Virus record (IMG/VR): IMGVR_UViG_3300032046_005540
Coordinates: 32,001 to 96,000 of that record
Length of the DNA stretch: 64,000 bases
Source: a virus
Reading direction: 5' to 3' (one strand)
A program made the translations under genes and the position numbers. Under the pieces are notes generated by a model, which saw nothing but the letters and a program-made list of their open reading frames with translations, did no database searches and was not told where the DNA came from. This document shows, piece by piece, positions 1 through 64,000 of this stretch (position 1 is the first letter of the stretch; each line of letters begins with the position of its first letter).

Positions 1-167
1 TTCCAAAAGATAAAATTACACTAAGTGTAGTTATTAATAGTAATGTGTTATTACTCATTTTTATTCTCCTTCTTTCTCTATTTCATATTACCTTCTAACT
101 CATAATCTAATTCAACTTCAATTTTGCATTTCATTTCTTTCTCCTTTTTGGTTTTTATCATTAATAT

Positions 168-199
168 ATTATACACAAAAAGAAGGAAAGAGGTGTCAC
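168..199 (-). promoter_or_regulatory. Repeated phage promoter: GTGTATAAT (-10) with GTGACA 20 bp upstream
   Basis: attatacac at 168-176 and tgtcac at 194-199; intergenic; the same arrangement recurs at 2182 and 58167. Confidence 0.65.
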
Positions 200-344
200 T
201 TATTTTTATATATTTTGCTTACCTCCTACGCCACGTTTATATTTTCGTTGCTCACATATCCGTTTTCTTTCTGATAAAAAAACAATTATACCTACAATAC
301 CTATAAAAAGTATAAACCCTCCTACCATTAAATCTTCTATTAAT

Positions 345-542
345 TTAACCATTTTTCTTTTCCTCCCACAATTCTAATTGTTCTTCATCACCAAACTCTT
401 TATTTAAAGAGTAACATATTTGTTTAGCTTCTCCTTCACTAAAACACATATTACTTGAAAAATAAAGGTCTCCAAACTTACAACGAATTTCAAATGGATA
501 ATTAGGATCGTTGTTTGTTTGAATAACTTCAAATTTAGTCAT
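345..542 (-). CDS. Hypothetical protein
   Basis: ORF track; co-oriented with neighbours. Confidence 0.55.
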   Translation of the reverse strand: MTKFEVIQTNNDPNYPFEIRCKFGDLYFSSNMCFSEGEAKQICYSLNKEFGDEEQLELWEEKKNG

Positions 543-901
543 TTATTTTCTTCTTTTATTCTTTAGTAGGTTCAAGAATATCTGCTGGAAAAGATAAAGG
601 GAAACTAATATAAACTTTACCTTCTTTTAAATTAACAAAGTCTATCCACGCTTTACATCCAGCAAACATTCCTTGCGTTATTTCAACTAACATATATTTT
701 TTACAATCTTCAATTTTCATATTTTCTACTTTCCTTTCAAAGGTCTTCTTTTTATTTTAGTTCCTGTAAAAAGATAACTTAAAACTTTCTCTCTTATCTT
801 TATTATACACTCCTCACAAAGCTTACGTGCTTCTATAACTTTAACTTTTTTGTTCTTTCCCAAACAACAAGTGCAATTACCAATTCTAATGTTACTCATT
901 T

Positions 902-1249
902 TTACCTTATAATATTTTTTACTTTTTGCCCATTAGCATAAAGCTCTTTTGGATATGCTTTCTTCCTTTCAATTTCTAATCCCCACAATGCTAATGCTTC
1001 GTCTTCTACCTTACGAAACATCCAACTGTGCCCACATCCTAATCCTGTTATATGATGACAAGCTTCATGCACTGCATAATAAATACGATAGTTTTCATCA
1101 TACTCTTCTAACCATTGGGGCAATGTAATATAACTACGTCCTGCGCTACCACAACTTCTAACTTTTATTTTTAAAACAATGTTACTTAAATCAATTCTAA
1201 AATGTTCTGCAGTGAGGTCTATTATAGTTCGATAGTCTTGGATAGTCAT
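902..1249 (-). CDS. Small zincin metallopeptidase-like protein (SprT/WLM-like)
   Basis: HEACH (HExxH) followed by GH..F. Confidence 0.6.
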   Translation of the reverse strand: MTIQDYRTIIDLTAEHFRIDLSNIVLKIKVRSCGSAGRSYITLPQWLEEYDENYRIYYAVHEACHHITGLGCGHSWMFRKVEDEALALWGLEIERKKAYPKELYANGQKVKNIIR

Positions 1250-1746
1250 TGTTTATCCTTTAATGTTTTTGCAAACTCTACTACTTTCTTTACTTGCTCT
1301 TCGTTTAAACTCCAAATGTTAACTTCAAAACAGTTACCGGATCCTTTTATATTTATATGTTCTGTATCTCCTTTAAGCTCGGTAATCAGGTTTTTGTTTT
1401 CTTCTCTTTCTTTATCTATTCTTTTTCGTTTAGCTTCAAACTCTAAAGCTAACTTCTTTACTTCTTCATACTTAGCTTTTATTTTGTCAAGATCTATTTC
1501 CCACCTTCTTTCACCTTTAATGAAAACAACCCTTACCCTTCGATGAACAGTTTTGTAATTTTCATCACAAGTTTCTATTGAAATACCTCCAAAAGTAGTA
1601 TGCCAATCCTTTGTTCGTAGCAAATCAAGCCTTACTCCTGTTACATCTGCTTTCTCTTCCCCACAGATGACTTTCGATATCTTCTCTACTACATCCCAAG
1701 GATGTTCTTTTACTTCTTCTGGAGTTAATTTCATTATGTTTGGCAT
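1246..1746 (-). CDS. Hypothetical protein
   Basis: ORF track; overlaps the next gene by 4 nt (ATGA coupling). Confidence 0.6.
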   Translation of the reverse strand: MPNIMKLTPEEVKEHPWDVVEKISKVICGEEKADVTGVRLDLLRTKDWHTTFGGISIETCDENYKTVHRRVRVVFIKGERRWEIDLDKIKAKYEEVKKLALEFEAKRKRIDKEREENKNLITELKGDTEHINIKGSGNCFEVNIWSLNEEQVKKVVEFAKTLKDKQ

Positions 1747-1954
1747 TGAAGGGCTCCTTTACTTATAATAAAGACTATCAGCTTTTTCTTCAACACATTT
1801 ACCATTTCTATAAACTTCTATTTTATAATGAGTGCTATTACATTTACCACACTCATAAGAACCTATTTCAAGCTCATCTCCTTCTTCAACTTCTATCTCC
1901 ATATTGTTGATCTTAATCTTCATTTCAACTTCTCCTTATTTCATTGTTCTCTAT

Positions 1955-1963
1955 ATTATACAC
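1955..1963 (-). promoter_or_regulatory. Promoter -10 element GTGTATAAT
   Basis: Intergenic copy upstream of an RBS and ATG near 1923. Confidence 0.55.
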
Positions 1964-2181
1964 AATTAAGTGACAAGAGGAGTTTTTTTTATTTACCACG
2001 GAAAGTCACCGGTGTTTTCTTTTGGAACATTTTGATCTTCATTCTGATCTACATCTTGTTTGGCTCTTTCTTTAATCTTATTCCAACAATCTTCACAATA
2101 TATTTTACCACCCACTGCTTCTTTTTTACATTCTGCTGATATACATTTCATTTAAACACTCCTTCTTTTATATTCTAATCT

Positions 2182-2213
2182 ATTATACACAGAAGAACAG
2201 AGGCTGGTGTCAC
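2182..2213 (-). promoter_or_regulatory. Promoter GTGACA-N20-TATAAT
   Basis: attatacac at 2182-2190, tgtcac at 2208-2213. Confidence 0.65.
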
Positions 2214-2443
2214 TTATTTAAACACTTTTGCCAATATAATGAACAAGGTCTTCTATTCGAATATTCTGGATCTTCCCAACCATCTTTTACCTTATAACCA
2301 TACTTTATCAACTGTTTACAGTTACAACAAAGTTTATATGCTTCTTTCGTTGATACCCCTAATTTCTTACCTATTTCCTTTGTGTTCAGAGTATCTCCTA
2401 AATTAAAAAGACTTAATAATTCTTTTTCTTTATTGTTCTTCAT
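2210..2443 (-). CDS. Small winged-HTH-like protein
   Basis: LNTKEIGKKLGVSTKEAY helix-turn-helix-like pattern. Confidence 0.45.
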   Translation of the reverse strand: MKNNKEKELLSLFNLGDTLNTKEIGKKLGVSTKEAYKLCCNCKQLIKYGYKVKDGWEDPEYSNRRPCSLYWQKCLNK

Positions 2444-2472
2444 TTAGTGCCTCTTCTTTTGCATTCTAATAT

Positions 2473-2481
2473 ATTATACAC
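2473..2481 (-). promoter_or_regulatory. Promoter -10 element GTGTATAAT
   Basis: 30 bp upstream of the 2443 start. Confidence 0.55.
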
Positions 2482-4058
2482 AGAAAAAATGAGTTAGTTG
2501 GAAATAATTTGTTTTTTCTGTTCTGAACATTTCTATTCAAAAAGTTTTCTTTCGTGCTCTAAAAAAATTTTGAAATAACTGTTTGGCCTTTCCTCCAGAT
2601 CCCCACCTAATTTTATCCAGTTTCTGTAGCTTTTACCCAAAATTATTTATACCTACAAAGCCACTATTACCAACACTTTCTCATTTGTCAACATAAATGT
2701 CAAATAAACCAATGACAAAAACTGTTACTTCTCTATATCTAAACTCTTTGAATCCAAACAAAGTTAACTACTAAATAAACCCATCTATATAAAAATAGGA
2801 CAAATTAATGTCCTAAGTCAAATTAGTATACAAAATTGTTCAAATCTATTCTTTTACTTTCTTTCTATCTCTTCTTTTCTATTCAAAGAAAATATATATT
2901 TAGAGAGATTGGAAAATATTTTATTTCCAATTAAGCATTTGATATTTTTCTAAAAGTTTATTAGTAGCTTCTTTCTCTCTTGTTTCCTCTTCTATTCGTA
3001 ACTTATTATACCTTTTATAACATTCAGCTATTCTCTTTTGTGCTCTTCTTTCTTCTTCTAACCATCCTTTGAGTGTTTTTTGAACTTTAGTTTGTTCTTT
3101 TATAATCTCCTTTATTGATCTCATTTGTTCTCCTTAACTATTTGTTTTCTTCTTTTATTGGAAAATATTTTGTTATTACATAAAGAAAGATTTTTCATTT
3201 AATCATCTAAAACCCATTTAAGAACTTCTTCTACACCATAAAGGGTGTTCAGAGTACTTTTATTATCCCATTCATTATCTTTTTCTTTAATTTTCACTTC
3301 TACTTTTTTTAACTCTTTTCTAATTTCTTCTTCTGTTTTCATTATTTATTTCTCCTTTTTTATATTACTTCTTTAATTACCATTACATTATCACTAAAAT
3401 TTTGTGTAACCTCTATAATTTTAATATCATCTAAAGTTTCTCCCTTCGCAATAGAATCAAAATATTTTTGAGCTAATTCCAGCACTTTAGGATATACTTT
3501 ATCAAAAGTTAGTTTTAATAATTTAGGATGAATTACTTCTTCTTCAACATAAAATTCAAATCCTAATTCTTCTAATTTCTTACAAAACTTACTCATTATT
3601 TCCTCCCTTATAATGGGCATATAAATCTCTGTTTTTACGACCAAATTTAGCATCATTTCTTGCTTGTTCTTTATACCCCCCATTCCAAGGCCAAGAATCA
3701 TAATCAGTTTTAAAACTCATTTTGGTCTCCTTTTAGTTTTCTTTGTTTCTTTTTTAACACAATCTGGATCTTTACACCACATTATTTTGTTTGATTTAAA
3801 TCCTCTCTCTTTCCCTGTTTTTATATTTAAAAGACCAAATCTACGAAAACAATATGGACAAATCATTTTTATTCTCCTTTTTCCACTCTTTCTCAGCTTG
3901 ACAAATTGCTGCGCGACTGTAATTTGTATCTAATATAAACATCATTATAAGTTGATTTATAGAAAGTATTTTATCCTCTTTAACCAAAGCGGTTAATTGT
4001 TTCTTAATAGTATCAACTTGATTTTTATAAGCTTCTGTCCCATATTCTGGTCCCATAA

Positions 4059-4493
4059 TTACTCCTTTTCTTCTCTATACTCATCTAAAACTCCACCTTT
4101 CTTTTCTGTAATAAATGACCTATAAACTATTTTTCCACCATAACCTTCTGGAAAAGCAACTGCCGGAGCTTTTGGATAAGTTGCATATTTTTTAAAAGTT
4201 ACAAGTCTTGTATCTTTTTTTGTTTTTACTGGAAATCTTTTTAACAACCATTTTGGAAAATATTGTTGTTTAAACATTTGCCACCAAGATTTGGGATATT
4301 TAAAACAAATTGTTTTTGTTCTATTTTCAACTTCTTCTGCTAATATGTGAGTAGAAAGTTGATAAACCAAAACATCAGCTACATCATTTTTCCAATTTTC
4401 TAATTTTAAATGCATTAAAGCATAACCAGATAAAACTCTTCGTGCAGTTTCTTTTAGTTGAGTTAATACAACTTCATTATATGAATTAGTCAT
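4059..4493 (-). CDS. Hypothetical phage protein
   Basis: ORF track; YPKSWWQMFK motif. Confidence 0.6.
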   Translation of the reverse strand: MTNSYNEVVLTQLKETARRVLSGYALMHLKLENWKNDVADVLVYQLSTHILAEEVENRTKTICFKYPKSWWQMFKQQYFPKWLLKRFPVKTKKDTRLVTFKKYATYPKAPAVAFPEGYGGKIVYRSFITEKKGGVLDEYREEKE

Positions 4494-5010
4494 TTTTCTC
4501 CTTTTCTTCTTTAGGTAACTTTATTTCAAAATGATTATACAAATGGCCATCTATAACTTGAATATTTACAGTAATTGTATAATCTCTATATCCGCTATTA
4601 TATAACAAATCATGCAATCTTTTAAACTCTCCATCTAACAAAAAATCGCATTGAATATACATTTCATGGCCACAAGAATTAACAGTATTAAATCCATTAT
4701 CTCTTAACAATTTCACTAAATCTCTAATAGGTTCTTCAATACATTCTATATACCAATCTACTTCAATCTTTTCGGGTTCTTTTTTAGGTTCTAAGATTTG
4801 TATTCCTTTTTTTATATAATCTTGAAATAGATATTTTTTAATTTTATTTAAATTCTTTACTGCTTCTTCGATAGTTTTTCCATCTCCACAAAAAGCTTTA
4901 TCTCCAAGTTGAAGAATACTTGCTATATATCCTCCTCCAGCATCTTTGGAAAGCTTTCTTATTTCTATAGGATATTTTAAATTTAAATAGTATTTAAGAT
5001 CTTTATTCAT
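4486..5010 (-). CDS. HicB-like antitoxin domain fused to a Tyw3-like (T..SC.GH) domain
   Basis: N-terminal YYLNLKYPIEI..GGGYIASI..GDGKTIEEA resembles HicB; C-terminal IEEPIRDLVKLLRDNGFNTVNSCGH. Confidence 0.6.
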   Translation of the reverse strand: MNKDLKYYLNLKYPIEIRKLSKDAGGGYIASILQLGDKAFCGDGKTIEEAVKNLNKIKKYLFQDYIKKGIQILEPKKEPEKIEVDWYIECIEEPIRDLVKLLRDNGFNTVNSCGHEMYIQCDFLLDGEFKRLHDLLYNSGYRDYTITVNIQVIDGHLYNHFEIKLPKEEKEKND

Positions 5011-5623
5011 TTTTTACTCCTTAGGTTTTTCATAAATTCTAGGAAATGAAAGACTCCCTTGCCAAAATTTTAAAGATTTAGTAAATAACTTCTTACTTAT
5101 TCTTATCCACCAGGGCAATTTAATTAAATGAACATTTTCATCTTTAAGAAGTAATCCCATTCGATGTATTTCACATAAACTCATTAATTCATCTCCTTCT
5201 TGAAGTCTTTCACATCTTTCATTTAATTTTACAACCGGAATAATTATCCACCAAGTAATCATTGCTATATATTGATTTAGCCAATATCTAAATCTCCAAT
5301 AACAAGTATTAGGTTTCAAAATTACTTTTAACCTTCTTGGATCAAATTTATACTCAATATAATAACTCATTTCTTCTCCTTCTTTCCTTCTTCCTCTTTT
5401 ATGTCTCGTTTAAAACTTTCCAAAAGAAAATCTAATTCTTTCCTAGTTAAATGAGCATCCTCACATTCTTTAAAAAATTTAATTACTTTACACTTTTTAA
5501 TATGGTTAGCATGAGCTTTTGTTAATTCATCTTTATCTAAACCTTCTATTTTCCAGCCACAAGCAACGCATTCACAAGAATATAAAACTAAAACATCTTT
5601 TCCATTTCTACGTTCAATACCCA

Positions 5624-5926
5624 TTATCTTACTTTCTTCTTTTTTGATTTTTGTTCCGTCGCAATTTTAATATTCTGTAATGTCATCATTTGAGAATGTT
5701 GTTTTTTCTTTTTGTTTCCTTTTACTATATCAAGAGCAACAAATAAAATTACTTCTTCTAACTCAAAATCTTTAATATGATTTACTTCTTTTACTTTACC
5801 TTCACCAATACCTATTTTTTCTTTCTCGCATACTTTGATTATATTATTTTCAAAATCAATACTTTGAACTCCATAAAACTTTTTTTCTTTCTTATGATAT
5901 ACAGAAAACGAAGTATAAGTAAGCAT
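5624..5926 (-). CDS. YopX-like protein (N-terminal part)
   Basis: YHKKEKKFYGVQSIDF...LEEVIL pattern. Confidence 0.35.
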   Translation of the reverse strand: MLTYTSFSVYHKKEKKFYGVQSIDFENNIIKVCEKEKIGIGEGKVKEVNHIKDFELEEVILFVALDIVKGNKKKKQHSQMMTLQNIKIATEQKSKKKKVR

Positions 5927-5929
5927 TTT

Positions 5930-6328
5930 TTATTCTCCTTTTTTATCTTTTTCTCCTATTATTCTAAGAGTATCCCTTTCATAATTTAACTCTTCAGATA
6001 ATCTAAATAACTCTCCAGTTTCTATTCCTATTTTATGTTTATCTTCTTCTTTAGGTACTTTTATTATTATTTTTGCGTAATATTGCCCAAGTATTTCTAT
6101 TTCTATAACAAAATGATTATATCCATTTTTAAGTAATAAGTCGTATAACCTTTTTATTTCCCCTTCCATTGAATATTCACAAATACAATTCATCTCATGC
6201 CCACAGGAACTACATGTTTCAAATCCATTATTACGTAATAATTTAACTAAAGGTTGAATTGGTTTTTCAATAAATGTCTCATACCATTCAGGAGTATCTT
6301 CAGGTATTCCATAATATTCTTTATTCAT
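5930..6328 (-). CDS. Tyw3-like domain protein (paralogue of the C-terminus of 4486..5010)
   Basis: IEKPIQPLVKLLRNNGFETCSSCGHEM. Confidence 0.55.
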   Translation of the reverse strand: MNKEYYGIPEDTPEWYETFIEKPIQPLVKLLRNNGFETCSSCGHEMNCICEYSMEGEIKRLYDLLLKNGYNHFVIEIEILGQYYAKIIIKVPKEEDKHKIGIETGELFRLSEELNYERDTLRIIGEKDKKGE

Positions 6329-6498
6329 TTTTTCACATTATCCTTTCCTTATATTACAGCTTTGATCTAATTCTCTTATTCCTCCAAAAGGGCAATAAAC
6401 TATTCCTTCCTTTTTATTTATATTTTCTAATGGAAGATGAGGACAGTTTTTACACATTCCTCTAAACAATGGTCTAAATTTTGAGACTTTTTCTTTCT

Positions 6499-7146
6499 TC
6501 ATAAATCCTTCTTTAAATATTTCTTCAAAAACTTTTTAATTATATTAACTGGAATTATAAAACAGATATGATCCACATCAATATTTTTTCCTGTAGTTCC
6601 AGTTTCACACGCAATTCCTATTAATTGATTATTTTTTACTAAATAAACACCACTTCCACTACTTCCATCTGTTACTGGAGAAGTTACAATCCATCTATTA
6701 TCTTCTTGTTCATTAACTCTTGAAACATATCCAGATGTTACAATTGGAGAATATCCTAAACTACATCCACATGCATATACTTTATTAAAAATATGAATAT
6801 CTGTTAATTTCCCAGAATAAAAACAAACACTTGAATGATTTGTATCTAAATAAAGTTTTAAAAGAGCAAGATCTAATTTTTTATTATATCCAACTATTTC
6901 TACATCTTTAATAACTTCTTCTTCAACTGCACACCAATTCCCATATCTAAAAAATGTTACTTTAATACTTTTACTTTCTATTGAACTCGAAATAACATGG
7001 TAATTGGTAAGAATATAAATTTCATACTGATCTTCTTTTTTCTTGGAAGAAATTACAACACCAGAACCATTAACTTTTTTAGTTCCTATCATTACTGAAG
7101 GATATAAAATATTATAATATAATCTTTTAGTTCTTTCACTGATCAC
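6499..7146 (-). CDS. Trypsin-like (HtrA/S1-type) serine protease
   Basis: GSGVVI, LTNYHV (His), DLAL (Asp), GSSGSG (Ser). Confidence 0.85.
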   Translation of the reverse strand: MISERTKRLYYNILYPSVMIGTKKVNGSGVVISSKKKEDQYEIYILTNYHVISSSIESKSIKVTFFRYGNWCAVEEEVIKDVEIVGYNKKLDLALLKLYLDTNHSSVCFYSGKLTDIHIFNKVYACGCSLGYSPIVTSGYVSRVNEQEDNRWIVTSPVTDGSSGSGVYLVKNNQLIGIACETGTTGKNIDVDHICFIIPVNIIKKFLKKYLKKDL

Positions 7147-7785
7147 AAGTATCCTCTTTTTTATTTATTTTTATATATGGGAATGTTTTTTCTTCTTTGC
7201 TTTCTTTAAAAAATCCTTTTGTTAATTTTTCAACTAATTCTACAATTTTAGCATCTTCATTACTTATTTTTTCATCGTTCAATATCACTTTTTTAAGAGC
7301 TCTTATAGAAACTCCTTCTTGTATTAAAGAATAAAATAAATTTTTTACCCTATCTTCCACATCTCTTGAAATTTCACCAAGTAATTTAAATTGTTCTTTA
7401 AAACATTCTTCCCTTATTTTACTTTCTAATTCTTGTTCTGGAGTTGGAAACATTGACATATTTTCTCCTTATTCTTTAGATAAAATTCCAGTTCCTTTAC
7501 ATAATTCGCATGGATATCTTCTATAACGAATATATGGATTGTTTATAGCAATATAATAAAATCCTTTTCCGTGGCAATTTGAACATTTATTTTTCAACTT
7601 ATCTACTTCAACTTTAAACTGAGACATTTTTTTCCTCTATTGGAGATAATATAAAAGCTCTTTCCTTTTGATGTTTAAATCTATTTGTTGCTCTTTTTCT
7701 TTGGTCTTTTTTCCTTCTTCTTTTCTCTGATTTTACATGAGAGCTAAAGTGACTCATTTTTTATCCTCCACAATTTGAAAATCTT

Positions 7786-8229
7786 TTAAAAATATTTGTT
7801 TAAAATTTTTTCTACTTTCCAATATCGTTTTTTAATTTTAGAAATAAAAAGAAACATTTCAGTATCAAACTCTTGAGGAGTATAACAAAAACAATCAAAA
7901 AATATATCTTCGTCAAGATCTCCATAATAGTTTAATAAATCTTCATTCTTTGGAGGAACAGATGGAATACCTCCAATATTAAAAATAAAAGTATCTATAT
8001 ATTTTCTCCGTTCATTTTCATCTTTACCTTTAAAATCATCAGATATTACAGCAATATCAATATCTCCCCACTCCGCAAACTTTCGCTTTTTAAGATTAAG
8101 AAATGAACCAAATAAATAAATTTTTTCTATTTTCATGTTTAATAGCAATACCTCACGAAATTTAAAAATTTTGTCTATTGCTTTTAAATTTTTTCGTTTA
8201 GTTTCTGATGTAAGTAAATATGGTTTCAT
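7786..8229 (-). CDS. Minimal nucleotidyltransferase (MNT, Pol-beta fold)
   Basis: IYLFGSF...GDIDIAVISDDF. Confidence 0.8.
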   Translation of the reverse strand: MKPYLLTSETKRKNLKAIDKIFKFREVLLLNMKIEKIYLFGSFLNLKKRKFAEWGDIDIAVISDDFKGKDENERRKYIDTFIFNIGGIPSVPPKNEDLLNYYGDLDEDIFFDCFCYTPQEFDTEMFLFISKIKKRYWKVEKILNKYF

Positions 8230-8234
8230 TATAT

Positions 8235-8243
8235 ATTATACAC
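8235..8243 (-). promoter_or_regulatory. Promoter -10 element 5 bp upstream of the MNT start codon (probable leaderless mRNA)
   Basis: GTGTATAAT at 8243-8235; ATG at 8229; no SD in between. Confidence 0.5.
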
Positions 8244-8245
8244 TA

Positions 8246-8986
8246 TTATTCTTTCAAAAGAGTATTTAAAGATTCATAATTCGTTTTTATTTTGTTTGAG
8301 TAAACTTCTGCGTTTCCAGACCCATTATATAATTTAGCAAATGTTAAAAAGTCTTTATTTTGTAAAGCAAAACACATTTTAGTTCCTATACCTATAAAAT
8401 CAAACAATCCTATAATTTGAGATCTTAATTCTGTAGAAAAAACATCAAACATTTCTCTTTCTGATTTGTATCCAATCCTTTCAAAATTAAATCCCATTAT
8501 TTGAGGCATTCCCATACTTATAGAATCTATTGCAGCTTTTTCATTTAGATCTCGTGCAAATTTAAAAACTTCCCACTCTCCTCCCTGCCCCTGTTTGTGA
8601 AAATCTTTCCACAAATCATCTCCAAGTTTTCCTCGAAATAAATGGTTTGTCCAAGGCTTTTTCTTATCATAAGCAAAATGATCATTAAATAAAAATTCGT
8701 GACTTTTCCCCCAATACTTCCAAAATATATGATTTTCAAATCGAATAATCACTCTACAATCTTCAAAACCTTTTCCACTTGATTCAACACACAAAACTGA
8801 AGCAGCAATTGCAGGTTCTATATTAAGAGTTTTGCTCAAAACTTCTAACAACCCCCCATAATTATTCCATATTTTTGCAACAGAACTATTATCGTCTATT
8901 TTCTTTGTAGGAGGTAAACAAACATTTTGTAATTGAGAATTATTTTTTAAGAATTTTTGCATTTTACCTTCTTTCTTTATTTTCAT
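8246..8986 (-). CDS. N-acetylmuramidase (DUF3380-type) endolysin
   Basis: VESSGKG, IRFENHIF, SMGMPQIMGFN, FAKLYNG. Confidence 0.85.
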   Translation of the reverse strand: MKIKKEGKMQKFLKNNSQLQNVCLPPTKKIDDNSSVAKIWNNYGGLLEVLSKTLNIEPAIAASVLCVESSGKGFEDCRVIIRFENHIFWKYWGKSHEFLFNDHFAYDKKKPWTNHLFRGKLGDDLWKDFHKQGQGGEWEVFKFARDLNEKAAIDSISMGMPQIMGFNFERIGYKSEREMFDVFSTELRSQIIGLFDFIGIGTKMCFALQNKDFLTFAKLYNGSGNAEVYSNKIKTNYESLNTLLKE

Positions 8987-9152
8987 TTATAACAGTAACT
9001 GCTCCATTCATTAAAAGCTTCCAACAACCCCAAGCCCGATTTATGGAAAGAATAACCTCTTCAAGATACTTAATATATTCTGCATAACCCACTTCTTTTT
9101 CATTTATATAATAACCCATTTTAACTCCTAATTTTACCTAATTAGTTTTCTT

Positions 9153-9503
9153 TTAGTTCCTTTTTATATACAAAATTAAATCTGTAATTTTACAATTAAA
9201 TGACAATTCTTTTTTAAATAAAAATGTAGTATATCCTAAATCCTTAAAAATATATGTTTTACAAGGAATTAAAGTATTTGGAACTAATAGTCCTATATCA
9301 TTTACAATACAACAATCATATTCTACAATTTTTGCAGAATCAAATTCAGTAGTATAAGCTTTTACTTTAATAAAAGGTAATTCATCTCCTAAATACTTCC
9401 ATTCACAAGGAATTTGAATCCATTCTGGTTTTTGTAGGTTAATACTTTTAGAACAAGAACAAACTAAAAATACCAATAACAATAATACAATTACTTTTTT
9501 CAT
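9153..9503 (-). CDS. Lipoprotein
   Basis: MKK plus hydrophobic core plus LVCSC lipobox-like signal. Confidence 0.6.
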   Translation of the reverse strand: MKKVIVLLLLVFLVCSCSKSINLQKPEWIQIPCEWKYLGDELPFIKVKAYTTEFDSAKIVEYDCCIVNDIGLLVPNTLIPCKTYIFKDLGYTTFLFKKELSFNCKITDLILYIKRN

Positions 9504-10069
9504 TTCCTTCTCCTTTAAATTGTTAAAAATTTTACCAATATTTAACTTTCTTTTTCTGCATTTTCTGAAACCTTTTTATAAGACTAAATATCTGTGATTC
9601 TTTAGATTTACAATCTTCACACCACATTTCTCTTGGAATTCCTTCTTCACATTCATAAATTCTATATGTTAATTGTAAAATAACTATTCTTTGCAGTGAA
9701 TTTAAATCAGAAGTGTCATAAAAACCAACAATAGGAGATTCTAACATTTTCTTTAATTTTTCAATAGCACATTGTTTCCTACACCTTGTTTCTTCTTGTA
9801 ATTCTTTTCGGGCGTCAAGTTTGTTTAAAAAATCATCTTTCTTTTCATCGTTTTCAAACATTTTCTACCCTAAAAATAAGTTTTAAGGAGACTCCCACCC
9901 AATAATTTGTTTACACTTATGACAAATTATAGCACAATATTTACGTTTTAGTCCAATAAAAAACCATCTTTTACTACGCTGCACTAATCCTCGCATAAAT
10001 TCAGGAAAAAGTTCTCCACATTTTGGGCATTCTTCTTTTGCATATGGTTTTCTTTGTAATAGTTCATAT

Positions 10070-10369
10070 TCATTCAGCATCTTCTATTCCTTGTGAGGGT
10101 CTTGGAAGTTTTGAAGAATCATTTTTTTGTGTTCCATTATCTTGAGAATTATATTTCGTTCCAATAAATACTTTTCCAATACTATAAGCAAGTAAACAAG
10201 TAATTAAACCTATTGTATTACTAGAAAGATCACCAGTCAAATATAATTGTCTCATAGAAATTACAAAAGTAATCCAAAATGCAACCCTTCCCATCGAAAC
10301 TTTTCCTTTTGAATCCTCTATCAAACATCTAAAATAATTGGTAAGTTTATTCATTGTTTTCCTTTTCAT
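10070..10369 (-). CDS. Holin-like membrane protein
   Basis: GKVSMGRVAFW followed by two TM segments and a charged tail; near the endolysin. Confidence 0.5.
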   Translation of the reverse strand: MKRKTMNKLTNYFRCLIEDSKGKVSMGRVAFWITFVISMRQLYLTGDLSSNTIGLITCLLAYSIGKVFIGTKYNSQDNGTQKNDSSKLPRPSQGIEDAE

Positions 10370-10591
10370 TCATTGGACAAATAACACCTTCATCATGGCA
10401 TTTTTCAAGCAATTTAAAAAAAGGTTGCTTAACTATAGCTTCAAATTTAGTTTTATTAACTATTTTTACATTATATTCTTCTTCCAAAAGAGTAATTAAT
10501 CCTTCATTCCCACCCCCAGAATCAAAAAATAAACAATCAAAACATTTTCCATATTCATCTTCATATTCCATACACATATATTTTTCCTCCT

Positions 10592-11194
10592 CTAAAAAAC
10601 TCCAAAACTATGTTGGTAATAAAGTCCCCAACTATTTTCTTTTAAAAATACTCCTAATATATTGTTTTTATACTGAATTCCAGGAAGTAAAAAAGGACCT
10701 TGTTCCTTTGAATATCCAAAACCCAAGTTCAACTTAAAATTCTTTTCTTTTCGTAAAGGAGTATAATTATCCCAATCAACAGAATACTTAATTCCAAGAT
10801 CTGGTTCAGTTCTTAAGTTGAAACCTTTACGAATATCATATTTATCTTTAATTTCAAGGAACAACTTCAAACTTCTATATTTAATATCAAATGTAAATTC
10901 TTCAGTTTGACTATTTGCCCAAACACCTAAATGAAAAAGAGGTTGATCGAATTCTCCGAAAAACCTTTTATACATATAAACAGTATCTCCATGAACCACT
11001 TTTATGTTTTCAATAGTATCAGATGATACTACAAACGAAGTATCTTTTTGAACTATTTCTATTTTAATAGTATCTGGAGGAGCTTTTGCATCTATAACTT
11101 TTTGTAAGTGAGAAACTTTAGCTTGGTAATAAACAAATACTCCAAATGCTAAAACAATTAAAAAAAGTATAAAGTAATTTTTTATTTTTGACAT
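10592..11194 (-). CDS. Membrane-anchored protein with C-terminal amphipathic beta-strands (spanin/OM-like)
   Basis: N-terminal TM; C-terminal KLNLGFGY...WGLYYQHSFGVF ending in Phe. Confidence 0.4.
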   Translation of the reverse strand: MSKIKNYFILFLIVLAFGVFVYYQAKVSHLQKVIDAKAPPDTIKIEIVQKDTSFVVSSDTIENIKVVHGDTVYMYKRFFGEFDQPLFHLGVWANSQTEEFTFDIKYRSLKLFLEIKDKYDIRKGFNLRTEPDLGIKYSVDWDNYTPLRKEKNFKLNLGFGYSKEQGPFLLPGIQYKNNILGVFLKENSWGLYYQHSFGVF

Positions 11195-11793
11195 TTATTC
11201 CTCTTGAGGACCTGCTGGAGCAGGATCACAATCATTTCTTTCCTCTTCTTTTGTTTTGTAAAAATCACTAAAGTCCTCTTTTACTCCTGTTTCTTCTACA
11301 AAACGATCCATAATCATATTTATCCATCCTAACTTTTGGTGACAACTTTTACAATAAATTTTATAGAATCTACCACACTTTTTACAGCGAGAAGGAAAAT
11401 CGAAAAAGGTAGGAAAGATTAATATTGAATGATGAAATAAAACTACTTTAACTTGAATCCATTGATTTTTCTTTTTCAATAATTCTTTATATTTTTCAAC
11501 CTTTGGGTAATGAACTTTGCTTTCTTTATTATTTTCTTTAAATCTAAATTCAACCGTTACTTGATTTTTAGAAACAACTATGTCTTTTACCAAAGCTTGC
11601 ATTATCATCTTATCCACTTAACTTTCCTCCTTTATATCAACTCTTCTTATTCTTATTTTTCCATTCACCATACATTGTAATCAAAGGGCCAGTATACTTT
11701 TTCTCTTTCTTAGATTTCTTTGGTTTCTTTTTCATTTTCTCTTTGCCTTTATCTTTACTTCCCATTTAAACCTCCTTTATACTTTACCAAACT

Positions 11794-12066
11794 TTACTCT
11801 TTCTCCTTCAAAGATTTCAGCTTATTTTCATAAGCATTCAAAACTACACTCTCTAACTTAACTCTTGTAGTAGTATTTATTGGATGAATAATATCCCTAA
11901 AAACTCCATCCTTACCTCTTTTGTTAGGCATCGCAACAAAAAGGTCTTCTGTTCCTTGAATAACTTTCATTCCATGAATGACAAATGCGTTATCAAATAC
12001 TACATCGACGAAAGCCTTAAGTTTCGGTTCGTCTCTCAACGTGATTTTTACTTCGGTGATTTCCAT
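11794..12066 (-). CDS. spoVG: SpoVG family DNA/RNA-binding regulator
   Basis: MEITEVKI..KLKAFV..FDNAFVIHGMKVI..LFVAMP..FRDIIHPIN. Confidence 0.92.
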   Translation of the reverse strand: MEITEVKITLRDEPKLKAFVDVVFDNAFVIHGMKVIQGTEDLFVAMPNKRGKDGVFRDIIHPINTTTRVKLESVVLNAYENKLKSLKEKE

Positions 12067-12389
12067 TTGCTTTCTCCTTTTTTAAAATGTTTGTTTTTAA
12101 TATTTATAAACACTATCTTTCTTTTCTAAATTTTTCTTTTCTAAATCTCCAACATTCCGGGCAAAATGTTTTTTTATCATCTTCCATATGCCAATGATTA
12201 TCATAAAGCCAAGATTCTATTGTTTTATTCTTTTCTTCTAACGAAGACCAAGAACCTATAACCTTACTTTCAAAAGCATGCCGAGAGCAATTCTTTCCAT
12301 CACATGTTACAATATAAAATTTACCTTCATATAATGACATTATTTATCTCCTCCTTTTCACTAATATAATACAATATTTTAAATACTAT

Positions 12390-12635
12390 CTAACAACTTT
12401 TTTTCTTAAAAATTACCATATACAAAGCATATAAAGTAACTGCAACCCAAACTCCATTAAACAACCATACTGACCAAGCTTTTGCACAAATTCCTACAAC
12501 AATAAAAGAAAGCCCTCCTACTAATTGTAAAATAAGGTAAATACAATTTTGGGCAGTTAATTTCTTTTTCAACAAAAGAATATAAGCAACAAATAAAGAT
12601 AAAAAAGCAATCCAATTAAAAATACCAAAATTCAT
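12390..12635 (-). CDS. Small three-TM membrane protein (PQ-loop/CBU_0592-like)
   Basis: Three hydrophobic segments; LQLVGG...LFNGVW. Confidence 0.5.
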   Translation of the reverse strand: MNFGIFNWIAFLSLFVAYILLLKKKLTAQNCIYLILQLVGGLSFIVVGICAKAWSVWLFNGVWVAVTLYALYMVIFKKKSC

Positions 12636-12766
12636 TAAAAACCTCCAAAAAGAAAGCCACGTAAAGCATAAATCGCGGCTTTTGTTAACTTCTTTATGTG
12701 CTTCACTTTACTACTCCTTCTCATCAACTTTCTTAATTGATTTAATCAAACTTTACAATAAAAACC

Positions 12767-13189
12767 TTAACTTTTTTCATCTTTTCTTACGATACGTCTT
12801 TCAAACTTTCCAAACCAATATAAAATAATAAAAGTTATAATACTTACAATTGTTGCTTCTACATAATAACCAAATCCTACCGCCATACCTACTATTCCAC
12901 ATATCCAAACACAAGCGGCAGTAGTAATCCCATGAACCGATCCTCTACTGTGTAAAATTACACCGGCCCCAATAAAACCTAACCCAGTTAATATATTACT
13001 TGCTATTTTTGTTACATCAGCACCATTACTACTAGCAAAACAAAAAGAAATATGAGCTGCAAGCATTGATCCTAAAACTATCAAAATATTAGTTCTTAAC
13101 CCAGCAGGCTTATGAAATAGTTCTCTTTCAAAACCAATCAAAGCCCCTAAAATAATTGCTATTAAAACTTTTAGAATAAAACTAAACAT
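12767..13189 (-). CDS. MgtC/SapB family membrane protein
   Basis: LGALIGFERE..KPAGLRT, GLGFIGAGVI, VHGITTAA..W. Confidence 0.92.
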   Translation of the reverse strand: MFSFILKVLIAIILGALIGFERELFHKPAGLRTNILIVLGSMLAAHISFCFASSNGADVTKIASNILTGLGFIGAGVILHSRGSVHGITTAACVWICGIVGMAVGFGYYVEATIVSIITFIILYWFGKFERRIVRKDEKS

Positions 13190-13191
13190 TA

Positions 13192-14112
13192 CTATTCCTC
13201 TGGATAAAAATCTTCAATCTTTTGCCCTTTATCTGTAACAACTTCAACATTAGATATATTTTCATATATCTTATAAATTAATTCATCAAAATACATAACA
13301 TTATCTATCAACCCAAACCATAAGGCATCAGTTGCATCATATGTTCTTCCGTCACTTATATTTTCTAAATAATTCATTACTTTTTTATCGTTTGGTTTAC
13401 TTTGATTATATATTTCTGTATATGCTTGAATTAATTTTTTCCCCCGGCAATCAAAAATATATTGAAGAAATTCACGATATAATTTATTTATCTGATTTTG
13501 TAAAATTTCTTTTTCTTCTTCTGTTAACTTACTATGAGAAAAAAACATTGTTTTATTTTTTCCTGACTTGATCAAAATATATTTCACTCCAGACATTGAA
13601 TCAGAAACTGTTTCATCAACTCTCAAAGTAAAAACACCTATAGATCCAGTTTCTCCCGAAGGAGCTACAACTATTTTATTAGCAGTACAAGCAACCCAAT
13701 ATGCTCCTGAATATAAACCCTTTTCAGAATAAACTAAAAGACTTTTATTATATTTTCTCATTAAAACACTTATTTTATGAGTAGTTAATTTAGTCTCTAT
13801 AACATCTCCTCCATTAGACTCCGTCCATGCAATAACTCCAACACAATCTGACTTTTTAAATTCTTTCTCAATTTTATTTGCCCAATCTAAACTAACATCT
13901 CCTTCTAATTTTAAAACAACAATTTTATTTTTTTCTAAAAAAGGATTATTTAATATTAAAGGGTTGGTTGTAGATTGTGTAACAGAAACATTAGAAGTAG
14001 AATTAGCTGTAAATTGACAAATGCCCCAAAAACCTACAAAAGAAACAAAAAATACAAATAATACAATTAAATATTTTTCATTATTCGTTTTCTGTATCTT
14101 CATCTTTGTCAT
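13192..14112 (-). CDS. S49 (SppA-like) peptidase with N-terminal TM
   Basis: ESNGG, SGAYW, TGSIGV, KSGKNK, DGR...A..GLID. Confidence 0.85.
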   Translation of the reverse strand: MTKMKIQKTNNEKYLIVLFVFFVSFVGFWGICQFTANSTSNVSVTQSTTNPLILNNPFLEKNKIVVLKLEGDVSLDWANKIEKEFKKSDCVGVIAWTESNGGDVIETKLTTHKISVLMRKYNKSLLVYSEKGLYSGAYWVACTANKIVVAPSGETGSIGVFTLRVDETVSDSMSGVKYILIKSGKNKTMFFSHSKLTEEEKEILQNQINKLYREFLQYIFDCRGKKLIQAYTEIYNQSKPNDKKVMNYLENISDGRTYDATDALWFGLIDNVMYFDELIYKIYENISNVEVVTDKGQKIEDFYPEE

Positions 14113-14959
14113 CTTCTTCTTCTCCTTCTACTTCTCTTTTTTCAAACAATTTTCGAGCGTCCTCTTTTTTCTTTTTTCTCATTTTTTCGCACTTTTCAGA
14201 AGTAAATTTTGGATCATATATAAATTGAAAACACTCTTTTTCAAGCCATCCATAAATACTATGTATTGGAATAAAATATCCCATATGAGTAATACTATCT
14301 CCCCATCCTATAACATTCATTCTGCTTGGAATTCCTATAAATAAATAGTCTTCTCCTTCTCCTTTTACTTCTTCCTCTTGCTTAATTAAAAATACTCCTC
14401 CCCCACTATTACCGTATATGATCAATCCGTTACTCATCCAATAAGGATGATTTTCCATTTCATCATCTTGAGATGTAATCTCTCCACGAGTGGGAATTGG
14501 AGAATGCCCAAGACTACAACCACACATATACACAGGATCAAAAATATGAATATTCTTTACATCATCTAAATATAATTTAGCAACATTTTTAACTTGTTCG
14601 TTTGATCTTAATTTTACTAAAGCAATATCTCTATCCCTATTATAAGTCATAATATCTGCTTCAATCGCAGTTCTTCCTACATTACGACTCATATTCTGAT
14701 ATTTATAAAATTCTACATTCACTGTTTTTCTTCTTTCTTTATCAATTCTTTTTGAAAGAAGAGGATCCCACTCTTTTTTAACAGATATTGCATCTTCAAT
14801 CACATGCCAGTTTGTTAAAATATATGTTTCATATTCTTCCGATCCCTTTTTTGTAGGCTTAGAATAAACAACAGTTCCACTTCCTCCCGCTTTATCAGTT
14901 TTAACGAGAGCAGAAACATATAAAATTTCTTCATGTTTCTTTTTTATATTATTGTTCAT
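14081..14959 (-). CDS. Trypsin-like (HtrA/S1-type) serine protease
   Basis: GSGTVV, LTNWHV, DIAL, GNSGGG; paralogue of 6499..7146. Confidence 0.88.
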   Translation of the reverse strand: MNNNIKKKHEEILYVSALVKTDKAGGSGTVVYSKPTKKGSEEYETYILTNWHVIEDAISVKKEWDPLLSKRIDKERRKTVNVEFYKYQNMSRNVGRTAIEADIMTYNRDRDIALVKLRSNEQVKNVAKLYLDDVKNIHIFDPVYMCGCSLGHSPIPTRGEITSQDDEMENHPYWMSNGLIIYGNSGGGVFLIKQEEEVKGEGEDYLFIGIPSRMNVIGWGDSITHMGYFIPIHSIYGWLEKECFQFIYDPKFTSEKCEKMRKKKKEDARKLFEKREVEGEEEDDKDEDTENE

Positions 14960-14970
14960 AATTTCTCCTT

Positions 14971-16335
14971 TTACTTTTCTAAAATTTCATTTGCTTGTTC
15001 AACTAAAGGTTTGTCAATGTCATAAATATAAGGATTTTTTGTTTCTGGAGCATCTTGTAAATTAAGATGATATCTCCAACTTAAACCTTTTCTTTCATGA
15101 ACTCCAGCAAAAATTTGTTTAGCATCAGAAGATAAAAATAATTTACCAATCGAATATTCATCTCCTCCAATAACACTTCCATTTAAAACAATTTCCCCTT
15201 TTATTTTATCTAAAGTTCCAGCATTATGAAAATGCCCTAAACAAACATAATCAACTTTTATTTTCCTTGAATAAAACAATTCTTGAAATCGTGAAACCAT
15301 TCTTTGAATCCCATACCATGGAATTCCCGCCCAAGAATGTATATTATCTCCATGTAAAAATAAAAATGTTTTCCCTGAAATTTCTTTTAAAGACCAAAAA
15401 CTTTTAGGTAAATTAAACTTAATATTTTTTTGATTTCTTAAAAGTAAACTTAACATTATATAAGTAACATAATCCCAATTTACATATCTATTTTTATAAC
15501 GAATTTCTTTAGTCATTCTCCCATGATTCCCTACAACCCCAACAAATTCAATTTCTGGAAATACTTGGGCTAATTCTAACATAAATTGAGCAACTACCAA
15601 AGCAGTTCCCGAAGTCCATTCTATAGGAGTATTTTCAGCAGTTTCAACCAGTTCTCCATGAATTAATCCAGTTACAAAATCTCCTAAACCTCCTATTACA
15701 AGTTTTGGAAACTCATATCCACGAAGCTTATTTTGAGATATATCCATAATAGATTCGGCTAAATATTTTAATCTATTTTTCATTATTTCAAAGTTATAAG
15801 AATTGAATCCTCCAGTTTCATCTGCACGAACTACTTCTCCACTATGCAAATCAGATAAAAGTAATAAAGCAGTTTCTTTCGTTCTTTCAACTTTAAAAGA
15901 TTTTAAGGTAGGAACTTTTACAGTAGGTAAAGCAGAAATAGTTTGATGTAAAACATTTAAAATACTTTCTTGAAGATTTGAAGTTTTATTAGCAACAATA
16001 TATTTTCTTTGAACAATTTCTAATTGTGTTTTTAATCTTTGAATTTCTCTATCTTTTGTAACAATAATATCAATTTTTTCTGGAGGAGTTTCAACAACTT
16101 CTTTTTCGATTATCTTTTGTAATTCTTCACGGGCTTCTTTTGACTTCTTAGATTCACAATTAGCATATGAAATACCTAAACGGCCTAATTTATTAGTGAG
16201 GGAAATTAAAGTTCTGTTGTTTCCAAATTTCTTATTTAAATCAGTAATAAAATCTAATGGATGAACTTTTTCACTAATTTTTTGCTTTGCAAAATTAACT
16301 TCTTCAGAGGTCCAATCAAATGACTTATTTATCAT
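14971..16335 (-). CDS. Calcineurin-like metallophosphoesterase with N-terminal HTH and coiled coil
   Basis: SDLH, GDF, GNHG, HGD, GHFH motifs. Confidence 0.85.
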   Translation of the reverse strand: MINKSFDWTSEEVNFAKQKISEKVHPLDFITDLNKKFGNNRTLISLTNKLGRLGISYANCESKKSKEAREELQKIIEKEVVETPPEKIDIIVTKDREIQRLKTQLEIVQRKYIVANKTSNLQESILNVLHQTISALPTVKVPTLKSFKVERTKETALLLLSDLHSGEVVRADETGGFNSYNFEIMKNRLKYLAESIMDISQNKLRGYEFPKLVIGGLGDFVTGLIHGELVETAENTPIEWTSGTALVVAQFMLELAQVFPEIEFVGVVGNHGRMTKEIRYKNRYVNWDYVTYIMLSLLLRNQKNIKFNLPKSFWSLKEISGKTFLFLHGDNIHSWAGIPWYGIQRMVSRFQELFYSRKIKVDYVCLGHFHNAGTLDKIKGEIVLNGSVIGGDEYSIGKLFLSSDAKQIFAGVHERKGLSWRYHLNLQDAPETKNPYIYDIDKPLVEQANEILEK

Positions 16336-16394
16336 TTATTTACCTCCTTTTTTCAGCTTTCATAATAAAATACAAAAGTTTACAATGAAAATAA

Positions 16395-19300
16395 CTAAAT
16401 TTGTTTTATCTCTCCCCCTTCTGCTCCATATGGAATACTAAAATCTGGAAAAATCAATTCTTTTGTAGGTTTATATTTTTTTAGTCTATTTGACTCGCCC
16501 CAAGGATCATCTTCAACTGTTCCTTCAATCTCAGCCTGAGCTGGTTCAGAAGGATAACCAGGCCCTTGATCTTCCCTCAAAAGCAATGAAGGGCTGTTAT
16601 AATTTTTTGTTGTAGGTTGACCTTCAAAACTTAATTTTGTTGTAGAACCCATAATTTCTTGAACTTTACCAAGAGGAAAATGTTCATCTTCAGGTGTATA
16701 TGCTTCTAATTCAGTTATAGTAGGATCTAAATCCAATGTAGTAATTAATTCAGGCACATAATACACAAAATTTCCAAGTTTTCCTGAATCTTTTAACCAC
16801 CCAATAAAATTTTTTCCGTAGTATCCCCTTTCAATATCATCAAACTTTTTTCCGGCAGATGGAAGATTAATTGTTTCAAACCACTGCACATGAGAATCCC
16901 AATCTACAGATTTTGCAGGAGGAGTTATATAAACCTTTCCTTCATATACAGCCCACAACCCACCTTCGTTTTCAAAAAATGCTTTCTTTCTTAAACTCAA
17001 CGAAGCTAAATCAATATGAGGATCTAAATTATGTTCTACGATTGAATCATTTTTATCATGTCTTGGAGGATTTGTTCTTCTTAATTTTTTATTATCTGTT
17101 TTATCTTGACTAACCCAATTTTCAGGAATTTCTGAAACATTATCAGTTAAAAATGAGATTTTTCTCATTGCTAACTTCGGTTCCCAAATAACATCTTCAT
17201 CATTATTCAAAATATACTTTATATTTTCTGGGGAAATAACTTCAGTAGAAATATACCAATCAGTCATTCCTTGCCATTCCATATATTTATTACCAAGATC
17301 TAATAATTGTTCTTTCGTTGGATTATCAATTCCTTGAGCTTCTGCTAATCCTTCCCCATACCACATAATTGTATCAGGAGCGTATTGATTTAAAAGTTCT
17401 GCAAAATTTTGTATTGTAGCACTACTTACAATAACATAAATTGAATCTGGAGAACCTTTTCCTCCATCGCTTCTATAAAGTTCCCTAGGTTCATACAAAG
17501 TAAACATTATAAAATGAGGATACCCAGGAATATTTTTAAAAAAAGGCCCTGGCTCTGTTACAAAAGAAGGATCAAGTCCTTTTTGTAAAATACTTTCTAA
17601 ATTCCTTTTTGAAGTTTCATGAGAAAATAATTTTTGTGAGGTTTTTCTCATACTTAATTTAGGAATCAAAACATCCTCTAATTCTTTTGTTTCTTCTTCA
17701 GTAACTTGATCATCTTTTATTATATGTTTAATCTTTCTCAAAATATCTAAATATCTATATCTTTCAATTAACTTAAAAAGAATATTCCCAGGAGTCCAAT
17801 TTTTGCTTAAACCTTTCTCAATTGGTTCTTGCCCGTCATAAAATGCTTTATTTCTTTCCTCATGTATTTGTTCATTTTCTTTTTGTAACTGCTTTAAACC
17901 TTGTTCAATATCTTCTAACTTTTTTTCTACCAACTTTTGAATATCCTCTTTATCTCCTTCATAAGAACTTACCAATTCTTTTAAAATATTATAATCAATT
18001 AAGTCTCTTTTAGTTTTACCTAACTCTTCATCCAGCTTTTTCATAATATTTTCAGCTTTATCTTGTAACAACTTAATTTTGTCACTAACATCCAAGTTTT
18101 CCGGCATTTTCTGTGGTGAAACGATCCACTTATCATTTAGTATATCATAAGCCTCTTCACCCTGTGTCAATACACTTTCTTTGGCTGACAATATATAATA
18201 TGTAAGAGGATGTGAGGTTCCTGGTAATTTTTCTTTATTTAAAGTGTTCCAAAACACTTTTAGCAGTTCTTTTTGCATTTCTTCGTTGTCATCCTTTGCT
18301 TTATTTAGATTGTTCTCTTTATAAATATCCCAATCTACTTCAACATGAATGTCAATATCAGAAGTCTTTAGGTATCTATAAGTTGCAGTTGATCCAGTAT
18401 AATAAAATCCTTTACACCAAAGTTCTGGATTATTTATTCCTACTTCTCTCAAATAATCAATAAACCTTTTTATAATAAGGGTTTTAACATCTTTTTTTAA
18501 TTTTGGAAGGTCTCCAGATAAATCCCACATTTCTGGATCTAAATGTTTTTGAGGGTAATCGAGAATAGATGCTTTTTTATTAAACAAATACTCAGTTTGA
18601 GAAAAAATAGTTTCAAACAATTTTTCAGCTTCTTCCTCCAAATTTGGATTAACCATATTCATAACTATATGAGGTTCTCCTGTTATAAAATGGTCATGTA
18701 TAAAACTAATGATATTATCAATAGATATCATAATATTTTCATCAGTAACTGCAAACTCTAATTCTCGTATATCATCTTCAACTATAATAATACTTTCTTC
18801 GACGTCTTTATCTTCTTCAATACCTTCATACTCTTTCTTCATGTGTTCTAACAGTTTTTGTAAATTCTCAATAAAATCATATTGAATTTCAACTAATAAA
18901 TCATGATCATAAACTCCAGGAGTTTTTAATTGTTGTTTATAAAGCTTGCGAATATTACCTATATTAATAAATGCTTTCTTCCTCAAACTCAACGAAGCTG
19001 TCATTGTTTGTTCAGAGGTAGGATTATCTCCCCAAAGCCAAGGATCTCTATTTATTTTTACTTTTCCAGGAAACTTAATATCAAACCCTTGATCCGGTTG
19101 TCTTTCAAGCCATTTATCTTTTCCTTGAAAATATACTTCTCCTTCAGGATGTTCTCCTTGTTGACCTTGAAGAGGTTCATTCGGAGTTGGTTCAGAAACA
19201 GTAGATGCTGGTTTTTTCATTCTTAAATTTAAACTTTCTATAGGTTCTTTTTCTCCAATACTTTCTATAGTATTATAAATTTCATCAAAATCTCCTTGAA

Positions 19301-22300
19301 ACCAACCAAAGCTATAAGTTAAATGCGCTTGATGAATAATTTGATCAATAGCAATTATTTTTTCAGGCAAAGACTTAGTAAGAACTATTTCCATTTCGTG
19401 TATAAAATCATTCATATCATCTTCATAGCCTTCTCTATACATTTTAGGTAGGTCTTCGGGTATATCAGGGTCATTCCAAATACGAATTTTCTCCTGTTCC
19501 ATACCGTATATCAACTTAGTAATGACGTTATCTACAAATTCGTCTGTTAATAAACCTTTTCTTTCTAATTTATAAAATCGTTTAAGTTCTTGAATAGATA
19601 ATTTGTTAGAATCAGAAATATCTTGTGCTATTTTTTCTTTTTTCTTTTTTCGAGGCCAAGAATGAGGATAATCTAAAGATTTAAGAATTGGATTAGGAAC
19701 CGAAAATAGTTTTCTTAAATAATTAAATGTTTTTGTAATTAAATTTGAAGTTTCTTTTTCTTTTTTCATAGCTAAAGTTGTAATACCTTGAGTATAATCT
19801 AACATTTGAACCATTGCATCTGGAGGAAAATTCAAAGCGTTTTTTAGTTCTTCTAAATGATCATAAAATTCATTATAATCCCCCATTCCATACCAAACTA
19901 TTCTTTTTTCTTCTGGTTTAAAATCTTTACTACCAAACGCATAATCATAAAAATATCCTCTAACTATATTATCAAATACTTCTCCAGCTGAAGGAAGACC
20001 AATTTCTTCAAACCAATTCGGATGTCTTTTTCCAGGACTATAAGTTATATAAACATTTCCTTTATATATTGCCCAAGAACTTTCATTAGAAATAGGTTCG
20101 TCATAAATAAATGTTTCTGCTTTCTTTCTTAAATTTAATGAACTGCTAATTTTTAAATTACTTAATTCATCAAGAAATGTAGACCCTTCAGAGATAGGCC
20201 CCCAAACATCTTTTTTAGCAGGGCCATATTCAAAGTAACCAGAAATAAGATGTTGTGCATAGACATCATACATATGAGATGTATGAATAACAGTATCTAT
20301 AGCAACCATCTTTTCCTGAGGAGTTTTCGCTTTTTCTAAAACTGAAATAAGTCCACGAGTAACCTGAGACCAATCTATACTCGTTAAACTATCCAATGGA
20401 TGTTTTTCTTCCCAATTAGCTAATTCCAAAAGATTTTGTATAAACTTCGAAATAATTTCATCCATTAATTCTTCATCGTAAATGCCTTTAGCTTCCTGCC
20501 TATACAACCTAAATAATTCTTGTTTAGTTGTTAGAGGTGTAGGAAAATCTTCTTCATCATTTTGAGCTGTTTTTCTTAACTGTAAACTACTTAATTTTAT
20601 TTCTTTTTCCCATCCATGAGGTAATCCTTCAATTTGATATTCATGTGTTTTAGCTTCTTCTAGACTTAACAATAAAGTACTTTGGCAAATATCACAATTA
20701 ACCATTATAATTTTTTCATCTCCAAATTCTTGAAAACCTATAAAAGTATATGTAGGAATTTTATTATGAATTTCTTTATATTTATATTCATGACTTTCAA
20801 TACCTGCTTTTTTTCTCAAATTTAAAGAAACTTTTTCAAATGGTATTAACTCTTCAAAATATGGATCTCTAACTGAAATTTCTGTATCAGGTTTTAATTT
20901 AAGGACACTTAATAGTTTTGGTAAATTATCACTAAACTCTTCAAATGTTCCTGTATCTTTATACCATATCAGCCAATTATTACCATACCAAATTCCTCGA
21001 GGAGCAGAATCAAACGCAGTTCCTCCTGTAGGTAATCCTATTTCTTCAAACCAAGTTTCATGATGTTTGTATTCTTTAGTTGTTTTATATATTTCGCCAT
21101 TATAAATTGCCCAAAGGCCATCAGCATTTGCTTTCTTTCTCATACCTAACACTAATGCATTAGGTTCTTTAGATTCTAAAATTCCTAAAATAATTTCTGA
21201 AAATCTTTCAATTTCCCAAGTGCTTAATTCCGGATAATGATTTAAAACATAATTATAAATATTTTCATAAATTTTTGGTAATTCTAAATTTTCTTTAAAA
21301 TGGTTCAATGTTCTATTAATAACTTCTGAATCTAAAGTTGCTTTTTTCTTCATACTTAACTTTGTTCCCATTCCTTCATAAGCTAAAATAGAATTTGCAA
21401 TATATTTTTGTAAATCTAACAAATTATTAATTCTATTAACATTATTTATGATTGTTTGTTTATCCTCTTCAGCAATTTGAGAATTTTCAACTCTATTTAA
21501 AACTATATTTTTTGCTTCTGTTAAATCTAAAGCTTTCCAAACATCTTGTGCAATATCTTCTAAAATAGATATAATAGGACCTTTGTATTTTTTTGGTTTT
21601 CCTCCAAACTTTAAAGATGTTAGCATACCAAAATCTTCTTTCAACTGATCTAAAATAGCAAGGGCAATAAAAACACTTCTATCCGAAAAAACTTTCAAAT
21701 CTTCTTCTAAATGTTTTGTCAAATCAAGTATAAATGGTTTTTCATTAAATAAATTTTCATAAATCTCTTCAGCATTATGTAAATGTTCAAATTGTTTTAC
21801 AAAATCCTTAATAAATATTTCTTCTTCAGGAGTTAAATTTTGTTGAGATTGTTTTCTCATACTTAATTTTTCAACTACTTTTTGTTTTTGAGTCAATTTA
21901 GGAGCTAATTTAAGTTTACCTTGTTCTTGTAAAAAATCAATTAGATTACTCCAAACTTCATCAACTTTTTTTGATTTTTCAAGCGTTAATCCTTCTTCAC
22001 TTGTTCTATCAAGATATTCGTCATAATCCATTTTTAAATGCCAAATTATTGGAAAATCGACATGCATCATATTTATAGTATTATCAATAACAATCATTTT
22101 TGAATTAATATCAAAAGCATTATTTAATTCTTCCCAACGTTGTTTCATTTCTTCAATAACTTGTAATTCTCCTTCTTCTTTTCGAATATTCTCAGGATCT
22201 ATACCTTCATACCATTCAAAATAATCTTCAAAAAAGAACATCAAATCTCGAATAATTCTATCTGTTAAATTATCTAATTTTCTTTCAGTTTGCTGAAACT

Positions 22301-25300
22301 GATTAAATTCTGCCTCAGTTAAAGTTCCTTCATTATATTTTTGTTCTAATTCTCTATATCGTAATTCAAGTTCATAAACTGTTTTTAATTCACTAGGAGT
22401 AATAACTGCTTCTTTTCTCATTACTAAAGTCTTACTCCCAAATGGTTTTTTCAATGTTCTAGGTTTTGTATATTCTTTCCAAACCTCATTAACTAATTGT
22501 TGCCAAAAAGGTTTTTCTTCTTTTTCTTCTATTTTCTCTTTAGGTTCTCCAAGAATAGTAGGAGTAGGAGCAAATGCTATTTCAGGTTCTTCTTCTGTAG
22601 GAATTTTTTCTTCTAACTCTTCTTCTTCAATTGTAAATTTAGGCTCTTCAACAGGAGTTGGAATTTCTTTAAGAACTTCTTTTGGCTCTTCTACTTTAAT
22701 AAGTTCTTTTTTAGGTTCTTCTATTTTTTCTTCAAGTTTTTCAACTGGAATTTCTTTTTTAATTTCTTTTTCTGGCTTTTTTATTTTCAACTCATCTTCT
22801 GCAAACGGAGCAGTAAATCCAGGTTTAAATACATTAACTAAATCGTCAGCAACATTAGTTACTTCTTTAATTTCAATATTATACAATCCTTCTTCAGCTT
22901 TTCCTTTTATAATCCCTTTACCTTTTAGAACACCTCCAGGACTTTTTCGAGTTGCACCAAAATATCTTGTAGTATCAAATTCAACTTCATCTCCAGGTTT
23001 AAATTCTGTTTGAGCAATTCTTTTTAAATTTAAACTGCTAACTTTTAAATTGCTTAATTCCTCAAAAAAAAGATCATTTGACTTTATATCTGTTATCAAA
23101 TACTCTCCATATACACCAAATTCATGAGCTGTGTTTATTACTCTATCTATTGCAATCATTTTCTCTTGAGGAGTTGTTGCTTGTTGTAATATCTGAAGCA
23201 TTTTCTTTTCATCATTTATTATATTGTGTATAATTTGTTCATCCTCTGCTCCCTTTGAAAGTTTCAAATCTTTTTCATCAAATTTAATTAACCCTTCTAT
23301 AGTATTTATAAAATCAACAATAATCTGATCCATTAATTCTTCATCATAAATACCTTTTGCTTCTTGTTTATAAAGTCTTTTTAGTTGTTGTTTAGTCGTT
23401 TGTGATTCAAATTGAGCAGATTTTTCAAACCTAAGTTTTAGTTGTTGGGGGATAATAAATTGCTCTTCTATATTCTTTCTTATAGTTTCTTTTAAACTTT
23501 TTCCATATATTAATTCAAAAGGTTTTTGAAAAGCTTTATATTTACCCTCTTGTTCTTCTTTTGATTTTTCTTTTTTAAATCTTAAATTTTCAATAAATTC
23601 AGGAGATGGAGAAAAAAGATCAGGCTGCAAAAGTTCTTCTTGTTCAATTATAACCTTCTTATGACCAATGCGTTTAGGATTAAGATAATCTACATAAAAC
23701 TCAACATTAGGGCCAAGTTCTAAAGCAACAACCAGAGCATCTAAATTATTATTATACTCCTCAATTGTTCCTGTATTCTTATACCAAAAAACCTGATTAT
23801 TATTTTCAAGACGGCCCCGCGTGATGCGGTCAAAATATACACCACTCATAGGCCATCCCAAATCTTGAAACCATCCAGCATGATCTTCTCGATCATTCCA
23901 GTTGACTACTACTTGTCCTTCATAAATAGCCCATAAAGCACGACCATTACGTTTTGTAGTTTCTTTTCTCATACTTAGTTTATTTGCTACTATACCTCTA
24001 CTAATTACTTCTTTAGCTTGTTCTACTTCTTCTACTGTTACATCTGTTTTCTTACCACTTGCTATATCCCAGATTTCATCTTCAGTGTATTTTTGGAGTA
24101 GAGCGGAAAATGGAACTTTAACCCAAGGAACTCCAATTTCTTCAAGTTTTAAATCTTTTACAAGATTTTCAACTGGTTCTTTATAAAAACTCCTATACCA
24201 TTCTCCCAAAGCTTCTCCTATTTTTTCAGATGCTAATTTTTCAGTAAATGTTCCTAATCCATATTCATCAGTAACATAAACTTTCCACTGCTCAATAAAA
24301 GAAGAAGGAAACCTTCTCATATTATCCAAAATCAAACCATTTACTAAATGTTCACTCACATCTACATTTGAGGCAATATTATATATAAAAAGTCTTATAT
24401 CTCCAAGATTAGTTATTTTGAATTTATTAAGTTTTTCTAAAATATATTCAACACTTTGTGCTTTCTTTCTCATATTTAACTTAGATGCAAATTCTTTCAA
24501 TTCTTTTAATCTTTTTTTAGCTTCATCCCTTACAAAATCTTCTTTATCTTTAACCAATTCAGTTAATGTCTCAAAAAGAGTATTTTTGTTTTTAGCAACT
24601 TCCCAACGAATTCCTGGATCTTCATCTTTTGCTAACTCCACTAAAGTTTCAGGAGGAGTTCTTGGATTACTTGCTAACCTACTTTTTTCAAGCCCAGTTA
24701 AATATTTTTCCGGAGCTTCTACAACTTCTTGACCTTTTAATTGTAAATCTTCAATTACAAACTTTTGAATATCAGAAGAAAGATAAGGTAGGAGTTGTTC
24801 AAGAGTAGTTCCTGCTTTTATTTCTAATACCTCAGCAATCCATTTTTTTGTTTCTGGAAAATCTTCTAATAATAAACCTGTATTATGTTGAATATCATTT
24901 ATATGATCAATTATAGTTATGAGTTGATTAGTATCAGAAGTATTGATAAGTTGAATTAAAGATTCAGTTATATGACCCCAAGGAAGAACCTTGCGTTTCA
25001 TCCATTTGTTCCATTTTCCCTCATTCCATATTCGACTAACTTGTTCAAGAGGCAAATTTTTCAATTCTCCAAGATTCTTTATATTAAATTCTTTTTTCCA
25101 TTTATTCCAATCTAATAAACAAACACTGACTCCTCTACACGCATATACCAACGCTTTATATATACTTTTTGTAATTAAAGGAGCATATTCTTCTTTTACT
25201 TGTTGAACAATCATATCTTTATATTGAGAAGCATAAGGATTTTGTTCTAAATATTGATCCGAAAGGAGACTAACACCATAAAAATCATAAAATAGTTGTT

Positions 25301-26186
25301 TGTCAAGTTGAGAAGTTTTACGCATACTTAAACTTCCAAATATTCCTGGTCCTTGAGGATGTGGTCCTGGAGAAGACTCATACTCCATAGGATTTGAATA
25401 ATTAGGATCTATATTTATTATATTTCCTTGTTCATCTGGGTAATTATAAAAAGGAAGACGTTGTCTTGGTTTTTTAGGACCTTTAGGCCATTCATCTGAT
25501 TTTCCAGGTTCATAAAAATTTTCTTGCATAGTTTCAGGTTCGGCTGTTTTACGAAAGTTTAAATTACTGCTAATTTTTAAATTACTTAATTCATCAAAAA
25601 AAGGATCATATCCAGGTTCTACTCCTTGTATTAAAATTTCTCCATATTTTCCATGACCATGCATAGTATTTATTACTTGATCTATTGCTATCATTTTTTC
25701 TTCAGGAGTTTTTGCTTGTTGTAATATATTAATAAAATTAGTAAAATCTTTAGTATAGGTTTTCATATACTGTGGAGGAGACATTCCTTGGAAAGTTTGT
25801 TCAAAAAATTGTTTATATTTTTCTAAAGTATCTAAAAATTTTGAAATAATCTCATCTTCTAATTCTTCATCATAAATACCTTTTGCTTCTTGAATATATA
25901 ATCTTTTTATTTCTTCTTTTGTAACTTGAGGAAGAGGAAAAGGATATTTCTGTTCAGATTTTTTCCTTAAACTCAAAGAAGCTATTTTTGGAATATAATT
26001 CAAAATAGATTCTTTCATTTCTTCTGGGGAAACAAAAAAAGTCCCTTTTAAATTATCCAAAATATGTTTTTTATAGAAATCATGGTGTGGATGATTTGTA
26101 GGCACTCCCTGTTCATTTAAAATTTCAGAAACGGAATTAGAGTCAGCAAAAAAATATCGAGGTTCACTTTCCAATCTTTTAATCAT
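16395..26186 (-). CDS. Giant 3263-aa multi-module (polyvalent) protein; candidate polyprotein
   Basis: Uninterrupted ORF; about 22 L[SN][ML]RKx[AS]-type linkers; NTase, ART-like, LRV and SH3 modules plus two repeated module families. Confidence 0.9.
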   Translation of the reverse strand: MIKRLESEPRYFFADSNSVSEILNEQGVPTNHPHHDFYKKHILDNLKGTFFVSPEEMKESILNYIPKIASLSLRKKSEQKYPFPLPQVTKEEIKRLYIQEAKGIYDEELEDEIISKFLDTLEKYKQFFEQTFQGMSPPQYMKTYTKDFTNFINILQQAKTPEEKMIAIDQVINTMHGHGKYGEILIQGVEPGYDPFFDELSNLKISSNLNFRKTAEPETMQENFYEPGKSDEWPKGPKKPRQRLPFYNYPDEQGNIINIDPNYSNPMEYESSPGPHPQGPGIFGSLSMRKTSQLDKQLFYDFYGVSLLSDQYLEQNPYASQYKDMIVQQVKEEYAPLITKSIYKALVYACRGVSVCLLDWNKWKKEFNIKNLGELKNLPLEQVSRIWNEGKWNKWMKRKVLPWGHITESLIQLINTSDTNQLITIIDHINDIQHNTGLLLEDFPETKKWIAEVLEIKAGTTLEQLLPYLSSDIQKFVIEDLQLKGQEVVEAPEKYLTGLEKSRLASNPRTPPETLVELAKDEDPGIRWEVAKNKNTLFETLTELVKDKEDFVRDEAKKRLKELKEFASKLNMRKKAQSVEYILEKLNKFKITNLGDIRLFIYNIASNVDVSEHLVNGLILDNMRRFPSSFIEQWKVYVTDEYGLGTFTEKLASEKIGEALGEWYRSFYKEPVENLVKDLKLEEIGVPWVKVPFSALLQKYTEDEIWDIASGKKTDVTVEEVEQAKEVISRGIVANKLSMRKETTKRNGRALWAIYEGQVVVNWNDREDHAGWFQDLGWPMSGVYFDRITRGRLENNNQVFWYKNTGTIEEYNNNLDALVVALELGPNVEFYVDYLNPKRIGHKKVIIEQEELLQPDLFSPSPEFIENLRFKKEKSKEEQEGKYKAFQKPFELIYGKSLKETIRKNIEEQFIIPQQLKLRFEKSAQFESQTTKQQLKRLYKQEAKGIYDEELMDQIIVDFINTIEGLIKFDEKDLKLSKGAEDEQIIHNIINDEKKMLQILQQATTPQEKMIAIDRVINTAHEFGVYGEYLITDIKSNDLFFEELSNLKVSSLNLKRIAQTEFKPGDEVEFDTTRYFGATRKSPGGVLKGKGIIKGKAEEGLYNIEIKEVTNVADDLVNVFKPGFTAPFAEDELKIKKPEKEIKKEIPVEKLEEKIEEPKKELIKVEEPKEVLKEIPTPVEEPKFTIEEEELEEKIPTEEEPEIAFAPTPTILGEPKEKIEEKEEKPFWQQLVNEVWKEYTKPRTLKKPFGSKTLVMRKEAVITPSELKTVYELELRYRELEQKYNEGTLTEAEFNQFQQTERKLDNLTDRIIRDLMFFFEDYFEWYEGIDPENIRKEEGELQVIEEMKQRWEELNNAFDINSKMIVIDNTINMMHVDFPIIWHLKMDYDEYLDRTSEEGLTLEKSKKVDEVWSNLIDFLQEQGKLKLAPKLTQKQKVVEKLSMRKQSQQNLTPEEEIFIKDFVKQFEHLHNAEEIYENLFNEKPFILDLTKHLEEDLKVFSDRSVFIALAILDQLKEDFGMLTSLKFGGKPKKYKGPIISILEDIAQDVWKALDLTEAKNIVLNRVENSQIAEEDKQTIINNVNRINNLLDLQKYIANSILAYEGMGTKLSMKKKATLDSEVINRTLNHFKENLELPKIYENIYNYVLNHYPELSTWEIERFSEIILGILESKEPNALVLGMRKKANADGLWAIYNGEIYKTTKEYKHHETWFEEIGLPTGGTAFDSAPRGIWYGNNWLIWYKDTGTFEEFSDNLPKLLSVLKLKPDTEISVRDPYFEELIPFEKVSLNLRKKAGIESHEYKYKEIHNKIPTYTFIGFQEFGDEKIIMVNCDICQSTLLLSLEEAKTHEYQIEGLPHGWEKEIKLSSLQLRKTAQNDEEDFPTPLTTKQELFRLYRQEAKGIYDEELMDEIISKFIQNLLELANWEEKHPLDSLTSIDWSQVTRGLISVLEKAKTPQEKMVAIDTVIHTSHMYDVYAQHLISGYFEYGPAKKDVWGPISEGSTFLDELSNLKISSSLNLRKKAETFIYDEPISNESSWAIYKGNVYITYSPGKRHPNWFEEIGLPSAGEVFDNIVRGYFYDYAFGSKDFKPEEKRIVWYGMGDYNEFYDHLEELKNALNFPPDAMVQMLDYTQGITTLAMKKEKETSNLITKTFNYLRKLFSVPNPILKSLDYPHSWPRKKKKEKIAQDISDSNKLSIQELKRFYKLERKGLLTDEFVDNVITKLIYGMEQEKIRIWNDPDIPEDLPKMYREGYEDDMNDFIHEMEIVLTKSLPEKIIAIDQIIHQAHLTYSFGWFQGDFDEIYNTIESIGEKEPIESLNLRMKKPASTVSEPTPNEPLQGQQGEHPEGEVYFQGKDKWLERQPDQGFDIKFPGKVKINRDPWLWGDNPTSEQTMTASLSLRKKAFINIGNIRKLYKQQLKTPGVYDHDLLVEIQYDFIENLQKLLEHMKKEYEGIEEDKDVEESIIIVEDDIRELEFAVTDENIMISIDNIISFIHDHFITGEPHIVMNMVNPNLEEEAEKLFETIFSQTEYLFNKKASILDYPQKHLDPEMWDLSGDLPKLKKDVKTLIIKRFIDYLREVGINNPELWCKGFYYTGSTATYRYLKTSDIDIHVEVDWDIYKENNLNKAKDDNEEMQKELLKVFWNTLNKEKLPGTSHPLTYYILSAKESVLTQGEEAYDILNDKWIVSPQKMPENLDVSDKIKLLQDKAENIMKKLDEELGKTKRDLIDYNILKELVSSYEGDKEDIQKLVEKKLEDIEQGLKQLQKENEQIHEERNKAFYDGQEPIEKGLSKNWTPGNILFKLIERYRYLDILRKIKHIIKDDQVTEEETKELEDVLIPKLSMRKTSQKLFSHETSKRNLESILQKGLDPSFVTEPGPFFKNIPGYPHFIMFTLYEPRELYRSDGGKGSPDSIYVIVSSATIQNFAELLNQYAPDTIMWYGEGLAEAQGIDNPTKEQLLDLGNKYMEWQGMTDWYISTEVISPENIKYILNNDEDVIWEPKLAMRKISFLTDNVSEIPENWVSQDKTDNKKLRRTNPPRHDKNDSIVEHNLDPHIDLASLSLRKKAFFENEGGLWAVYEGKVYITPPAKSVDWDSHVQWFETINLPSAGKKFDDIERGYYGKNFIGWLKDSGKLGNFVYYVPELITTLDLDPTITELEAYTPEDEHFPLGKVQEIMGSTTKLSFEGQPTTKNYNSPSLLLREDQGPGYPSEPAQAEIEGTVEDDPWGESNRLKKYKPTKELIFPDFSIPYGAEGGEIKQI

Positions 26187-26386
26187 TAATTTTCCTTCTT
26201 TTTCAAAGTATACCTATTTTTCTTCATATAATGCTTTTTTATAATTTGTCCTTCGTGAACTTCAATAAACATTTCACTATACGGGAAGCTACACAATTCT
26301 TTTAAAAGCTCTTTAATTTTTTTTAACTCCTCTTCCTCTATATGTTCTAAAATAACACAGATGTCCGATATCTCCTTATTTCTCAT
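26186..26386 (-). CDS. Small hypothetical protein, translationally coupled to the giant ORF
   Basis: TAATG overlap at 26186. Confidence 0.6.
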   Translation of the reverse strand: MRNKEISDICVILEHIEEEELKKIKELLKELCSFPYSEMFIEVHEGQIIKKHYMKKNRYTLKKKEN

Positions 26387-27068
26387 TTGACTCCTTTACT
26401 TTATATAACTTGAGCCTTTCTACTAAAACAAAAGTATTCCCAGTAAAAACAACTTTAGGTCTTGAATAAACTTCTTCAACTTTAATAACTTTTGGATCTC
26501 TTTGAATTTTTTGTTCTTTTACTGCTAAATCATTCAAAGCCTTTGTTATGCTCAAAACATCACTAATGTCATTTTCATCAGTTCTTAATTCTACTTCTTC
26601 TATATTTGCTGGAATACCAGCTTCAGGTATTTTAAATAAAAGTTTTGAGATAGGCTTTTTATCATCATTTTCCTTTGTAGTCCTTAGAGCGCTCATGGAA
26701 CAAAGTTTAACAAAATCATCTTCTCCTAAAGCATATACTTCAGGCCCTTCAACTTTAGGAATACTAATACCTTTAGGTGAAGGCTTTTCGTCTGAGGGTG
26801 TATCTGTTTTCTTTGTGTTATTCTTTTTTTGTTCTTCTTCGTAGTTAATTTCAACTACAGTCACTCCATCAGAATGTTGAACATAAAAAGACTTTAATGC
26901 TTCTGAAGAAATTCTTTTACCATTAACAAAAACTAAGACTCCTTTTTGTTGAATATCAGATTCTACTTCTTTCATTTCTTCTTCTACCATTTCTATCCCA
27001 GCCTTATCATCTGTTTCAGCTGCAATTATCTCTGCTGCAATTTTTTTACTTCTTTTACCTTTTACCAT
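26376..27068 (-). CDS. Hypothetical protein with N-terminal SKKIA motif
   Basis: Strong SD (AGGAGG) upstream; ORF track. Confidence 0.7.
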   Translation of the reverse strand: MVKGKRSKKIAAEIIAAETDDKAGIEMVEEEMKEVESDIQQKGVLVFVNGKRISSEALKSFYVQHSDGVTVVEINYEEEQKKNNTKKTDTPSDEKPSPKGISIPKVEGPEVYALGEDDFVKLCSMSALRTTKENDDKKPISKLLFKIPEAGIPANIEEVELRTDENDISDVLSITKALNDLAVKEQKIQRDPKVIKVEEVYSRPKVVFTGNTFVLVERLKLYKVKESNEK

Positions 27069-27128
27069 TTTTACTACCTCCTTTACTTTTTTAAATATTT
27101 AACTTAACTTTTTTTTTTATTTTTAAAG

Positions 27129-27353
27129 TTAGAATCTAGGTATAAAAACAACATCTAAAAGTTCCACATCACTCATCATTGCAAGAAAAAAAGATCTAGT
27201 TCCATCCTTGCTAATGTCAAAAGCAAAAAAGAGACCTCGTTCTACGGAATAAGGTTCCACAGTCCTCAAACTAGTATCTCCTTTTTGAGTAGTATACATA
27301 AATCTAATCAAACGATGGCTTTCAATTCCAGTATAAATATCTTCAAGAGCCAT
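27129..27353 (-). CDS. Stand-alone WYL domain protein
   Basis: [22 protein letters not shown]; start placed at MALED after GGAG. Confidence 0.75.
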
Positions 27354-28248
27354 TTGCAAACTCCTCCAATTTATAAATAAGAACATCTCTCAAAAATTCA
27401 TCATAAAAATCAAAGTACCAAATACAAAAACATTCAACTCCAACACTTTTATATTCATTTATTATTCTTTCGTGGTGATCCCACCAAAGTTCTTTCGTAA
27501 TAATAGGATCATGAAAATATCCTCCTAAAACCTCAACAACTTTTTTAGTTTTCTTAAAAGGTTCAACAATAAAATCTGGATTTCTATTTTTATATTTACC
27601 ATTTTTAATAGGAATCCAAAATTTTCCGTTACCTACGTATTTTACATTCTTAGGAACTACCTTCATTACTTCTTGTTCAAGTTTACTAGGACCTATACTA
27701 GCTTTTTCTTTACCTTTTTTCATTTTTCTTAACTCTTCTTCAGAGGGTTTTCTACCTCTTAAAGCTTTACTAATTTTCTCTTTTGTATTATCAAAACAAG
27801 GATGTCCTTTTAAAGCATTACTTATTTTTCTTTTATGTTCTTCAGAAAGAGGCCCTCTTTTTTTACCTTTATTTGATTTACTTATTTTCTGTTTTGTTTC
27901 TTCAGAACGGTATGTTCCATAAAGAGGATTTTTTTCTCCTTTTTTTGATTCCCCTATTTTTCTTTTTGTTTCTTCAGAACGAGGTATTCCTTTTTTAGAT
28001 TCACTAATTCTTTTAACACCTTCACTAATTTCTTTTGTTAAATTTTTATTCCAAGCTTTTCTCCCTTTAAGAGACTCGCTAATAGTTCTTAACTTATATC
28101 CATTTCTTTTAATAATATTTCTAATAGTCACATCACTACAATTCCATTTTTTAGCTAAAACTATACTATTTAATTTCTCTTCAGAAAAATATTCCTTACA
28201 AATTTGTAATTCCTGCTCTTTTGTAAATATTTCCAAAGTTATCACCAA
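27343..28248 (-). mobile_element. Free-standing homing-type endonuclease (HTH + NUMOD3 repeats + PD-(D/E)xK)
   Basis: [18 protein letters not shown] repeats; NPDFI..VVEV.G.YFH. Confidence 0.8.
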
Positions 28249-31200
28249 TTTCTCCGATCAAAAGACCTCTTTCCTCCAACTCTGTCCTTCAGATTTTTAC
28301 CCTTTTTCATATTCCAAAGAGATCCTCCTTTTGTTGGAGGGTGACTTGTTCCTAAAGATATAGGCATTCCCCCTAGACTTTTATGTAATTCTCGAATTAC
28401 TTTACTACTCATATCCTTCCTTAAATTTAGTCTATGTATCAAATTAGCTGACACTACACAAAAATCATCAGAAGTAACTGGGCCACTTGTTGGTGCAGCG
28501 TAATAGACAGTTCCGCCACTTATTATTTTTTGTAAATATTTCAACTCAAGCTTTAATTTTCCAGGCCAATTTTCTAAAGGGCTTTCATCTATCCCATAAC
28601 AAAAAACATTGTTTTGATTCAACTGCTCTAAAAAGGTTCCGAACATCTCACTTTTGTAACTATTAGTAAAGGTTGTTTCAAATGCAGGTAATTTCATTTT
28701 TCTTAATTTATTAACACTATCTATACTGGACCATTGATCATAACAAATTTCTATAACCTGCTTTCCCATCACACTTAAATTTGCAATCAATTTCAATAAA
28801 AATTCCATCACTACATCTGGATCAATCCTTTCCATAACAATTTTACCATCTTCCAACAATTTTACTGTAGGTTCAAATCCTTTTAAACCATCAATCCAAT
28901 ATCTTTCTTGAGGCCTATCTTCTCTATGACCCCAAGCAATAGCATAAGTGTCAGATTTGCTTGCGGGGTCTACTGTTATAATATACAACTGACCCGGGCG
29001 GCCTTTTAACAAAATTGGAGCAGTTGGAATAACCATATTATCTATTTTTTCTGGATTCAAAAATGTTGAAGAAGGTTCTCCAAAATGTGCTCCATATTCC
29101 ATTGCTGCAGAAACTGGGTCTTTTCTAAAATCATCATCAAAACTTTTTCTTTCATATTTAGGATTTGCTTCCCAAGTTGCAAGTTGTAACATTAAATATT
29201 TTTGATTTTTATAAACTTCTTCAGTTTTAGTTTGTTCTTTTCCTCCTGCAGAACAATACAAAGAATAAAACTCTCCAGCTTTTTCAGATGGAGAACTAAT
29301 TGCTATAATTAAACCATCATCTCCAAAATCTTTAACCGAAGGAGTTAAAGCAACCCACATTGCGTGGTCTGTTTGAGGTGCATCTATAAATTCTAAAGTT
29401 CTTTTTCTATAACTTGATCTGGAAAAATGTGCCATTTCATCAAAGGACAAACAATTATGACTTATAAAACCATTTGAAGTAAAATTATGAGTTTTCGGAA
29501 CAGTTACATCATACATTAACTGGCGAGATGAATTTTCTTTTTTAACTATTTTATCCCAAATACCTTTTTCTACAGTAATAACAAACCTTTTTGGTTTTGA
29601 ATGTTTTCTTTTTTGTAATTTTTTTACAAGAAAATCTAATCGTAAAGTATTATATGTATGCAATGTTCCAATTTCTTTAGCATATAACAATATATCATTA
29701 CTATGTACAGAAATTGCATAAATAACATTAGACCTTTTTATAGTTCTTTTCGAAGAAATAATTCCAAAATTTAATAAAAGTATTTGTAACTGATGAGCGA
29801 GTTTTTCTGAAACAGTGTGCATAGAAAGACATCCCCCACTATTTTTATCTCCAGGTTCAACACACCCATCACCATCAAAATATGCTTTTAAAAACTCTTT
29901 CACTATTTCCTTTGGAGACTGTAAAATACACCATGGAATTTCCTTTTTATAACTATTCACATAATCTATTCCAATAAATTCCAAAAATTTTCTTACTTTT
30001 TTACTACAAATAATAATACTAAAACATTTTTTAGTTGCTTTAAATTTAGAAATAGATGTTGACTTTTCATAAATATATTTAACATCAGGAAAACATTTTT
30101 TTATACAATATTTTATATCATTTAAAATTTCTTTATTAGTATTAGAAATGCTAATTTGTGTTTTCTCTGTTACATTTCCTTCTGCAACTAAATAACCTAA
30201 TAATCTAGCAAGTTCCTTTGACATCTTTTTAGGAACTTTTACATCTTTATATCTATTACATTTTCTCCAAAAATTAAAGGTATATAAAGGTGTTTTTGCA
30301 TATCTTTCTTTGTACTGATGTAAAGTTATTTTATGAGTATGTAAATGATCTTCATTTATAAGTTTAAAAAATTTTCCACAAATTTCACATTTTATTTCTT
30401 TTTCTTTATTACCTTTATATTCGTCCCAATAATTATAATTAAATTCAAAATTCTTCAAATTTCCAAAATAATTTTGTCCCTTTTGAATATAAACCCAATC
30501 ACCTTCTTTTAAACTATTTAATTCTTTATATTCAATATTATTTTCCGAAGACATTGTTAATATTTTATGATCTCTCGTTCCAACTAAATCAAATCCAAAT
30601 TTTGTAGTTATTTTTATGCTTTCTTTTTCACCAGAACACATTACATGAGATGTTATAGCCTTCCCAGTATTACCATACAATTGTATTTTTTTATTTAAAA
30701 CAGTTTCCTCATTACACTGAACAACATCTCTTATAGGAATTATTCCCTTCTCAGTAAATATCAAAGTATCTCCAGAAACACATTGAATTGCTTTTCCTCT
30801 TTTAGTTGCTGCAGATGTAGTAACGGATTCAATACAAATTGAACCCCGTAAAAGGTTCTTTTTCATTGAACCTTTTGGTTTCCCTTCATTAAACTTTTTT
30901 ATTTGAGAATTTAAAAACAAATCATAAGGAGAAAACACCCTCAATTCAGTTTCATTATCTTTTTCAAAGTCTATATACTTTTGAAAAAATTCAAGTTTTT
31001 TAATATTATCTTTTATAAGATTAAAGGTTTCTTTTGCTTGTTCTCCATCCGAAGCACAATTAAGAATATGAATTGGATGTCTTTCTCTTATATTATAATA
31101 TTTTTGAGGATTACCTTTACAAACAAGTTTATATGCTTCATATGAAGCAATCCAAGAAACTACAGAACTTTTTGATCCTCTCCTACCTATAACTAAAATT

Positions 31201-31478
31201 AAAACTTCAATTACTTGTTTTGCATTTCTATGTTCTAAATCTAAATCAATATTCCATTCAGTTTTTAGAATATCAATTATTTTCTGTTCTTCTTCAGTTA
31301 TAGGATACTTTTCCCACAATCCATATAACAACTTTAATACTAAACTTTGAAAAGGGAAAGGTCTTTCACCTAACCATTTATGAGAAGTAATAAAAGTTAA
31401 AGCATCTACTGGTTCAATCGGTGCGGTTAGTAAAACTCTTTCTTCGTATTTTTTATCTACTAAATCTTTGAAGGTCAT
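28242..31478 (-). CDS. terL: Terminase large subunit with LAGLIDADG intein
   Basis: PFPFQ, Walker A-like GRRGSKS, Walker B LSFDE, ISSP coupling motif, nuclease VDPA...SDD. Confidence 0.88.
29454..30782 (-). mobile_element. Intein (443 aa) with LAGLIDADG endonuclease and internal Zn-finger insert
   Basis: N-terminal CVSGDTL; C-terminal YDVTV..HNF..NGFISHN followed by C(+1); LLGYLVAEG and [10 protein letters not shown]; CEICG..H..H insert. Confidence 0.93.
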
Positions 31479-31489
31479 AAGTTTATTTA

Positions 31490-31843
31490 TTATTTTTCTC
31501 CTTTTTCAAATTCTTCTGGGTAATTTTCTTGATATTCTTGCCACAATTTTTGCATTTCTTTAAAAAGACTGTTATAGTGTTTTCTCTTTATAGAAGCAAA
31601 CCTATAATTTATCCAACGATCAAAAACTTCTTGTAAAGTTGTTTTTCCTTTTACAAGATTCTTTATAGCAGTTTGAAACCATCCTTCACTTTCCCAGTCT
31701 TCTCCCAAAAGAGTTACTACTTCCCCATAATCATCTTCAATATCATCTTTATCATATTTAAAGGCTCTTTTCCTCATACTTAATCTTTGACTCGATGTTT
31801 TTCTAAATCTTTTATTTTGATCTTGCGGTATAATTAAAATCAT
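31490..31843 (-). CDS. Hypothetical protein carrying the LSMRKRA linker near its N-terminus
   Basis: RFRKTSSQRLSMRKRAF; SD AGGAGG. Confidence 0.7.
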   Translation of the reverse strand: MILIIPQDQNKRFRKTSSQRLSMRKRAFKYDKDDIEDDYGEVVTLLGEDWESEGWFQTAIKNLVKGKTTLQEVFDRWINYRFASIKRKHYNSLFKEMQKLWQEYQENYPEEFEKGEK

Positions 31844-31865
31844 TTTACTACCTCCTTATTAAAAG

Positions 31866-32798
31866 TTATTCTTCATTTTCATTATCAACAATTTTTGCAT
31901 CTGCGGTTACCATCATTTTTGGATCTAACAAAGGGGAAATTCTTTCATCAAGTTTTTCTACAAATCGTTCTCTTACCCTATCCCTAGTTAAAGGATCTTC
32001 TATTTCCTGAACTAAAACATCAACAAAATCTTCAATAAATTTTTCTATTCCATCTCTAAAATTCTGTATCATTAAAATGTTGACGTTGGTTACTCCAGGT
32101 CCTTGTTCTATCTTGATGTGGTTGAGCAAATCCTTGGTAAGGCCTTTCATAATTTCATCAATTGCAACTGTTAATTTATGTAAATCAAGTTTATCTAATT
32201 CGGTTCTTTCTTCTTTTTTCTTATCTTCTATATGTTTTTTAGCAGATAAAAGTTCCCACAAATTTCTTAAACGAGCATCATATAACAAATTAACTGTTTT
32301 TACTTTGTTTAAAGTTTCATCATATTTTTGTTGATATAACTTCATAACTGCAGGACTAAAATCTACTAAACTTAATTCCCTTTTATTAGCATCTATTTTA
32401 GCAACCATCCTCGGGTCACAATGTTTTCGATGACTATTAATATTTACTGGATTCAAATATATTTTATCTTTCCACTTTGCTATAATTCCATGATAAGTCA
32501 TTCCTCCTAAAAGATCCATAGTAATTTCATTACGATATTGAGATTTGCATATCTTACATTTTTTAGAAATACGAAGCAGGCCTGGAGTTTCTTGAATATA
32601 ATTACCACTCCCAGGATGCCTTTTCACTTTAGGCTGTTTACTTATTCCTTTTGTAGATCCAGATGAATTACCAAAAACTTTTTCTTCAAAAAGTCGTTTT
32701 TCATTTGGATCGTTTGGGTCAAAAAATTCCCAATGAATTGAATCTACTGACCCAGATGGAAGTGTATTTAAATCCTTTGGATTTTGTTCTTCGATCAT
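31866..32798 (-). CDS. Zn-finger/HTH protein, candidate terminase small subunit
   Basis: CKIC...H..H followed by helical C-terminus; upstream of terL (positional inference). Confidence 0.45.
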   Translation of the reverse strand: MIEEQNPKDLNTLPSGSVDSIHWEFFDPNDPNEKRLFEEKVFGNSSGSTKGISKQPKVKRHPGSGNYIQETPGLLRISKKCKICKSQYRNEITMDLLGGMTYHGIIAKWKDKIYLNPVNINSHRKHCDPRMVAKIDANKRELSLVDFSPAVMKLYQQKYDETLNKVKTVNLLYDARLRNLWELLSAKKHIEDKKKEERTELDKLDLHKLTVAIDEIMKGLTKDLLNHIKIEQGPGVTNVNILMIQNFRDGIEKFIEDFVDVLVQEIEDPLTRDRVRERFVEKLDERISPLLDPKMMVTADAKIVDNENEE

Positions 32799-32802
32799 AA
32801 AT

Positions 32803-32946
32803 TTAGAAAGTTACCTTCTCTTTTTTTCGTTTTAAATATCCACACTTCGGACATTTATAAAGAGATAATTTAACCCCTTTATTTAATGATCCAACTGTTA
32901 TACCATTTTTACACTGAACCATTTCAGTACCACATTCGCATTTCAT
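32803..32946 (-). CDS. 47-aa Zn-ribbon protein (not in ORF track)
   Basis: Manual translation MKCECG...YKCPKCGY. Confidence 0.6.
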   Translation of the reverse strand: MKCECGTEMVQCKNGITVGSLNKGVKLSLYKCPKCGYLKRKKEKVTF

Positions 32947-32948
32947 TT

Positions 32949-33776
32949 TTACCTCACAATCTTACTACAAATTATACTTTTTACTTTTTCTGTATTATTT
33001 AAAATATCACTTTCCCAAAATCTTAAAAGAATGAAGTTGTTTTCTTTTACTAATTTTTCATTTTTAATATCTTTTTGATATTGTTTTAATTGTTTTTCAC
33101 TTAACTTTATAAACTTTTTTGTATTTCCATGATAATAATCACCATCTACTTCAATTAAAAAATTTGTATTTAAAATATGAAAGTCAAAAAGATGATTTCC
33201 TAATCTAAACTGATGTTCAAAAGGAATGTTTAATTCATTTAGAATTTCTTTCATTTTAAGTTCAGGTTTAGTATCTTTAAAAGGTCCAGGATTATTTTGA
33301 ATCCGAAGTAAAACTCTTTCTCTATCTTTTCTTTTGAATTCTTCAGAATGATGGTGATTATAAAAAGGATTTTTATCCCCTTTTCTAAGGTCACTCAATT
33401 TTTTCCTTTCTTTTGGATCTTTCCAACGTTGTATTACTTTTTCTCGAATTTTTTCTCGAACCTCTGGTCTTTTAGCTGGGTTATTTTCACCCTTAAATTT
33501 TTCTCTTAATTTTGCAAGAATAGTTGGATTTTTAAGGGCTTCTTTTATTTTCTTCCTTACTTCAGGTCTTTTTGCAGGATTATTTTCTCCTATAATTCCT
33601 TTACATGCCTTACTATGAGTTCTTAAAGAAAAACCTCTCCTTATAATAGCATTTCTAATTGCTGTATCACTACAATTCCATTTCCTTGCTAATACTAAAG
33701 TGCTTGGCTCTTCTTTAGAAAAATATTCATCACAAATTTGTTGTTCTTTTTCGTTTGTAAATAATTTATTAATCAT
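32949..33776 (-). mobile_element. Free-standing endonuclease (HTH + NUMOD3 + Vsr/DUF559-like)
   Basis: GENNPAKRPEVR repeats; TKPE...DF..IEVDGDYYH..LRFWE. Confidence 0.85.
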
Positions 33777-33790
33777 TTTTATCCTAAATT

Positions 33791-36700
33791 TTATAAAGAA
33801 AGTTCTAATTGTTCTCCTTCTGCAAGAAGACTACTTATAGACTTAATGTAACTCCATAAATTTCTCCCTAGCTCTTTTATGGAATCAAACACATCTGCCT
33901 TTTTAATAGTTCCTTCTCTTTTTGGAAATACAGTTAAAAGTCTTTGTTTTACATCTTTATCTAACGACGCAGCTCCACGTTCAGCTTTTTCTAAATAAGC
34001 TCTAGCTTCTTCTCCAAATTTCTCTAAAAGTTTCTCAACTCTCCATTTATCATCAGGTTTAAATTTTTTAGTTTTCATAGATGTATCCAACCATACAAAA
34101 AACTCCCCTACGTCAACTAATTTTTTTTCTGACTCACTTAACAAAGTAGCCAATTTCTCAATCGCTTGGCTCATTTCTTCAGCTTCTTTAACTGATTTAT
34201 GTTCCTCTTGAACCTTTCTAATTTCTTCTTCTACTTTTTGTCGAGCAGAATTTACAATTGCTTTTATTTCACCTAATCTTTGTTCGTGATCCTTAATTTC
34301 GTGGAAAGTCTCTTGCATTTTTGGAGTTGCCACAACAGCCTCTTCTACTTCTAACTCTGGTTTGTGTGGTTTTGTTTTTAAGGTCTTATACTCTACTTTC
34401 GGTTTTTCTTCAGTTTCTTCTTCTTGAGCAAATCTCAACGATTTCTTTTTAGAATCATACTTTTCTAAATAATTTTCTGTATTTTCAACCGCAGGCAAAA
34501 CAACTTCTTCTAATTCTTCTGCATGTTCTGCTTCATCATCAGCCATATCTTTTAAAGCTTTTTCTGCTTTAGGAGAATCAACTTCTTTTGCCATTTGATC
34601 ATACTTCTCTTCGCCTTCTGTTTCGTCCTTAATATCTTCTTTAACATCTTTTTCAGTAAGAGCTGCTTTTCGAATTTTTTGAATTATTTCATTAACTGAT
34701 TTACCTTGAGATATTTTTCTTTTAGCAGTTTTTTCTAAATCAGCTAAAGAAAATACATTTAATCTTCCATCATCTAAAATAACATTATATCCAGTGCCTA
34801 CAGTTCCTGATCTAAATTCATAATTAGGAGTAATTTCAGAAACTATTCCAGATAACCCACCAAGAGTTCTTACTTGATCTCCTTCACTTATAATTTTTTC
34901 TGCTGTTTTCTTTGAAGACCTTTTTTCATATAATCTAACATTTTCATCGTAAAAAGCTCCCTCATGTCCATCATCAAATCTTACCATATATTTATTCTGA
35001 ATTCCAGTCCAATCTACATCAAAAATTTCTCCTATCTTACCATAATCAACATGATCTTCTTCTACTACTTTTACTATATCTCCTATACTATAAGCAGCTG
35101 CTGTTTTCTTTTTTGAAGCATGAACTACAGGATAATGTTGATTTTTAAGTTTCTTGTCAAGAATTTCTTCTAACTCTTTTCTAGTCATTCTTGAAACTTC
35201 TGACATTACTTTTGTTAAATCAAAATCTGGAGGAAACTGACCTGCTCTTGCATAATCATTTATTAAAGTTCTTAATCTTGAAATAGGAATTTGTTTTCCG
35301 GTTTCATCTGTTTCATGATATCCAGTAGGTTCTGCTGTTTTCTTTATTGAAGATTTCTTACCTTTCATATGTTTAAACATTTCTACTTGTTGTAATCTTT
35401 CTTCTGCTTTCTTTCTTGAAGGGTAACAACCCATACTTCTACCAGATTCTGCTATTACACAAAATTCATTTCCTCTTTCAACTATTTTTGCTTCTTTAAT
35501 TGAAGCTTCTTTTGTTTCTTCCTCTTCAAACTCTTCATCCTCATCTTCTTCAATTAATTCTATTTGATTACCATTTACATACCAACCTCTTCCTTGCTCA
35601 TCTCCAACCCAACCTCTTCTTCCATCCCACTGAGATAAAGTAAAAACTTCTCCTGGTTTATCTTCATAAGCAGGTTTTAATCGAACTTGATCTCCATTTT
35701 GAAACTCATAATCTATTCCATCAGCAGTCTTTACAGGCTTTACAGAAGTTCCACCTCTAAACATTTTTTGAATTGCTCTTTCTTCTTCTGGAAGAATTCC
35801 TTGATTTGATTTTTCATAAGGAACACTAAAATCAGCATCAACTTCAGTTTGTTTTGCAACACTATAATCAGGATCTGATTCAGTAAAAGGAAATAAAGTT
35901 TTTTCATCTCTTAAACTTCTTTTAATTAAATTTTTAACTTTTTCTGCAAGCGTTGTAGTAGGAATTGCAGGAACAGCACCTGGAGTAGTTACAACTCCTG
36001 GAGTAGCTTGAATATTTAGATCCATATTAGGAATTGGAGCAGTTTTAACTCCTGTTTCATCTGTTAATACAGAAGCATCTCCTATAGTAGAATCAATTGT
36101 ATATATTTTTCCTTGATATTCAATTTGCTGACCAGGAGTAGGAATACCAGCTGCTGTTTTCTTAGAAGCTAATGCTAATAAATCTAACCTTTCTAATTTA
36201 TCAATAGAATTTTGATAAGCATCAAAAGCTTCTTGACGATTCATTCCAAATTCTTGTTCTAAATTTTTTACCATTTCTTCTAAAGTATAACCTCTTCTTA
36301 CTCCTATTCTAACTACATTATCTACACTATTTAATTCTTCTGCTGTTTTTTTAGAAGCAACCACTTCTCTAAATCTTGTAAAATCTCTTTCCTTAAAATG
36401 AATTTCAGGAGCACTAATTTTAGGTTCTGTAGCAGTAAATAATTTACCTGATAAGAAATCTGCAACTGCTTCTTTTGTAAAAGGAATTTCCCTTCCGTCT
36501 AAAGTAGAAAAAGTTTCAGGCAATACAACTTTACCAGCAGGAGTAATTCCAGCAGTAGCTAAAACTCTAAATCTTAAATCAAGATTATCGACTGCTTCTA
36601 TAGAAAATTCTGCTTCCCGAATGTTTTGTGGTCCTCCTTCTTTTACGCTACTTCTTGTGATTCCTCGTTGAAATCGAAGCTGAGGATTAAAGAAACCAAA

Positions 36701-37159
36701 TTTTTGGCAATATTTACCTAACTCGTGACAAATTTTTTCTAAGAGGGCTCTGTCAACCCAACTTTGGGGCGTGTAATTTGGCGTCACCCCTTGGTTCGGA
36801 TACACAGCAATTAAATTGGCTGCCCTATTAATTTTTGAATTTTGTTTTGTAGAAATTTTAATCAGCCGATCCACAATAAGAACTTTTCCACACTTAGGGC
36901 AAGAAATATAAGAATCTCCCCCCCGAGCTGATTCTACAATTTGTTTTTGCAAAAGATCCGCACTAAAAGAACTATGGCACCCAGAACATACATAAGAATA
37001 TGGTACTTGTTTTACAGATGATTTTGCATATTTACTAATTAAATTTTTTGTCTTTTCTGACAAAGGGTCCTTCTTTGTAGCTTCCTTTTTTATTTTTCTC
37101 TTATCAATCCAATCAGGAAGCTTGTTTTTATTTCCACCTTGTTTTTTTGGGACTAACAT
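33791..37159 (-). CDS. About 1120-aa multi-module protein; candidate polyprotein
   Basis: Zn ribbon, several KOW/SH3 modules and a ferritin-like ExxH module separated by ASKKTA-type linkers; ATG at 37159 after AGGAGG. Confidence 0.85.
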   Translation of the reverse strand: MLVPKKQGGNKNKLPDWIDKRKIKKEATKKDPLSEKTKNLISKYAKSSVKQVPYSYVCSGCHSSFSADLLQKQIVESARGGDSYISCPKCGKVLIVDRLIKISTKQNSKINRAANLIAVYPNQGVTPNYTPQSWVDRALLEKICHELGKYCQKFGFFNPQLRFQRGITRSSVKEGGPQNIREAEFSIEAVDNLDLRFRVLATAGITPAGKVVLPETFSTLDGREIPFTKEAVADFLSGKLFTATEPKISAPEIHFKERDFTRFREVVASKKTAEELNSVDNVVRIGVRRGYTLEEMVKNLEQEFGMNRQEAFDAYQNSIDKLERLDLLALASKKTAAGIPTPGQQIEYQGKIYTIDSTIGDASVLTDETGVKTAPIPNMDLNIQATPGVVTTPGAVPAIPTTTLAEKVKNLIKRSLRDEKTLFPFTESDPDYSVAKQTEVDADFSVPYEKSNQGILPEEERAIQKMFRGGTSVKPVKTADGIDYEFQNGDQVRLKPAYEDKPGEVFTLSQWDGRRGWVGDEQGRGWYVNGNQIELIEEDEDEEFEEEETKEASIKEAKIVERGNEFCVIAESGRSMGCYPSRKKAEERLQQVEMFKHMKGKKSSIKKTAEPTGYHETDETGKQIPISRLRTLINDYARAGQFPPDFDLTKVMSEVSRMTRKELEEILDKKLKNQHYPVVHASKKKTAAAYSIGDIVKVVEEDHVDYGKIGEIFDVDWTGIQNKYMVRFDDGHEGAFYDENVRLYEKRSSKKTAEKIISEGDQVRTLGGLSGIVSEITPNYEFRSGTVGTGYNVILDDGRLNVFSLADLEKTAKRKISQGKSVNEIIQKIRKAALTEKDVKEDIKDETEGEEKYDQMAKEVDSPKAEKALKDMADDEAEHAEELEEVVLPAVENTENYLEKYDSKKKSLRFAQEEETEEKPKVEYKTLKTKPHKPELEVEEAVVATPKMQETFHEIKDHEQRLGEIKAIVNSARQKVEEEIRKVQEEHKSVKEAEEMSQAIEKLATLLSESEKKLVDVGEFFVWLDTSMKTKKFKPDDKWRVEKLLEKFGEEARAYLEKAERGAASLDKDVKQRLLTVFPKREGTIKKADVFDSIKELGRNLWSYIKSISSLLAEGEQLELSL

Positions 37160-37169
37160 TGGCAACCTC

Positions 37170-38207
37170 CTATATATTATTTAAATTATTTTCAATTTCT
37201 TTCAAATCTTTTATAACAATTAACTTTAAATCTTTATATCCATATTCATCTAACAACTTTCTTCTCTGTAAATAATATTGTTCATCAGTTAATTTAAAAT
37301 CAAAAGAATGAAATTCTACAACAATTTTATCATTTACTAAAAAATCAAATCGCCCTCTAAAATTATGATCAATTTTAAAACCTAATTTCTTTAATTCTAT
37401 ATAACAATCTCTTTCTTGTATTGAAGGAAAAAATTCGTTATCATAATAACAATGATTCCCATGACCATTTTTTAAAGATTGTTGAATAGCTTTTGGAGTA
37501 CTGTTTGCTTTACTAATTTTTTCTCTTATTTTAGGATCTTTCATTATTTTCTGTAATTGAATACTTTTCCTTTTTCTTGCTTCTTTAGTTTGTGCCACTT
37601 CAAACTTTGTTCTCAAGGAAAACCCACAACGTTTAATAGCATCTCGAATAACACAAGGACTACAATTCCATTTTTTACTCAAAGTAAAAGCACTTGGTTT
37701 ATCTTCAGAAAAATATTCATTACAAATTTGCTGTTCTTTTTCTTTTGTAAAAGTCTTCTTTGTATCACTCATTTTCTTTTTTGTTTCTTCAGAACGAGGA
37801 ATACCTATTTTTTTATCTCTTATTTTTTTCTTAGATGCATCAGAAAGATGAGTACCATACATAGGGCTATTCTCCCCTTGCAAAGAGACACTAATTTTTC
37901 TTTTATGTTCTTCAGATTTTGGTTTACCTTTTAATTTTTCACTTATTTTCTTATTTCTTTCCGGTGAAAAAATTTTAGCAACTCTTTCGTCGGTCTCTTT
38001 AGTAAGATTTTTATTCCAAGCTTTTTTACCTTTACAAGATTCACTATGAGTTCTTAAAGAAAAACCATTTCTTTTAATAACATTGCTAATTGTTAAATGA
38101 TTACAACTCCATTTCTTTGCTAAAATAATAGTAGTTGGTTTTTCTTTTGAAAAATACTCATCACAAATTACTTTTTCTTGAATATCTGTGAATCTTCTTT
38201 TCGTCAT
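37170..38207 (-). mobile_element. Free-standing endonuclease (two HTH modules + NUMOD3 + PD-(D/E)xK-like)
   Basis: Duplicated EYFS.KP..L.KKW.C module; QERDCY..GRFDF..IVVEFH. Confidence 0.78.
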
Positions 38208-38218
38208 ATATTTTCCTT

Positions 38219-41056
38219 TTAGAACACCACGGGCGTTGCGGGCTCTGATTTTTTCTCTGCACTACCTTCTCCAACTTCTTCTTCTTCTACTTCCTCTGTT
38301 TCAAGTTCCCCTTCAGTTCCTTCAGTTGTTGGAGCTTCTGCACCAATTGGTTCTTCTTCTTTTTCTATTTTTTCTCCTTCTTCACCCTCAAAACTTACGT
38401 GCACGTCCTTAGTTTTAGGATTTACAATTACATGAATTTCTTCTACTTCTTCTTCAGTTTCTGATTCTTCTTGCTCTTCAGGCTTCTCAGGAAGACGTGG
38501 GAACTTTGTTTCTTTAACGCTCCAGTTCATAGGAGTCAATTTATCCGATCCAGCACCGCCACCACCCCTCAATGCTTCCATTCCATCTGCTTTCTTCTTT
38601 ATACTTGTTTCCTTTCTTAATTCTTCAGGAAACAAAGAATTAAAAATTTGATGAAATTCTTCTTCGGTTACAATATAATTTTCACTATCAAGCCAATCTC
38701 TTAAACTTCGATCTATATCTTTAGAAGGAGTTGTTTCATCAATTCTATATGTTTCAAGGAAATCTTCTTTTATATGCCCAACTACTTTCTCTATAGGAAT
38801 TTCAACTGCTTCTTTTTTTATTGAAGCAATTGAAGATAATTTTCCTAAATGTTTTTCAACATAATTAATAAGATCCAATAATTTTCCAGAACGATATGTT
38901 TTTTCTCTTTCTGGAGACTTTTCTATTTTATCTGACTCTTCTTTATAATCAGATTGAAGACCATCTAATACTTCAAGAAGGTCGTCAAAATCATCCCAAT
39001 TTTCATGAATAAGTTTTAACCATTCTCTTGCAGGTTTAGAAGCTGTTTTCTTTTTCGAAGCTCTCCTTACTTGTTCTATATAACCACATCCATGACATTC
39101 CCACTGTAGTTCTCCTTCTGCTATATGACTTGCTCCTAAAGTCATTTCGGAACCACATTTCGGACACGTTTCAGTTTCAACTTTATAAGATTGTTTTGAA
39201 GCTTCTTTTTCAATTTGAATACCTTCATGCTGCAAAAAATTCAACACTAAAGCTTTATATTCAGGAGAATCATAAAGCCAATAACCACGAATACCTTTAA
39301 ATGCTTTTGCATAAGCATCTTTTGGTGAAAGACCAGACTGTACCAAAGATTTCACAGTATCTATAAATCTTTGGATTTCACTACTAAGAGGTAATTGTTT
39401 TGTTTGTTCTATTGCTTGGTTACACTGGTTTTCACCTTCACTTTGCAATTCTTGTTTTTTCACTATATCACTTGCCTGAAACTCAAAGGACTGCCAAATA
39501 TCAGAAGTCTCTTCTTCACCAGGTTCTTGAACATAAACTGCAAAATAACACATACCTCCATGCGTTATACTTACTTGAGTTAAAACCACTTTGTAACCAT
39601 TATCCAAAACCTTTTCTTTATGAACAAATTGACCTCTCTTTATCGATGCTTCTTTTTCAGTTTCTTCTTCAGGCTCTAAATCTACTTCTTCTAACTCTTC
39701 AGGCTCTTCTTTTGAAGGTTCTTTAGCAGGAGATGTTGGAGGACTTTGTAAAGATTTAAAATAATGCCTTAAATCTTTTGGATCATCCACCCACAAAGTT
39801 TGAACAACATTTTGTGCTTTTTTAATAGAAGCTGTTTCAGTCATCTGAAGTTTTTGGATCCTTCTTTCTACTAAATTAATCAAATCTTTAACTTCTTCCA
39901 TTTTATCTTGATAAAAACTTGGGTTAGCGTTATATTCAGATATATCAGTCTCCATTGATCTTAATCTACTCTGGAGTCTTTCCAAAAGATGATTAAGATC
40001 CTCTAATGAACCGGAACTATAGAAGTATTCATCTCTTTCACTTTCTAGAAAGGCAATCTTCGTTCTTTTCTCAGCAGCAACCTTATTTATTCTATTTTCA
40101 TTTGCAATCTTTTCTAATTGCCTTTTAGAATAAGAAGCACCACACTTACATTTAAACGTTCCTAATTTTTTCAACATTTGTAAAGACATTTTTGCATTAC
40201 ATATAGGACATAAAGAAACAGGCCTAATTATATTATCTTCAAACCAAGTTGAAGGTAGATCTTTAAAACTAACTTTAGAACGGTCTGGAACTGCAGCAAC
40301 TACTTCTCCTATTTTACCATTATATTTTTCATAAAGATTTCCATGAGGAACATCTATTTGAACAATAGTTCCAGGCGAATGGGAGGTTTTGGAGGAGGTT
40401 TTAGAAATTTTTAATCCATATTGATGCCCTGGAGGCGAAGATTTTCTTTCATATTCCTTAACTACTTCATTAAAAACTTTTTTCAACTTATCAAGATTAA
40501 GAGTTGAATACAAATCATTAACACTTTCAACATAAATATTTTTTTCTTCAACTTCTCGGTCATCAATAGAATTTTCCAAATCTTCTGCTTCATAAACTAC
40601 CACCCAAGAAGAAGGTTTCTCTTCAAAACCTTGTAAAGAAGATATAACAACATATCCATTTGGTAATTCTTTTCGATCAATAAAAACACCAAAAACCTCA
40701 GGGTCTTCAAATTCTTCTCCTGGAAGTTCTGCTGTTTTCTTAGAAGCCTTCACCTGCCTCACGATTCTATCATTATCTCCATCAGTATATACTACTATCC
40801 AAGCCTCATCCTCTCCGTTTGCATTTTTAATTGTTTCCTTCTTCCAAATCGATCCAGCGTCAGGCTCAATTGTTCTCCGAAAAATATCCCACGAAATTTT
40901 TTCAAAACCTTTTTCAGTAAAAGGCACTGCTCCACGTTTTCGTAAATCAGAAACTCTTTTCTGATATTTAATATCAGCAACAGCTTTCCTCATAAAATCA
41001 GGAATTTCATTCCCAAATAATCGACGAACTTTGTTTAAATAACTTTTGTTTACCAT
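38219..41056 (-). CDS. 945-aa multi-module protein; candidate polyprotein
   Basis: KOW, Zn ribbons and duplicated modules separated by ASKKTA/ASIKKxA linkers. Confidence 0.85.
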   Translation of the reverse strand: MVNKSYLNKVRRLFGNEIPDFMRKAVADIKYQKRVSDLRKRGAVPFTEKGFEKISWDIFRRTIEPDAGSIWKKETIKNANGEDEAWIVVYTDGDNDRIVRQVKASKKTAELPGEEFEDPEVFGVFIDRKELPNGYVVISSLQGFEEKPSSWVVVYEAEDLENSIDDREVEEKNIYVESVNDLYSTLNLDKLKKVFNEVVKEYERKSSPPGHQYGLKISKTSSKTSHSPGTIVQIDVPHGNLYEKYNGKIGEVVAAVPDRSKVSFKDLPSTWFEDNIIRPVSLCPICNAKMSLQMLKKLGTFKCKCGASYSKRQLEKIANENRINKVAAEKRTKIAFLESERDEYFYSSGSLEDLNHLLERLQSRLRSMETDISEYNANPSFYQDKMEEVKDLINLVERRIQKLQMTETASIKKAQNVVQTLWVDDPKDLRHYFKSLQSPPTSPAKEPSKEEPEELEEVDLEPEEETEKEASIKRGQFVHKEKVLDNGYKVVLTQVSITHGGMCYFAVYVQEPGEEETSDIWQSFEFQASDIVKKQELQSEGENQCNQAIEQTKQLPLSSEIQRFIDTVKSLVQSGLSPKDAYAKAFKGIRGYWLYDSPEYKALVLNFLQHEGIQIEKEASKQSYKVETETCPKCGSEMTLGASHIAEGELQWECHGCGYIEQVRRASKKKTASKPAREWLKLIHENWDDFDDLLEVLDGLQSDYKEESDKIEKSPEREKTYRSGKLLDLINYVEKHLGKLSSIASIKKEAVEIPIEKVVGHIKEDFLETYRIDETTPSKDIDRSLRDWLDSENYIVTEEEFHQIFNSLFPEELRKETSIKKKADGMEALRGGGGAGSDKLTPMNWSVKETKFPRLPEKPEEQEESETEEEVEEIHVIVNPKTKDVHVSFEGEEGEKIEKEEEPIGAEAPTTEGTEGELETEEVEEEEVGEGSAEKKSEPATPVVF

Positions 41057-41068
41057 ATTAATCTCTCC

Positions 41069-41977
41069 TTATAAAAAATTTATTAAAAACTTACTAAAAA
41101 TTATCCTTTTCACTTTTTCTGTATTATTCATAATATCGTTTTGCCAAAATCTTAATAAAACAAAATTATTAGTTTTTGCAAGTCTTGTATTTTGAGCATC
41201 TTTTAGTTTTTGTATTAATTGGTTTTCAGTTAAATCGTCAAATATTTCAGGATTACCATGATAGTAGTCTCCGTCAACTTCTATAAGAATATTGGTGTTA
41301 GAAATATGAAAATCGTAAAGATGATTTCCTAATCTAAATTGATGTTCAAAAGAAATAGTTAATTCATTAAGAATCTCTTTCATTTTAATCTCAGGTTTAG
41401 TATTTTTCCAAGGCCCAAGATTATATTGGTATCGTTGTAAAGCTTTTTCACTTATTTTTCTTTTTGTTTCTTCCGAATATGTGTTTCCATAATTAGGAGC
41501 TTCTTCACCAAACCTATGAACTCCGAACATTGGGTTATTTTCACCTTCATGGTTTTTTCTATATTCAGGATTTTTCCAACGTTCTTCAGCAGCTTTACTC
41601 ATTTTTTCTTTTGTTTCCTCAGAACGTTTTTGCCCGGTTAAAGAATCACTAATTTTTTGTTTTGTTTCTTCAGATTTTAGTTTACCTAAATTTGGACCTG
41701 TTTTTCCTAGCCAATAATAATGTTTACCTTTAGCAGAAATACTCATTTTTTCTTTAGTAGTATCTGAACGAACCTTTCCTGACCAATATCCAAGTTTCCC
41801 ATCAAGAGATTCTGCATGAGTTCTTAAAGAAAACCCATTTCTTTTTATAATATTACAAATAGTCATACTATCACAATTCCATTTTTTGCCTAAAAATACA
41901 ACACCTGGTTTCTTTTCTGAAAAATAATCGTTACAAATTTCAATTTCTTGTTCTTTTGTAAACTTTCTTTTACTCAT
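41069..41977 (-). mobile_element. Free-standing endonuclease (HTH + NUMOD3 + Vsr/DUF559-like)
   Basis: Nuclease domain very similar to 32949..33776; start moved to MSKRKFT, matching its paralogues. Confidence 0.85.
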
Positions 41978-42107
41978 TATTTTCACTCTCTGAGCATTTT
42001 TTACAAATTTTTTTCCCATTTTTACCACTGTAAAGAACATTTGTTTTCTTTTTACAAATTTCACAAATTAAAGGAACAGATATTCCTTTTGCTTTCTTTT
42101 TTAGCAT
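41970..42107 (-). CDS. 45-aa Zn-finger protein (not in ORF track) starting MLKKKA
   Basis: SD AGGAGGT; CEIC...CKKC. Confidence 0.65.
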   Translation of the reverse strand: MLKKKAKGISVPLICEICKKKTNVLYSGKNGKKICKKCSESENNE

Positions 42108-42196
42108 ATTACCTCCTAAAAATAGACTTCTATCTAATCTTATTATGAGACTTTTTTAATTTTTTTGAAACAAAAACAGACTTTGGCCCGTGTTCA

Positions 42197-42460
42197 CTAT
42201 TCTTCTTTATCGGCAACAACCTCAAGGCCTAGGAGAACATCAGAAGAAATTTGCAAGTACAAACATAGTTTCTTAAAAGTAGATAATGAAGGAATCTTTT
42301 GAAGACTTTCATATTCTCTTAAAAGATTTGGATCTTTATTCAGTATTTTCGCCATTTGAGCTTTAGTATGGTAAGGTGATCTCATTTGCATTCGGCGTTC
42401 TTTTAATAGTTCATTATCAAAAATTTTCCAACCGTCAAATTTATCTACAATTTTTTCCAT
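42197..42460 (-). CDS. XRE/Cro HTH regulator
   Basis: LKERR..TKAQMAK....EYE....PS....KLC..L..S.D.LLG. Confidence 0.8.
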   Translation of the reverse strand: MEKIVDKFDGWKIFDNELLKERRMQMRSPYHTKAQMAKILNKDPNLLREYESLQKIPSLSTFKKLCLYLQISSDVLLGLEVVADKEE

Positions 42461-43860
42461 TATTCAATCACTCCAGAATCTTCTTTGTAAGTATGTTTAT
42501 CAGCAGTAGAAATCTCAGGTTCTAAACACTCGTCTCTATTTTCTTCTCTTTGTCTAAATCCAGGAGTACCTTTCTTTTCTAACTTACTGAATTGTTTCAA
42601 AGTTTCAAAGGCTAAATTAAAATGACTTTGTTTCAAAATTACTTTATCATTTTCACCTAAAGAATTATCCTCAATAGCAAAACTCGAAGCAGTTATAATC
42701 AATTCTCTTAACAAAGCTCCAGTAAAACCTTTAGTCAAAACACTTAATTCTTTCCAATCAATATCTTCAGTTTTTAAATCTTTGCAAAAAACTTTAAGCA
42801 TTTTGAAACGTTCCTTATCTTCGGGCAAAGGTATTTTTATTACTCTATCAAATCTTCCAGGACGCTCTTTAATTGCTTTATCAAGCATTTCAGGGTAGTT
42901 AGTAGTCATTATAATCAACACTCCATTGTTTTCAACAAGACCATCTGCTTTATTAAGAAACTCTCCTAAAACTATTGAATTGTTGCCATATTCCCTAGAA
43001 GTTCCATAAAAATCAACATCTTCTAAAAACAAAATAGTAGGGGCAAGTTCATCTGCTAATTCAAATAACATATCAATGTGTGAAGTACGATCACTTTGAA
43101 AAAATTTAGGAGTAACCCAAACAAAAGTCACTCCTTCTGTTGTTGAAACTAAAACTTTTCCTAAAAGAGTTTTTCCAACTCCAGGATCGCCACATAACAA
43201 AATTCCTCTTTTTGCAGGAAGACCATTTTTTCGATATATTTCAAAATTTGCTAAATATCTTTCAATATTTCTTTTAATTTCTTCTTCTATATTCTTTGAT
43301 AAAATTATATCATCCCAAGTATAAACTCTTTTTAATTTTAAAAACCTTCCAAAAGGAGTGATCTTAGCCCCTTTTAAAAAATTCAAATATTTAACTTTAT
43401 CTTCTAAATCAGAAATAATTTGAGAGGCTTCTTCCTTATTTTCATTAGAAGAATAAACATAAACATAACCTGCATTACAACTTCTTTCAAAATCAATATT
43501 AACTACAAATTTTTTATTATTTTTAGTCAAAAAATAATTACCAACAGTAACTACATTAGCAGTTTCATCTTCACTTATTTCAACTTGTATTCTTTCAACT
43601 TCCATATCATAACCATCATAATCATAATTAAGTAATTGACTAACTACAAAATTCTTTTCTTTTAACAACTCTGGAAGGGAATAACAAACAATAGGCATTT
43701 TAAATTGAGAATATGTTTGTTTTGTAGAAAAAAGATTATCTAATTTAATTTCCAAAAAATCAATTACAAATTTGTTATGAGATTTGTAACGATGAAACGC
43801 CTCTTTCATAACTTTCTCAAACTCTTCTAAAGAAGCGTCTGTAAACTTTTTATTTTCCAT
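42460..43860 (-). CDS. AAA+ ATPase
   Basis: GDPGVGKT, LFLEDVD, TTN, RPGRFDR. Confidence 0.9.
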   Translation of the reverse strand: MENKKFTDASLEEFEKVMKEAFHRYKSHNKFVIDFLEIKLDNLFSTKQTYSQFKMPIVCYSLPELLKEKNFVVSQLLNYDYDGYDMEVERIQVEISEDETANVVTVGNYFLTKNNKKFVVNIDFERSCNAGYVYVYSSNENKEEASQIISDLEDKVKYLNFLKGAKITPFGRFLKLKRVYTWDDIILSKNIEEEIKRNIERYLANFEIYRKNGLPAKRGILLCGDPGVGKTLLGKVLVSTTEGVTFVWVTPKFFQSDRTSHIDMLFELADELAPTILFLEDVDFYGTSREYGNNSIVLGEFLNKADGLVENNGVLIIMTTNYPEMLDKAIKERPGRFDRVIKIPLPEDKERFKMLKVFCKDLKTEDIDWKELSVLTKGFTGALLRELIITASSFAIEDNSLGENDKVILKQSHFNLAFETLKQFSKLEKKGTPGFRQREENRDECLEPEISTADKHTYKEDSGVIE

Positions 43861-44355
43861 TATTCACCTCACTTCTCCAAACTATTGAACCTACTACCAA
43901 AAGAGATGCTTCTGTTAACAAAGGATTTACATAAACAAAAATTTTTGCAACATCAGTTATTGGAGCCTTTCCATCAAGGATTCTCTTTTGCCACACAAGA
44001 GGAATTTGGGTTTTTACTTTTGAAAAAACCTCTTTCAAAACTTCTTCATTAACAAAAATAGCAATAGGTTTCCTCTTTTGTTTTAACAAAAGAATCCTTT
44101 GTTTTGCCATAGCATTAAATAATTCTTCATTACTTAAAATAACATCTCTTGCTTCTTCGAAAAACATTTTTAAACAAACATCTTGTTGTTTCAGTTTTTC
44201 AAGTGTTTGTTTCTCAATCCAATTATTTAGTATTGGTATTTTTATCATTATCTCTCTCCGCAGATTATAATAGTTTTCAACTTTTCTTTTACAATCTTTG
44301 CATTATTTAAAATATCATCCTCTCATTTTTAGAACAATAATTCCGAATAATATTT

Positions 44356-44766
44356 TTATTCATCTTTTTTTCTTAACTCTTCTAAACGTTGATCAATTAA
44401 TTCAATTATTTCATTTGCAAATTTTTCATCCTGAAATAGAAGATTTAACAGCGTCACAAATTTTTTAACTAAATCTTCATCACAAACAGTCACAATCGTG
44501 CTTTTATCTCCGACTATTCTTTCAAAATGTATCCAAGGTTTATTATGTTCTTTTGCTAATTTTTTAGTTTCATATGCTCTTGTTATTATAGAATTTTTTC
44601 TTCTTGTCTTTCCTTCTACAACAGCATATTTATATAAAATATCTCCTAAACGTTTTCTTCCACTATCGTCCCTGTTGTTTTGCCCCGAAAGCGGATTTCG
44701 ATGGACGTTAAACCACTGACCGATTTGTTCTTCAAAAGACTTAAATATTGTATTTCGTTTTGCCAT
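44356..44766 (-). CDS. PD-(D/E)xK nuclease, Holliday-junction-resolvase-like
   Basis: FEEQIG..RNPLSG..GDI..VEGK. Confidence 0.65.
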   Translation of the reverse strand: MAKRNTIFKSFEEQIGQWFNVHRNPLSGQNNRDDSGRKRLGDILYKYAVVEGKTRRKNSIITRAYETKKLAKEHNKPWIHFERIVGDKSTIVTVCDEDLVKKFVTLLNLLFQDEKFANEIIELIDQRLEELRKKDE

Positions 44767-45475
44767 TATTCAACTCCAAAGTAATTCTTTGATTTGTTAT
44801 TTCAATAGCTTTCTCACTAATATCAACTCCAATATAATTTCTTTTACTTCTTATTGCGGCAATAATAGAACTTCCAGAACCTACAAAAGGATCTAATACT
44901 AAATCTCCTTCATTTGAAGAAGATATAATCATTCTATAAAATAATTCAACAGGTTTTTGAGTATCATAAACAGTTTTAATATCTAAATTTTTATAATTTG
45001 TTTGACACGCAGTAATCTTCCAAACATCAATTTGTTCAATATTATTATCTTTAGCTTTCTCTTTAACATTAATATCAAAATTTTCTTTTGCAAAAAAGAA
45101 AACAGGCTGATAACTATATTCCCATCTTTTTGAACTCCAAGACCTTCTTGCAATATTAGGTTGGTGCCAAATAATCAAATTTTTAAAATGCCAATATTTT
45201 TTATCAAGTCCAGATAATATTTCATAAGCTTTCCACATTCGTAAATGATTAAAACACATATACAAAGCTCCAGTATCTTTTAAAACTCTATACATTTCAA
45301 AAAACCACTTACTAAAGTTTTCCCAATAAACATTTTCCTCAACTTCTTCTCCAGGAAAACTTTTACCACAATGTTGTGGAGGGTCAGTAACTATTAAGTC
45401 AATGCTTTTAGAAGGTATTTGATTTGCAACATCAAACCAATCACCTAAAATTATAGTGTTTGTAATATTATTCAT
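44741..45475 (-). CDS. Beta-class N6A/N4C DNA methyltransferase with atypical DPPQ motif
   Basis: IDLIVTDPPQ, TQKP, VLDPFVGSGS. Confidence 0.85.
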   Translation of the reverse strand: MNNITNTIILGDWFDVANQIPSKSIDLIVTDPPQHCGKSFPGEEVEENVYWENFSKWFFEMYRVLKDTGALYMCFNHLRMWKAYEILSGLDKKYWHFKNLIIWHQPNIARRSWSSKRWEYSYQPVFFFAKENFDINVKEKAKDNNIEQIDVWKITACQTNYKNLDIKTVYDTQKPVELFYRMIISSSNEGDLVLDPFVGSGSSIIAAIRSKRNYIGVDISEKAIEITNQRITLELNNGKTKYNI

Positions 45476-45481
45476 TTTATT

Positions 45482-45688
45482 TTACTCTTTCAACCATTTA
45501 ACAGAGTTTCTAATATGAACGATAAGATAAGCAGCCACACAAGGTGCCAATCCCCACTGTTTATCAATAACAACATAAATAATCCAAGCTATTTGAGTTA
45601 TAATTCCTACAATTGGAGCCCAACGCCACTTATTACCCATTAAAATTAAAACAAAAACACTTAATGTTCCTGCTATCCAACTCCACAT
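45482..45688 (-). CDS. Small PnuC-like membrane protein
   Basis: Hydrophobic; W-rich pattern. Confidence 0.45.
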   Translation of the reverse strand: MWSWIAGTLSVFVLILMGNKWRWAPIVGIITQIAWIIYVVIDKQWGLAPCVAAYLIVHIRNSVKWLKE

Positions 45689-45690
45689 TA

Positions 45691-46335
45691 TTAACTCCTT
45701 ACTTTACTTTCTCCATTTTCATTTAAACTAACTTCGAATATCTTTGACGCATATTCTGAAAGGATATTATCGTGTGTAATTAAAATGATTTGCCTTCCAA
45801 ATGTTTTTGATAATTCTACCAAAAACTTTCCAAAATTGGGGATATACTGAGAGGAAATCATCTTCCCTGGCTCGTCAAGGAATAGAGGGCCTGAAATCTT
45901 TGAAAGCTCTAAAACTATTAATCTTAAAATTACAGACACTATATCCACTATACCTCCTCCATAAGTATTAAGAATATTTCCCATAATTTTCTTTCCACTA
46001 TCTTCCCATTCTAAATAAAAGTCAGCTTCAATTTGATTTCTACGAGAAACAAAATCAACTACAAATGTTATAGTTGGATCTTCGAATACAGAGCGCAATC
46101 CATGAGTGACCAATGTTTCAATTTCATCTTTAATCTTTTTTCGAGCAATAACACTTGCTTTTTCAAACAAAAGATTTACTTGCTTATAAACTTCTACTTT
46201 CTCTTCACTTTCTTTAAGAAAGTTTGTAATGTTTTCGAGAGATTTTTTCTTCTCTTCAAAACGTCCTTTTATACGTTCTAAAGCTAAAAATTCATCATTA
46301 AGAGAATTCTTTACTCGATTAAACTTATTTTCCAT
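45691..46335 (-). CDS. SbcC/Rad50 C-terminal half
   Basis: Coiled coil, GGG signature, LFLDEP Walker B, LITH H-loop. Confidence 0.85.
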   Translation of the reverse strand: MENKFNRVKNSLNDEFLALERIKGRFEEKKKSLENITNFLKESEEKVEVYKQVNLLFEKASVIARKKIKDEIETLVTHGLRSVFEDPTITFVVDFVSRRNQIEADFYLEWEDSGKKIMGNILNTYGGGIVDIVSVILRLIVLELSKISGPLFLDEPGKMISSQYIPNFGKFLVELSKTFGRQIILITHDNILSEYASKIFEVSLNENGESKVRS

Positions 46336-46570
46336 TTTTAATTTCCGAAAGTTTAGTTTCGATTTCAGATAGTTGAGAACTTATAGAATCTTCAAGTTTC
46401 TTTATTTCTGTTGCTAAATCCTCAGGAGTATAACCTAATTCTTTAATACGAGCAACTAATTCATCTCGTTGTTGCCTTAAAACTTTTAATTGTTCTTCTT
46501 TTCGAATTTTTTCAGATTTCAATTCTTCTACATTTGTTTTAAGTTTTTTTAACTTTTCGTGACTATCCAT
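46325..46570 (-). CDS. Short coiled-coil protein
   Basis: Heptad pattern; overlaps the SbcC C-terminal half. Confidence 0.65.
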   Translation of the reverse strand: MDSHEKLKKLKTNVEELKSEKIRKEEQLKVLRQQRDELVARIKELGYTPEDLATEIKKLEDSISSQLSEIETKLSEIKNGK

Positions 46571-46773
46571 TTTTATTCTCCTTTTTTAAGCACAAATCAT
46601 TCCCGTTTTTCCCCAATTAGCAACTACAATCTTCAGATCTTCCTTCGCCCTTTCTATATTTTTATTAGCTTTATCTTGACAAATATGCATTTCTTTTAAA
46701 GAGTGAGTAGAGAATAATTTATTACAAATAGGGCAATTATCAATCGTACTCGGATCTCTTCTCCACATAAATC

Positions 46774-47445
46774 TTATTCCTCCTTTATTAAACTTAAAAA
46801 AGCTTCTTTACCATTTTTCAAAACAAAACTATCAGGATCTTCACCTTCTGATAATTCAATATTTATTGCTTTTATTCCTATTCCTTGCAAATTAGTAATT
46901 GTTTTTTTTGCTGCTTTCTTTCCAGCAGCATCTGAATCAAATACAACAATAACTTTATCAATATATCGACACAACAATCTTGCTTGATCCACAGTAAAAG
47001 AAGAACCACTTAATCCTACAACATTAGTAATTCCTTCCTGAAACAACCTTAAAACATCAAACTGACCTTCAACCAAAATACCAAACTCTAATTCTTTTAT
47101 TTTATCCCGAGATTGAAATAAACCATACAATATCCTACCTTTTTGAAAAATGGGAGACTCTTTTGAATTTCTATATTTTGGAGATTCATCAGAAATAGTT
47201 CTACCTGTAAAACCTACAACATTACCATAAACATCAAAAAAAGGAAAAATTAAACGATTACTCAAATGCCATTCATATAAAGAATTTTCAGGAGCATATC
47301 CTATTTTAAAAGTTTTAATTGTTTCTTCACTAATCTTTCTACTTTCAAGATAATCCAAAACTTTTTTTGATTTAAATAATTCTTGTTGAAAGTATTCTAA
47401 AGCTTTTTCGTTTGTAGCTATTAAATGTTCTATTTCTTTATTCAT
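46774..47445 (-). CDS. dnaG: DnaG-type primase core lacking the Zn-binding domain
   Basis: RLIFP..GFTGR..PKYRNS..LYGL; VEGQFD; FDSDAAG; DPD. Confidence 0.9.
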   Translation of the reverse strand: MNKEIEHLIATNEKALEYFQQELFKSKKVLDYLESRKISEETIKTFKIGYAPENSLYEWHLSNRLIFPFFDVYGNVVGFTGRTISDESPKYRNSKESPIFQKGRILYGLFQSRDKIKELEFGILVEGQFDVLRLFQEGITNVVGLSGSSFTVDQARLLCRYIDKVIVVFDSDAAGKKAAKKTITNLQGIGIKAINIELSEGEDPDSFVLKNGKEAFLSLIKEE

Positions 47446-47569
47446 CTTTTACTTTTTCTCAATATTAAAATTATTTTTTAAAAATTTACCTTGAGATATA
47501 CTTAAAATAATCCCTATAACTACAGCACATCCCATTCCTATAAAATAAACCCAAGAAAGAGTATTCATT

Positions 47570-48517
47570 TTAATTTTCCTCCAGTTTGTTTTTTATTTCA
47601 TCCACTAAAGTTAAAGCTTCTTTAATAACTTCATCACTTACATTATCTTCTTTTGCTAACTTTAAGATCAATCCTTTTAAATCTTGTTCTTCTAAATCTT
47701 CAGTTCTCTTTGAAAGAACTTTCATAAAGTCTAAAATTCTCTCAGATGTTTCATTACCCAATTTAACAACATTTCTAAAAACATCCTTAGAAGGTTTTGC
47801 ACACGTTAAAGGAACTATTTGATAATCTATATCTTTTCCTTCTATATTTAAAATAACAACTGAAGGAGAGAAAATCCTCTCAATATTTTCAACTCTTCCT
47901 AAAGAACCAGGGTTAATAAACAAAGTTCCATTCACTCTTTGAGGTTCCCATCCAGGGTGAAAATGCCCAGATAAAAATAAATCAGCCTCAGTCTTTATAT
48001 CCTTTATCAAAGTATATTCATCAAAAAAAGGTTTATCAACAACCATTCCATGAACCACCTCTATCAAAACAGAATCCTTATCATTTTTTTCTAAAGAATA
48101 GTTTTTAGGATTTTCATCTAATCTATAAGAATGGTTTATACCAACTGCAAAAATATTTGGTGAAAGCTCAGTTGGAATAGATTCTAAAGGATCAATTACA
48201 TCAGCTGCAATCAATACTCCTAAAGCAGTCCTTGAAATAGTATGTTCATTATAGGCTATAGTATCATGAGAACCGGCGACACAAAATATAGGAACTTCCC
48301 AAGATTTAAAAATCTTTATATATTCCGATATAAGAGATTTCGAAGTATCAGGACTATGAAATATATCTCCTCCATGAATTACAACATTAATATTTTGATC
48401 CTTAATAATTTGTCCTATTTCAAAATGTTTTTCTTTCAACGCTTCTGGATAATCATCTTTACGACTACAAGGATTATTACCTCTTATATGAGAATCAGTA
48501 AGAAATAAAATTTTCAC
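47570..48517 (-). CDS. SbcD/Mre11 nuclease
   Basis: TDSH, GGDIFH, GSHD, GHFH, NPGS. Confidence 0.88.
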   Translation of the reverse strand: MKILFLTDSHIRGNNPCSRKDDYPEALKEKHFEIGQIIKDQNINVVIHGGDIFHSPDTSKSLISEYIKIFKSWEVPIFCVAGSHDTIAYNEHTISRTALGVLIAADVIDPLESIPTELSPNIFAVGINHSYRLDENPKNYSLEKNDKDSVLIEVVHGMVVDKPFFDEYTLIKDIKTEADLFLSGHFHPGWEPQRVNGTLFINPGSLGRVENIERIFSPSVVILNIEGKDIDYQIVPLTCAKPSKDVFRNVVKLGNETSERILDFMKVLSKRTEDLEEQDLKGLILKLAKEDNVSDEVIKEALTLVDEIKNKLEEN

Positions 48518-48687
48518 TTATTTATCCTTTTCTCTCATTTTGTTCCATTTGATAATCATCTTCAGAATCAATAGCCCGAACAATTTTCGCAATATAATTA
48601 GCTAAAATTTTTATTTTTTTGTTTTTATCATCACAAAGTTTTAATAAATTTTCTAACTCTTCTGTGGATTCTTCTATATACATACAT

Positions 48688-49314
48688 TTATTCCTCATAT
48701 TTTAATTCCATTCCAAAAGTATCAACCTTTGTTACTAACTCTTTTCTTGACGCAAAATAATCAGCCATATACACTATCAATTCTGGAATAGTATATTTTT
48801 CTATAGGTTTCTTAGCTATATCTGGTCCCCAAAAAGCCATATGGTATTTTATTAAATTAAAAATTTCTTGTTGCCAAAAGGTTACCTCTTCATTAGGAAA
48901 AGTTTCTTTATAATGTTGTTCAACTAATATTGGGTGATCTTCATAAGTCTTATAATCACTTTGCCCTTTACCTCCTTTGAAACCATCATGTAAAATACAA
49001 GAAGCAATTATATTATCAGACATTTCAATATTATTAGCTCCTAAACCTTCCTCTCTATATTTAAAAGCTTGCATAAATCTAATTGCAAACCATACAACAC
49101 GTTTTGTATGTATTAATAATCCACTTCTTACATTAGAACAAACTGGATGATATTTACCAGTAGTAGATGTAGGTCGAGTCCAAAAATGTTCTGGAAATAT
49201 TCCTAATACTTTCTTAACCCACTCTCTTTTTTCTTCGTTTTTAATTAATGCTAAAGTTTTTTCAAAAACTTTTTCTTTACTTTGTTTTGCTAGTTTCATT
49301 TTACTCCTATACAA
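48688..49314 (-). CDS. HD-domain phosphohydrolase
   Basis: YHP..GLLIH, LHDGFK, YHM, ADY. Confidence 0.8.
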   Translation of the reverse strand: MYRSKMKLAKQSKEKVFEKTLALIKNEEKREWVKKVLGIFPEHFWTRPTSTTGKYHPVCSNVRSGLLIHTKRVVWFAIRFMQAFKYREEGLGANNIEMSDNIIASCILHDGFKGGKGQSDYKTYEDHPILVEQHYKETFPNEEVTFWQQEIFNLIKYHMAFWGPDIAKKPIEKYTIPELIVYMADYFASRKELVTKVDTFGMELKYEE

Positions 49315-50449
49315 AACTTTTTATAATATTTTCAGATAATTCCTGTCCGCAGGTTGGACAAACTTTCAACTCAATCAGGAAAGATTGTAACTCATTTATT
49401 TTTGTATCAATACTTCCATCTAACGTTTTTATATTTTTTTCATATTCTTTAACTTTTTCAAAAACTACTAATTGTTTTTCTAAACTTTGTAAATTTTCTA
49501 ACTGACCTAAGCCTGTTTTAACAGAATCAAAAGTTATTTCAAAATCATCTAAAGATTTTAATTTATTTAGTTCATTTTGTAATGTTTTTTCTTTACTATC
49601 AAGAACATTTATATTTGTATACAAAGTCTTAATTTCTTGCAAAGAACTACAAACTTCTTCTACTTTATCAAAAGATATACTATCAACCTTTTTAAGACTT
49701 TCTAATTCTTTTTTAACAACTTTACCTTCATTTACTACTTTTTTTAAATTACTTTCTAATCTTTGTAATTCTTCAACCAAACTAAGATTTTTTTCAACCT
49801 CATCTAAACCTTGTTTTAATCCTTTTAAATCTTGTTCTCTCTTTTCAATATCAATAAATTCTGATAACTCCTTTTCTAATATTTCAACTTTTTCATTACC
49901 ATCTTTAATATCATTAGATAACTTTCTTAAATTTTTATTTACCTGAACAATAGCACTATCTAAAATATCAACTCCAGATAACTTTCCTAATACTCTTGCT
50001 TTTAAAGAAGGAGGAGAAGATAATAGAAAAGGACCTTCAAGTTGATCTGCGAAATTTAAATCAATTTTTGAGTTGTCAAATTCAACTTCAGGCATTTTCA
50101 ATGTTCTAATAACTTCAAGAGGAATTTCTTTTCCAAACTTAGCAAACAGTTCTCCATTTAAAGTATATTCATTTGTTTTAGTTTCTCCGGTAGAAGATGC
50201 AACAATTCGCCTTTCTATAGCATCCTTTTCAGTTTCAATACTAATAATACATTCATTTGCATCAACATTTACAAAATTATTTCCACTTGGAGAATCCCTT
50301 ATTACTTTTTTCAATGCTCTTAAAATAGATGACTTTCCAGAATTAGTTGGCCCTACAATAATATTCAAACCTTCATCAAATTCTAAAGTAGTATCTTTGT
50401 GAGATTGAAAATTTTTAATTTGTAATTTTTTTATTTTCATATTATACAA
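49307..50449 (-). CDS. SbcC/Rad50 N-terminal half ending at the Zn hook
   Basis: NFQSH, GPTNSGKS Walker A, Q-loop, coiled coil, CPTCG near the C-terminus. Confidence 0.88.
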   Translation of the reverse strand: MYNMKIKKLQIKNFQSHKDTTLEFDEGLNIIVGPTNSGKSSILRALKKVIRDSPSGNNFVNVDANECIISIETEKDAIERRIVASSTGETKTNEYTLNGELFAKFGKEIPLEVIRTLKMPEVEFDNSKIDLNFADQLEGPFLLSSPPSLKARVLGKLSGVDILDSAIVQVNKNLRKLSNDIKDGNEKVEILEKELSEFIDIEKREQDLKGLKQGLDEVEKNLSLVEELQRLESNLKKVVNEGKVVKKELESLKKVDSISFDKVEEVCSSLQEIKTLYTNINVLDSKEKTLQNELNKLKSLDDFEITFDSVKTGLGQLENLQSLEKQLVVFEKVKEYEKNIKTLDGSIDTKINELQSFLIELKVCPTCGQELSENIIKSFV

Positions 50450-51231
50450 TTAAATAATTTTTTTATTCTTTCTTTTTCTTCCCTGTTTAAATCTAACATC
50501 ACTATCAACTTTAAATATTTATAACCCATATTATCTAACAATTTTCTCCTATCTTTATAATATTCCTCATGACTACGCTTTTCAAAAAGCCAATTACAAG
50601 GATGGTACTCTAAAACTATCTCATCGTTTATAATAAAATCAAACCTTCCAAACTTTTTAACATTTACTTTTAAAACATCTCTTAACCAATAATAACAATC
50701 TCGTTCCTGAAGGGAAGCAAAAAATAAATTATTATCTGAATAACAAGCAATTCCAAAACCAGTTCCAATAGTAGAAAGTAATTTATCTGATGGATTTTCC
50801 CAAACTTTTTTTAGTTTATAAGACATTTCTTCTCTATTCTTCGGATCTTTAAAATACTCTTTCATTTTACAAGAATGTTTTTCCCTATTTTTTGGATCTT
50901 TAAGATATTCCTTCATTCCATAAGATTGTTTTTCTCTTTCTTTTGGATTTTCATATCTTTTCTTTTGAGCAATAGATTGAGCAACAGATATCTTTTCTCT
51001 CATTTTAGGATCTTTCCATCTTTCTTTTATTGCTTTTCTTATTTTTTCTTTAGTTGCTTCAGATTTTGGACCTTTATTTAATCTTTTATTAGCATCACTT
51101 ACTCTTTTTAATCTTTCGTCAGTTTCTTTCGTTAATCCTGTATTCCAAGAAATACGCCCTTTATTACCACAACTTCTACATTTATTAGCATATTTACTAA
51201 TTTCTTTCCCACAACTTATACAAAAATTCAT
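50437..51231 (-). mobile_element. Free-standing endonuclease (CxxC Zn + repeats + nuclease like 37170..38207)
   Basis: WNTGLTKETDER; KDPKxREK repeats; QERDCY..GRFDF..IVLEYH. Confidence 0.75.
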
Positions 51232-51253
51232 ACTTATATTTACTCCTAAAAAA

Positions 51254-51337
51254 TGCTGGAGACCGGAATCGAACCGATACGGTTAAATAACCAAAGGATT
51301 TTAAGTCCTTCGTGTTTACCAATTTCACCACTCCAGC
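51254..51337 (-). tRNA. tRNA-Leu(UAA), no encoded CCA
   Basis: Acceptor GCTGGAG/CTCCAGC plus discriminator A; anticodon stem AAGGA-CTTAAAA-TCCTT; long variable arm; GTTCGATTCC T-loop. Confidence 0.95.
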
Positions 51338-51348
51338 AATATTCATTC

Positions 51349-51828
51349 TTAAAAATCAATATCATCATCCTTAATCGCAGACTTCTTCTTTTCTTCCTTC
51401 TTAGGCTCTTCTGCTTTCTTTTCAGACTTCTTTTCTTCAGTCTTCGGTTCTTCTTTAATCCGAGCAAGCTCGGCAGGTTTCAAAGGTCTTAACTTTACTA
51501 CATTATGATATTCTCCACTTTCTTCAACAAGAATACGACAGACCCGCCCAACCAAAATCTCAAAATCAAATACCTTCCCAATTTCAAGATCAAAATCCGG
51601 GTCAAGTACTAAAACCCATGTTGAAGTTTTATTATCAGGAGTCAATTTTTTACTTACCTGTCCAGTAACTTGCATTCCTTCATTCTCAGGATCATCGAGA
51701 ACTTCAAATGTAAAACGAACCAAAGGACCAAACTTACCCTCTTTTTCCTCTACCTTAACCAAACGAGCAGTAAAAGAACCTTCAGCAGCAAGCCAATCAT
51801 TCTTTTCGACTTCACTTTTAATTCCCAA
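51349..51828 (-). CDS. SSB-like protein
   Basis: OB-like beta pattern; acidic tail DDDIDF; TTG start after AGGAGG (ORF track extends to 51921). Confidence 0.6.
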   Translation of the reverse strand: MGIKSEVEKNDWLAAEGSFTARLVKVEEKEGKFGPLVRFTFEVLDDPENEGMQVTGQVSKKLTPDNKTSTWVLVLDPDFDLEIGKVFDFEILVGRVCRILVEESGEYHNVVKLRPLKPAELARIKEEPKTEEKKSEKKAEEPKKEEKKKSAIKDDDIDF

Positions 51829-51841
51829 TTGTTTCACCTCC

Positions 51842-52192
51842 TTAATTTTTTTTAAATTTTTTTGCCTCTTCTCTAAGCAATTCAGCAATTTTTTTACTTT
51901 CAGAATATGCTTGCTCACCAACAGGACCTTCTATACAAAATGTAACAGGAGACATTCCACAATCAGTTGTTACAAGCACTTTCCAACCATAAAAACCACA
52001 GTGACATCCATCAAAATAATAAAGTAATTTAGGCAATGCTTTTAAATTTTTTGCCCGAAACCAAATTTGGTATGGAGTTTTGTTATGACCACAACAAGAT
52101 TCTATAGTACGAATATCAGAGAGAAAATTCATAGCATCACATAACTCAATGCATTCTTTATCCATATCATTTATCATTTCTACTTTATTCAT
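51842..52192 (-). CDS. Tyw3-like domain protein
   Basis: MDKECIELCDAMN....TIESCCGH. Confidence 0.5.
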   Translation of the reverse strand: MNKVEMINDMDKECIELCDAMNFLSDIRTIESCCGHNKTPYQIWFRAKNLKALPKLLYYFDGCHCGFYGWKVLVTTDCGMSPVTFCIEGPVGEQAYSESKKIAELLREEAKKFKKN

Positions 52193-52223
52193 TTTCTTTC
52201 TAGTCTAAATATATTCTCTAAAA

Positions 52224-52796
52224 TTAAAAGTTAGTATTACTTCTACTTACTTTCCTTTGAATTTCTCCAATTTCTATCTGTGTTTGAATTACTGTTATTT
52301 GACGAGAAATGTTTTTATTAGTAACATCTAAATTATCTAATTTCTCTCTACATATTTTTGTATGAGTTTTTGCTTCATTTAATGCTTTTTCAACAACAGA
52401 TTTAAAATTTCCTACTTCAGTTATTTTTTCTTCGGCTGCCGCTTGTCTTAAATTTTGATTTCCGAGATCTGTTATTTCTTTTTGTCTTAACTGAACTCTT
52501 AAATGTTTATCAAATAAAGATTGAACATCTTTAAATAATGAATCAAAGACATTTTCATTCTTTATAGCATTTAACAAAATGGTAGTGGTTCGACTCATAT
52601 AACTATCAACTTTTGCTATCTTTTCATTTAATCTTCCTACACCTACAGAACTAGGATCTGAATCTAATCCAACTTTAAAATTATCTAACTCTTCCTTTAC
52701 TTTGGAATAATCTAATAATTGCATATTTTCAAATTCTTCTTGAAGTTCTTCTAATTTTTTTTGCCAAGGAATATTTTCAACAGTAATCTCAAGCAT
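52224..52796 (-). CDS. Coiled-coil protein near recA
   Basis: ORF track; helical. Confidence 0.6.
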   Translation of the reverse strand: MLEITVENIPWQKKLEELQEEFENMQLLDYSKVKEELDNFKVGLDSDPSSVGVGRLNEKIAKVDSYMSRTTTILLNAIKNENVFDSLFKDVQSLFDKHLRVQLRQKEITDLGNQNLRQAAAEEKITEVGNFKSVVEKALNEAKTHTKICREKLDNLDVTNKNISRQITVIQTQIEIGEIQRKVSRSNTNF

Positions 52797-53193
52797 TTAC
52801 TTTCTCCTGTATTTTTTCTAAAGATTTTCTAAGCTCAACATCTTTCTCGGCAGTCACTTTAATATCCTGATTTGTCAAAGCCTTTGCGGCACGGAATAAA
52901 GCTGCACTTACACTTTTAAGCTTTTCTTTGTCTTCTTCCTTATCTAAATCCAATTCAATTTCAGCTTCTAAAATTGTCGGGGGAAAATCCCAAAAACTAT
53001 AACTATAAGAACTTGAAATTTTACGTCCAAATCCTTTTGTAATTTTGATAATCTTTAGAGCCATCGTTTCTCCTTTAATTCCACACTAAAAGTAGTAAAA
53101 GAAGCCATAAATACTTTGGATTTTGAAACATTATCGAAAGAAATATAACACCTGCAATAAGAACAATATTTGAAAAAGCCCTTGGCCAATTCA

Positions 53194-54249
53194 TTAAAAA
53201 TCCTCACTTTCTTTTTGTAACAAAACATTTCTTTTTTCCCAAACCTGATTATAAACCAAGTCATACATAACAGGATCTTTCAAAAGTTTTATAAAAGCTT
53301 CTTTACCATTTACAGAAACCTTCTCATCAGAAACAAGAGAATATTTATTTCCAATCCTCTTTATTACTCCCTTACCTAAACCTTCATCAAAAAGTAATTG
53401 TTCAAAATCAACTCCTTTTTCATAAAGAACTGGAAATTTACCACTTCTTCTTGGAGGAGCTAATTTATTTTTAACTACACATACATCAATACTATGACCT
53501 AGAAGGATTTCTCCTTTTTTAACATCTGATCCTGAAACTTTTTTAACTTTATATCTTTGTGCAGCATAAAACTTCAATATTTTACCCCCAGGAGTTCTTT
53601 CAGGATCTCCCCACATAACTCCTACAGCGTCTCTAACTTGATTTATAAAAATTAAACAAGTTTCAGTTTTACTTAATTCTGGAGCAATTTTCCTTAACCC
53701 TTTACCCATTATTCTTGCAAGTAATGCCATTTGTTGATCTTCCATAGCTCCTTCAATTTCTGCTTTCGGAACTAATCCTACAACGGAATCAATAACACAA
53801 TAAGCGTATAGACCACTACTAATAAAATCTAAAAGCATATCAAAAGCAGTTTCCGCACATAAATCCGCACCTGGTGCTTCAATCATATCAGTATCTATAT
53901 CATAAATTTCCATCCACTCTTTAGGTGTTCCAAATTCCAAATCAAAATAAGCCGAAGGTTTGTTATACTTTTTTTGAGCGTGGCCCATTGCTTGAAGAAC
54001 TAAAAGACTCTTACCACTACTTTCAGGACCAAAGATTTCAATCATATTTCCTTGAGGAAAACCTCCGATACCAGATGCAACATCTACAGTAATAATTCCT
54101 GTTGAATAAACACCTTTAGATTTTTCTTCACTTAAATCTCTCAAAGAACTTTTGTATTTACCCTCAATGTATTTTTTAAGTTCCTCCCTATCTGTAGGAA
54201 CTTCTTTATCTTTTTTCATTAAAATACTCTCCTTTTTTATGCTTCCCAC
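53194..54249 (-). CDS. recA: RecA recombinase
   Basis: GPESSGKS, VIDSV, ARIMGK, FINQ, PGG..LKFYA, KNK. Confidence 0.95.
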   Translation of the reverse strand: MGSIKKESILMKKDKEVPTDREELKKYIEGKYKSSLRDLSEEKSKGVYSTGIITVDVASGIGGFPQGNMIEIFGPESSGKSLLVLQAMGHAQKKYNKPSAYFDLEFGTPKEWMEIYDIDTDMIEAPGADLCAETAFDMLLDFISSGLYAYCVIDSVVGLVPKAEIEGAMEDQQMALLARIMGKGLRKIAPELSKTETCLIFINQVRDAVGVMWGDPERTPGGKILKFYAAQRYKVKKVSGSDVKKGEILLGHSIDVCVVKNKLAPPRRSGKFPVLYEKGVDFEQLLFDEGLGKGVIKRIGNKYSLVSDEKVSVNGKEAFIKLLKDPVMYDLVYNQVWEKRNVLLQKESEDF

Positions 54250-54430
54250 CTCTTACATCGCTCAGCAACTACTTCTCCTACTTTCAATCGATAGATCAAC
54301 TATATTTTTATCATTACCAAAAAATTCAGACATTTGAATAGTAGGATCATAAGCAGTCAACCACCCAATTCTATATCTTACAATACAACCTGCAGACTTT
54401 TTACAATTTTCACAATTCTTATTCATTTCT

Positions 54431-55225
54431 TCACTCCTTATTATATTCCTCCATAGTTTTTATATTTTTCAAAGCAAGTTGTAAGATTTCATCTGAAACT
54501 TGGACATTAAAATAATCTTCTGGTCTTTCTGGAACAACAAACTTTGCAGGTAATGTCTCTTTAATATCAATACCTTTAATAGCACATTTAAATGCTGTTG
54601 AAGAATCCACACTTCTAATAAATCCAAAAAGTTTTAAAAATTCAATCTCATGTGGATGACCTCCAATACCTAAACAATGAAAACTTTTACCAGAAGCAAG
54701 TAAATTGAAATGTTGATTAACATAACTTATAACCGTAGGTCTTAAAAGACTTTGAGGTAATTGCCAAAATTCAAAAGTTTTACCTATGGCTCCATACGAA
54801 AAACCTATAGTATCAATCTCTTTAACTTCTAACAATTTCGAAAAACATTCCATATATTCTCTTTCAGTCTTTCCTTGAGGAACTGCCATTAAACTTTTTG
54901 GACGATAACTCTTATTTTCCAAATCATTCAAAGCATCAACAACTCGTTTAATAGTAATTTCTCCATCCAAATAACAATCAGGTAAAACCATTTCAGAAGC
55001 ATGAACTAACTCAACTGCTTTAATAACTTCATCAAGAGGAGCAGCATTTCCATATTCAAATACACCATTATCCATAATGATAAAATCTCCTTTTAAACTT
55101 CTTTCAAGGTATGTTTCCTGATATTTTTTATTTTTTAAAACCTCTTGAGAAATTAACAAATGCATAGAAGAATTTTGATTACAAACTTCTATATAATCAG
55201 CTGGAACAATATGACAAATTTTCAT
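54431..55225 (-). CDS. TGT-fold (tRNA-guanine transglycosylase/DpdA-like) protein
   Basis: IMDNGVFE, LPD, AVPQG, HCLG, SVDSS align with TGT TIM-barrel motifs. Confidence 0.55.
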   Translation of the reverse strand: MKICHIVPADYIEVCNQNSSMHLLISQEVLKNKKYQETYLERSLKGDFIIMDNGVFEYGNAAPLDEVIKAVELVHASEMVLPDCYLDGEITIKRVVDALNDLENKSYRPKSLMAVPQGKTEREYMECFSKLLEVKEIDTIGFSYGAIGKTFEFWQLPQSLLRPTVISYVNQHFNLLASGKSFHCLGIGGHPHEIEFLKLFGFIRSVDSSTAFKCAIKGIDIKETLPAKFVVPERPEDYFNVQVSDEILQLALKNIKTMEEYNKE

Positions 55226-55239
55226 TTTATTTCTTTCTT

Positions 55240-55773
55240 TTATATCATTTTAGATAATTCACAAACTTTTTCAACTCTTCGTTGAATTTCTCCTGTTATT
55301 ATATAATACATATGATGATTATTAAAAGAATAAATTTCATTCAATAATTTTTTAATTTCTCTATCAACATCTTTTTGAAATTGAAAATCTTCATCTCTAA
55401 CACTATCTTTTTCCAAAGAAAACTCTATTGGAATATAAAACACGGCACCTGCAAATTGGTCTCTTTCTATTTGACATAATCTTTTCATAAGATTTATAAC
55501 GGGTTCAGGTAATTTATTACTTATAGCATAAGCAGTTTGTCTTATAATACTATCTACAGAAATAAAACTAGGTTTTCCACATACTTTTTGTAAATATCTT
55601 TGAACTGTTTCTATTTGACTAACAATATCACTTGTTTTATTTATTTGAAACCCTTCTTGCTTTGCTTCACGATGAATTCCATCTATAATTTCACAATAAG
55701 GAAATAACTTTTGAATTTCCTTTGCTAAAGTAGTTTTTCCTGTTCCGTGAGCACCTACTAATAAGATTTTCAT
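55240..55773 (-). CDS. P-loop nucleotide kinase (NadR/AAA_28-like)
   Basis: GAHGTGKTT; FYIPIEF..E.D.VR. Confidence 0.8.
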   Translation of the reverse strand: MKILLVGAHGTGKTTLAKEIQKLFPYCEIIDGIHREAKQEGFQINKTSDIVSQIETVQRYLQKVCGKPSFISVDSIIRQTAYAISNKLPEPVINLMKRLCQIERDQFAGAVFYIPIEFSLEKDSVRDEDFQFQKDVDREIKKLLNEIYSFNNHHMYYIITGEIQRRVEKVCELSKMI

Positions 55774-55791
55774 AATCTCTTCTCCTCCAAA

Positions 55792-56052
55792 TTAAGTATA
55801 ATAATGATCAAGGAAAGTATCCTCCTGAGGTTTTACATGTGAGACTTTCAAACAATATAAATGATACAGAGCATAACCAATCACATCGGGTATACGAAAT
55901 AAAAAACATAAAGCAAGTACAACAAAAGCAAAACCAAAAACTGGGTCACCCCATTGAAGATGAAACAAATACACAGGAATCACAAAAATTCCAATACAAA
56001 TAAATCCTCCAACAAATCCAAAAAACATTGTTAAAAAAGAATGGTCTTTCAT
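55792..56052 (-). CDS. Small membrane protein
   Basis: Two TM segments; start at MKDHSF avoids overlap with ndk. Confidence 0.55.
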   Translation of the reverse strand: MKDHSFLTMFFGFVGGFICIGIFVIPVYLFHLQWGDPVFGFAFVVLALCFLFRIPDVIGYALYHLYCLKVSHVKPQEDTFLDHYYT

Positions 56053-56053
56053 A

Positions 56054-56473
56054 TTATTTATCTCCAAACAATATTTTGAACTCTCTTTGAAAAGATTGTA
56101 ATGAATCTGAAACATGAACTGCATTTTTAGGTAGTTCCGTTCCAAACATTTGTCTAATAGTTCCAAATTTAGCTTTTTTAGGATCTGTATTTCCAACAAG
56201 TTCTCTTAAATGTAAAATAGTTTCTTCAAAATTCTTTTCTGGATGAGATACTATTAAAGTAACTACAGGATCTGAAGTTACAAACTTAAGGTTTCTTACA
56301 AAAAAATCTTTGCCTCTATGTTCATAATAAAGGTCCCTAGCCTGAGTTAATGTCAAAGTCCTAAATTTCATGTGATCAATCTTATAACCATTGTCCTCAA
56401 GAATGGTAATTATTTTTCCTACATTACCTGCTTGCACAGCATCAGGTTTTATTATTACCAAACAAAGGCCCAT
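56054..56473 (-). CDS. ndk: Nucleoside diphosphate kinase
   Basis: IIKPDAV, GNTDP..A..GTIR, NAVHVSDS. Confidence 0.95.
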   Translation of the reverse strand: MGLCLVIIKPDAVQAGNVGKIITILEDNGYKIDHMKFRTLTLTQARDLYYEHRGKDFFVRNLKFVTSDPVVTLIVSHPEKNFEETILHLRELVGNTDPKKAKFGTIRQMFGTELPKNAVHVSDSLQSFQREFKILFGDK

Positions 56474-56633
56474 TACAACTCCTTTTTTAAGTTACAAGTT
56501 CTTTATTTAATGTGTAAAGTCTTTTAAACGCTTCTTCTCGCAACTTTTCACAATGTAATCTTTGAGAATCCAATTCATCAATTTCATTGTATATTTTTTC
56601 TTTTCCAAGTTCAATTTCTTCTTTTCTATTCAT

Positions 56634-56966
56634 TTAATCCATCACCTTTTTTGCTTCCTCTGCAAAATGATCATATTCTATAACATTATCAATTGCATAA
56701 TCTCCAGTAGGAATTGTTATAGGATTGTGAGTGTTATGTTTTAAAGTAACTGGTTTTTCTACATGCAAAAACAAATTATCTTTTTCATCACAATACAAAT
56801 CAGACAACTCTTTCTCTACAATTTGATGGCAATGACCAGTTACTTCTCCTTCTGCCAAAATCCTATGATTTAAAGGTTTTAGGTTTGCAGGAAAAGTTTC
56901 AATTTTCCTAACAATTACATCTCCTTGTTGGAAAAATTCTCCAACATTAACTTTACTTCTCTTCAT
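56634..56966 (-). CDS. QGDV/GE.TGH.H cupin-like phage protein
   Basis: QQGDV, LAEGEVTGHCH, H..H..I.IP.G.Y. Confidence 0.7.
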   Translation of the reverse strand: MKRSKVNVGEFFQQGDVIVRKIETFPANLKPLNHRILAEGEVTGHCHQIVEKELSDLYCDEKDNLFLHVEKPVTLKHNTHNPITIPTGDYAIDNVIEYDHFAEEAKKVMD

Positions 56967-56982
56967 CTTACTTACCTCCTCT

Positions 56983-58137
56983 TTAAGTTAAAATTAAAGG
57001 TTTATTTTTTGTTTTATTTCTAAATTCTAATGCTTGTTCTACAGTAGTAATTTCTGGAGAAACTCCTTCCAAATGCCAAACCTTCTCAGAAGGATTAAAC
57101 ATTCTAAGATAGGGTCTAACTCTTTCATCTCCTAAATCAAGATTGTATAAACAATATCCTTCTGAACCTTTATCATCTAAAACTTTAGCTTTAAGTTCAA
57201 AAAGAATTTTTTCAATTCCTATCTTTCTAACTATTTCTCTTCTAACTTCTGTATTTTGTTCTTTAAGAAGAATATGGGAGTCTAATTTATCAGAGGGAGT
57301 TAAAACTATTTCTTTAGAAACTCTAACACCATTCAAAACATAAACTTCAAATTTAGGTTCTCCGGCATAAAGAATTGCTGGTCTATCTTCTGCATGAAGA
57401 ATTCCGTTCTTCATATAAATTTCTCTTGGGTGATCACAAATAATAGTAATATTTTCTAAAGGATAGAAAAATCCCCATTGAGTAGTTTTCATATATAAAC
57501 CAAACAATGGAGAAAATTCAATTCCAAGTTCTTTATTCATAAAATCATAAAATGCAAAATAACCTACAAAAAAATGACCATCAATATATGGGTAAACAAA
57601 ATCTTTAACCTGACTCCTAACCTGATTCCCAACCTGACTCCTAACCTGACTCCAAACCTGATTCTCAACCTGATTCCTAACCTGATTCTCAACCTGATTC
57701 CTAACCTGACTCCAAACCTGACTCCCAACCTGATTCTCAACCTGACTCCTAACCTGACTCCAAACCTGATTCCTAACCTGATTCTCAACCTGATTCTCAA
57801 CCTGATTCCTAACCTGATTCTCAACCTGACTCCAAACCTGATTCTCAACCTGATTCTCAACCTGATTCTCAACCTGATTCCCAACCTGACTCCTAACCTG
57901 ACTCCAAACCTGACTCCAAACCTGATAAAATAAAAGAACAGCTAACCAAGTAGATAAAGGATTATCCATATAAACTATAGGAGCAGGTTTATAACCAAGT
58001 ATCTTTTCTCTTATAAAATTTGGAGTTATTAAATCCTTTTCTACGGGGTCAGTAGAAAGTCCTATTTTTACCCATTTTTCTACATATTCAGGAAATTTAG
58101 ATATTTGTTCTTTAGTTAAAGAATTTATTTGTTTCAT
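56983..58137 (-). CDS. DUF6745-like protein with QVxx tetrapeptide repeat
   Basis: LHAEDRPAI.Y..Y.LNGV..N.EVRR..IG..PS..V. Confidence 0.7.
   Translation of the reverse strand: MKQINSLTKEQISKFPEYVEKWVKIGLSTDPVEKDLITPNFIREKILGYKPAPIVYMDNPLSTWLAVLLFYQVWSQVWSQVRSQVGNQVENQVENQVENQVWSQVENQVRNQVENQVENQVRNQVWSQVRSQVENQVGSQVWSQVRNQVENQVRNQVENQVWSQVRSQVGNQVRSQVKDFVYPYIDGHFFVGYFAFYDFMNKELGIEFSPLFGLYMKTTQWGFFYPLENITIICDHPREIYMKNGILHAEDRPAILYAGEPKFEVYVLNGVRVSKEIVLTPSDKLDSHILLKEQNTEVRREIVRKIGIEKILFELKAKVLDDKGSEGYCLYNLDLGDERVRPYLRMFNPSEKVWHLEGVSPEITTVEQALEFRNKTKNKPLILT
57601..57924 (-). repeat. 27 x 12-bp coding tandem repeat (CAGGTT + 6 variable nt; QV[WREG][SN])
   Basis: Counted directly in the DNA and the protein. 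Confidence 0.95.
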
Positions 58138-58166
58138 TATTGTTTCTCATATTTTATGTTCAATAT

Positions 58167-58198
58167 ATTATACACAAAAAGTAGAATGTAGGTGTAAA
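58167..58198 (-). promoter_or_regulatory. Promoter TTTACA-N20-TATAAT
   Basis: attatacac at 58167-58175; tgtaaa at 58193-58198. Confidence 0.65.
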
Positions 58199-58207
58199 CT
58201 AAAACTA

Positions 58208-58930
58208 TTACTTAACTATTTGAAATGTTCCCTTTCCAACCTTTTGGATTTTATATCCTTTCTTTTGCAATTGTTTAACCTTTTGGTAAACATTTTGATA
58301 ACTCTTTCCGGTCATTTTTGCAATTTTCGTTATAGGTGTTCCTTTTTCAAGTTCTTTAAGAATAACATAATTCTTTTGAACGTTTTCCGGAGCTTGTTCT
58401 TCCTCCTTAATATTTTTCAGTTCTTCAATATATTCAGGAGGTGCTTCTTCATTTGTTATAGCTATAGAAATTTTTGTAGATTTAATCAATCTGTTAATAA
58501 AATGATCTTCTGAAGGTAATGTTTGAAGGTCTGTTACTTCCAAAGGATAATCTGGAAGTAAATCTAACTCAGTTTGCCATGGTGTAAAAACAATAACCCG
58601 CAATACTTCCTCTTGACTCTTCATTTCCTTGATCTTTTTCTCAACAGCCTCTTTTTGAGAAGTATTCAAAGTAACTCCATCATAAACCATCTTAATACCA
58701 AATTGAACTGGACCTTGCCAATCATCAGGCACTTCAACACCATAACCTTTAACCATTTCAATCACAGTAGTTTTAATCTCCTCGGTATTATCCTTTATCA
58801 CCTTCCTTATTGCACGAACCGGATAAAACCCCCGTAAAGATCCAGCTTCTTTAGTATCTGCTTGTTTTCCACCTCTTGTCAAATAGATACTATTTATCTT
58901 TGCGTCTTTTGCTAAAATTTTTTCTGCCAT
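58208..58930 (-). CDS. Protein with C-terminal winged HTH
   Basis: ITKIAKMTGKSYQNVYQKVKQL..GY.I. Confidence 0.65.
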   Translation of the reverse strand: MAEKILAKDAKINSIYLTRGGKQADTKEAGSLRGFYPVRAIRKVIKDNTEEIKTTVIEMVKGYGVEVPDDWQGPVQFGIKMVYDGVTLNTSQKEAVEKKIKEMKSQEEVLRVIVFTPWQTELDLLPDYPLEVTDLQTLPSEDHFINRLIKSTKISIAITNEEAPPEYIEELKNIKEEEQAPENVQKNYVILKELEKGTPITKIAKMTGKSYQNVYQKVKQLQKKGYKIQKVGKGTFQIVK

Positions 58931-58959
58931 TTTAACACCTCCTAGTTTTACATTAATAT

Positions 58960-58968
58960 ATTATACAC
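58960..58968 (-). promoter_or_regulatory. Promoter -10 element GTGTATAAT
   Basis: Intergenic; upstream of AGGAGG and the ATG at 58930. Confidence 0.6.
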
Positions 58969-58990
58969 AAAATCTAGGAGAAAAGAGCCT

Positions 58991-60082
58991 TTAATTTTCA
59001 CTAACCTTACTTTGTTCCACCAACATTGATATCATTCTACCACCAATTGCTTGTAATTGAAGAGCCGTATCCCAAGGATATCTTTTACTTGAATCAGTTA
59101 TCCTATTATGTGAAGCATAAGCATTAACATCCGTAGGTTCTGCTTCTTTCAATGCTTCAACAAACAATTGCCTGTTATGAGCTCTCTTAAAAGAAACTAA
59201 ATGAAGAACTGCTTTTCTTCCATCTTCATTTTTATCAATAACAGAATCCGCCTGTTCTGGGCCTGCAACTCTACTTACCGCTTTCCAAACACTTTCAACT
59301 TGAAAATCTGTCAAATAAGTTTCGGGCATCTTATTATAAACTTCAGATACCTTATCAAAATTAACTTTCAAATTTTGAAGTTTATTCAAAAAATGGTCAA
59401 GGTCTTTTTCTATAGAAATCTTTCTGTTTGCATCTCTCCTAACTGATCCCCAATCATCAGTCAATGTGGCTCCGTTAACACAAGAAAGTCTATAAAGATA
59501 TAACTTACCTACAGCGTCTCTAAATCCTGTATCAGAATTAACCACTCTAAATCCTATCTTTGTAATATCTCCAACTTTTGGTTCTAAAGGTTTTATAGAA
59601 GGGTCTACAATATTAAGATCAAATCCCTTATAACATAATCTTATAGATTCTAAATCAACTGGTTTATCTTTAAACATTTTATCTAATCCATATAAAAGAG
59701 TTTCGTTAGAAAAAGGTTTGTAATTGCTCTTTACAATATTGATAATCTCATTTTCTGTTCCTACAAGAAGAGAAATCATATCTCCTCTTTTCTCTTCAAG
59801 TAATCGAGAAATATTCTTTAGAAGTAAATCGATAGGAATTTTGCGGGCAAATGGATCTGGAATACCTAAAAGTCTACACAAAGATTGTAAACTCCATTGA
59901 GTCATTTTTCTAGACTCACTTTCTACTGTTAAATTTGCACTTCCATTAAAAGAAACAACAACATTTCCTAAAGAAGTAGGATGAGCTTTTGTTCTAAATT
60001 CTTTAACCGTGCTAAAAGCTTCGTCCATAGTTTTTATACTAACATATTCCTTTTCTGGAGCAAAAGCTAATTCTTCATACAT
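58991..60082 (-). CDS. DUF932/DUF945-like protein
   Basis: NSDTG...YRLSCVNG. Confidence 0.7.
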   Translation of the reverse strand: MYEELAFAPEKEYVSIKTMDEAFSTVKEFRTKAHPTSLGNVVVSFNGSANLTVESESRKMTQWSLQSLCRLLGIPDPFARKIPIDLLLKNISRLLEEKRGDMISLLVGTENEIINIVKSNYKPFSNETLLYGLDKMFKDKPVDLESIRLCYKGFDLNIVDPSIKPLEPKVGDITKIGFRVVNSDTGFRDAVGKLYLYRLSCVNGATLTDDWGSVRRDANRKISIEKDLDHFLNKLQNLKVNFDKVSEVYNKMPETYLTDFQVESVWKAVSRVAGPEQADSVIDKNEDGRKAVLHLVSFKRAHNRQLFVEALKEAEPTDVNAYASHNRITDSSKRYPWDTALQLQAIGGRMISMLVEQSKVSEN

Positions 60083-60111
60083 TTTTTATCTCCTTTCAAC
60101 TATAATAATGT

Positions 60112-60540
60112 TTAATTTTCTTTTTCAAGATTTGAAAATTCTTGTTCTGCTTTTTCCCAATCTACTCCTACTTTTTTCAAAATACTTCGAAAATCTTCAA
60201 TATCATGACGTTTTAAACAATAAGTTCCATTATCTCGTTTTTTGATATGCATTAATTCATGAAACAAAAGAAGATTTCTTTTCCCAAGACCAGATTTATC
60301 ATATCCTTCTTTCCACACAATTATTACTAAAGGGAAAAACCCTAACACCTGAACATATTCTGGCACCAAACAAATTTTTGCCTGATAATGGGGAGGCGTT
60401 TCACTTATATTCCACACCAATCCTATATCTTTTATAGCTATTTCATCGAGTTCTTCTTTAAATTTGCTATTTAACAATTGCACCACTACCTCTTTTAATT
60501 CAGGTGCAGGAATATATTTTGCTAAAAATGTTTTTGTCAT
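60112..60540 (-). CDS. Putative phage metallopeptidase
   Basis: LLFHELMHI...HDIEDF. Confidence 0.8.
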   Translation of the reverse strand: MTKTFLAKYIPAPELKEVVVQLLNSKFKEELDEIAIKDIGLVWNISETPPHYQAKICLVPEYVQVLGFFPLVIIVWKEGYDKSGLGKRNLLLFHELMHIKKRDNGTYCLKRHDIEDFRSILKKVGVDWEKAEQEFSNLEKEN

Positions 60541-60614
60541 ATCTTTACCTCCTTAATTTTAATGTTCTCTTAAATATACAACTTCACTTTAAAACATCAA
60601 CTAAATATTTTCCA

Positions 60615-63134
60615 CTATTCTTTAATTTCTTCCAATTTCCTCCACTTTTCTCCTACTTTAATATCAACTTTCATAGGAACTCTAATAGATCCTTCTATTG
60701 TATTATAACCTCTAACAACTTCTTCTTTTGCTATTTGAACAATAATATTCCTTTCTTCTTTAGGAAATTCATAAATTAAAGAGTCATGCACAGTAAGAAC
60801 TAACCTTATTTTACTATTTAATTGTTGTAATCTTTTATCAACTCGAATAGCAGTTATAGCAGTAATATCTGCAGCCATTGATTGTATTGGACTGTTGACT
60901 GCTTGTCTCATTGCTTCACTTTTATCTTTTTCATCATGCCTCTCCATATTTTTACTCCAAGGAATTTGAGCCGCAGGAAGTCTCCTTATACGTCCAAAAG
61001 CATTTACTACTTCTCCGTACTCCTGAGCTACTTTCTTAATATTAACTATCCATTCTTTTGCTTTTGGATAACGATCAAAAAATATTGTCCTAATGCGTTC
61101 CGCATCTTCCTCAGACATTCCATGTTCTGCAGCCAAACTTTTTGCACCTCTTCCATACATAATCCCAAATGTTGAATTTTTTGCTTGTTGTCTTTCGTCT
61201 TTTGTTATTTCTTCAATTTTTTTATTAAAACAAACAGAAGCCGTTTGTTTATGAACATCTATTCCAGAATTGATTGCTTCTATCATTTTCTTATCGTTCG
61301 AATAATGACCCCAACATTTAAATTCTGCTTGGGCGAAGTCAATTTCACATAATTCATATCCTAGTTCTGCAATAAAACATTCTTTAATAACACTATCTCG
61401 AGGAATGTTTTGTAGGTTAGGATTACTACTACTAAGACGACCAGTTACGGTTCCATCTACATGGTAATCAGTATGAATTCTTCCGTTCTCATCAACTCTT
61501 TCAAGCATTCCAATAACATAAGTGCTCAAAAGTTTACTCAAGTCTCTATGTTCTTTTAATTTAACTAATTCAGGAGATTTATCTATTAAACTATCTAAAA
61601 CTTCTGCGTCTGTAGAAAAACTCTTCTTACCACTTTTTCCTCCCTTAGTCATTTTTATAGGTTCAAATCCAAGAACATTAAATAACAATATTCTCAAATG
61701 ATCAGAAGACCTTAAATTAAAAGAAGTAGGTTTTGTATATTTTTGTATATATTCTTCTTTAGGTAATCTCTTAGATTTTAAACTATCAAATCTTTCTTCA
61801 ATCTTTTTTGCAGACCTATTATATAATGCTTTCTCAACTTTTTTAACCGCATCAGTTCCTCGAAATTCTTCTTCAATTTTTTTCAATCGTTTTTCATATT
61901 CAACTCTTAATTCTTTAAGACGGTCTATATCTAATTTAACTCCATAATATTCTGTTTCTAATAAAACTTTTTGAAAAGGTATAGTAATTTTATTAAATAA
62001 TCTCATTAAACCTTGTTTTTTAAGTTCAAGTTTAAATTTTTGGTAACATCTAAAAGTAGCATCTGCGTCGGCCGCAGAATACTTCCAAAGAACTTCATTT
62101 GATATAACTGCATAGGAAGTATTTTTATTAAGTAGATATTTTGACAACTCTTCATCATATTTCCCCATATCAGGAAAATAACGTAAAACCATTGTATCTA
62201 ATCCATGACCCTCTCTTCCAACATTTTCATCTAACAAATGATGAGCCAACATTGTATCAAATGTAAAATTATTTAATTTAATTTCGTTAGATTTTAAAAA
62301 TTGAATATCAAATGATAAGTTCTGACCTATTTTACCAATATTACTTTCTAAAACTTTTTTCAATTGATCTATTATCCATTTTTTTTCTTCAGGTTTCCAA
62401 AATTCTTGACAATGTTGTTGCAATATAGGAAGAACAACTCCAGTTCTTTCTTTCCAAGAAAAACTACAACATAAAATTTTATCTTTCCAAAAATCTAATC
62501 CAGAAGTTTCAGTATCAAAAGCAAAAATATCAACACTATTTAATTTATCAAAAAACTTTTGAGCTTTTTCTATTGTATCTATAATAACATATTTTGGAGG
62601 ATCAGGCTCTACAGGATTCTTTAACCATTCTACAACATTCTTTAAATGATCAACCATTACTCCTTGTAATCCTAAACGTCTACAAATATATGCTGGATGA
62701 AAAGTAGGCATTATCCAACAATTATATTTTTCACTCCAATGTTTTGTTCCTGCCCAAGAAGTACTACCTTCAAGACCTTGAATAGCTTGTAAAGCAATAC
62801 CTCCCAAAGGAACTATAATTTTAGGTTTTACTTTTTGAATTTCTTCTTCAAGGTATGGAAAACAAGCTTTTATTTCTTCAGGCTCTGGATCTCTATTTTC
62901 AGGAGGACGACATCTAACCGTATTGCTGATGTATAAATATTTTCTATCTAATTTTGCTTCCTTTAAAATAATATCAAGGCGTTTACCAGCAACTCCTACA
63001 AAAGGTTCTTTTTGTAAGTCCTCTTCTTTCCCTGGTGCCTCACCCACTAACATAATATCCACAGGGATAGGACCCACACCTTGAATACAAGGATTTTTAC
63101 AAGTCTTAAACAATTTACATTTATTACAACTCAA
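60615..63134 (-). CDS. polA: Family A DNA polymerase with N-terminal family-4 uracil-DNA glycosylase and 3'-5' exonuclease domains
   Basis: CxxCxL, GEAPG, CRPP.NR.P, HPAY; FDTETSG; TGRLSS..PNLQNIP, DFAQAE, RQQAKNSTFGIMYG, VHDS. Confidence 0.95.
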   Translation of the reverse strand: MSCNKCKLFKTCKNPCIQGVGPIPVDIMLVGEAPGKEEDLQKEPFVGVAGKRLDIILKEAKLDRKYLYISNTVRCRPPENRDPEPEEIKACFPYLEEEIQKVKPKIIVPLGGIALQAIQGLEGSTSWAGTKHWSEKYNCWIMPTFHPAYICRRLGLQGVMVDHLKNVVEWLKNPVEPDPPKYVIIDTIEKAQKFFDKLNSVDIFAFDTETSGLDFWKDKILCCSFSWKERTGVVLPILQQHCQEFWKPEEKKWIIDQLKKVLESNIGKIGQNLSFDIQFLKSNEIKLNNFTFDTMLAHHLLDENVGREGHGLDTMVLRYFPDMGKYDEELSKYLLNKNTSYAVISNEVLWKYSAADADATFRCYQKFKLELKKQGLMRLFNKITIPFQKVLLETEYYGVKLDIDRLKELRVEYEKRLKKIEEEFRGTDAVKKVEKALYNRSAKKIEERFDSLKSKRLPKEEYIQKYTKPTSFNLRSSDHLRILLFNVLGFEPIKMTKGGKSGKKSFSTDAEVLDSLIDKSPELVKLKEHRDLSKLLSTYVIGMLERVDENGRIHTDYHVDGTVTGRLSSSNPNLQNIPRDSVIKECFIAELGYELCEIDFAQAEFKCWGHYSNDKKMIEAINSGIDVHKQTASVCFNKKIEEITKDERQQAKNSTFGIMYGRGAKSLAAEHGMSEEDAERIRTIFFDRYPKAKEWIVNIKKVAQEYGEVVNAFGRIRRLPAAQIPWSKNMERHDEKDKSEAMRQAVNSPIQSMAADITAITAIRVDKRLQQLNSKIRLVLTVHDSLIYEFPKEERNIIVQIAKEEVVRGYNTIEGSIRVPMKVDIKVGEKWRKLEEIKE

Positions 63135-63280
63135 TATTTATCTCCAAAATATTTGTTTTAATGTTTTCAAATTAAAATACTTTTTATGTTTTAAAATCGA
63201 AATAAATTTCTTATTTAGATGAAACCATTTTATCCACAAATATAGAATAAATCCTACCCAAAGAAATATCAATAAATAAT

Positions 63281-63532
63281 TTAGCATCCTGTTCCTTTCT
63301 TTCCTGGTAAAACTTCATCTGCTTCTTTATAATATTGTTTAGCGTCTTTTTCTCTTTTCAAATCATTGCTTGGAAAATCATGCCCTTTAAAAATAGGAGG
63401 ACCAGCTCCTCCAGTAATAAGACTATGAACTTCTTCGCCACATTTAGAACATTTATCAATATGTTCTTCTTCCATTAACATTTGTTTTTCCCACCGTTCC
63501 CCACACTTACATAAAAATTCGTATGTAGCCAT
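63281..63532 (-). CDS. FmdB-type Zn-ribbon protein
   Basis: YEFLCKCG..E......CSKCG..IFKG. Confidence 0.75.
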   Translation of the reverse strand: MATYEFLCKCGERWEKQMLMEEEHIDKCSKCGEEVHSLITGGAGPPIFKGHDFPSNDLKREKDAKQYYKEADEVLPGKKGTGC

Positions 63533-63534
63533 AT

Positions 63535-63816
63535 TTACCTCTTTAAATATTCTTTATATGCTTTTTGAAGTTTATCAATAAAAGATTTTAATTCACGAGA
63601 AGTTATAAAAAACATATCAGCTACACCTTTTTCTTTCAAAAACTTAATAAAATCTTTATGCATTAACTCTACTTGAAGAGTTCCATCCTTTGTAGGAATA
63701 ATAGATAATTCCATCTCAGGAATAAGGTCGTCTTTTATTTCCATTTTATACCTCCTTTTATTTACCACTACTTCCAAAACCTTTTTCTCCTCTATCACTT
63801 TCAGAAAGTTCTTCAA
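63535..63816 (-). CDS. Hypothetical protein (true start probably near 63743)
   Basis: SD AGGAGG upstream of MEIKDD. Confidence 0.55.
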   Translation of the reverse strand: MKNFLKVIEEKKVLEVVVNKRRYKMEIKDDLIPEMELSIIPTKDGTLQVELMHKDFIKFLKEKGVADMFFITSRELKSFIDKLQKAYKEYLKR

Positions 63817-64000
63817 CTTGTTTAAATACTACTTGTGGAATAGGTTCAACAAAAGCTTGCCCAACTTTATCTCCAATTTTAACACAATAAGGTTCATTAC
63901 TATGATTATACACAATAGTGCCTAATACTCCTCTGTATCCGCAATCTATAGTTCCATTATGCATTTGTATACCTTTTATTCCTTGACTACTTCTTGCTCT
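63758..64000 (-). CDS. dut: Trimeric dUTPase, 5' end outside the window
   Basis: RSS, GTIDCGYRG, GDKVGQ, RGEKGFGSSG. Confidence 0.93.
   Translation of the reverse strand, partial: RARSSQGIKGIQMHNGTIDCGYRGVLGTIVYNHSNEPYCVKIGDKVGQAFVEPIPQVVFKQVEELSESDRGEKGFGSSGK

Follow-up and report, generated by a model that had tools for sequence, protein, structure and literature searches.

A conserved basic linker separates the shuffled modules of a giant phage protein, a candidate packaged and protease-cut cargo polyprotein

The stretch of DNA that we analysed (64,000 nucleotides, called the window below) belongs to an uncultivated phage with a genome of 168 kb, so that it is not a jumbo phage; a preliminary description made from the letters alone had cited jumbo-phage head proteins as a parallel. 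The window contains a giant ORF, P0001, which is open throughout and encodes 3263 aa, ~375 kDa (Table 1). This gene is situated outside the head module, with the terminase gene on one side and the conserved gene of a trypsin-like protease on the other. All three of the contigs that show the downstream region keep one arrangement: the giant gene is followed by that of a ~450-aa phosphoesterase and then by that of the Trypsin_2 protease. No signal peptide was seen in the Trypsin_2 protease, homologues of which were found on at least 103 viral contigs.

Table 1. Features of the giant gene P0001 and of other genes, in window coordinates
Feature	Position	Strand	Remark
Trypsin_2 (S1) serine protease	14081..14959	-	triad H52/D111/S185; conserved neighbour
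Mre11-like metallophosphoesterase/exonuclease	14971..16335	-	conserved downstream neighbour
Giant ORF P0001	16395..26186	-	
C-terminal module, res 3176-3263	16398..16661	-	
Linker SLSLRKKA	16980..17003	-	
Linker KLAMRKIS	17154..17177	-	
Module formerly called ART, res 2851-3003	17178..17636	-	
Linker KLSMRKTS	17637..17660	-	
NTase-like module, res 2540-2842	17661..18569	-	weak call, Pfam and tblastn
Degenerate linker LFNKKA	18570..18587	-	ahead of NTase-like module
Linker SLSLRKKA	18972..18995	-	
Degenerate linker LNLRMKKPA	19206..19232	-	
Linker TLAMKKEK	19755..19778	-	AlphaFold2-modelled, pLDDT 49
Module family B, folded example, res 2025-2136	19779..20114	-	small alpha/beta domain; AlphaFold2
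Linker SLNLRKKA	20118..20141	-	between A-module last helix and B-module first strand (model)
Module family A, folded example, res 1876-2015	20142..20561	-	helical bundle; AlphaFold2
Linker SLQLRKTA	20565..20588	-	predicted coil, pLDDT < 50
Linker SLNLRKKA	20805..20828	-	point of gene split in relative L008
Linker VLGMRKKA	21129..21152	-	
Linker KLSMKKKA	21339..21362	-	
Linker KLSMRKQS	21846..21869	-	
Linker TLVMRKEA	22407..22430	-	
Linker SLNLKRIA	23013..23036	-	
Degenerate linker KLRFEKSA	23415..23438	-	
Linker NLRFKKEK	23565..23588	-	motif scan, new copy
Linker KLSMRKET	23958..23981	-	preceded by ~50-aa pre-linker module
Linker KLNMRKKA	24459..24482	-	
Linker SLSMRKTS	25311..25334	-	
Linker NLNFRKTA	25542..25565	-	
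Linker SLSLRKKS	25956..25979	-	
N-terminal module, res 1-69	25980..26186	-	homologue comparison
117-aa protein	31490..31843	-	motif copies FRKTS and RLSMRKRA in first 28 residues
1124-aa multi-module protein	33791..37165	-	second linker class [AS]S-x-KK[KT]A; motif count
945-aa multi-module protein	38219..41056	-	linker class [AS]S-x-KK[KT]A; motif count

A short basic motif recurs along P0001, and all 21 of the peptides listed in the preliminary description translate exactly at the left coordinates given for them; a motif scan added one copy missing from that list (NLRFKKEK), and three of the 21 are degenerate. In a related protein (P0004), a full copy, TLAMKKET, precedes the ortholog of the NTase-like module, where P0001 has the degenerate LFNKKA. 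The consensus is [SK]-L-[SN]-[ML]-R-K-[KTE]-[AS]-Q. Among 65 unique instances of the 8-mer in 12 proteins, L was present in 100%, K in 92%, R in 76%, M/L/F in 97% and A/S in 80%, with R-K forming the best-conserved basic pair. As P0001 is rich in K, L and S, and ATG encodes the hydrophobic position in ten copies, the linkers could be an artefact of composition, the remains of small genes that have fused, or internal starts of translation, but we consider this scarcely credible. The core L-x-[MLF]-[RK]-[KR] was observed 20 times, against a mean of 0.25 and a maximum of 3 in 1000 composition-preserving shuffles, and the 8-residue pattern 19 times against 0.004. The codons at the 'M' position differ between the listed copies (ATG 10, TTA 6, TTG 2, TTT 3), as had been noticed before, which places the conservation at the peptide level and argues that the copies are not internal start codons; indeed, 9 of the 21 use TTA or TTT, which are unable to start translation. 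Moreover, the residues before the 'M' are also conserved, and the motif was kept across four phages whose modules are 30-80% identical, with 11-14 copies in each homologue from other phages. The shuffles, the codon usage and this upstream conservation refute the whole of this reading.

If every linker were cut, P0001 would yield ~23 modules of 50-311 aa each; it comprises 22 segments of at least 12 unrelated module types. We found that 43 of the 51 homology blocks reaching a module start begin no more than 2 residues from a linker in four related phages, and that 20 of 21 junctions have a changed neighbour in at least one relative. In the relative in L008 the gene is split exactly at a linker, and its second gene begins MTLFMRKKAG. 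AlphaFold2 placed the three linkers modelled (SLQLRKTA, the SLNLRKKA that follows it, and TLAMKKEK) in low-confidence coil between folded domains, with pLDDT < 50, ~60 and 49 in that order; for the linkers beyond these three, homology-block borders served as the proxy for lying outside folded domains. The earlier statement that motif copies lie at the borders of modules was thus upheld by block ends, models and rearranged junctions alike, and the comparison of homologues supports reading the gene as a cassette array whose module order has been shuffled between related phages. As passive linkers are not normally so conserved, a conserved 8-mer in predicted coil points to a recognition signal.

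Two modules keep their positions: the C-terminal module is last in those homologues with a known end, and the N-terminal module, a candidate incorporation domain, is first in all homologues and is found again at the start of two small proteins, P0012 and P0015. Others are duplicated. Family A has five more copies (about res 78-207, 925-1050, 1261-1439, 2146-2319 and 2407-2532), family B three more (about res 745-866, 1688-1786 and 3071-3175), and the ~50-aa module ahead of linker KLSMRKET occurs in three copies in a second protein of this phage, polyprotein B. A Foldseek search of the PDB with the model of A and B together gave no match at E 0.001 or better, and an exhaustive aligner returned nothing beyond generic four-helix bundles (Z about 6) and, more weakly, matches to the ADF-H and Stay-Green folds (Z 5.3-5.6). 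With no recognisable fold or function for either family, the label 'effector' formerly given to the modules is unproven.

The enzymatic identities proposed earlier for two modules fared unequally. The module named ART, which was found in this phage alone when compared with the homologues, had no Pfam match at E 0.1 or better, and no ART was among its PDB sequence matches, none of which was better than E 0.18; a language-model search placed a DarT/PARP-tagged cluster at rank 30 only, a weak lead that leaves the ART call unsupported. The NTase assignment survives as a weak call, with a Pfam NTP_transf_2 match (E 0.0016, 19.2 bits) below the cut-off of 21 and tblastn matches of 27% identity in cultured phages, where this part of P0001 alone was matched. 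Otherwise, Pfam returned for P0001 a sub-threshold LRV match only, PHROGs and a Megablast search of cultured phages returned no match, and PDB sequence searches gave nothing useful for these two modules, the prohead protease domain or the trypsin-like protease.

The extended motif is restricted to 5 proteins of the genome, with a null of 1.25 matches per six-frame proteome. One of these is polyprotein B (1185 aa), encoded between the portal and prohead protease genes, which starts with MKKLNMRKK and ends with RLSMRKEGSRE, both termini being conserved in its homologue P0014. In the 117-aa protein, the N-terminal 28 residues, with their two copies, are propeptide-like in sequence.

Structural modelling indicates that the phage encodes a prohead protease of the T4-gp21/assemblin fold beside its major capsid protein. 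The protease is the N-terminal domain (about residues 1-290) of a 1444-aa protease-scaffold protein (genome 6833-11167, outside the window), fused to a scaffold region of ~1150 aa; it matched a PHROG for head maturation protease, and the capsid protein gene adjoins it. The core of its AlphaFold2 model (pLDDT 70-93) aligned best in the PDB with T4 gp21 (5jbl_A, Z 8.2, rmsd 2.7, 128 aa) and next with herpesvirus proteases (VZV protease, Z 6.9). This fold was seen by the exhaustive aligner only, as Foldseek gave no match in the PDB at E 0.001 or better. Residues H106 and S186 are invariant. Directly after the fold comes a disordered tail in which L-E-K-[IV]-A-S is invariant (27 of 27 homologues), which is what one would expect if the protease cuts itself there.

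The 5-residue core of the linker, hydrophobic-x-K-x-A/S, was present in the capsid protein N-arm of 94 of 107 homologues (15 expected), at a density of 3.8 per 100 aa against 0.13 in the remaining protein, and in the N-arm this core is repeated three-fold. This core is short, and across the Lys-rich proteome its enrichment was mild (183 observed, 154 expected). The nearest cultured capsid protein, gp27 of Bacillus phage G (40% identity), has no N-arm and is therefore uninformative on cleavage. What the linker has in common with the capsid N-arm and the protease tail is 5 residues only, not the full 8-mer; counted from the Lys, its L at -4, S/N at -3 and R at -1 have no counterpart in the capsid and protease sites, and these extra conserved positions make a second reader possible.

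From the motif, its restriction to module borders, the cassette shuffling, the core common to capsid and protease, and the protease fold, all computed here, we infer how packaging, cleavage, the scissile bond and ejection might fit together. We put at about even the chance that the linkers repeat, many times over, a capsid-targeting and cleavage signal of the T4 type, with the phage's own prohead protease as its reader, and that P0001 is a virion cargo polyprotein. The whole chain would enter the prohead core, probably by way of the position-fixed terminal modules, the linkers acting like T4 capsid-targeting sequences, or both. The prohead protease would then cut at hydrophobic-x-K, probably directly after the Lys by analogy with the T4 site L/I-x-E, freeing ~23 proteins of 50-311 aa that would remain in the head and exit with the DNA. 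That the capsid N-arm and the protease's disordered tail both carry the linker core favours this prohead reading. The reading is weakened by the location of the giant gene away from the head module, and also by what known prohead proteases do, which is mostly to remove propeptides rather than to dissect a chain of 3000 residues into functional parts. The preliminary description had proposed a cassette polyprotein cut at the linker, or packaged or ejected by means of it: the array was borne out by homology blocks and shuffling, and a protease site is, from the sequence, the most plausible identity of the linker. The broader claim is that of a true polyprotein strategy in a tailed dsDNA phage, by which a single gene would bring ~23 small, independent proteins into the capsid, with an address-and-cut signal for the prohead protease flanking each; this we advance tentatively, at somewhat less than even chances.

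The linker could instead stay uncut and act as a docking motif for the scaffold core, the portal, the capsid interior or DNA, tethering an intact beads-on-a-string protein in the head with its many copies giving avidity. We think this rather unlikely but worth weighing, since the motif is basic and some copies stand at the very start or end of proteins that are translated on their own, so that a cut would free few residues, and since in HK97-fold capsids the N-arm is the usual place of scaffold contacts. However, processing accounts better for the invariant copy that directly follows the protease fold and for the core being repeated three-fold in the capsid N-arm, and the free shuffling of modules argues for parts that act independently. 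In T4, besides, the targeting sequence also serves as the cleavage site (PMC9026906), so that docking and cutting are not mutually exclusive.

The linkers could also be cut by a different enzyme. Two genes downstream of P0001 a trypsin-like S1 protease is encoded, which could read the Arg-Lys as a dibasic site, either in the cytoplasm or after co-packaging; we judge this unlikely. Its triad is intact, its place in the conserved gene order and the prominence of R-K in the linker suit such a role, and its homologues on other viral contigs often adjoin large uncharacterised proteins, one with a 'large polyvalent protein associated domain' (LPD38). Yet among 34 Trypsin_2 loci, chosen because they include DNA upstream of this gene, a motif-bearing protein was encoded there in the two closest only (more distant phages could use other cleavage sites), and the core in the capsid N-arm and prohead protease tail would go unexplained. 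There is also no acidic residue six residues before the catalytic Ser, although the S1 pocket is unreadable from sequence alone. When a 36-residue linker peptide was put into one complex prediction together with the prohead protease domain and the trypsin-like protease, the score was 0.09 against a mark of 0.32, which speaks neither for nor against binding. The neighbouring S49 peptidase (window 13192-14112) was rejected as the processing enzyme, as it has an N-terminal hydrophobic stretch like a membrane anchor and is gone from one relative's neighbourhood. A host protease, for instance of the Prp type, is a very improbable candidate: the linker shares the layout K-L-N-L...A-S with the Prp substrates, ribosomal protein L27 and the phage 80-alpha capsid protein, the L27 motif being MLxx(D/N)LQ(F/L)F'A(S/H)KK (PMC9405229), but the two aromatic residues that precede the Prp cut are Lys in the linker. 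The phage has no PF04327 match, and the incomplete Cloacimonetes-labelled bin that holds the related contig L009 (the putative host) has a short L27 (MAHKKGVG...) and no Prp match, all of which disfavours Prp.

Returning to the prohead protease, the closest precedent is T4, where N-terminal targeting propeptides of 10-19 residues are known and Alt is trimmed at both ends by gp21 (PMC9026906). The phage analysed here resembles it in the protease fold and in a short hydrophobic-x-charged motif common to capsid protein, protease and internal cargo (IPI-III and Alt in T4), and the terminal motif copies of polyprotein B, which parallel the T4 propeptides (7-19 residues) and the double trimming of Alt, fit the prohead reading for that reason. 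Piece sizes are also alike, the T4 internal proteins being about 8-20 kDa and the predicted pieces mostly 6-25 kDa (the largest, 311 aa, ~35 kDa). In contrast, the specificity residue is Glu in T4 and, as predicted, Lys here; the signal occurs once per gene in T4 and ~20 times in one 3263-aa chain here; and here the protease is fused to its scaffold and the cargo modules are shuffled as cassettes between phages. In SPN3US, one short motif directs gp245 to 14 cleavage sites spread over 9 head proteins, itself included (PMC10052503). The arrangement predicted here is like that of phiKZ gp175 and SPN3US gp245 (A/S/G-x-E) in that one protease would act on many head or ejection proteins and itself through one motif, with several cuts per substrate. 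In those phages, however, cutting serves mostly to take off or break up the N-terminal propeptides of separate products, whereas here the motif stands between folded modules in several giant genes.

P0001 also recalls the polyvalent proteins of Iyer et al. 2017: it is very large, has many unrelated domains in one chain and a mosaic domain order, and its packaging and delivery are predicted, in a phage with terminase and portal. Pfam and PHROGs detected in it none of the polyvalent signature domains (zincin-like MPTase, MuF, ART, LPD families) and no embedded peptidase; we therefore describe P0001 as working like a polyvalent protein and do not class it as a member. Iyer et al. 2017 liken polyvalent proteins to RNA-virus polyproteins, and their paper does not use the word 'linker' or describe a conserved inter-domain motif (PMC5512222). 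The layout of P0001 is like that of dibasic-site precursors, although the proteases and the cell biology are unrelated and the analogy is one of logic only. Such precursors, among them the flavivirus chains cut at NS2B-NS3 sites and the Kex2/furin pro-hormone and alpha-factor precursors, have repeated units, a short basic site and then a small residue.

If the linkers are cut, the head processing done by prohead proteases would also cover a cassette polyprotein, a format that until now has been typical of RNA viruses and of the precursors of peptide hormones. The gp21/assemblin family, in which the phage members known so far cleave after Glu, would gain a Lys-specific member. Under the broader claim, phages could acquire, lose, duplicate and exchange cargo cassettes with no need to evolve a packaging signal anew. 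The 8-residue motif would allow the injected cargo of this uncultivated clade of phages to be found by sequence, and it could be turned into a portable tag for packaging and release, a use to which the T4 capsid-targeting sequence has already been put. The cargo modules, mostly without a known fold, may be a source of candidate proteins for host takeover or anti-defence.

Under the broader claim, too, more than 50 cargo modules would be delivered per genome by P0001, polyprotein B, a 518-aa protein and the two proteins with KKTA linkers. In these last two, the second linker class, [AS]S-x-KK[KT]A, occurred 7 times in the 1124-aa protein (0.27 expected) and 5 times in the 945-aa protein (0.18 expected). 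The R-K-K-A of the P0001 linker resembles the MuA-type C-terminal ClpX tag (RRKKAI).

The reading frame at window positions 16395-26186 (minus strand) was open over 3263 codons, and all 21 linker peptides listed in the preliminary description translated exactly at their coordinates; one further copy, NLRFKKEK, was found at 23565-23588. L-x-[MLF]-[RK]-[KR] occurred 20 times in this giant protein, compared with a mean of 0.25 and a maximum of 3 in 1000 shuffles, and the eight-residue linker pattern occurred 19 times, compared with 0.004 in shuffles, counts that exclude a chance origin. The codons differed between copies, as had been described, and because the hydrophobic position was TTA or TTT in nine of them (ATG in ten), internal translation starts were also excluded. 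In a consensus pooled from 65 unique instances in 12 proteins of this phage clade, a near-invariant Lys (92%) was preceded by L at -4 (100%), N or S at -3 (85%), M, L or F at -2 (97%) and R or K at -1 (97%), and followed by K, T or E at +1, A or S at +2 (80%) and Q at +3 (35%).

Codon usage showed two further features. The first Lys of the R-K-K copies (window 16980-25979) was AAG in five of seven, while AAG makes up 14% of Lys codons gene-wide; it interrupts A runs of at least 8 (AGA AAG AAA, not AGA AAA AAA), which suggests, from the codons, selection against slippery poly-A tracts within the giant ORF. TTA was by far the commonest Leu codon of this ORF (164/314), and a tRNA-Leu(TAA) gene is located at window 51253-51338.

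The source is a single contig of 168,267 bp and 30% G+C with every gene on the minus strand; the window covers its bases 32001-96000. It is a tailed phage, whose window carries genes for a terminase, a DNA polymerase, a UvsX-like recombinase and SbcCD-like nucleases, and whose head module lies just beyond the window, at genome 5-22 kb. No close cultured phage was found; the best capsid match was Bacillus phage G gp27 (40% identity).

Genes of the head module, in coordinates of the whole record
Feature	Position	Strand	Remarks
Portal	18996-22196	-	1066 aa
Polyprotein B	15322-18879	-	1185 aa
Sigma factor	within 5-22 kb	-	
Prohead protease-scaffold fusion	6833-11167	-	1444 aa
Major capsid protein	5251-6240	-	

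The core of the linker, hydrophobic-x-K-x-A/S, was also found at places where cleavage by a prohead protease would be expected. It was present in the short N-arm preceding the conserved fold in 94 of 107 full-length capsid-protein homologues (15 with shuffled arms), often two or three times, as in MRKQASSYPPGFEKTAPNAGFGVEKTADF. The core was denser in the arm (3.8 per 100 residues) than in the remainder of the protein (0.13). The arm of this phage contains GFRKEA, and that of its closest relatives contains GFSKKAP, which bridges both linker classes. In the protease-scaffold protein, L-E-K-[IV]-A-S immediately past the protease fold was present in 27/27 homologues, down to 29% whole-protein identity, and I-R-K-x-A close to the C-terminus was kept in 23 of 25. 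An AlphaFold2 model of the protease was confident over core residues 54-280 and disordered over the stretch that follows, residues 281-330, in which the invariant motif lies. Foldseek alone found no match to this model; exhaustive PDB comparison of the core returned T4 gp21 as the best match (5jbl_A, Z 8.2, rmsd 2.7, 128 residues), followed by the proteases of VZV (Z 6.9), HCMV and KSHV.

Comparison of related phages bore out the earlier proposal that linkers are module borders. Four phages, the present one included, encode the giant protein or its homologues (P0002 on contig L009, P0003 on L012, P0009 and P0004 on L008), with 11-14 motif copies per homologue. Where BLAST blocks reached a segment start, 43 of 51 projected no more than 2 residues away from a motif of the partner protein, a coincidence expected from motif density in a few percent, and 20 of 21 junctions had an altered neighbour in at least one relative; only the first 69 and last ~90 residues were fixed in position. 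In L008 the polyprotein is split into two genes (1479 and 1873 aa, with overlapping stop and start codons; L008 9985-10030) exactly at the linker equivalent to window 20805-20828, and the start of the second gene, MTLFMRKKAG, keeps the motif. Comparison of the pieces cut at motifs revealed a helical family A (six copies), a family B of small alpha/beta domains (four copies) and about twelve unique modules. An AlphaFold2 model of an A-B pair (32-row alignment, mean pLDDT 82) folded both domains confidently, with the first linker as coil (pLDDT <50), the second joining the final helix of A to the opening strand of B (about 60) and the third at 49. The refuting condition that motifs fall inside folded domains therefore did not hold for the linkers modelled.

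The module identities suggested previously fared less well. The NTase call was weakened to a sub-threshold Pfam match (E 0.0016, 19.2 bits; cut-off 21), with phage genes matching at 27% identity, among them one annotated as aminoglycoside nucleotidyltransferase; the supposed ART, a module unique to this phage, had no sequence support and one weak language-model lead. Family A folds as a helical bundle of generic type, and no convincing structural relative of family B was found. Both domains also stand alone, there lacking the linker, in other metagenomic proteins. The A-B family is rare, since only 23 proteins matched among 1.84 billion representatives searched. In two phage-like metagenomic proteins (P0018 and P0020), an N-terminal family-A domain precedes a region whose alignment contains a SAM-methyltransferase-like glycine motif; this arrangement suggests an adaptor or targeting role for family A and not an enzymatic one.

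When the genome was scanned with a position matrix derived from the giant protein (chance level 1.25 hits per six-frame proteome), the extended motif was found in only four further proteins: polyprotein B, with at least five copies, a 297-aa head-module protein with a single copy at residue 54, a 117-aa protein adjoining the terminase gene with two copies within its first 28 residues, and a 518-aa tail-module protein with three copies, which begins MLYSLSFRKTSQ. Polyprotein B starts with MKKLNMRKK and ends with RLSMRKEGSRE, terminal copies that its homologue P0014 keeps. In two further multi-module proteins of the window, at 33791-37165 (7 copies) and 38219-41056 (5 copies), the linker takes a related form, [AS]S-x-KK[KT]A, of which ~0.2 copies were expected. 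A ~50-residue module (…KY-x-x-DEIWDI-x-SGKKTDV…RGI[VI]AN) found immediately ahead of the linker, with three copies in polyprotein B (one at the extreme C-terminus) and one in the giant protein (window 23982-24130), may belong to a longer signal. In the UvsX-like recombinase (window 53194-54249), hydrophobic-[RK]-K-x-[AS] occurred three times, once at residue 4, where 0.24 were expected; these matches are probably chance, yet the recombinase was the sole non-structural protein to stand out.

Neither polyvalent proteins in phages nor head maturation directed by motifs is new. T4 gp21 cleaves after the Glu of L/I-x-E, T4 internal proteins carry N-terminal capsid-targeting sequences of 10-19 residues that end in a gp21 site, and T4 Alt is shortened at both its C-terminus and its N-terminus, the latter by 7 residues (PMC9026906). 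The terminal motif copies observed here, odd at first sight for a cleavage site, thus have an exact counterpart in T4. In SPN3US, gp245 cuts 14 sites, at A-x-E, across nine head proteins including itself (PMC10052503). Iyer et al., writing on polyvalent proteins, proposed release via embedded peptidases and described no linker (PMC5512222). In the literature searched we found neither a tailed-phage protein dissected by ~20 copies of a conserved linker matching the maturation motif of capsid and protease nor a Lys-specific gp21-type site. We propose, with about an even chance of being right as a whole, that the giant protein and its smaller linker-bearing relatives are head cargo, and that every linker would combine, in miniature, a targeting signal with a cleavage site read by a gp21-type protease specific for Lys. 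Cleavage after Lys (…L-S-M-R-K | K-A-Q…) would be expected from the L/I-x-E precedent, and the giant protein, cut at all linkers, would break into 23 pieces of 50-311 residues; the primary incorporation signal would perhaps be the position-fixed terminal modules.

Processing of the linkers could instead fall to the trypsin-like Trypsin_2 protease encoded two genes downstream of the giant gene. Its triad is intact, its neighbourhood is kept in all three contigs showing it, and its homologues, on at least 103 viral contigs, often adjoin large unknown proteins, one with an LPD38 polyvalent-protein domain. However, the motif lay upstream of the protease in only 2 of 34 loci checked, the two closest, and the capsid and prohead-protease sites would be left unexplained; we judge this reading quite improbable. 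A docking role in which the motif stays uncut, itself compatible with cleavage, seems unlikely. The likeness of the linker to the L27 motif (PMC9405229) prompted consideration of host Prp-type cleavage, which was rejected, as no Prp match was found in either the phage or the genome bin holding a related contig, and the L27 of that bin is the short form. Also rejected was an S49 (SppA-like) peptidase labelled 'head maturation protease' in PHROGs; the real prohead protease is encoded elsewhere.

A hydrophobic stretch at the N-terminus of the S49 peptidase resembles a membrane anchor; an MgtC-family gene follows the peptidase gene, the two together spanning window 12767-14112. The window encodes two paralogous Trypsin_2 proteases (14081-14959 and 6499-7146), the longer with a basic stretch, KMRKKKKED, near its end and then a very acidic tail. 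Their homologues are commonly downstream of ~1000-aa proteins of no known function, and one adjoins a tail protein J homologue. Homing-endonuclease genes are dense around window 27343-28248, 28242-31478, 32949-33776, 37170-38207 and 41069-42064; the terminase (1078 aa) contains an inserted endonuclease-like segment, the portal also looks interrupted, and in the L008 relative a terminase-region gene contains an intein.

Follow-up and report, generated by a model that had tools for sequence, protein, structure and literature searches.

Linker copies of a giant phage polyprotein near the N-termini of stand-alone proteins, with a putative cleavable leader on a 117-residue protein of an uncultured phage

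Introduction

Short terminal peptides bring proteins into HK97-fold shells, examples being the cargo-loading peptides of encapsulins and, at the C-terminus of the HK97 protease, a capsid-targeting tail. In phage T4 the cut site that follows the address peptide reads (Leu/Ile)-x-Glu. The T4 proteins IPI–III and Alt carry a capsid-targeting sequence and are then cleaved by the prohead protease gp21, and apart from the conserved targeting sequence the T4 internal proteins are highly diverse (PMC3012670, PMC9026906). In SPN3US and phiKZ, a single shared motif marks the site at which numerous head and ejection proteins are relieved of their N-terminal propeptides (PMC10052503, PMC7411985), and the SPN3US prohead protease removes N-terminal propeptides of 20 and 24 residues from two small head proteins (PMC10052503). 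Polyvalent proteins are large and multi-module, their genes lie beside those for portal and terminase, and their packaging and delivery have been predicted; domain release by peptidases has been discussed for them, and embedded peptidase domains were described (Iyer et al. 2017, PMC5512222).

The window analysed here is a stretch of 64,000 nucleotides (positions 32,001–96,000 of IMG/VR record IMGVR_UViG_3300032046_005540) from the 168 kb genome of an uncultured phage; coordinates refer to this window unless given as genome positions. Two of its genes are central to this work:

16395–26186, minus strand: 3263-aa giant polyprotein, source of the reference set of 20 linkers
31490–31843, minus strand: 117-aa stand-alone ORF, translated as a basic leader with two linker copies followed by an acidic helical domain

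The first-pass annotation of the window had proposed that on single-domain proteins the linker acts as a cleavable leader or T4-like targeting tag and so may mark virion cargo. The linker peptide has the basic consensus L-S/N-M/L-R-K-x-A and follows no Glu rule. The locus resembles T4 in its small, fast-evolving proteins, which share little beyond an N-terminal leader removed by a protease, leader cleavage being predicted here. It differs in that T4 has a distinct conserved address peptide, whereas here only the basic consensus is common and the sequences ahead of the first linker, 3–70 residues long, bear no relation to one another; the linker here also ends proteins, and the candidate protease is scaffold-fused, matches PHROG 18299 only and is not demonstrably of the gp21 type. 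The SPN3US propeptides are close in length to the leader of ~27 residues proposed for the 117-aa protein, whereas the SPN3US/phiKZ motif ends in Glu, with cuts proven by mass spectrometry, and the motif described here is basic. The locus is like those of polyvalent proteins in placing genes for large multi-module products next to portal and terminase; the description of polyvalent proteins differs in including neither a repeated short linker common to capsid, scaffold and portal nor linker-headed single-module genes, and the 117-aa ORF comprises one domain instead of several unrelated effector-type domains. The encapsulin and HK97 peptides differ as well, being shell-binding and not repeated cut sites.

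Results

The following features were located at the 117-aa ORF:

31757–31783, minus strand: full linker copy LSMRKRAFK (residues 21–29), 19.9 bits on the giant-ORF profile
31793–31807, minus strand: second, core-only linker copy FRKTS (residues 13–17), matched by the core regular expression
31851–31857, minus strand: Shine-Dalgarno sequence AAGGAGG, separated by 7 nt from the start codon at 31843 (ATG)
28242–31478, minus strand: large terminase with intein, identified by a terminase match, directly downstream of the 117-aa ORF after an 11-nt gap

A linker profile of 9 columns was built solely from the 20 linkers of the giant ORF, which themselves score between 10.6 and 25.8 bits. With 19.9 bits, LSMRKRAFK falls well within this range, bearing out its earlier description as a near-exact match to the giant-ORF motif. 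Per shuffled proteome, 0.013 matches of at least 19 bits are expected (0.72 of at least 12 bits), and the match in the 117-aa ORF is real and not due to chance. Since the start of the ORF is fixed by the Shine-Dalgarno sequence, the linker is a genuine internal part of the protein and no artefact of a wrongly placed start. The FRKTS core, 10 residues upstream of the full copy, also heads a 518-aa stand-alone protein, and the close variants FRKTA and MRKTS occur in the giant ORF.

In a single-sequence AlphaFold2 model, residues 1–38 are devoid of secondary structure, with pLDDT below 50 for most of residues 1–29, and residues 39–115 form a helical bundle with pLDDT ~85–91. The isoelectric point is 12.0 for residues 1–27 and 4.8 for residues 28–117. 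The linker is predicted to lie in an accessible, unstructured N-terminal segment of the kind expected for a propeptide, for which a single-sequence model gives moderate support. Foldseek comparison of the model with the PDB returned nothing below E = 2.7 and hence no fold name; nor did the look-alikes from the ESM Atlas supply one (integrase arm-binding and SAM-like domains, score 0.90–0.92, few features in common).

The ribosome-binding site and first 9 codons of the ORF form a 42-nt duplicate of another locus, so that the gene may be a recent chimera; the 19 residues that follow are 58% identical to a linker region of polyprotein B. The opening MxLIIPQ was found again only in one doubtful 39-aa ORF. 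A word-indexed search of 5.8 billion proteins recovered only the 117-aa protein itself, no match was obtained among phage records, and the gene is absent from the nearest relative covering its site, a further likeness to the T4 internal proteins. Full HMMER matches to a eukaryote-type SH3 repeat protein and an Ig-like repeat protein were repeat-inflated and rejected as spurious. BLAST yielded no paralogue beyond the linker, and profile searches no copy of module B of the giant ORF, the five-copy profile of which scored the 117-aa protein at 0.5 bits; descent from that module was accordingly rejected. Any kinship of the ORF with the neighbouring polyproteins is at most that of a single module. 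Descent from the homing endonuclease found at this site in relative G001, as a remnant, was likewise considered, and tblastn gave no match. No terminator-like site was found between a 310-aa ORF, the 117-aa ORF and the terminase gene. For the 310-aa ORF, scanning viral contigs returned no relatives. A search for promoters was uninformative, with fewer sites than in shuffled sequence.

Across the genome, the full linker is present in five proteins, the giant ORF included. Outside the giant ORF, 10 copies were counted against 0.73 expected, all confined to four proteins, and a six-frame scan added only 3 chance matches on the wrong strand. In these four held-out proteins the first copy begins at residue 4, 5, 21 and 52, an N-terminal bias with Fisher p = 0.005; within the first 60 residues of proteins of at most 300 aa, 2 linkers were seen (0.13 expected). 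None of the 172 non-structural ORFs, including replication, nucleotide and glycan genes, carries the full linker, and core 5-mers occur there at chance level (3 against 3.7 expected), in agreement with the earlier remark that the full motif had not been noticed in replication proteins. The 30 tail, baseplate and fibre proteins are also free of the full linker and hold no copy at all. By comparison, 26 core 5-mers were found in the polyproteins (1.06 expected), and 3 in the portal, protease-scaffold and capsid proteins together (0.34 expected). A virion/non-virion split is too coarse; the divide sets proteins of the head interior or prohead apart from all others. Core matches in two further ORFs (genome positions 3592–3945 and 85194–86249) were set aside, as they precede the starts indicated by orthologues and probably lie outside the proteins.

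The linker is written in varying synonymous codons, and its internal ATG has no ribosome-binding site ahead of it, which together point to selection on the peptide. The codon spread argues against a DNA-level element; an internal translation start at the linker Met was rejected for the missing ribosome-binding site, the frequent replacement of Met by Leu or Phe and the codon variation.

At the head proteins, the motif shared with the polyproteins is both enriched in its core and conserved. The capsid protein carries the core FRKEA at residues 13–17, kept in relatives as GF(R/S/Q)K(E/K/T)AP. The Arg is missing from the capsid-protein sites of relatives. The portal has FIRKKAQ, corresponding to LLRKQAA in a portal of 48% identity. 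Scaffold sites in relatives read IRK(K/Q)A, SIKKA, K(T/K)AA and LSKKAD, with LEKIAS just after the protease domain. As the head-protein sites match only the 5-residue core, they would be weak evidence on their own. The protease is the N-terminal domain of a protease-scaffold fusion of 1444 aa (genome positions 6833–11167) and matches PHROG 18299 (head maturation protease) with E = 9.6e-11; it is named by this match only, sequence searches against Pfam, NCBIfam and PDB being blank. A fold model of the domain (AlphaFold2, 5 sequences, mean pLDDT 39) was unusable.

Two further small ORFs had been listed with the 117-aa ORF as bearing the linker near the N-terminus, and the three N-termini quoted (31490–31843, 26376–27068 and 41970–42107) are as written in the sequence. 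The two ORFs and the neighbouring polyproteins are:

26376–27068, minus strand: 230-aa ORF with SKKIA at 27036–27050, not a conserved linker
41970–42107, minus strand: 45-aa zinc-ribbon ORF with MLKKKA at 42090–42104, a core match only
33791–37165, minus strand: 1124-aa polyprotein with ASKKTA-type linkers and N-proximal IKKEA at residues 25–29 (37079–37093)
38219–41056, minus strand: 945-aa polyprotein with ASKKTA and ASIKKxA linkers and N-proximal FMRKAV at residues 21–26 (40979–40996)

The N-terminus MVKGKRSKKIA of the 230-aa ORF is not confirmed as a linker copy: no 9-column profile reaches 12 bits, and the only likeness of SKKIA (residues 7–11) is to the ASKKTA-type linker found in both neighbouring polyproteins. 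Among its six orthologues, S is replaced by N at 87–88% identity and KKIA is gone at 75% identity or below, so that only MVK and a lysine-rich stretch are kept ahead of a conserved domain starting at ~residue 44. The 45-aa ORF is probably a real gene, having AGGAGGT 5 nt before its ATG and a CxxC...CxxC zinc ribbon. Its MLKKKA fits the 5-residue core and is kept as MLKKKAKG in the sole known orthologue, in G001, but lacks the upstream L-S/N and groups with starts such as MKKKK and MKKEK; as a linker it is a weak candidate, indistinguishable from an ordinary lysine-rich start.

Discussion

We favour, giving it about an even chance, the explanation that the 117-aa protein represents one module on its own, headed by a leader that the head protease cleaves off. 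The 117-aa ORF would then be a single module of the linker-punctuated protein system with a gene of its own, and its product would be synthesised late, along with the terminase. The leader, ~27 residues long, would be disordered and strongly basic and hold two linker copies in tandem. The head-maturation protease most likely recognises and cuts the linker; by the same enzyme the capsid protein would be trimmed, the scaffold digested and the polyproteins divided into their modules. What is left of the 117-aa protein after cleavage, an acidic helical product of ~90 residues, would stay inside the head and probably accompany the DNA on delivery. We infer linker cleavage and the identity of the protease, and likewise the entry of the 117-aa protein into the capsid and its ejection. 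The cleavable leader put forward by the first-pass annotation is plausible for the 117-aa protein in view of its disordered basic extension, the N-terminal bias and the head-protein cores, which occupy positions expected for head-protease cleavage; for the other two proteins the case is weak. The second half of that proposal, a T4-like targeting tag, is not supported: the stretches before the linker are unrelated, linkers are also found at C-termini, and the splitting and joining of genes at module borders accounts for terminal copies. The most fitting reading of the N-terminal linker is a cut site common to all modules rather than an address.

The N-terminal linker could also be a mere scar of module shuffling, inherited at one end and devoid of leader or address function whether cut or not, which we consider rather unlikely. 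The 518-aa protein, which has its linker at residue 5, aligns with residues 1740–2125 of the G001 giant polyprotein at 52% identity, and in that polyprotein this linker is internal. The giant gene of L031 is split at a linker, the downstream ORF beginning MKLNMKIS and the upstream ORF ending ...LNLRQKA, as noted for a 153-aa ORF of L031. Polyprotein B ends ~4 residues after a linker copy, and a 144-aa ORF of L009 carries a linker at residue 136. These comparisons show modules moving between polyproteins and stand-alone genes, with the breaks falling exactly at linkers, and they fit a scar, as does the pieced-together appearance of the 117-aa leader with its 42-nt shared stretch and its resemblance to polyprotein B. 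N-proximal copies are, however, kept in orthologues that have otherwise diverged, which argues for selection. LSMRKK is retained at ~residue 52–56 in three homologues of a 297-aa head-module protein, and a portal-adjacent 722-aa ORF of G003, in the position of polyprotein B, opens with a double linker copy. In G001, the orthologue of the 1124-aa polyprotein has LKKIAS in place of IKKEA, and that of the 945-aa polyprotein FVNKAL in place of FMRKAV. A scar is moreover compatible with cleavage and overlaps the preferred explanation.

The following peptidase genes, lying at most 10 kb downstream of the giant ORF, offer another route to cleavage:

14081–14959, minus strand: trypsin-like peptidase (Pfam Trypsin_2, E = 1e-12), rival candidate for linker cutting, conserved downstream of the giant gene in G001
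13192–14112, minus strand: S49 peptidase (Pfam Peptidase_S49, E = 1.5e-25) with an N-terminal hydrophobic segment, conserved in G001
6499–7146, minus strand: second trypsin-like peptidase (Pfam Trypsin_2, E = 1.2e-17)

With the trypsin-like peptidases, linkers would be cut in the cytoplasm, as in RNA-virus polyproteins, and the modules would act in the cell and not be virion cargo. The arrangement is kept in G001, and a conserved Arg-Lys pair, such as that of the linker, would by family-level expectation suit a trypsin-like S1 pocket. We nevertheless regard this route as improbable, given that the core stands at conserved capsid, scaffold and portal sites, the classic substrates of head proteases, that the linker genes lie in late or structural operons by portal, terminase and tail genes, and that the conserved Leu, Ser/Asn, Met/Leu and Ala exceed a simple basic-residue rule.

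It is similarly improbable that the linker is both address and cut site, a one-peptide cargo tag for an HK97-fold capsid. The scaffold-fused protease could in that case hold linker-bearing proteins in its active site during shell closure, so that one linker at either end would suffice for procapsid loading and release on activation, and tagged stand-alone genes such as the 117-aa ORF would be swappable cargo. Finally, an uncut linker, serving as a flexible basic hinge (for instance in DNA contact) with N-terminal copies that are lysine-rich starts of an AT-rich genome, would account well for the 45-aa and 230-aa ORFs, lysine-rich N-termini (MKKKK, MKKEK, MKRKK) being common here, but is very improbable, as it leaves unexplained why non-basic positions are conserved and why the linker is confined to five proteins, as well as the conservation of the capsid, scaffold and portal sites and the 19.9-bit match in the 117-aa ORF.

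Conclusions

Taken alone, the stand-alone 117-aa protein is a modest extension of the linker system of the giant polyprotein, and its gene offers the smallest and most tractable substrate for studying cleavage. Should the linker prove to be cut by the head protease, phages of this group would encode head cargo as interchangeable modules, strung together or single, all marked by one basic peptide. Such a system would be unlike the separate address peptide and Glu-type cut site of T4, and would make cargo proteins of uncultured phages predictable from sequence alone.

Distribution of the linker

The window covers bases 32001-96000 of a virus record of 168,267 bp. The record has a G+C content of ~29%, with almost every gene encoded on the minus strand. 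In the giant ORF (3263 aa) the motif L-(S/N)-(M/L/F)-R-K-(K/T/E/Q)-(A/S) separates the modules, with 20 clear copies. A 9-column profile was made solely from these copies and scanned against 231 ORFs of the whole genome, with the giant ORF left out. Ten matches of at least 12 bits were obtained (0.73 in shuffled proteomes; maximum 3 in any of 200 shuffles), six of them of at least 19 bits (0.013 expected per shuffled proteome). A six-frame scan gave 3 additional matches, all on the non-coding strand, which is about the chance number. The ten matches were confined to four proteins:

window 31490-31843, minus strand: 117-aa ORF
genome 12125-13018: 297-aa ORF between the portal and protease-scaffold genes, copy at residue 52
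genome 15322-18879: portal-adjacent polyprotein B (1185 aa), 5 copies of at least 12 bits, first at residue 4
genome 150473-152029: 518-aa ORF of the tail module, copies at residues 5, 370 and 497

Polyprotein B has an additional, weaker copy at its C-terminus. In the 297-aa protein (L001:12125-13018), TKTPKKLAV also occurs twice and SSKKEAK once, each possibly another variant of the cut site; relatives conserve roughly the first 50 residues of this protein.

Table. Full profile matches and matches to the 5-residue core by protein class
Class; proteins; full matches; core seen; core expected
Polyproteins; 5; 8 (giant ORF left out); 26; 1.06
Portal, protease-scaffold and capsid protein; 3; 0; 3; 0.34
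Other head-module ORFs; 11; 1; 2; 0.55
Other ORFs of the block of interest; 10; 1; 2; 0.75
Tail, baseplate and fibre block; 30; 0; 0; 0.98
Rest (replication, nucleotide, glycan, small ORFs); 172; 0; 3; 3.7

The first-pass annotation had proposed that the motif may mark virion cargo, a proposal that would be contradicted if replication and metabolic proteins carried the motif just as often. No such equality was found, with no full match in the 172 rest proteins and the core at chance level. The dividing line, drawn there between virion and non-virion proteins, had to be moved to head interior versus rest, as the 30 tail, baseplate and fibre proteins had no copy.

Linker Arg, Lys, Ala, Ser and Leu were encoded by varied codons and no ribosome-binding site was found upstream of the linker's Met, which points to selection on the peptide; a DNA-level element or an internal start was rejected on the same grounds.

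The 117-aa ORF and its gene neighborhood

In transcription order, the block of interest reads:

45-aa ORF, homing-endonuclease gene
945-aa modular protein, another endonuclease gene
1124-aa modular protein, another endonuclease gene
47-aa zinc-ribbon ORF, 310-aa ORF, 117-aa ORF
large terminase gene with intein, another endonuclease gene
WYL-domain ORF, 230-aa ORF, 66-aa ORF, 3263-aa giant ORF

Most large genes are set apart by NUMOD-type homing-endonuclease genes, and mobile insertions differ among relatives (loci: window 28242-31478; L002:996-4196; L010:8600-9256). The terminase gene (window 28242-31478) has an intein here that is absent in relatives G001 and L031 (637 aa), the portal carries an intein, and a 218-aa endonuclease-like ORF interrupts the capsid gene of relative G004. 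Three extra genes (675, 372 and 472 aa) lie in G001 between the ASKKTA-type polyprotein and the zinc-ribbon ORF (L012:3720-8280) and are absent at the matching position here.

The near-exact giant-ORF motif ascribed to the 117-aa ORF was confirmed, including the quoted text: LSMRKRAFK (residues 21-29) scored 19.9 bits, which is within the span covered by the 20 copies of the giant ORF, and a second core copy, FRKTS, occupies residues 13-17. The linker lies inside the protein, because AAGGAGG is located 7 nt upstream of the ATG. Residues 1-27 have a pI of 12.0 versus 4.8 for residues 28-117; in a single-sequence AlphaFold2 model residues 1-38 were unstructured and residues 39-115 formed a helical bundle. 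No homologues were found in protein and phage-record searches, and sequence and profile comparison ruled out that the protein is a diverged giant-ORF module. In G001 (terminase 77% identical) the gene order is the same, with a GIY-YIG-type endonuclease gene at the site of the 117-aa ORF.

A 42-nt stretch (window 31815-31856, minus strand), comprising the ribosome-binding site, ATG and first nine codons of the 117-aa ORF, recurs in the tail module (L006:7539-7580; 38/42 bases identical), where it opens a 39-aa ORF (MSLIIPQNQKGLYLRK...) overlapping a 164-aa gene at that gene's start; relatives' fragments did not show the stretch. The 19 residues following it in the 117-aa ORF are 58% identical to a linker region of polyprotein B. 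Given the repeat and this likeness, the 117-aa gene may be a recent chimera.

The 230-aa and 45-aa ORFs

Two further small proteins (both minus strand) had been named as motif carriers. For the 230-aa ORF (26376-27068) this did not hold: its SKKIA is similar to the linker of ASKKTA type found in the 945-aa and 1124-aa modular proteins and scored 9.4 bits on that type's 5-residue core profile (rank two among N-termini), no match of at least 12 bits was obtained on the 9-column profiles, and the motif decays across seven family members, S changing to N at 87-88% identity and KKIA being gone further out. The conserved domain of this family starts near residue 44. The MLKKKA start of the 45-aa ORF (41970-42107) fits the 5-residue core; it leaves no space for the upstream Leu and Ser/Asn and ranks among trivial starts such as MKKKK.

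The 45-aa ORF is probably a genuine gene: AGGAGGT precedes it by 5 nt, and its product is a CxxC...CxxC zinc ribbon; the sole orthologue, in G001 (49% identical), retains MLKKKAKG. The apparently overlapping endonuclease gene more plausibly starts at MSKRKF, going by paralogues. Both zinc-ribbon ORFs, 41970-42107 (45 aa) and 32803-32946 (47 aa), lie directly 5' of a homing-endonuclease gene and are kept in G001. The 45-aa ORF may open the polyprotein operon, since ahead of it lie a terminator-like hairpin (42191-42176) and a promoter-like site (42169-42142).

Head proteins, candidate proteases and the role of the N-terminal copy

The capsid protein (genome 5251-6240; PHROG 2522, E=9e-54; NCBIfam HK97-fold capsid aligned from residue 44) contains GFRKEAP at residues 11-17 (core FRKEA, 13-17), with GFSKKAP and GFQKTAP in relatives. 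The 1444-aa protease-scaffold protein matches a head maturation protease at its N-terminus (PHROG 18299, E=9.6e-11) and continues with a long charged scaffold-like region. Five aligned relatives retain LEKIAS just past the protease domain and, further on, SIKKA(S/H), K(T/K)AA, LSKKAD and IRK(K/Q)A(S/A/N). The portal site FIRKKAQ corresponds to LLRKQAA in a portal 48% identical. For capsid, scaffold and portal, likeness to the linker means a 5-residue core match. Pfam, NCBIfam, PDB sequence search and a fold model gave no family name for the protease. Shortly downstream of the giant ORF are three peptidase genes, two trypsin-like and one S49 (window 13192-14959 and 6499-7146); the S49 peptidase has an N-terminal hydrophobic segment, and G001 retains a trypsin-like and the S49 gene.

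The first-pass annotation regarded the motif on single-domain proteins as a cleavable leader or targeting tag. The leader part is favoured by N-terminal bias and by kept N-proximal copies. First copies in the four held-out proteins lie closer to the N-terminus than under uniform placement (combined p=0.005), and proteins of at most 300 aa have 2 matches within their first 60 residues, versus 0.13 expected. Three orthologues of the 297-aa protein retain its copy as LSMRKK (residues 52-56) amid diverged surroundings, a 722-aa ORF beside the portal gene of relative G003, at polyprotein B's position, begins with two tandem copies, and G001 retains the N-proximal core of both ASKKTA-type polyproteins. 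The address role is disfavoured, as the pre-linker stretches (3 to 70 residues) have nothing in common and linkers also occur at protein ends and at gene borders. Judged from sequence, the 117-aa ORF could well be a stand-alone module whose leader would be cut by the head protease, a reading given about an even chance.

A less probable reading, overlapping with this one, takes the N-terminal copy as no more than an inherited joint. Gene borders coincide with linkers: the 518-aa protein matches the interior of the G001 giant protein (residues 1740-2125, 52% identity), and in L031:3706-6238 the giant gene is divided precisely at a linker, with a 153-aa ORF ending ...SLNLRQKA upstream of a 49-nt gap that includes a ribosome-binding site, then an ORF starting MKLNMKIS and then the WAIY-type module. 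Terminal linkers are thus expected from modules splitting and fusing at joints. Cutting in the cytoplasm by the adjacent trypsin-like peptidases is unlikely, and an uncut basic hinge more so.

The 518-aa gene (L006:2473-4029) follows a tail-tube-initiator-like gene in the tail module; a single in-frame TAA, with ATG following at once, is all that divides it from the gene of a 793-aa tail protein (M23 peptidase match) downstream, so read-through would yield a fusion.

Among the closest known cases to a module with a leader cut by the head protease are T4 internal proteins with a capsid-targeting sequence (PMC3012670) and SPN3US head proteins with short propeptides (PMC10052503). The present system, known from sequence alone, differs from both in its basic motif, the lack of a separate address peptide and the fusion of protease to scaffold. 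What the 117-aa ORF newly adds is a single-module form of the linker system.

Follow-up and report, generated by a model that had tools for sequence, protein, structure and literature searches.

A Core-Plus-Slots Protein with Repeated Basic Linkers as a Putative Protease-Processed Polyprotein of an Uncultured Phage

Introduction

An uncultured phage with a genome of 168 kb (IMG/VR record IMGVR_UViG_3300032046_005540) encodes, just before its DNA-packaging genes, a protein of 1122 residues, ORF1124, in which small modules are joined by a recurring basic peptide that ends in Lys-x-Ala. The question raised by this locus is whether the peptide marks the sites at which a phage protease cuts the chain into pieces, or whether it has another function. 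We analyzed the gene within a window of 64,000 nucleotides (positions 32,001 to 96,000 of the record), to which the coordinates below refer unless genome positions are named.

Two kinds of known proteins offer a comparison. Internal or ejection proteins that are processed by a head protease are represented by IPI-III and Alt of T4, with gp21, and by those of phiKZ and SPN3US, with gp175 and gp245 (PMC10052503, PMC7411985, PMC5694885). Polyvalent proteins of phages and conjugative elements are multidomain and were proposed to accompany the DNA and to take effect in the host at an early stage (Iyer, Burroughs, Anand, de Souza, Aravind 2017, PMC5512222).

Results and Discussion

The reading frame at 33791-37165 of the minus strand was found to be open. 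Its listed TTG start at 37165 falls within the spacer behind the ribosome-binding site of the gene. Translation almost certainly begins at the ATG at 37159, with AGGAGG 6 nt upstream of it and an N-terminus, MLVPKK, that is present in all homologues. The gene, its parts, and the neighboring partner gene are as follows:

33791..37159, minus strand: ORF1124 gene, 1122-aa product, ATG start at 37159
37079..37159, minus strand: N-terminal leader, residues 1-27, ends IKKEA; candidate targeting peptide and first K-x-A site
36341..37078, minus strand: core 1, residues 28-273; zinc ribbon (48-103) and NTF2/cystatin-like alpha+beta domain (133-238); ends with linker 1, VASKKTA
36152..36340, minus strand: variable slot 1, one helical cassette of 63 aa; ends with linker 2, LASKKTA
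35723..36151, minus strand: core 2, residues 337-479; SH3-like unit (PGQQIEY) and conserved tail; ends KPVKTA
35333..35722, minus strand: variable slot 2, two cassettes; NGDQVRL unit with acidic tail, ends EASIKEA; KIVERGNEFCV beta3-alpha unit, ends SSIKKTA
35099..35332, minus strand: core 3, residues 610-687; EPTGYHETD...HYPVVH; ends HASKKKTA
34724..35098, minus strand: variable slot 3, two small-barrel cassettes; DUF1918-like (residues 688-753), ends SSKKTA; Tudor/KOW-like barrel (residues 754-812), ends DLEKTA
34427..34723, minus strand: core 4, residues 813-911; short basic segment with IRKAA, then rubrerythrin-like helical hairpin (DEAEH); ends KKSLRFA
33794..34426, minus strand: core 5, residues 912-1122; conserved long-helix C-terminal domain, with the candidate site GTIKKA 34 residues before the end
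38219..41056, minus strand: ORF945, partner polyprotein of 945 aa with the same linker dialect and core-plus-slots design

Cassettes make up only about half of ORF1124, and the remainder is a conserved five-part core, which the original prediction had missed. The alignment of 10 homologues revealed five conserved core parts and four hypervariable slots, each bounded by linkers; slot 4 consists of cassettes that relatives insert within the core 4 region. All large insertions and deletions among these homologues lie at or between linkers. Moreover, direct BLAST comparisons of the two gene families, ORF1124 and ORF945, showed at least six families of cassettes to be common to both, at different positions and with linkers at their ends. 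One of them is the KIVE[KR]GNEFCV cassette, which is placed in the ORF945 gene family in other phages; another is represented by residues 750-809 of protein P0007, which correspond to residues 701-760 of P0015 with 80% identity. A search for a free-standing KIVERGNEFCV cassette returned one 198-aa protein on a short contig and was uninformative. ORF945 and its five homologues have the same core-plus-slots layout, and the order AAA ATPase, ORF945, ORF1124, terminase, giant polyprotein is kept in relatives. No match to ORF1124 or ORF945 was obtained by tblastn against 50,697 phage records.

The placement of the linkers between modules rather than within domains was borne out by structure prediction: all linkers lie at local pLDDT minima of 25-39 between confident domains, and at five boundaries these domains begin or end within ~10 residues of a linker. 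Since the model of the whole protein is poor (mean pLDDT 49.9, with 57% of residues below 50), the disorder of the linkers as such is weakly discriminating. Searches of Pfam and PHROGs with the whole of ORF1124 gave weak matches only, and scans of the modules gave a rubrerythrin-like hairpin, DUF1918, a zinc ribbon, and otherwise only families of unknown function. Among the four units described earlier as KOW/SH3-like, that with IGDIVKV matches DUF1918 (E 6e-5; 23.0 bits, with a cut-off of 24) and that with PGQQIEY is predicted to form a three-strand beta structure (pLDDT ~72), but the NGDQVRL unit is unconfirmed (pLDDT 25-36). The DEAEH unit, taken to be ferritin-like, does match Rubrerythrin (PF02915, E 4.7e-6; 27.5 bits, with a cut-off of 22.8), but only as one helical hairpin. 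The KIVERGNEFCV unit, proposed as a module of its own, folds as beta3-alpha (pLDDT 60-78) and matches phrog_2859, a family of unknown function.

All eleven linker-like peptides that had been read from the sequence were found in their places:

36341-36361, minus strand: linker VASKKTA
36152-36172, minus strand: linker LASKKTA
35723-35740, minus strand: linker KPVKTA
35489-35509, minus strand: linker EASIKEA
35333-35353, minus strand: linker SSIKKTA
35099-35122, minus strand: linker HASKKKTA
34901-34918, minus strand: linker SSKKTA
34724-34741, minus strand: linker DLEKTA
34661-34675, minus strand: linker IRKAA
34427-34447, minus strand: linker KKSLRFA
33896-33913, minus strand: linker GTIKKA

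The strict pattern [AS][SI]I?K{1,3}[TE]A occurs in 6 copies in ORF1124, compared to a mean of 0.026 and a maximum of 2 in 20,000 residue shuffles, and KKTA occurs in 5 copies, compared to 0.05 by shuffling. When the pattern is widened slightly, a six-frame search of the 168-kb genome gives four ORFs only, namely ORF1124 (7 copies), the adjacent ORF945 (3 copies), and two ORFs elsewhere with isolated single copies. IRKAA and GTIKKA are located in conserved core sequence and are weaker site candidates, a circumstance overlooked in the original prediction. Different linker copies and different phages use different synonymous codons for a retained peptide, indicating that selection acts on the peptide. 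At the same time, linker codons are biased: Thr is encoded by ACA in seven of seven cases (36% in the background), and the first Ala by GCT in eight of eight (50%).

The A-rich linker codons (e.g., TCA AAA AAG AAA) might also be viewed as sites of ribosomal or transcriptional slippage, which would yield nested truncated products without proteolysis. Two linkers indeed contain the heptamer A AAA AAG or G AAA AAG in the zero frame. However, the canonical heptamer is absent from most linkers, and the A-runs have 7 bases at most. Moreover, AAG is over-represented at linkers relative to genes, and a recurring AAG AAA pair interrupts the A-runs, while the conservation of the flanking residues Ser, Thr, and Ala at the amino-acid level would not be needed for slippage. 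We rejected slippage on account of the missing heptamers, the short A-runs, and the conserved peptide, and regard it as extremely improbable.

It is unlikely that the linkers are left uncut and act as flexible spacers, conserved as joints for cassette exchange or to keep the modules independent, so that ORF1124 would persist as one chain of the beads-on-a-string type. The exchange of cassettes at linkers, the codon bias, and the predicted lack of structure at linkers would all fit such a role. However, a plain spacer needs neither a fixed six-residue sequence kept over 50% divergence nor a K-x-A core kept across the lineage, and the synonymous variation of codons around a constant peptide points to selection on the peptide. 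Two further observations speak against it. The K-x-A core is also present at capsid N-termini, which are not a site of shuffling, and core 1 occurs as a separate gene in some phages, distant relatives. In L009, this gene encodes 264 aa and stops only a few residues away from where linker 1 would lie; it is followed by a homing-endonuclease gene and then by a 608-aa gene, in which SH3-like and long-helix C-terminal parts were read by eye and for which BLAST gave no match to ORF1124. The end of a separate core 1 gene at the linker position suggests that the separated pieces are functional.

Most likely, the Ala-Ser-Lys-Lys-Thr-Ala linker is a cutting site, still putative, of a phage protease. 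Judging by its homologues, the phage encodes a head-maturation protease: the N-terminal ~300 aa of a 1444-aa protease-scaffold ORF (genome positions 6833-11167) match phrog_18299, 'head maturation protease' (E 1e-10), and align to gp19 of phage G (E 6e-27) as well as to the 'capsid maturation protease' of Gordonia phage Stormageddon, with no match among PDB sequences. The end of this domain is LEK[IV]A|S in both the window phage (LEKIA|S) and phage G gp19. Similarly, of the ~105 full-length N-termini available from 120 relatives of the capsid protein, most carry a conserved K-x-A ahead of the fold, in the form of M[RK]KxAS, PPGFxKTAP, GFGVEKTAD, or GFxLxK[ET]A (PPGFRKEA|P in the window phage). 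The K-x-A core is common to the linkers, the capsid N-terminal motifs, the end of the protease domain, and the scaffold repeats. A bare K-x-A triplet is common by chance, with ~7 expected in 1100 aa of this composition; what counts in the capsid and protease matches is their conservation and not their rarity.

The capsid protein of phage G was shown by N-terminal sequencing to lose 27 N-terminal residues (PMC5646251, Table 1). The cut that we computed on the deposited sequence, GRVALA|QAM, has Ala at P1 and no Lys at P3. As it shares only the P1 Ala with the linker, the match is partial and the exact cut register is putative. Neither the capsid protein nor the head protease was found in two related viral records, but these are 33% and 55% complete, so that the absence says nothing. 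The maturation sites of scaffold and capsid proteins at which herpesvirus assemblin and the HK97-type capsid proteases act have Ala or Lys just before the cut. The system proposed here would resemble them in the P1 Ala, in the non-prime-side specificity, and in a protease that frees itself at a similar site (LEKIA|S), but its substrates are multi-cassette chains.

We see an about even chance that ORF1124 is a protease-processed polyprotein, probably head-associated cargo. In the mechanism that we propose, ORF1124 and ORF945 would be modular polyproteins of a phage-G-related lineage, processed by a protease. The core of ORF1124 comprises a leader, a zinc-ribbon and NTF2-like part, SH3-like and helical parts, a hairpin of the rubrerythrin type, and the long-helix domain at the C-terminus, and cassettes of 45-80 aa are gained, lost, and exchanged in the four slots. 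Each unit ends with [AS]-S-(I)-K-K-(T)-A, a local dialect of a lineage-wide K-x-A signal. The whole chain would be synthesized as one protein and would then enter the assembling head, possibly by means of the N-terminal leader or, in ORF945, of a scaffold-like module. Finally, the head-maturation protease, which is the gp19-homologous domain at the N-terminus of the 1444-aa protein, would cut after each linker Ala, with a predicted yield of ~10-13 fragments of 21-246 aa. What the sequences show is the motif with its non-random placement, a modular build, the exchange of cassettes, gene fission at the linker, and a K-x-A core that recurs in the capsid protein and the protease; we infer the cleavage, the Ala at P1, the enzyme, the packaging into the head, and any role of the pieces after injection. 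ORF1124 has no detectable similarity to known head proteins, none of its modules matches scaffold, portal, or capsid proteins, and its gene adjoins the terminase gene, ~55 kb away from the capsid/protease module.

The likeness to the T4, phiKZ, and SPN3US type lies in the dedicated head protease, in the one short motif that the capsid protein, the protease-scaffold, and extra proteins would share as a cutting site, and in the several small proteins inside the head, which are only predicted for ORF1124. In contrast to the [ILV]-x-E or [SAG]-x-E motifs of that type, ORF1124 has a basic one, K-x-A, in which Ala is probably at P1, and the head protease falls within the branch of phage G gp19 and not within that of T4 gp21. 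ORF1124 has many units per chain, with a conserved core and swappable slots, whereas one or few cuts per protein are mostly made in that type. Additionally, its gene lies beside the terminase gene and not in the head module. New features are the linker dialect, which is distinct and conserved, the layout of core plus slots, and the location of the gene upstream of terminase. If the linkers are real cut sites, about a dozen small mature products of ORF1124 could be read from the sequence, as could those of many related proteins of uncultured phage-G-like phages, and a basic K-x-A specificity would be defined for a branch of head proteases for which a curated family is lacking.

The original prediction that ORF1124 may follow the same processing logic as the giant ORF of this phage (3263 aa) described the linkers as having a variant upstream half and a shared K-x-A end, and this description is accurate. 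The full consensus L-[SN]-[LM]-R-K-[KT]-A is that of the giant ORF, polyprotein B, orf117, and orf297, and it is not the one used by ORF1124 and ORF945, [AS]-S-(I)-K-K-(T)-A. The same split of dialects is retained in a relative at ~52% identity. ORF1124 shares with the giant polyprotein and polyprotein B the joining of modules by a repeated basic linker ending in K-x-A, the cassette-on-linker design, and insertions and deletions at linkers among relatives. It differs from them in the upstream linker half ([AS]-S-(I)-K-K-T-A versus L-[SN]-[LM]-R-K-K-A) and in that a conserved core, whose N-terminal domain is widespread, makes up about half of it. The cassette pools rarely overlap: the cassettes of ORF1124 and ORF945 of this phage gave zero matches to those of the giant ORF and polyprotein B, and a single cross-pool match, a weak one, was found among relatives.

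The phage also encodes a second conserved protease:

14081..14959, minus strand: conserved, cytoplasmic trypsin-fold serine protease; alternative candidate processing enzyme

The linkers could be cut by this enzyme, or by a neighboring S49 peptidase, instead of the head protease, in which case processing would not depend on the assembly of the capsid and the pieces would not have to be cargo of the virion. The enzyme has a Trypsin_2 domain (E 1e-12) and no signal peptide or membrane helix visible in its sequence, and it is kept downstream of the giant polyprotein in both related records, with 56-70% identity. Six positions before its catalytic Ser (GNSGG) it has Leu and not Asp, which we take to fit the cleavage by S1 proteases after small or hydrophobic residues such as Ala. 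Moreover, two conserved dialects and two conserved proteases could pair. However, K-x-A is conserved at capsid N-termini and also where the head-protease domain ends, both of them classic places for a head protease to cut, and the S49 protein has an N-terminal membrane helix, as if it was SppA-like. We know of no phage example of a trypsin-fold enzyme that processes a polyprotein of this kind, and consider the assignment of the linkers to either of these enzymes rather improbable.

A doubtful extension is that the dialects are an addressing code, by which different proteases (head versus trypsin-fold) would act on the chains of ORF1124 and ORF945 and on those of the giant ORF and polyprotein B, or the two sets would be cut at different times or places. 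If so, one phage would have two separately processed cargo pools whose cassettes seldom mix, and the released proteins could be read from the sequence. Linker reporters could be co-expressed with either phage protease in E. coli, a simple test system for which culture of the phage is unnecessary.

ORF945, overlooked in the original prediction, is a third member of the linker-joined set and has the dialect of ORF1124; its linkers are KASKKTA, TASIKKA, RASKKKTA, IASIKKEA, and TSIKKKA. The head protease-scaffold protein contains a repeated module to which the ORF945 cassette at residues 669-751 is homologous, as is one cassette in the homologue P0012. Two copies of this scaffold-like module were examined, one in ORF945 and one in the protease-scaffold protein, and KTA stands directly before both.

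Like polyvalent proteins, ORF1124 is multidomain, with domains shuffled between relatives, and their trait of several independently shuffled domains per polypeptide is present in the form of the four slots and the at least six shared cassette families. In contrast to polyvalent proteins, it has no detected anti-restriction, methylase, or nuclease domains; conflict domains (anti-restriction, DNA-modification, nuclease, peptidase) were absent from the Pfam and PHROGs matches, whether the query was the full-length protein or a single module. Its modules are tiny barrels and helical units, with a fixed linker peptide at each boundary and no peptidase domain of its own. It is plausible that the slot modules are host-manipulating or anti-defence cargo. 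With the core-plus-slots design, a phage would keep an essential protein while the joints between its domains serve as docking sites for fast-evolving small modules.

Core 1 defines a family of 76 clusters, with total protein lengths of 254-1326 aa, and in nearly all of them the domain is N-terminal or near the N-terminus (the match begins at residue 1-33). A search of the ESM Atlas with core 1 gave nothing above chance, and its profile matched PDB sequences through the zinc ribbon only. A Pfam match of one family member to the terminase domain GpA_ATPase was dropped, as no fusion with terminase could be traced. The leader has an invariant Trp17, and at least 90% of the distant homologues also have Pro15. 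Leaders comparable to the 27-aa leader of ORF1124, which ends with IKKEA, are found in ORF945 (IPDFMRKA) and in the capsid protein (PPGFRKEA); genome-wide, the leader pattern is mildly enriched (6 versus ~3 expected). Distant members of the family have other dialects of the signal directly behind core 1, namely MKKTA, SSKKTA, and SSLKKKAD, and in P0053 SSLKKKAD or its close variants occur seven times.

Gene neighbourhood of ORF1124

The window covers bases 32001-96000 of an IMG/VR phage record (168,267 bp, estimated to be 90% complete). The G+C content is about 29%, and the minus strand carries nearly all genes. ORF1124 spans 1124 codons; as AGGAGG is located 6 nt ahead of the ATG at 37159 and all homologues begin with MLIPKK or MLVPKK, its product should have 1122 aa.

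Genes around ORF1124 in transcription order (window coordinates)
42460-43860, minus: AAA+ ATPase
41069-42064, minus: homing endonuclease, between the AAA+ ATPase gene and ORF945
38219-41056, minus: ORF945, the partner polyprotein gene
37170-38207, minus: homing endonuclease, between ORF945 and ORF1124
33791-37165, minus: ORF1124
32949-33776, minus: homing endonuclease, directly after ORF1124
Between this endonuclease and the large terminase: two ORFs, of 310 aa and 117 aa
28242-31478: large terminase with an intein
27343-28248, minus: homing endonuclease, between the terminase gene and the giant ORF
16395-26186: giant ORF, 3263 aa
After the giant ORF: exonuclease
14081-14959, minus: trypsin-fold protease
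13192-14112, minus: S49 peptidase with a membrane helix

Outside the window, the head module comprises the intein-bearing portal, polyprotein B, a sigma factor, a fusion of protease and scaffold (1444 aa), and the capsid protein, which is 40% identical to gp27 of Bacillus phage G. The four homing-endonuclease genes, of the NUMOD3/DUF559 type, are absent at the corresponding positions in the relative L004; with one intein each in terminase and portal, the late region bears a heavy load of selfish elements. The AAA+ ATPase is of the classic type (PF00004 with lid) and in close relatives is kept directly upstream of ORF945 and ORF1124; the distant relative L009 has a Cpn60 chaperonin gene (L009 3288-4913) near the equivalent place. 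Such a protein may help these long chains to fold or unfold. In the contig of the homologue P0011, a PrkA/DUF444/SpoVR trio, a bacterial kinase module associated with stress and sporulation, is inserted right behind the ORF1124 homologue.

Linkers bound the variable regions of ORF1124

The alignment of ten homologues (1122-1412 aa, all metagenomic) revealed five conserved cores (residues 1-273, 337-479, 610-687, ~820-905, and 912-1122 in P0002 numbering), separated by four unalignable regions, all of which (4/4) are bounded by linkers. All eleven linker-like peptides listed in the original prediction were found where it had placed them, and the strict pattern, [AS][SI]I?K{1,3}[TE]A, occurs 6 times, as compared with an expectation of 0.026 in 20,000 shuffles. 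Over the whole genome, a somewhat broader pattern clustered in ORF1124 (7 matches) and ORF945 (3 matches), with two stray single matches elsewhere. The whole-chain AlphaFold2 model was poor (mean pLDDT 49.9), and in it each linker fell in a 10-residue block with a mean pLDDT of 25-39; confident, linker-bounded islands covered residues 48-101, 135-240, 340-380, 557-595, 756-811, and 835-890. The proposed ferritin-like unit stood in part: core 4 is rubrerythrin-like, but as one hairpin alone. One cassette is DUF1918-like.

The variant upstream half and shared end attributed to the linkers were also borne out: the giant ORF and polyprotein B use L-[SN]-[LM]-R-K-[KT]-A, ending in K-x-A as in ORF1124. 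This dialect is carried by orf117 and orf297 as well, and the separation of the two dialects is maintained in a relative at ~52% identity. Distant members of the core 1 family have other dialects directly behind core 1 (seven SSLKKKAD-type joints in P0053), and the ORF945-like protein of L009 uses SQKTA. Synonymous codons at linkers differ within a phage and between phages, and an AAG AAA Lys pair recurs, interrupting A-runs. Together with the joints in distant members, this indicates an old, lineage-wide signal acting at the peptide level. Linkers are unlikely to be slippage sites. Across 33791-41056 (minus strand), linker Thr is ACA (7/7; background 36%), the first Ala is GCT (8/8; background 50%), and Lys pairs are mostly AAG AAA, though AAG makes up just 17% of Lys codons, which suggests avoidance of long A-runs and some common ancestry of joints.

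Cassette exchange and gene fission at linkers

ORF945 and its five homologues share the design of ORF1124, with conserved cores and linker-bounded variable regions. Direct BLAST identified at least six cassette families common to both gene families, at differing positions and with linkers at their edges, indicating that cassettes move between the two genes at linkers. The KIVE[KR]GNEFCV cassette is within ORF1124 in the window phage and within the ORF945 homologue in other phages, and residues 750-809 of P0007 are 80% identical to 701-760 of P0015. Traffic with the giant-ORF cassette pool is rare (one weak match, P0007 to polyprotein B). With its ASKKTA-type linkers, ORF945 counts as a third polyprotein. 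Directly past the last linker, its family carries an invariant LRGGGG, reminiscent of ubiquitin-type cleavage sites, and there is a long acidic tail with the conserved end PV[NV]F, for which a distant relative has SPIQF.

The core 1 family comprises 76 clusters at 50% identity, and its domain is N-terminal or nearly so (match beginning at residue 1-33) in nearly all proteins listed (254-1326 aa). L009 conserves the order of ORF945-like gene, core 1, and terminase, with core 1 as its own gene of 264 aa, whose end lies within a few residues of the expected position of linker 1; other free-standing members stop at the equivalent place. Depending on the phage, one and the same joint is thus either a linker or the end of a gene. 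A homing-endonuclease gene follows in L009, and then a 608-aa gene whose product gave no BLAST match to ORF1124, but, read by eye, has an SH3-like segment as well as a C-terminal part that contains KELKTAP, both resembling those of the remaining ORF1124 core.

A possible link to head maturation

Of 120 capsid-protein relatives, ~105 have full-length N-termini, and in most of these, conserved K-x-A motifs precede the HK97 fold (PPGFRKEA|P in the window phage). In the 1444-aa protein, the protease domain matches phage G gp19 (E 6e-27), LEK[IV]A|S ending both domains, and the scaffold part has repeats preceded by KTA or RKTA; the homologous scaffold-repeat module of ORF945 comes after RASKKKTA. 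This helical module of ~75 aa, GEWLxLIxGAWNxFxDLxxIL..., is present once in ORF945 (residues 669-751; window 38804-39052, minus strand) and twice in the protease-scaffold protein (genome 6833-11167, minus strand; residues 544-621 and 1054-1121), each time right behind a KTA joint. The ORF945 homologue P0012 has a related module that matches the protease-scaffold repeat. The module may serve in docking to the scaffold or in targeting to the capsid. For the phage G capsid protein, N-terminal sequencing showed that 255 of its 282 aa are left in the mature form (PMC5646251); placed on the deposited sequence, the cut is GRVALA|QAM, with Ala at P1 but not in the K-x-A register.

The most economical reading of ORF1124 is cutting by the head protease. 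We infer, with about an even chance of being right, a polyprotein that this enzyme would cut after the Ala of the linkers into ~10-13 pieces, the chain or its pieces probably being head-associated. Linkers could possibly be uncut spacers or recombination joints instead, but this fits poorly with their conservation at the peptide level, with gene fission at a linker, and with the K-x-A motifs at capsid N-termini. As the cutting enzyme, the trypsin-fold protease, kept in both related records at 56-70% identity, is a serious alternative to the head protease, and it could be paired with one of the two dialects. It is cytoplasmic, with an acidic tail, and is encoded two genes downstream of the giant ORF; the adjoining S49 peptidase is SppA-like, with its membrane helix N-terminal.

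Among described systems, head-protease substrates of T4 and phiKZ/SPN3US (PMC10052503, PMC7411985) come closest, together with the polyvalent proteins reported by Iyer et al. (PMC5512222). ORF1124 differs from them in its basic K-x-A motif, the many cassettes in each chain, a conserved core interrupted by slots, the lack of recognised conflict domains, and a place beside the terminase. New here are a second, stably kept linker dialect, cassettes passing between two adjacent genes, and the widespread N-terminal domain family of core 1.

The N-terminus of the portal (genome 18996-22196, minus strand) has VPEFKPIRGA|S. As the capsid protein, ORF945, and ORF1124 have similar leaders, of the type P-x-aromatic ... 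[KR]-x-A, trimming may extend to the portal. Directly upstream of the terminase, orf117 (window 31490-31843, minus strand) has a 27-residue N-terminal leader ending in RLSMRKRA, followed by a small acidic domain, which makes it a candidate for a small head protein with a leader.

Follow-up and report, generated by a model that had tools for sequence, protein, structure and literature searches.

The third polyprotein gene of an uncultured phage encodes P0001, a 945 aa protein in which four conserved frame modules (N, Z, Q, and C) bound three slots, giving ten linker-bounded modules of different sequence families; by comparison of related sequences, the linker is shown to be an in-frame joint for the insertion, deletion, and movement of units made of a module plus a linker. 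The linker peptide is probably a protease cutting site as well, and the chances are considered even that P0001 is a late, head-associated cargo polyprotein cut by a phage protease at linkers of the form K-(K/T)-x-(A/S). The source is a dsDNA tailed phage with a 168 kb genome of 30% GC, known solely from metagenomes; the window is the whole 64,000 nt stretch that was analyzed (IMG/VR record IMGVR_UViG_3300032046_005540, positions 32,001 to 96,000). An earlier reading of the letters alone (the sequence-only reading) had proposed a polyprotein-like gene at 38219-41056 on the minus strand, and this is a real gene: a single ORF of 945 aa plus a stop codon, with 12 full-length homologues, which encodes a 105 kDa chain and is preceded by an SD sequence (AAGGAGAG, 41062-41069, minus strand) 6 nt ahead of the ATG at 41056. 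Promoter and terminator scans gave counts no different from the shuffled expectation. Gene-order comparison places P0001 between an AAA ATPase on one side and the large terminase side on the other; L001, L002, L006, and L007 all keep the gene order AAA ATPase, third polyprotein, second polyprotein, small ORF, large terminase. The carrier genes are flanked by free-standing homing endonucleases. No homologue of the third polyprotein was found in phage G or among 50,697 phage records.

Frame module N (aa 1-103; 40748-41056, minus strand, as are all features of P0001) occurs in each of the 13 homologues (52-80% identity) and has no family match; it is predicted, with low confidence, to form three helices and a beta hairpin. 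It is followed by linker 1, ASKKTA (aa 104-109; 40730-40747), where V-K-A-S is invariant in 13/13 proteins, and by the slot I cassette, an 'NG[YW]' beta-plus-helix module (aa 110-216; 40409-40729) whose only relatives are in P0005 and P0014 (Smith-Waterman z 12 against P0005; HMM E 1e-34). Linker 2, ISKTSSKTS (aa 217-225; 40382-40408), contains the left end of a DNA homology block at aa 218-223 and leads into frame module Z (aa 226-328; 40073-40381), which is predicted to have an SH3-like barrel, a CxxC...CxC zinc ribbon, and a helix, and is 94-98% identical in four relatives; the right end of the block, at aa 330-334, falls in linker 3, EKRTKIA (aa 329-335; 40052-40072). Slot II holds a two-helix cassette (aa 336-408; 39833-40051) without a close homologue, which probably belongs to the helical H family as a diverged member. 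Linker 4, ASIKKA (aa 409-414; 39815-39832), is placed by sequence and DNA block comparison; beyond it, frame module Q (aa 415-469; 39650-39814) features QNVVQTLW...PPTSPA and then an acidic tail ending in EKE. Module Q is found by BLAST in 9/11 homologues, and the linker motif stands at the junction preceding it in 12/13 proteins.

Slot III is entered through linker 5, ASIKRG (aa 470-475; 39632-39649), with a DNA block end at aa 472. In its first, composite cassette (aa 476-618; 39203-39631), an NGY beta part runs into a helical part without an intervening linker; the helical half is akin to P0004 aa 422-482 (Smith-Waterman z 8.7; BLAST E 3e-5). A degenerate linker 6, ASKQS (aa 619-623; 39188-39202; sequence and DNA block comparison), separates this from the second cassette, a four-Cys zinc ribbon (aa 624-665; 39062-39187) with 83% identity to P0008 aa 657-697 and a weak, sub-cutoff Lar-like Pfam match. 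After linker 7, ASKKKTA (aa 666-672; 39041-39061; DNA block start at aa 665), the third cassette is the helical H module (aa 673-743; 38828-39040; HMM E 1e-27 to 1e-35), copies of which occur in P0004, P0006, and P0007, with two more in the head protease-scaffold protein P0015 (BLAST E 1e-9). Linker 8, ASIKKEA (aa 744-750; 38807-38827), is assigned by sequence and precedes the fourth cassette, also helical (aa 751-816; 38609-38806), which is 42% identical to P0009 aa 559-600. Linker 9, TSIKKKA (aa 817-823; 38588-38608; sequence and DNA block comparison), joins slot III to frame module C (aa 824-945; 38222-38587), which is found in all homologues; it has the motif DGMEALRGGGG and an acidic tail, and its C-terminus, P-V-x-F, is conserved.

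Structure prediction for P0001 is poor: AlphaFold reached a pLDDT of 46.5 on the full chain and of 60.7 on module Z. Foldseek returned no match for module Z in the PDB at E<0.5, and ESM Atlas look-ups with modules N and Z gave only scores <=0.83. Across 12 members, Pfam searches yielded only sub-threshold zinc-ribbon or SH3-type matches and one DUF5661, and PHROGs gave no family.

All nine linkers named by the sequence-only reading are present and were correctly placed by their last bases; the forms it quoted as SSKTS and TKIA occupy aa 221-225 (ending at 40382) and aa 332-335 (ending at 40052). The P0001 linkers are short and basic, with the consensus (A/S)-S-(I)-K-(K/T)-x-(A/S). Two linker dialects are seen in the genome: the second and third polyproteins use A-S-I-K-K-T-A, and the 3263-aa, 1185-aa, and 518-aa proteins use S-L-x-L-R-K-K-A. 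The strict pattern S[ILMV]?[KR][KR][KTE]{0,2}[AG] occurs six times in P0001 against 0.25 expected from composition-preserving shuffles (0/2000 reach six), a density of 6.3 per 1000 aa compared with 0.2 per 1000 aa in the 157 other ORFs (~30-fold); only a few proteins, all encoded in the late genome region, carry the linker. When the six frame junctions are followed through 13 proteins the linker is found at nearly all of them, and its residues are invariant columns in an alignment with a mean column identity of 32%. Orthologous linkers keep their amino acids constant while synonymous sites vary, and the codons used for Ala, Ser, and Lys in the linkers of the gene match background usage; taken together with the invariant columns, this indicates that the constraint acts on the peptide. 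The Lys-Lys codons could instead be ribosomal or transcriptional slippery sites (A AAA AAA, A AAA AAG), with nested truncated products in place of proteolytic fragments, and in-frame X XXY YYZ heptamers do occur in several linkers, such as ATA AAA AAA GAA (aa 746-749) and TCA AAA AAG in the second polyprotein; however, many linkers have no such run (AAG AAA ACA, AAA ACC TCC), AAA AAA is the default spelling of Lys-Lys at 30% GC, and slippage gives no role to the conserved flanking Ser and Ala, which leaves its probability close to negligible.

The proposal that a linker and its module are exchanged as one unit has strong support from differences in content and order, DNA breaks at linkers, moved cassettes, and a clean insertion. 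Comparison of module order across relatives, which the sequence-only reading had suggested, shows that homologues differ in both content and order; a fixed module content, which would have spoken against the proposal, is clearly not what is seen. The 13 homologues share the four frame modules in a fixed order, and their three slots, of 25-378 aa (25-243, 73-333, and 28-378 aa, respectively), contain differing cassettes. Seven distinct ends of DNA homology blocks lie mostly within 3 aa, and at most 6 aa, of a linker, where linkers with 3 aa on either side make up ~12% of the length of P0001. Cassettes are also seen to change slot, as in P0010 aa 691-761 and P0004 aa 131-200 (E 7e-19), and to change gene: the 'AKIVERGNEFCV...' cassette of the adjacent second polyprotein (aa 551-604; 35354-35515, minus strand), identified by nucleotide identity to L006 and by protein matches, is 95.6% identical at the nucleotide level, linker to linker, to aa 441-494 of the L006 third-polyprotein gene. 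The second-polyprotein gene of L006 does not have the 'AKIVERGNEFCV' cassette, which is found in the third-polyprotein gene of seven relatives. In P0015, a module and a second linker stand where relatives show a bare linker, a clean insertion at a pre-existing linker. Whole-module differences between homologues, with breakpoints that coincide with the joints, give P0001 the features of a mosaic cassette gene. A search of limited sensitivity for stand-alone or shorter versions of the cassettes found only a 496-aa minimal homologue; that no cassette turned up as a gene of its own counts against the cargo reading. Segmentation by regular expression followed by single-linkage clustering chained unrelated modules through two-module segments, and was used only for pairs that were checked individually.

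The sequence-only reading had also held that modules were duplicated internally, citing a helical pair and a pair with a K[EV]L.NGY.V start; of these, the helical pair is plausible as an old paralogy and the NGY pair does not reach significance. The pattern quoted for the helical pair (aa 336-408 and 673-743) is shared beyond chance, with a Smith-Waterman z of 4.5-4.7 (0/300-1000 shuffles as high), and the slot II module scores z 4.4-5.5 against H modules of third-polyprotein homologues, with controls at -1.1 to 2.1. An hhalign comparison of the H family profile with aa 336-408 gave a probability of 42% (P 2.6e-4; 50 in-register columns), whereas the H family HMM gave a non-significant 2.9 bits (E 1.6 in a 580-protein set); from sequence comparison, the pair would at best be an old, diverged paralogy. 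The NGY modules (aa 110-216 and 476-535) do share a K-x-L-x-NGY-x-V start directly after a linker, yet their similarity is non-significant (Smith-Waterman z 1.1-1.3; HMM 4.7 bits, E 0.5; hhalign probability 1-6%). Self-comparison, of the kind proposed as a check, gave no support to duplication: BLAST with 90-aa windows, used because whole-protein self-BLAST loses off-diagonal hits to HSP culling, found no off-diagonal match within P0001 at E<1e-3, and the same procedure found many internal repeats in P0015 and in the 3263-aa and 1185-aa proteins. Birth of both pairs by duplication within P0001, as literally claimed, is considered very unlikely; the scores and register of the helical pair and the position of each NGY module right behind a linker are in its favor, but the best partner of aa 336-408 is the slot II module of P0006 (z 5.5), and neither the NGY pair nor window BLAST yields a significant internal repeat. 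Module 673-743 shares 37-43% identity with the two protease-scaffold copies but ~30% with aa 336-408; copying, as judged from these alignments, is therefore between genes and genomes and not a recent duplication inside P0001.

Indirect support for cleavage comes from P0015 and from conserved K-x-A motifs. P0015 is a 1444-aa protease-scaffold protein whose aa 144-222 match phrog_18299 'head maturation protease' (E 1e-10), and its homologues include gp19 of phage G and the product of a Gordonia phage gene that carries the annotation capsid maturation protease; a prohead maturation protease, which marks the class of systems processed by a head protease, is thus encoded by the phage. Sequence searches of Pfam and the PDB with the protease domain and the capsid protein gave no match, and the capsid and protease genes are absent from two related polyprotein-bearing IMG/VR contigs, which are fragments. 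In P0015 homologues (~50% identical), K-x-A motifs are conserved behind the protease domain and near the C-terminus, and the N-terminus of the capsid protein has two K-x-A motifs that are kept in relatives 72-84% identical, whose N-termini were taken from related loci; K-x-A is a weak motif given the Lys-rich proteome, and N-terminal K-K-x-A, found in 9/172 ORFs, is unremarkable. A scaffold fused to the protease is located inside the prohead and degraded there, and therefore the P0015 cassettes between the same linkers would be freed there too. The H module is absent from most protease-scaffold homologues, which identifies it as a cassette rather than a component of the scaffold frame. A role for H as a widespread scaffold or capsid-targeting domain was considered and rejected, since a profile search of 1.84 billion representatives gave only the known relatives and two spurious repeat or coiled-coil proteins; H is thus restricted to the clade.

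Two other accounts of the linkers bear on cleavage by the head protease. P0001 may be an uncleaved beads-on-a-string protein with the basic linkers as flexible tethers, perhaps binding DNA in the head, and alike only through being copied together with their modules. Within the genome, linker Thr is ACA in 8/8 cases and Ala is position-specific, GCT at the 5' end and GCA at the 3' end, a hint that linkers share ancestry or are copied at the DNA level, which could alone keep them similar; inserted modules also bring their own linker. This tether is nevertheless unlikely, as a fixed sequence is needless for a mere tether, linkers do not vary even where the two adjoining frame modules are never separated, the amino acids of orthologous linkers hold against synonymous change, and the motif is met again at the N-terminus of the capsid protein and at conserved sites in the protease-scaffold. 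Processing could also be performed in the cytoplasm by a trypsin-fold S1 protease (Trypsin_2, cytoplasmic; 14081-14959) encoded just 3' of the 3263-aa polyprotein, or by its paralogue; P0001 would then perhaps be unpackaged and its products ordinary late or intracellular proteins. The position of this gene and the Lys/Arg-rich linkers, which resemble trypsin-type sites, agree with such processing. The Lys/Arg preference of trypsin is given by Asp at -6 from the catalytic Ser; however, the S1 protease has Leu at -6 from the Ser of GNSGGG (counted on the sequence, with the register tentative), and the H cassette and linkers within the protease-scaffold tie the system to the prohead, making S1 processing unlikely.

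Head protease cleavage of a packaged P0001 is comparable to known systems, with differences. T4 and phiKZ head protease motifs end in glutamate, whereas the putative motif in P0001 is the basic K-(K/T)-x-A/S. The T4 proteins IPI-III and Alt are processed by gp21, and the ejection proteins of phiKZ and SPN3US by gp175 and gp245; in this type, one head protease motif is common to the capsid protein, scaffold, protease, and internal cargo, and some substrates are cut multiple times (PMC10052503). Processing there is mostly removal of an N-terminal propeptide to give a single mature protein, compared with ~nine putative sites and ~ten products in P0001. The closest cultured relative for the head genes is Bacillus phage G (Donellivirus), with a major capsid protein 40% identical over aa 48-316 and an adjacent decoration gene; its protease gp19 is 29% identical to P0015 aa 23-299 and is a stand-alone 300 aa protein, while that of P0015 is fused to a cassette-bearing scaffold. 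Polyvalent proteins carry many unrelated domains (2-15) per polypeptide in phages and conjugative elements, are encoded near portal or terminase genes, vary highly in domain content between relatives, and are proposed to be packaged, delivered, and freed by proteolysis (Iyer, Burroughs, Anand, de Souza, Aravind 2017, PMC5512222). P0001 resembles these in having several distinct domains (its ten linker-bounded modules) and in being encoded among packaging and virion genes. It differs in that none of the catalogued domains (MuF, ART, DdrB-ParB, PBECR, LPD families, and others) was detected; its modules are much smaller and unannotated, with one conserved short junction peptide and a fixed frame of four modules and three slots. 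It also has no embedded zincin-like MPTase or peptidase (Pfam and PHROGs searches found no peptidase domain in P0001 or its homologues), and cutting would be in trans. [quoted passage not shown]

In the proposed mechanism, the slots would carry small, independently folding cassettes of 40-140 aa, and comparison shows that recombination at linkers moves these from slot to slot, from one of the two neighboring polyprotein genes to the other, from phage to phage during co-infection, and into the protease-scaffold gene; the flanking free-standing homing endonucleases may drive this exchange. The linker would serve as the recognition site at which the phage protease cuts the P0001 chain into ~ten small proteins, the likeliest enzyme being the head maturation protease that forms the N-terminal part of P0015. 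By analogy with packaged internal and polyvalent proteins, the cassettes would act early in the next host. A broader reading is put forward as possible, though short of likely: a cassette-array system in this phage clade, in which one linker is both recombination joint and head-protease site, small genes fitted with it enter several carriers (two or three polyproteins and the protease-scaffold), load as capsid passengers, and are released free, giving a rapidly reshuffled repertoire of injected effectors.

Phages pack proteins in the head and inject them, and how such cargo sets diversify is poorly understood. The comparison presented here provides a grammar of fixed frame modules, three slots, and a single linker per joint, by which cassettes move between slots, genes, and phages; cleavage aside, the gene clearly exemplifies evolution akin to exon shuffling in a phage. 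If the linker is a protease site, the system would be a natural, modular means of loading arbitrary small proteins into capsids and would represent a new specificity class among head proteases; the dozens of unannotated 40-140-aa modules would then be testable candidates for host takeover or anti-defence functions.

Sequence comparison establishes three properties of P0001, the third polyprotein of this genome (945 aa; window 38219-41056, -): a mosaic grammar of modules, conservation of the intervening linkers at the peptide level, and confinement of the linker to a small number of late-region proteins, the protease-scaffold protein among them. The start of P0001 is preceded by a strong Shine-Dalgarno sequence, and all nine linkers proposed by the sequence-only reading are present, with last bases agreeing exactly with the positions it gave. 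The strict pattern S[ILMV]?[KR][KR][KTE]{0,2}[AG] occurs six times in P0001 compared to 0.25 times in shuffled sequences (0/2000), a density of 6.3 per 1000 aa versus 0.2 for 157 other ORFs. Several matches per protein are seen only in P0001, the neighbouring polyprotein, the protease-scaffold protein and three ORFs of 3263 aa, 1185 aa (adjoining the portal gene) and 518 aa. A second linker dialect, S-L-(S/N)-(L/M)-R-K-(K/T)-A, is found in the 1185-aa, 3263-aa and 518-aa proteins (genome 15322-18879, 48395-58186 and 150473-152029), accompanying a separate cassette pool common to the three; it has no cassette in common with the pool of the second and third polyproteins, where the dialect is A-S-I-K-K-T-A. 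The 1185-aa protein terminates in a linker.

The source is a single virus record of 168,267 bp, of which the window covers bases 32001-96000; it is rated as ~90% complete and linear, with a GC content of 26-33% and almost all genes on the minus strand. In the direction of transcription, an AAA ATPase (window 42460-43860, -) is followed by a NUMOD3/DUF559 homing endonuclease (41069-42064, -), P0001, a second homing endonuclease (37170-38207, -), a second polyprotein-like ORF (33791-37165, -), a third endonuclease and the large terminase with a LAGLIDADG intein (28242-31478, -); the 3263-aa ORF (window 16395-26186) lies downstream of the terminase. Beyond this ORF sit three consecutive genes (12767-14959, -), an unusual set for a phage: one for a membrane protein of the MgtC family, one for an S49 (SppA-like) peptidase anchored in the membrane, and one for a cytoplasmic Trypsin_2 protease whose tail is acidic. 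The head genes are outside the window, farther downstream in the transcription direction. They include those for the 1444-aa protease-scaffold protein P0015, which matches a head-maturation-protease PHROG at residues 144-222, and for a capsid protein with a match to phrog_2522, as well as a decoration-like ORF. Among cultured phages, Bacillus phage G is nearest for both the capsid protein (40% identity) and the protease (29%). Head genes were not found in the related contigs carrying the third-polyprotein gene. The capsid protein (5251-6240, -, of the head-gene stretch L003) has an N-terminus 47 residues longer than that of phage G gp27, with similarity beginning at residue 48, and the extra residues could form a propeptide; upstream of the gene's ribosome-binding site lies an (AATCGTT)x3 repeat.

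P0001 has 12 homologues of 496 to 1154 aa, all from metagenomes; none was found in 50,697 phage records, and a search for homologues shorter than 496 aa found none. Four frame modules occur in the same order in all homologues: N (aa 1-103 of P0001), Z (aa 226-328, for which an SH3-like barrel with a zinc ribbon is predicted), Q (aa 415-469) and C (aa 824-945). The three slots between them are 25-243, 73-333 and 28-378 aa long, and the number of cassettes goes from essentially one in the smallest member, P0017, to six or seven in P0001. Two of the variable modules of P0001 have no homologue, and the rest occur in just one to four relatives; the module catalogue was checked by hand and is not exhaustive. 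At the frame junctions, six in each of 13 proteins, a linker is found at nearly all, with the consensus (A/S)-S-(I)-K-(K/T)-x-(A/S) and Q, E or D as the next residue. The linker residues belong to the columns that do not vary in an alignment whose mean column identity is 32%. The stretch at aa 476-618 (window 39203-39631, -) is a composite of two units found apart elsewhere; by eye, the helical half is solitary in homologues P0012 and P0014, while both halves are side by side in P0004. Since no linker separates the two units, loss of a linker and fusion of modules can apparently occur. Structure models of P0001 are poor.

The sequence-only reading took linker plus module to be the unit of exchange, and five lines of evidence support the linker as a unit boundary. 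Nucleotide homology blocks shared with five related loci end at aa 107-111, 218-223, 330-334, 409-412, 472, 665 and 811-822; most of these seven distinct ends lie no more than 3 aa from a linker and none lies more than 6 aa away. Linkers ±3 aa make up ~12% of the chain. An apparent end at aa 746 is a contig end only and was discounted. Cassettes change slot, as aa 691-761 of homologue P0010 (slot III) match aa 131-200 of P0004 (slot I) with 53.5% identity (E 7e-19). They also change gene: residues 551-604 of the second polyprotein match, with 95.6% nucleotide identity, the third polyprotein of related locus L006 at residues 441-494; this block spans linker to linker and is missing from the second polyprotein of L006. 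P0015 contains two copies of the helical H module (aa 673-743; E 1e-31), which is absent from all five more distant P0015 homologues examined. The second H site in P0015, consisting of the module and a second linker, is a clean insertion, as three relatives have a bare linker at that position; at the first site, the number of other cassettes differs among relatives (zero, one, two, or two to three).

Duplication within P0001, also proposed from the sequence, holds up less well. Among all 45 pairs of the ten modules cut at linkers, the helical pair aa 336-408 and 673-743 stands out (z 4.7, 0/300 shuffles), which is marginal given 45 pairs. Against a profile made of unambiguous relatives of aa 673-743, aa 336-408 scores just 2.9 bits (E 1.6), and hhalign of the helical family gives a probability of 42% (P 2.6e-4) with 50 in-register columns. 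Compared with the same family in P0004, P0006 and P0007, aa 336-408 scores z 3.5-5.5, versus -1.1 to 2.1 for four control helical modules, and its best partner is the P0006 module in the same slot; for these reasons it is probably an old, diverged member of the H-module family rather than a recent internal copy. The second proposed pair, aa 110-216 and 476-535, shares a short NGY start motif and nothing significant. BLAST with 90-aa windows found no internal repeats in P0001 or any of the 12 homologues, and many in the 3263-aa, 1185-aa and 1444-aa proteins.

Constraint on the linkers acts mainly on the peptide, since orthologous linkers keep their amino acids while codons vary (GTG/GTA, AAG/AAA, TCT/TCA/TCC/TCG/AGT, GCA/GCT) and the linkers of this genome use Ala, Ser and Lys codons at background frequencies. 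There are also slight signs of shared ancestry or of copying at the DNA level; linker Thr is ACA in 8/8 cases (p 0.001), and Ala favours GCT at the 5' and GCA at the 3' position. In-frame slippery heptamers (A AAA AAA, A AAA AAG) within linkers at window 38807-38827 and 39815-39832, and in the second polyprotein near 35100-35130, probably reflect merely Lys-Lys in an AT-rich genome. Free-standing homing endonucleases (window 41069-42064, 37170-38207, 32949-33776 and 27343-28248, all -; L003 11164-12147 and 2784-3575) occupy gaps between polyprotein, terminase and head genes; this family combines NUMOD3 repeats with a DUF559/Vsr-like nuclease end and has a common N-terminal 'FT..QE..IC..YF' helix-turn-helix-like unit, duplicated in 37170-38207. 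Co-conversion around these genes could drive cassette exchange. Related loci L001 and L002 have two polyprotein genes with no endonuclease between them, and L007 has one endonuclease after the third polyprotein; three P0015 homologues (P0022, P0023 and P0031) contain intein and Hom_end domains.

It is hypothesized that the linker is a protease site, at which a phage protease would cut the chain into separate cargo proteins. Three arguments favour cleavage. In P0015 homologues, down to ~50% identity, K-x-A motifs persist directly behind the protease domain and close to the C-terminus. Two such motifs are conserved at the capsid N-terminus (relatives 72-84% identical). A scaffold fused to its protease must undergo degradation inside the prohead, and for this reason the cassettes embedded in P0015 between the same linkers would be freed there. 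A chain that stays uncleaved and tethered is considered rather improbable. S1 proteases are a possible alternative cutting enzyme, and processing by them in the cytoplasm is considered unlikely. That P0001 is a processed cargo polyprotein is given an even chance. The nearest concept is that of polyvalent proteins, multi-domain phage proteins encoded near packaging genes, for which packaging followed by processing has been proposed (Iyer et al. 2017, PMC5512222); however, the P0001 system is without two of their defining features, the catalogued polyvalent domains and an embedded peptidase. The nearest mechanism is processing of internal or ejection proteins by the head protease, as in T4 or SPN3US; in phages of this type cleavage chiefly trims propeptides (PMC10052503), whereas that proposed for P0001 would dice one chain into many products.
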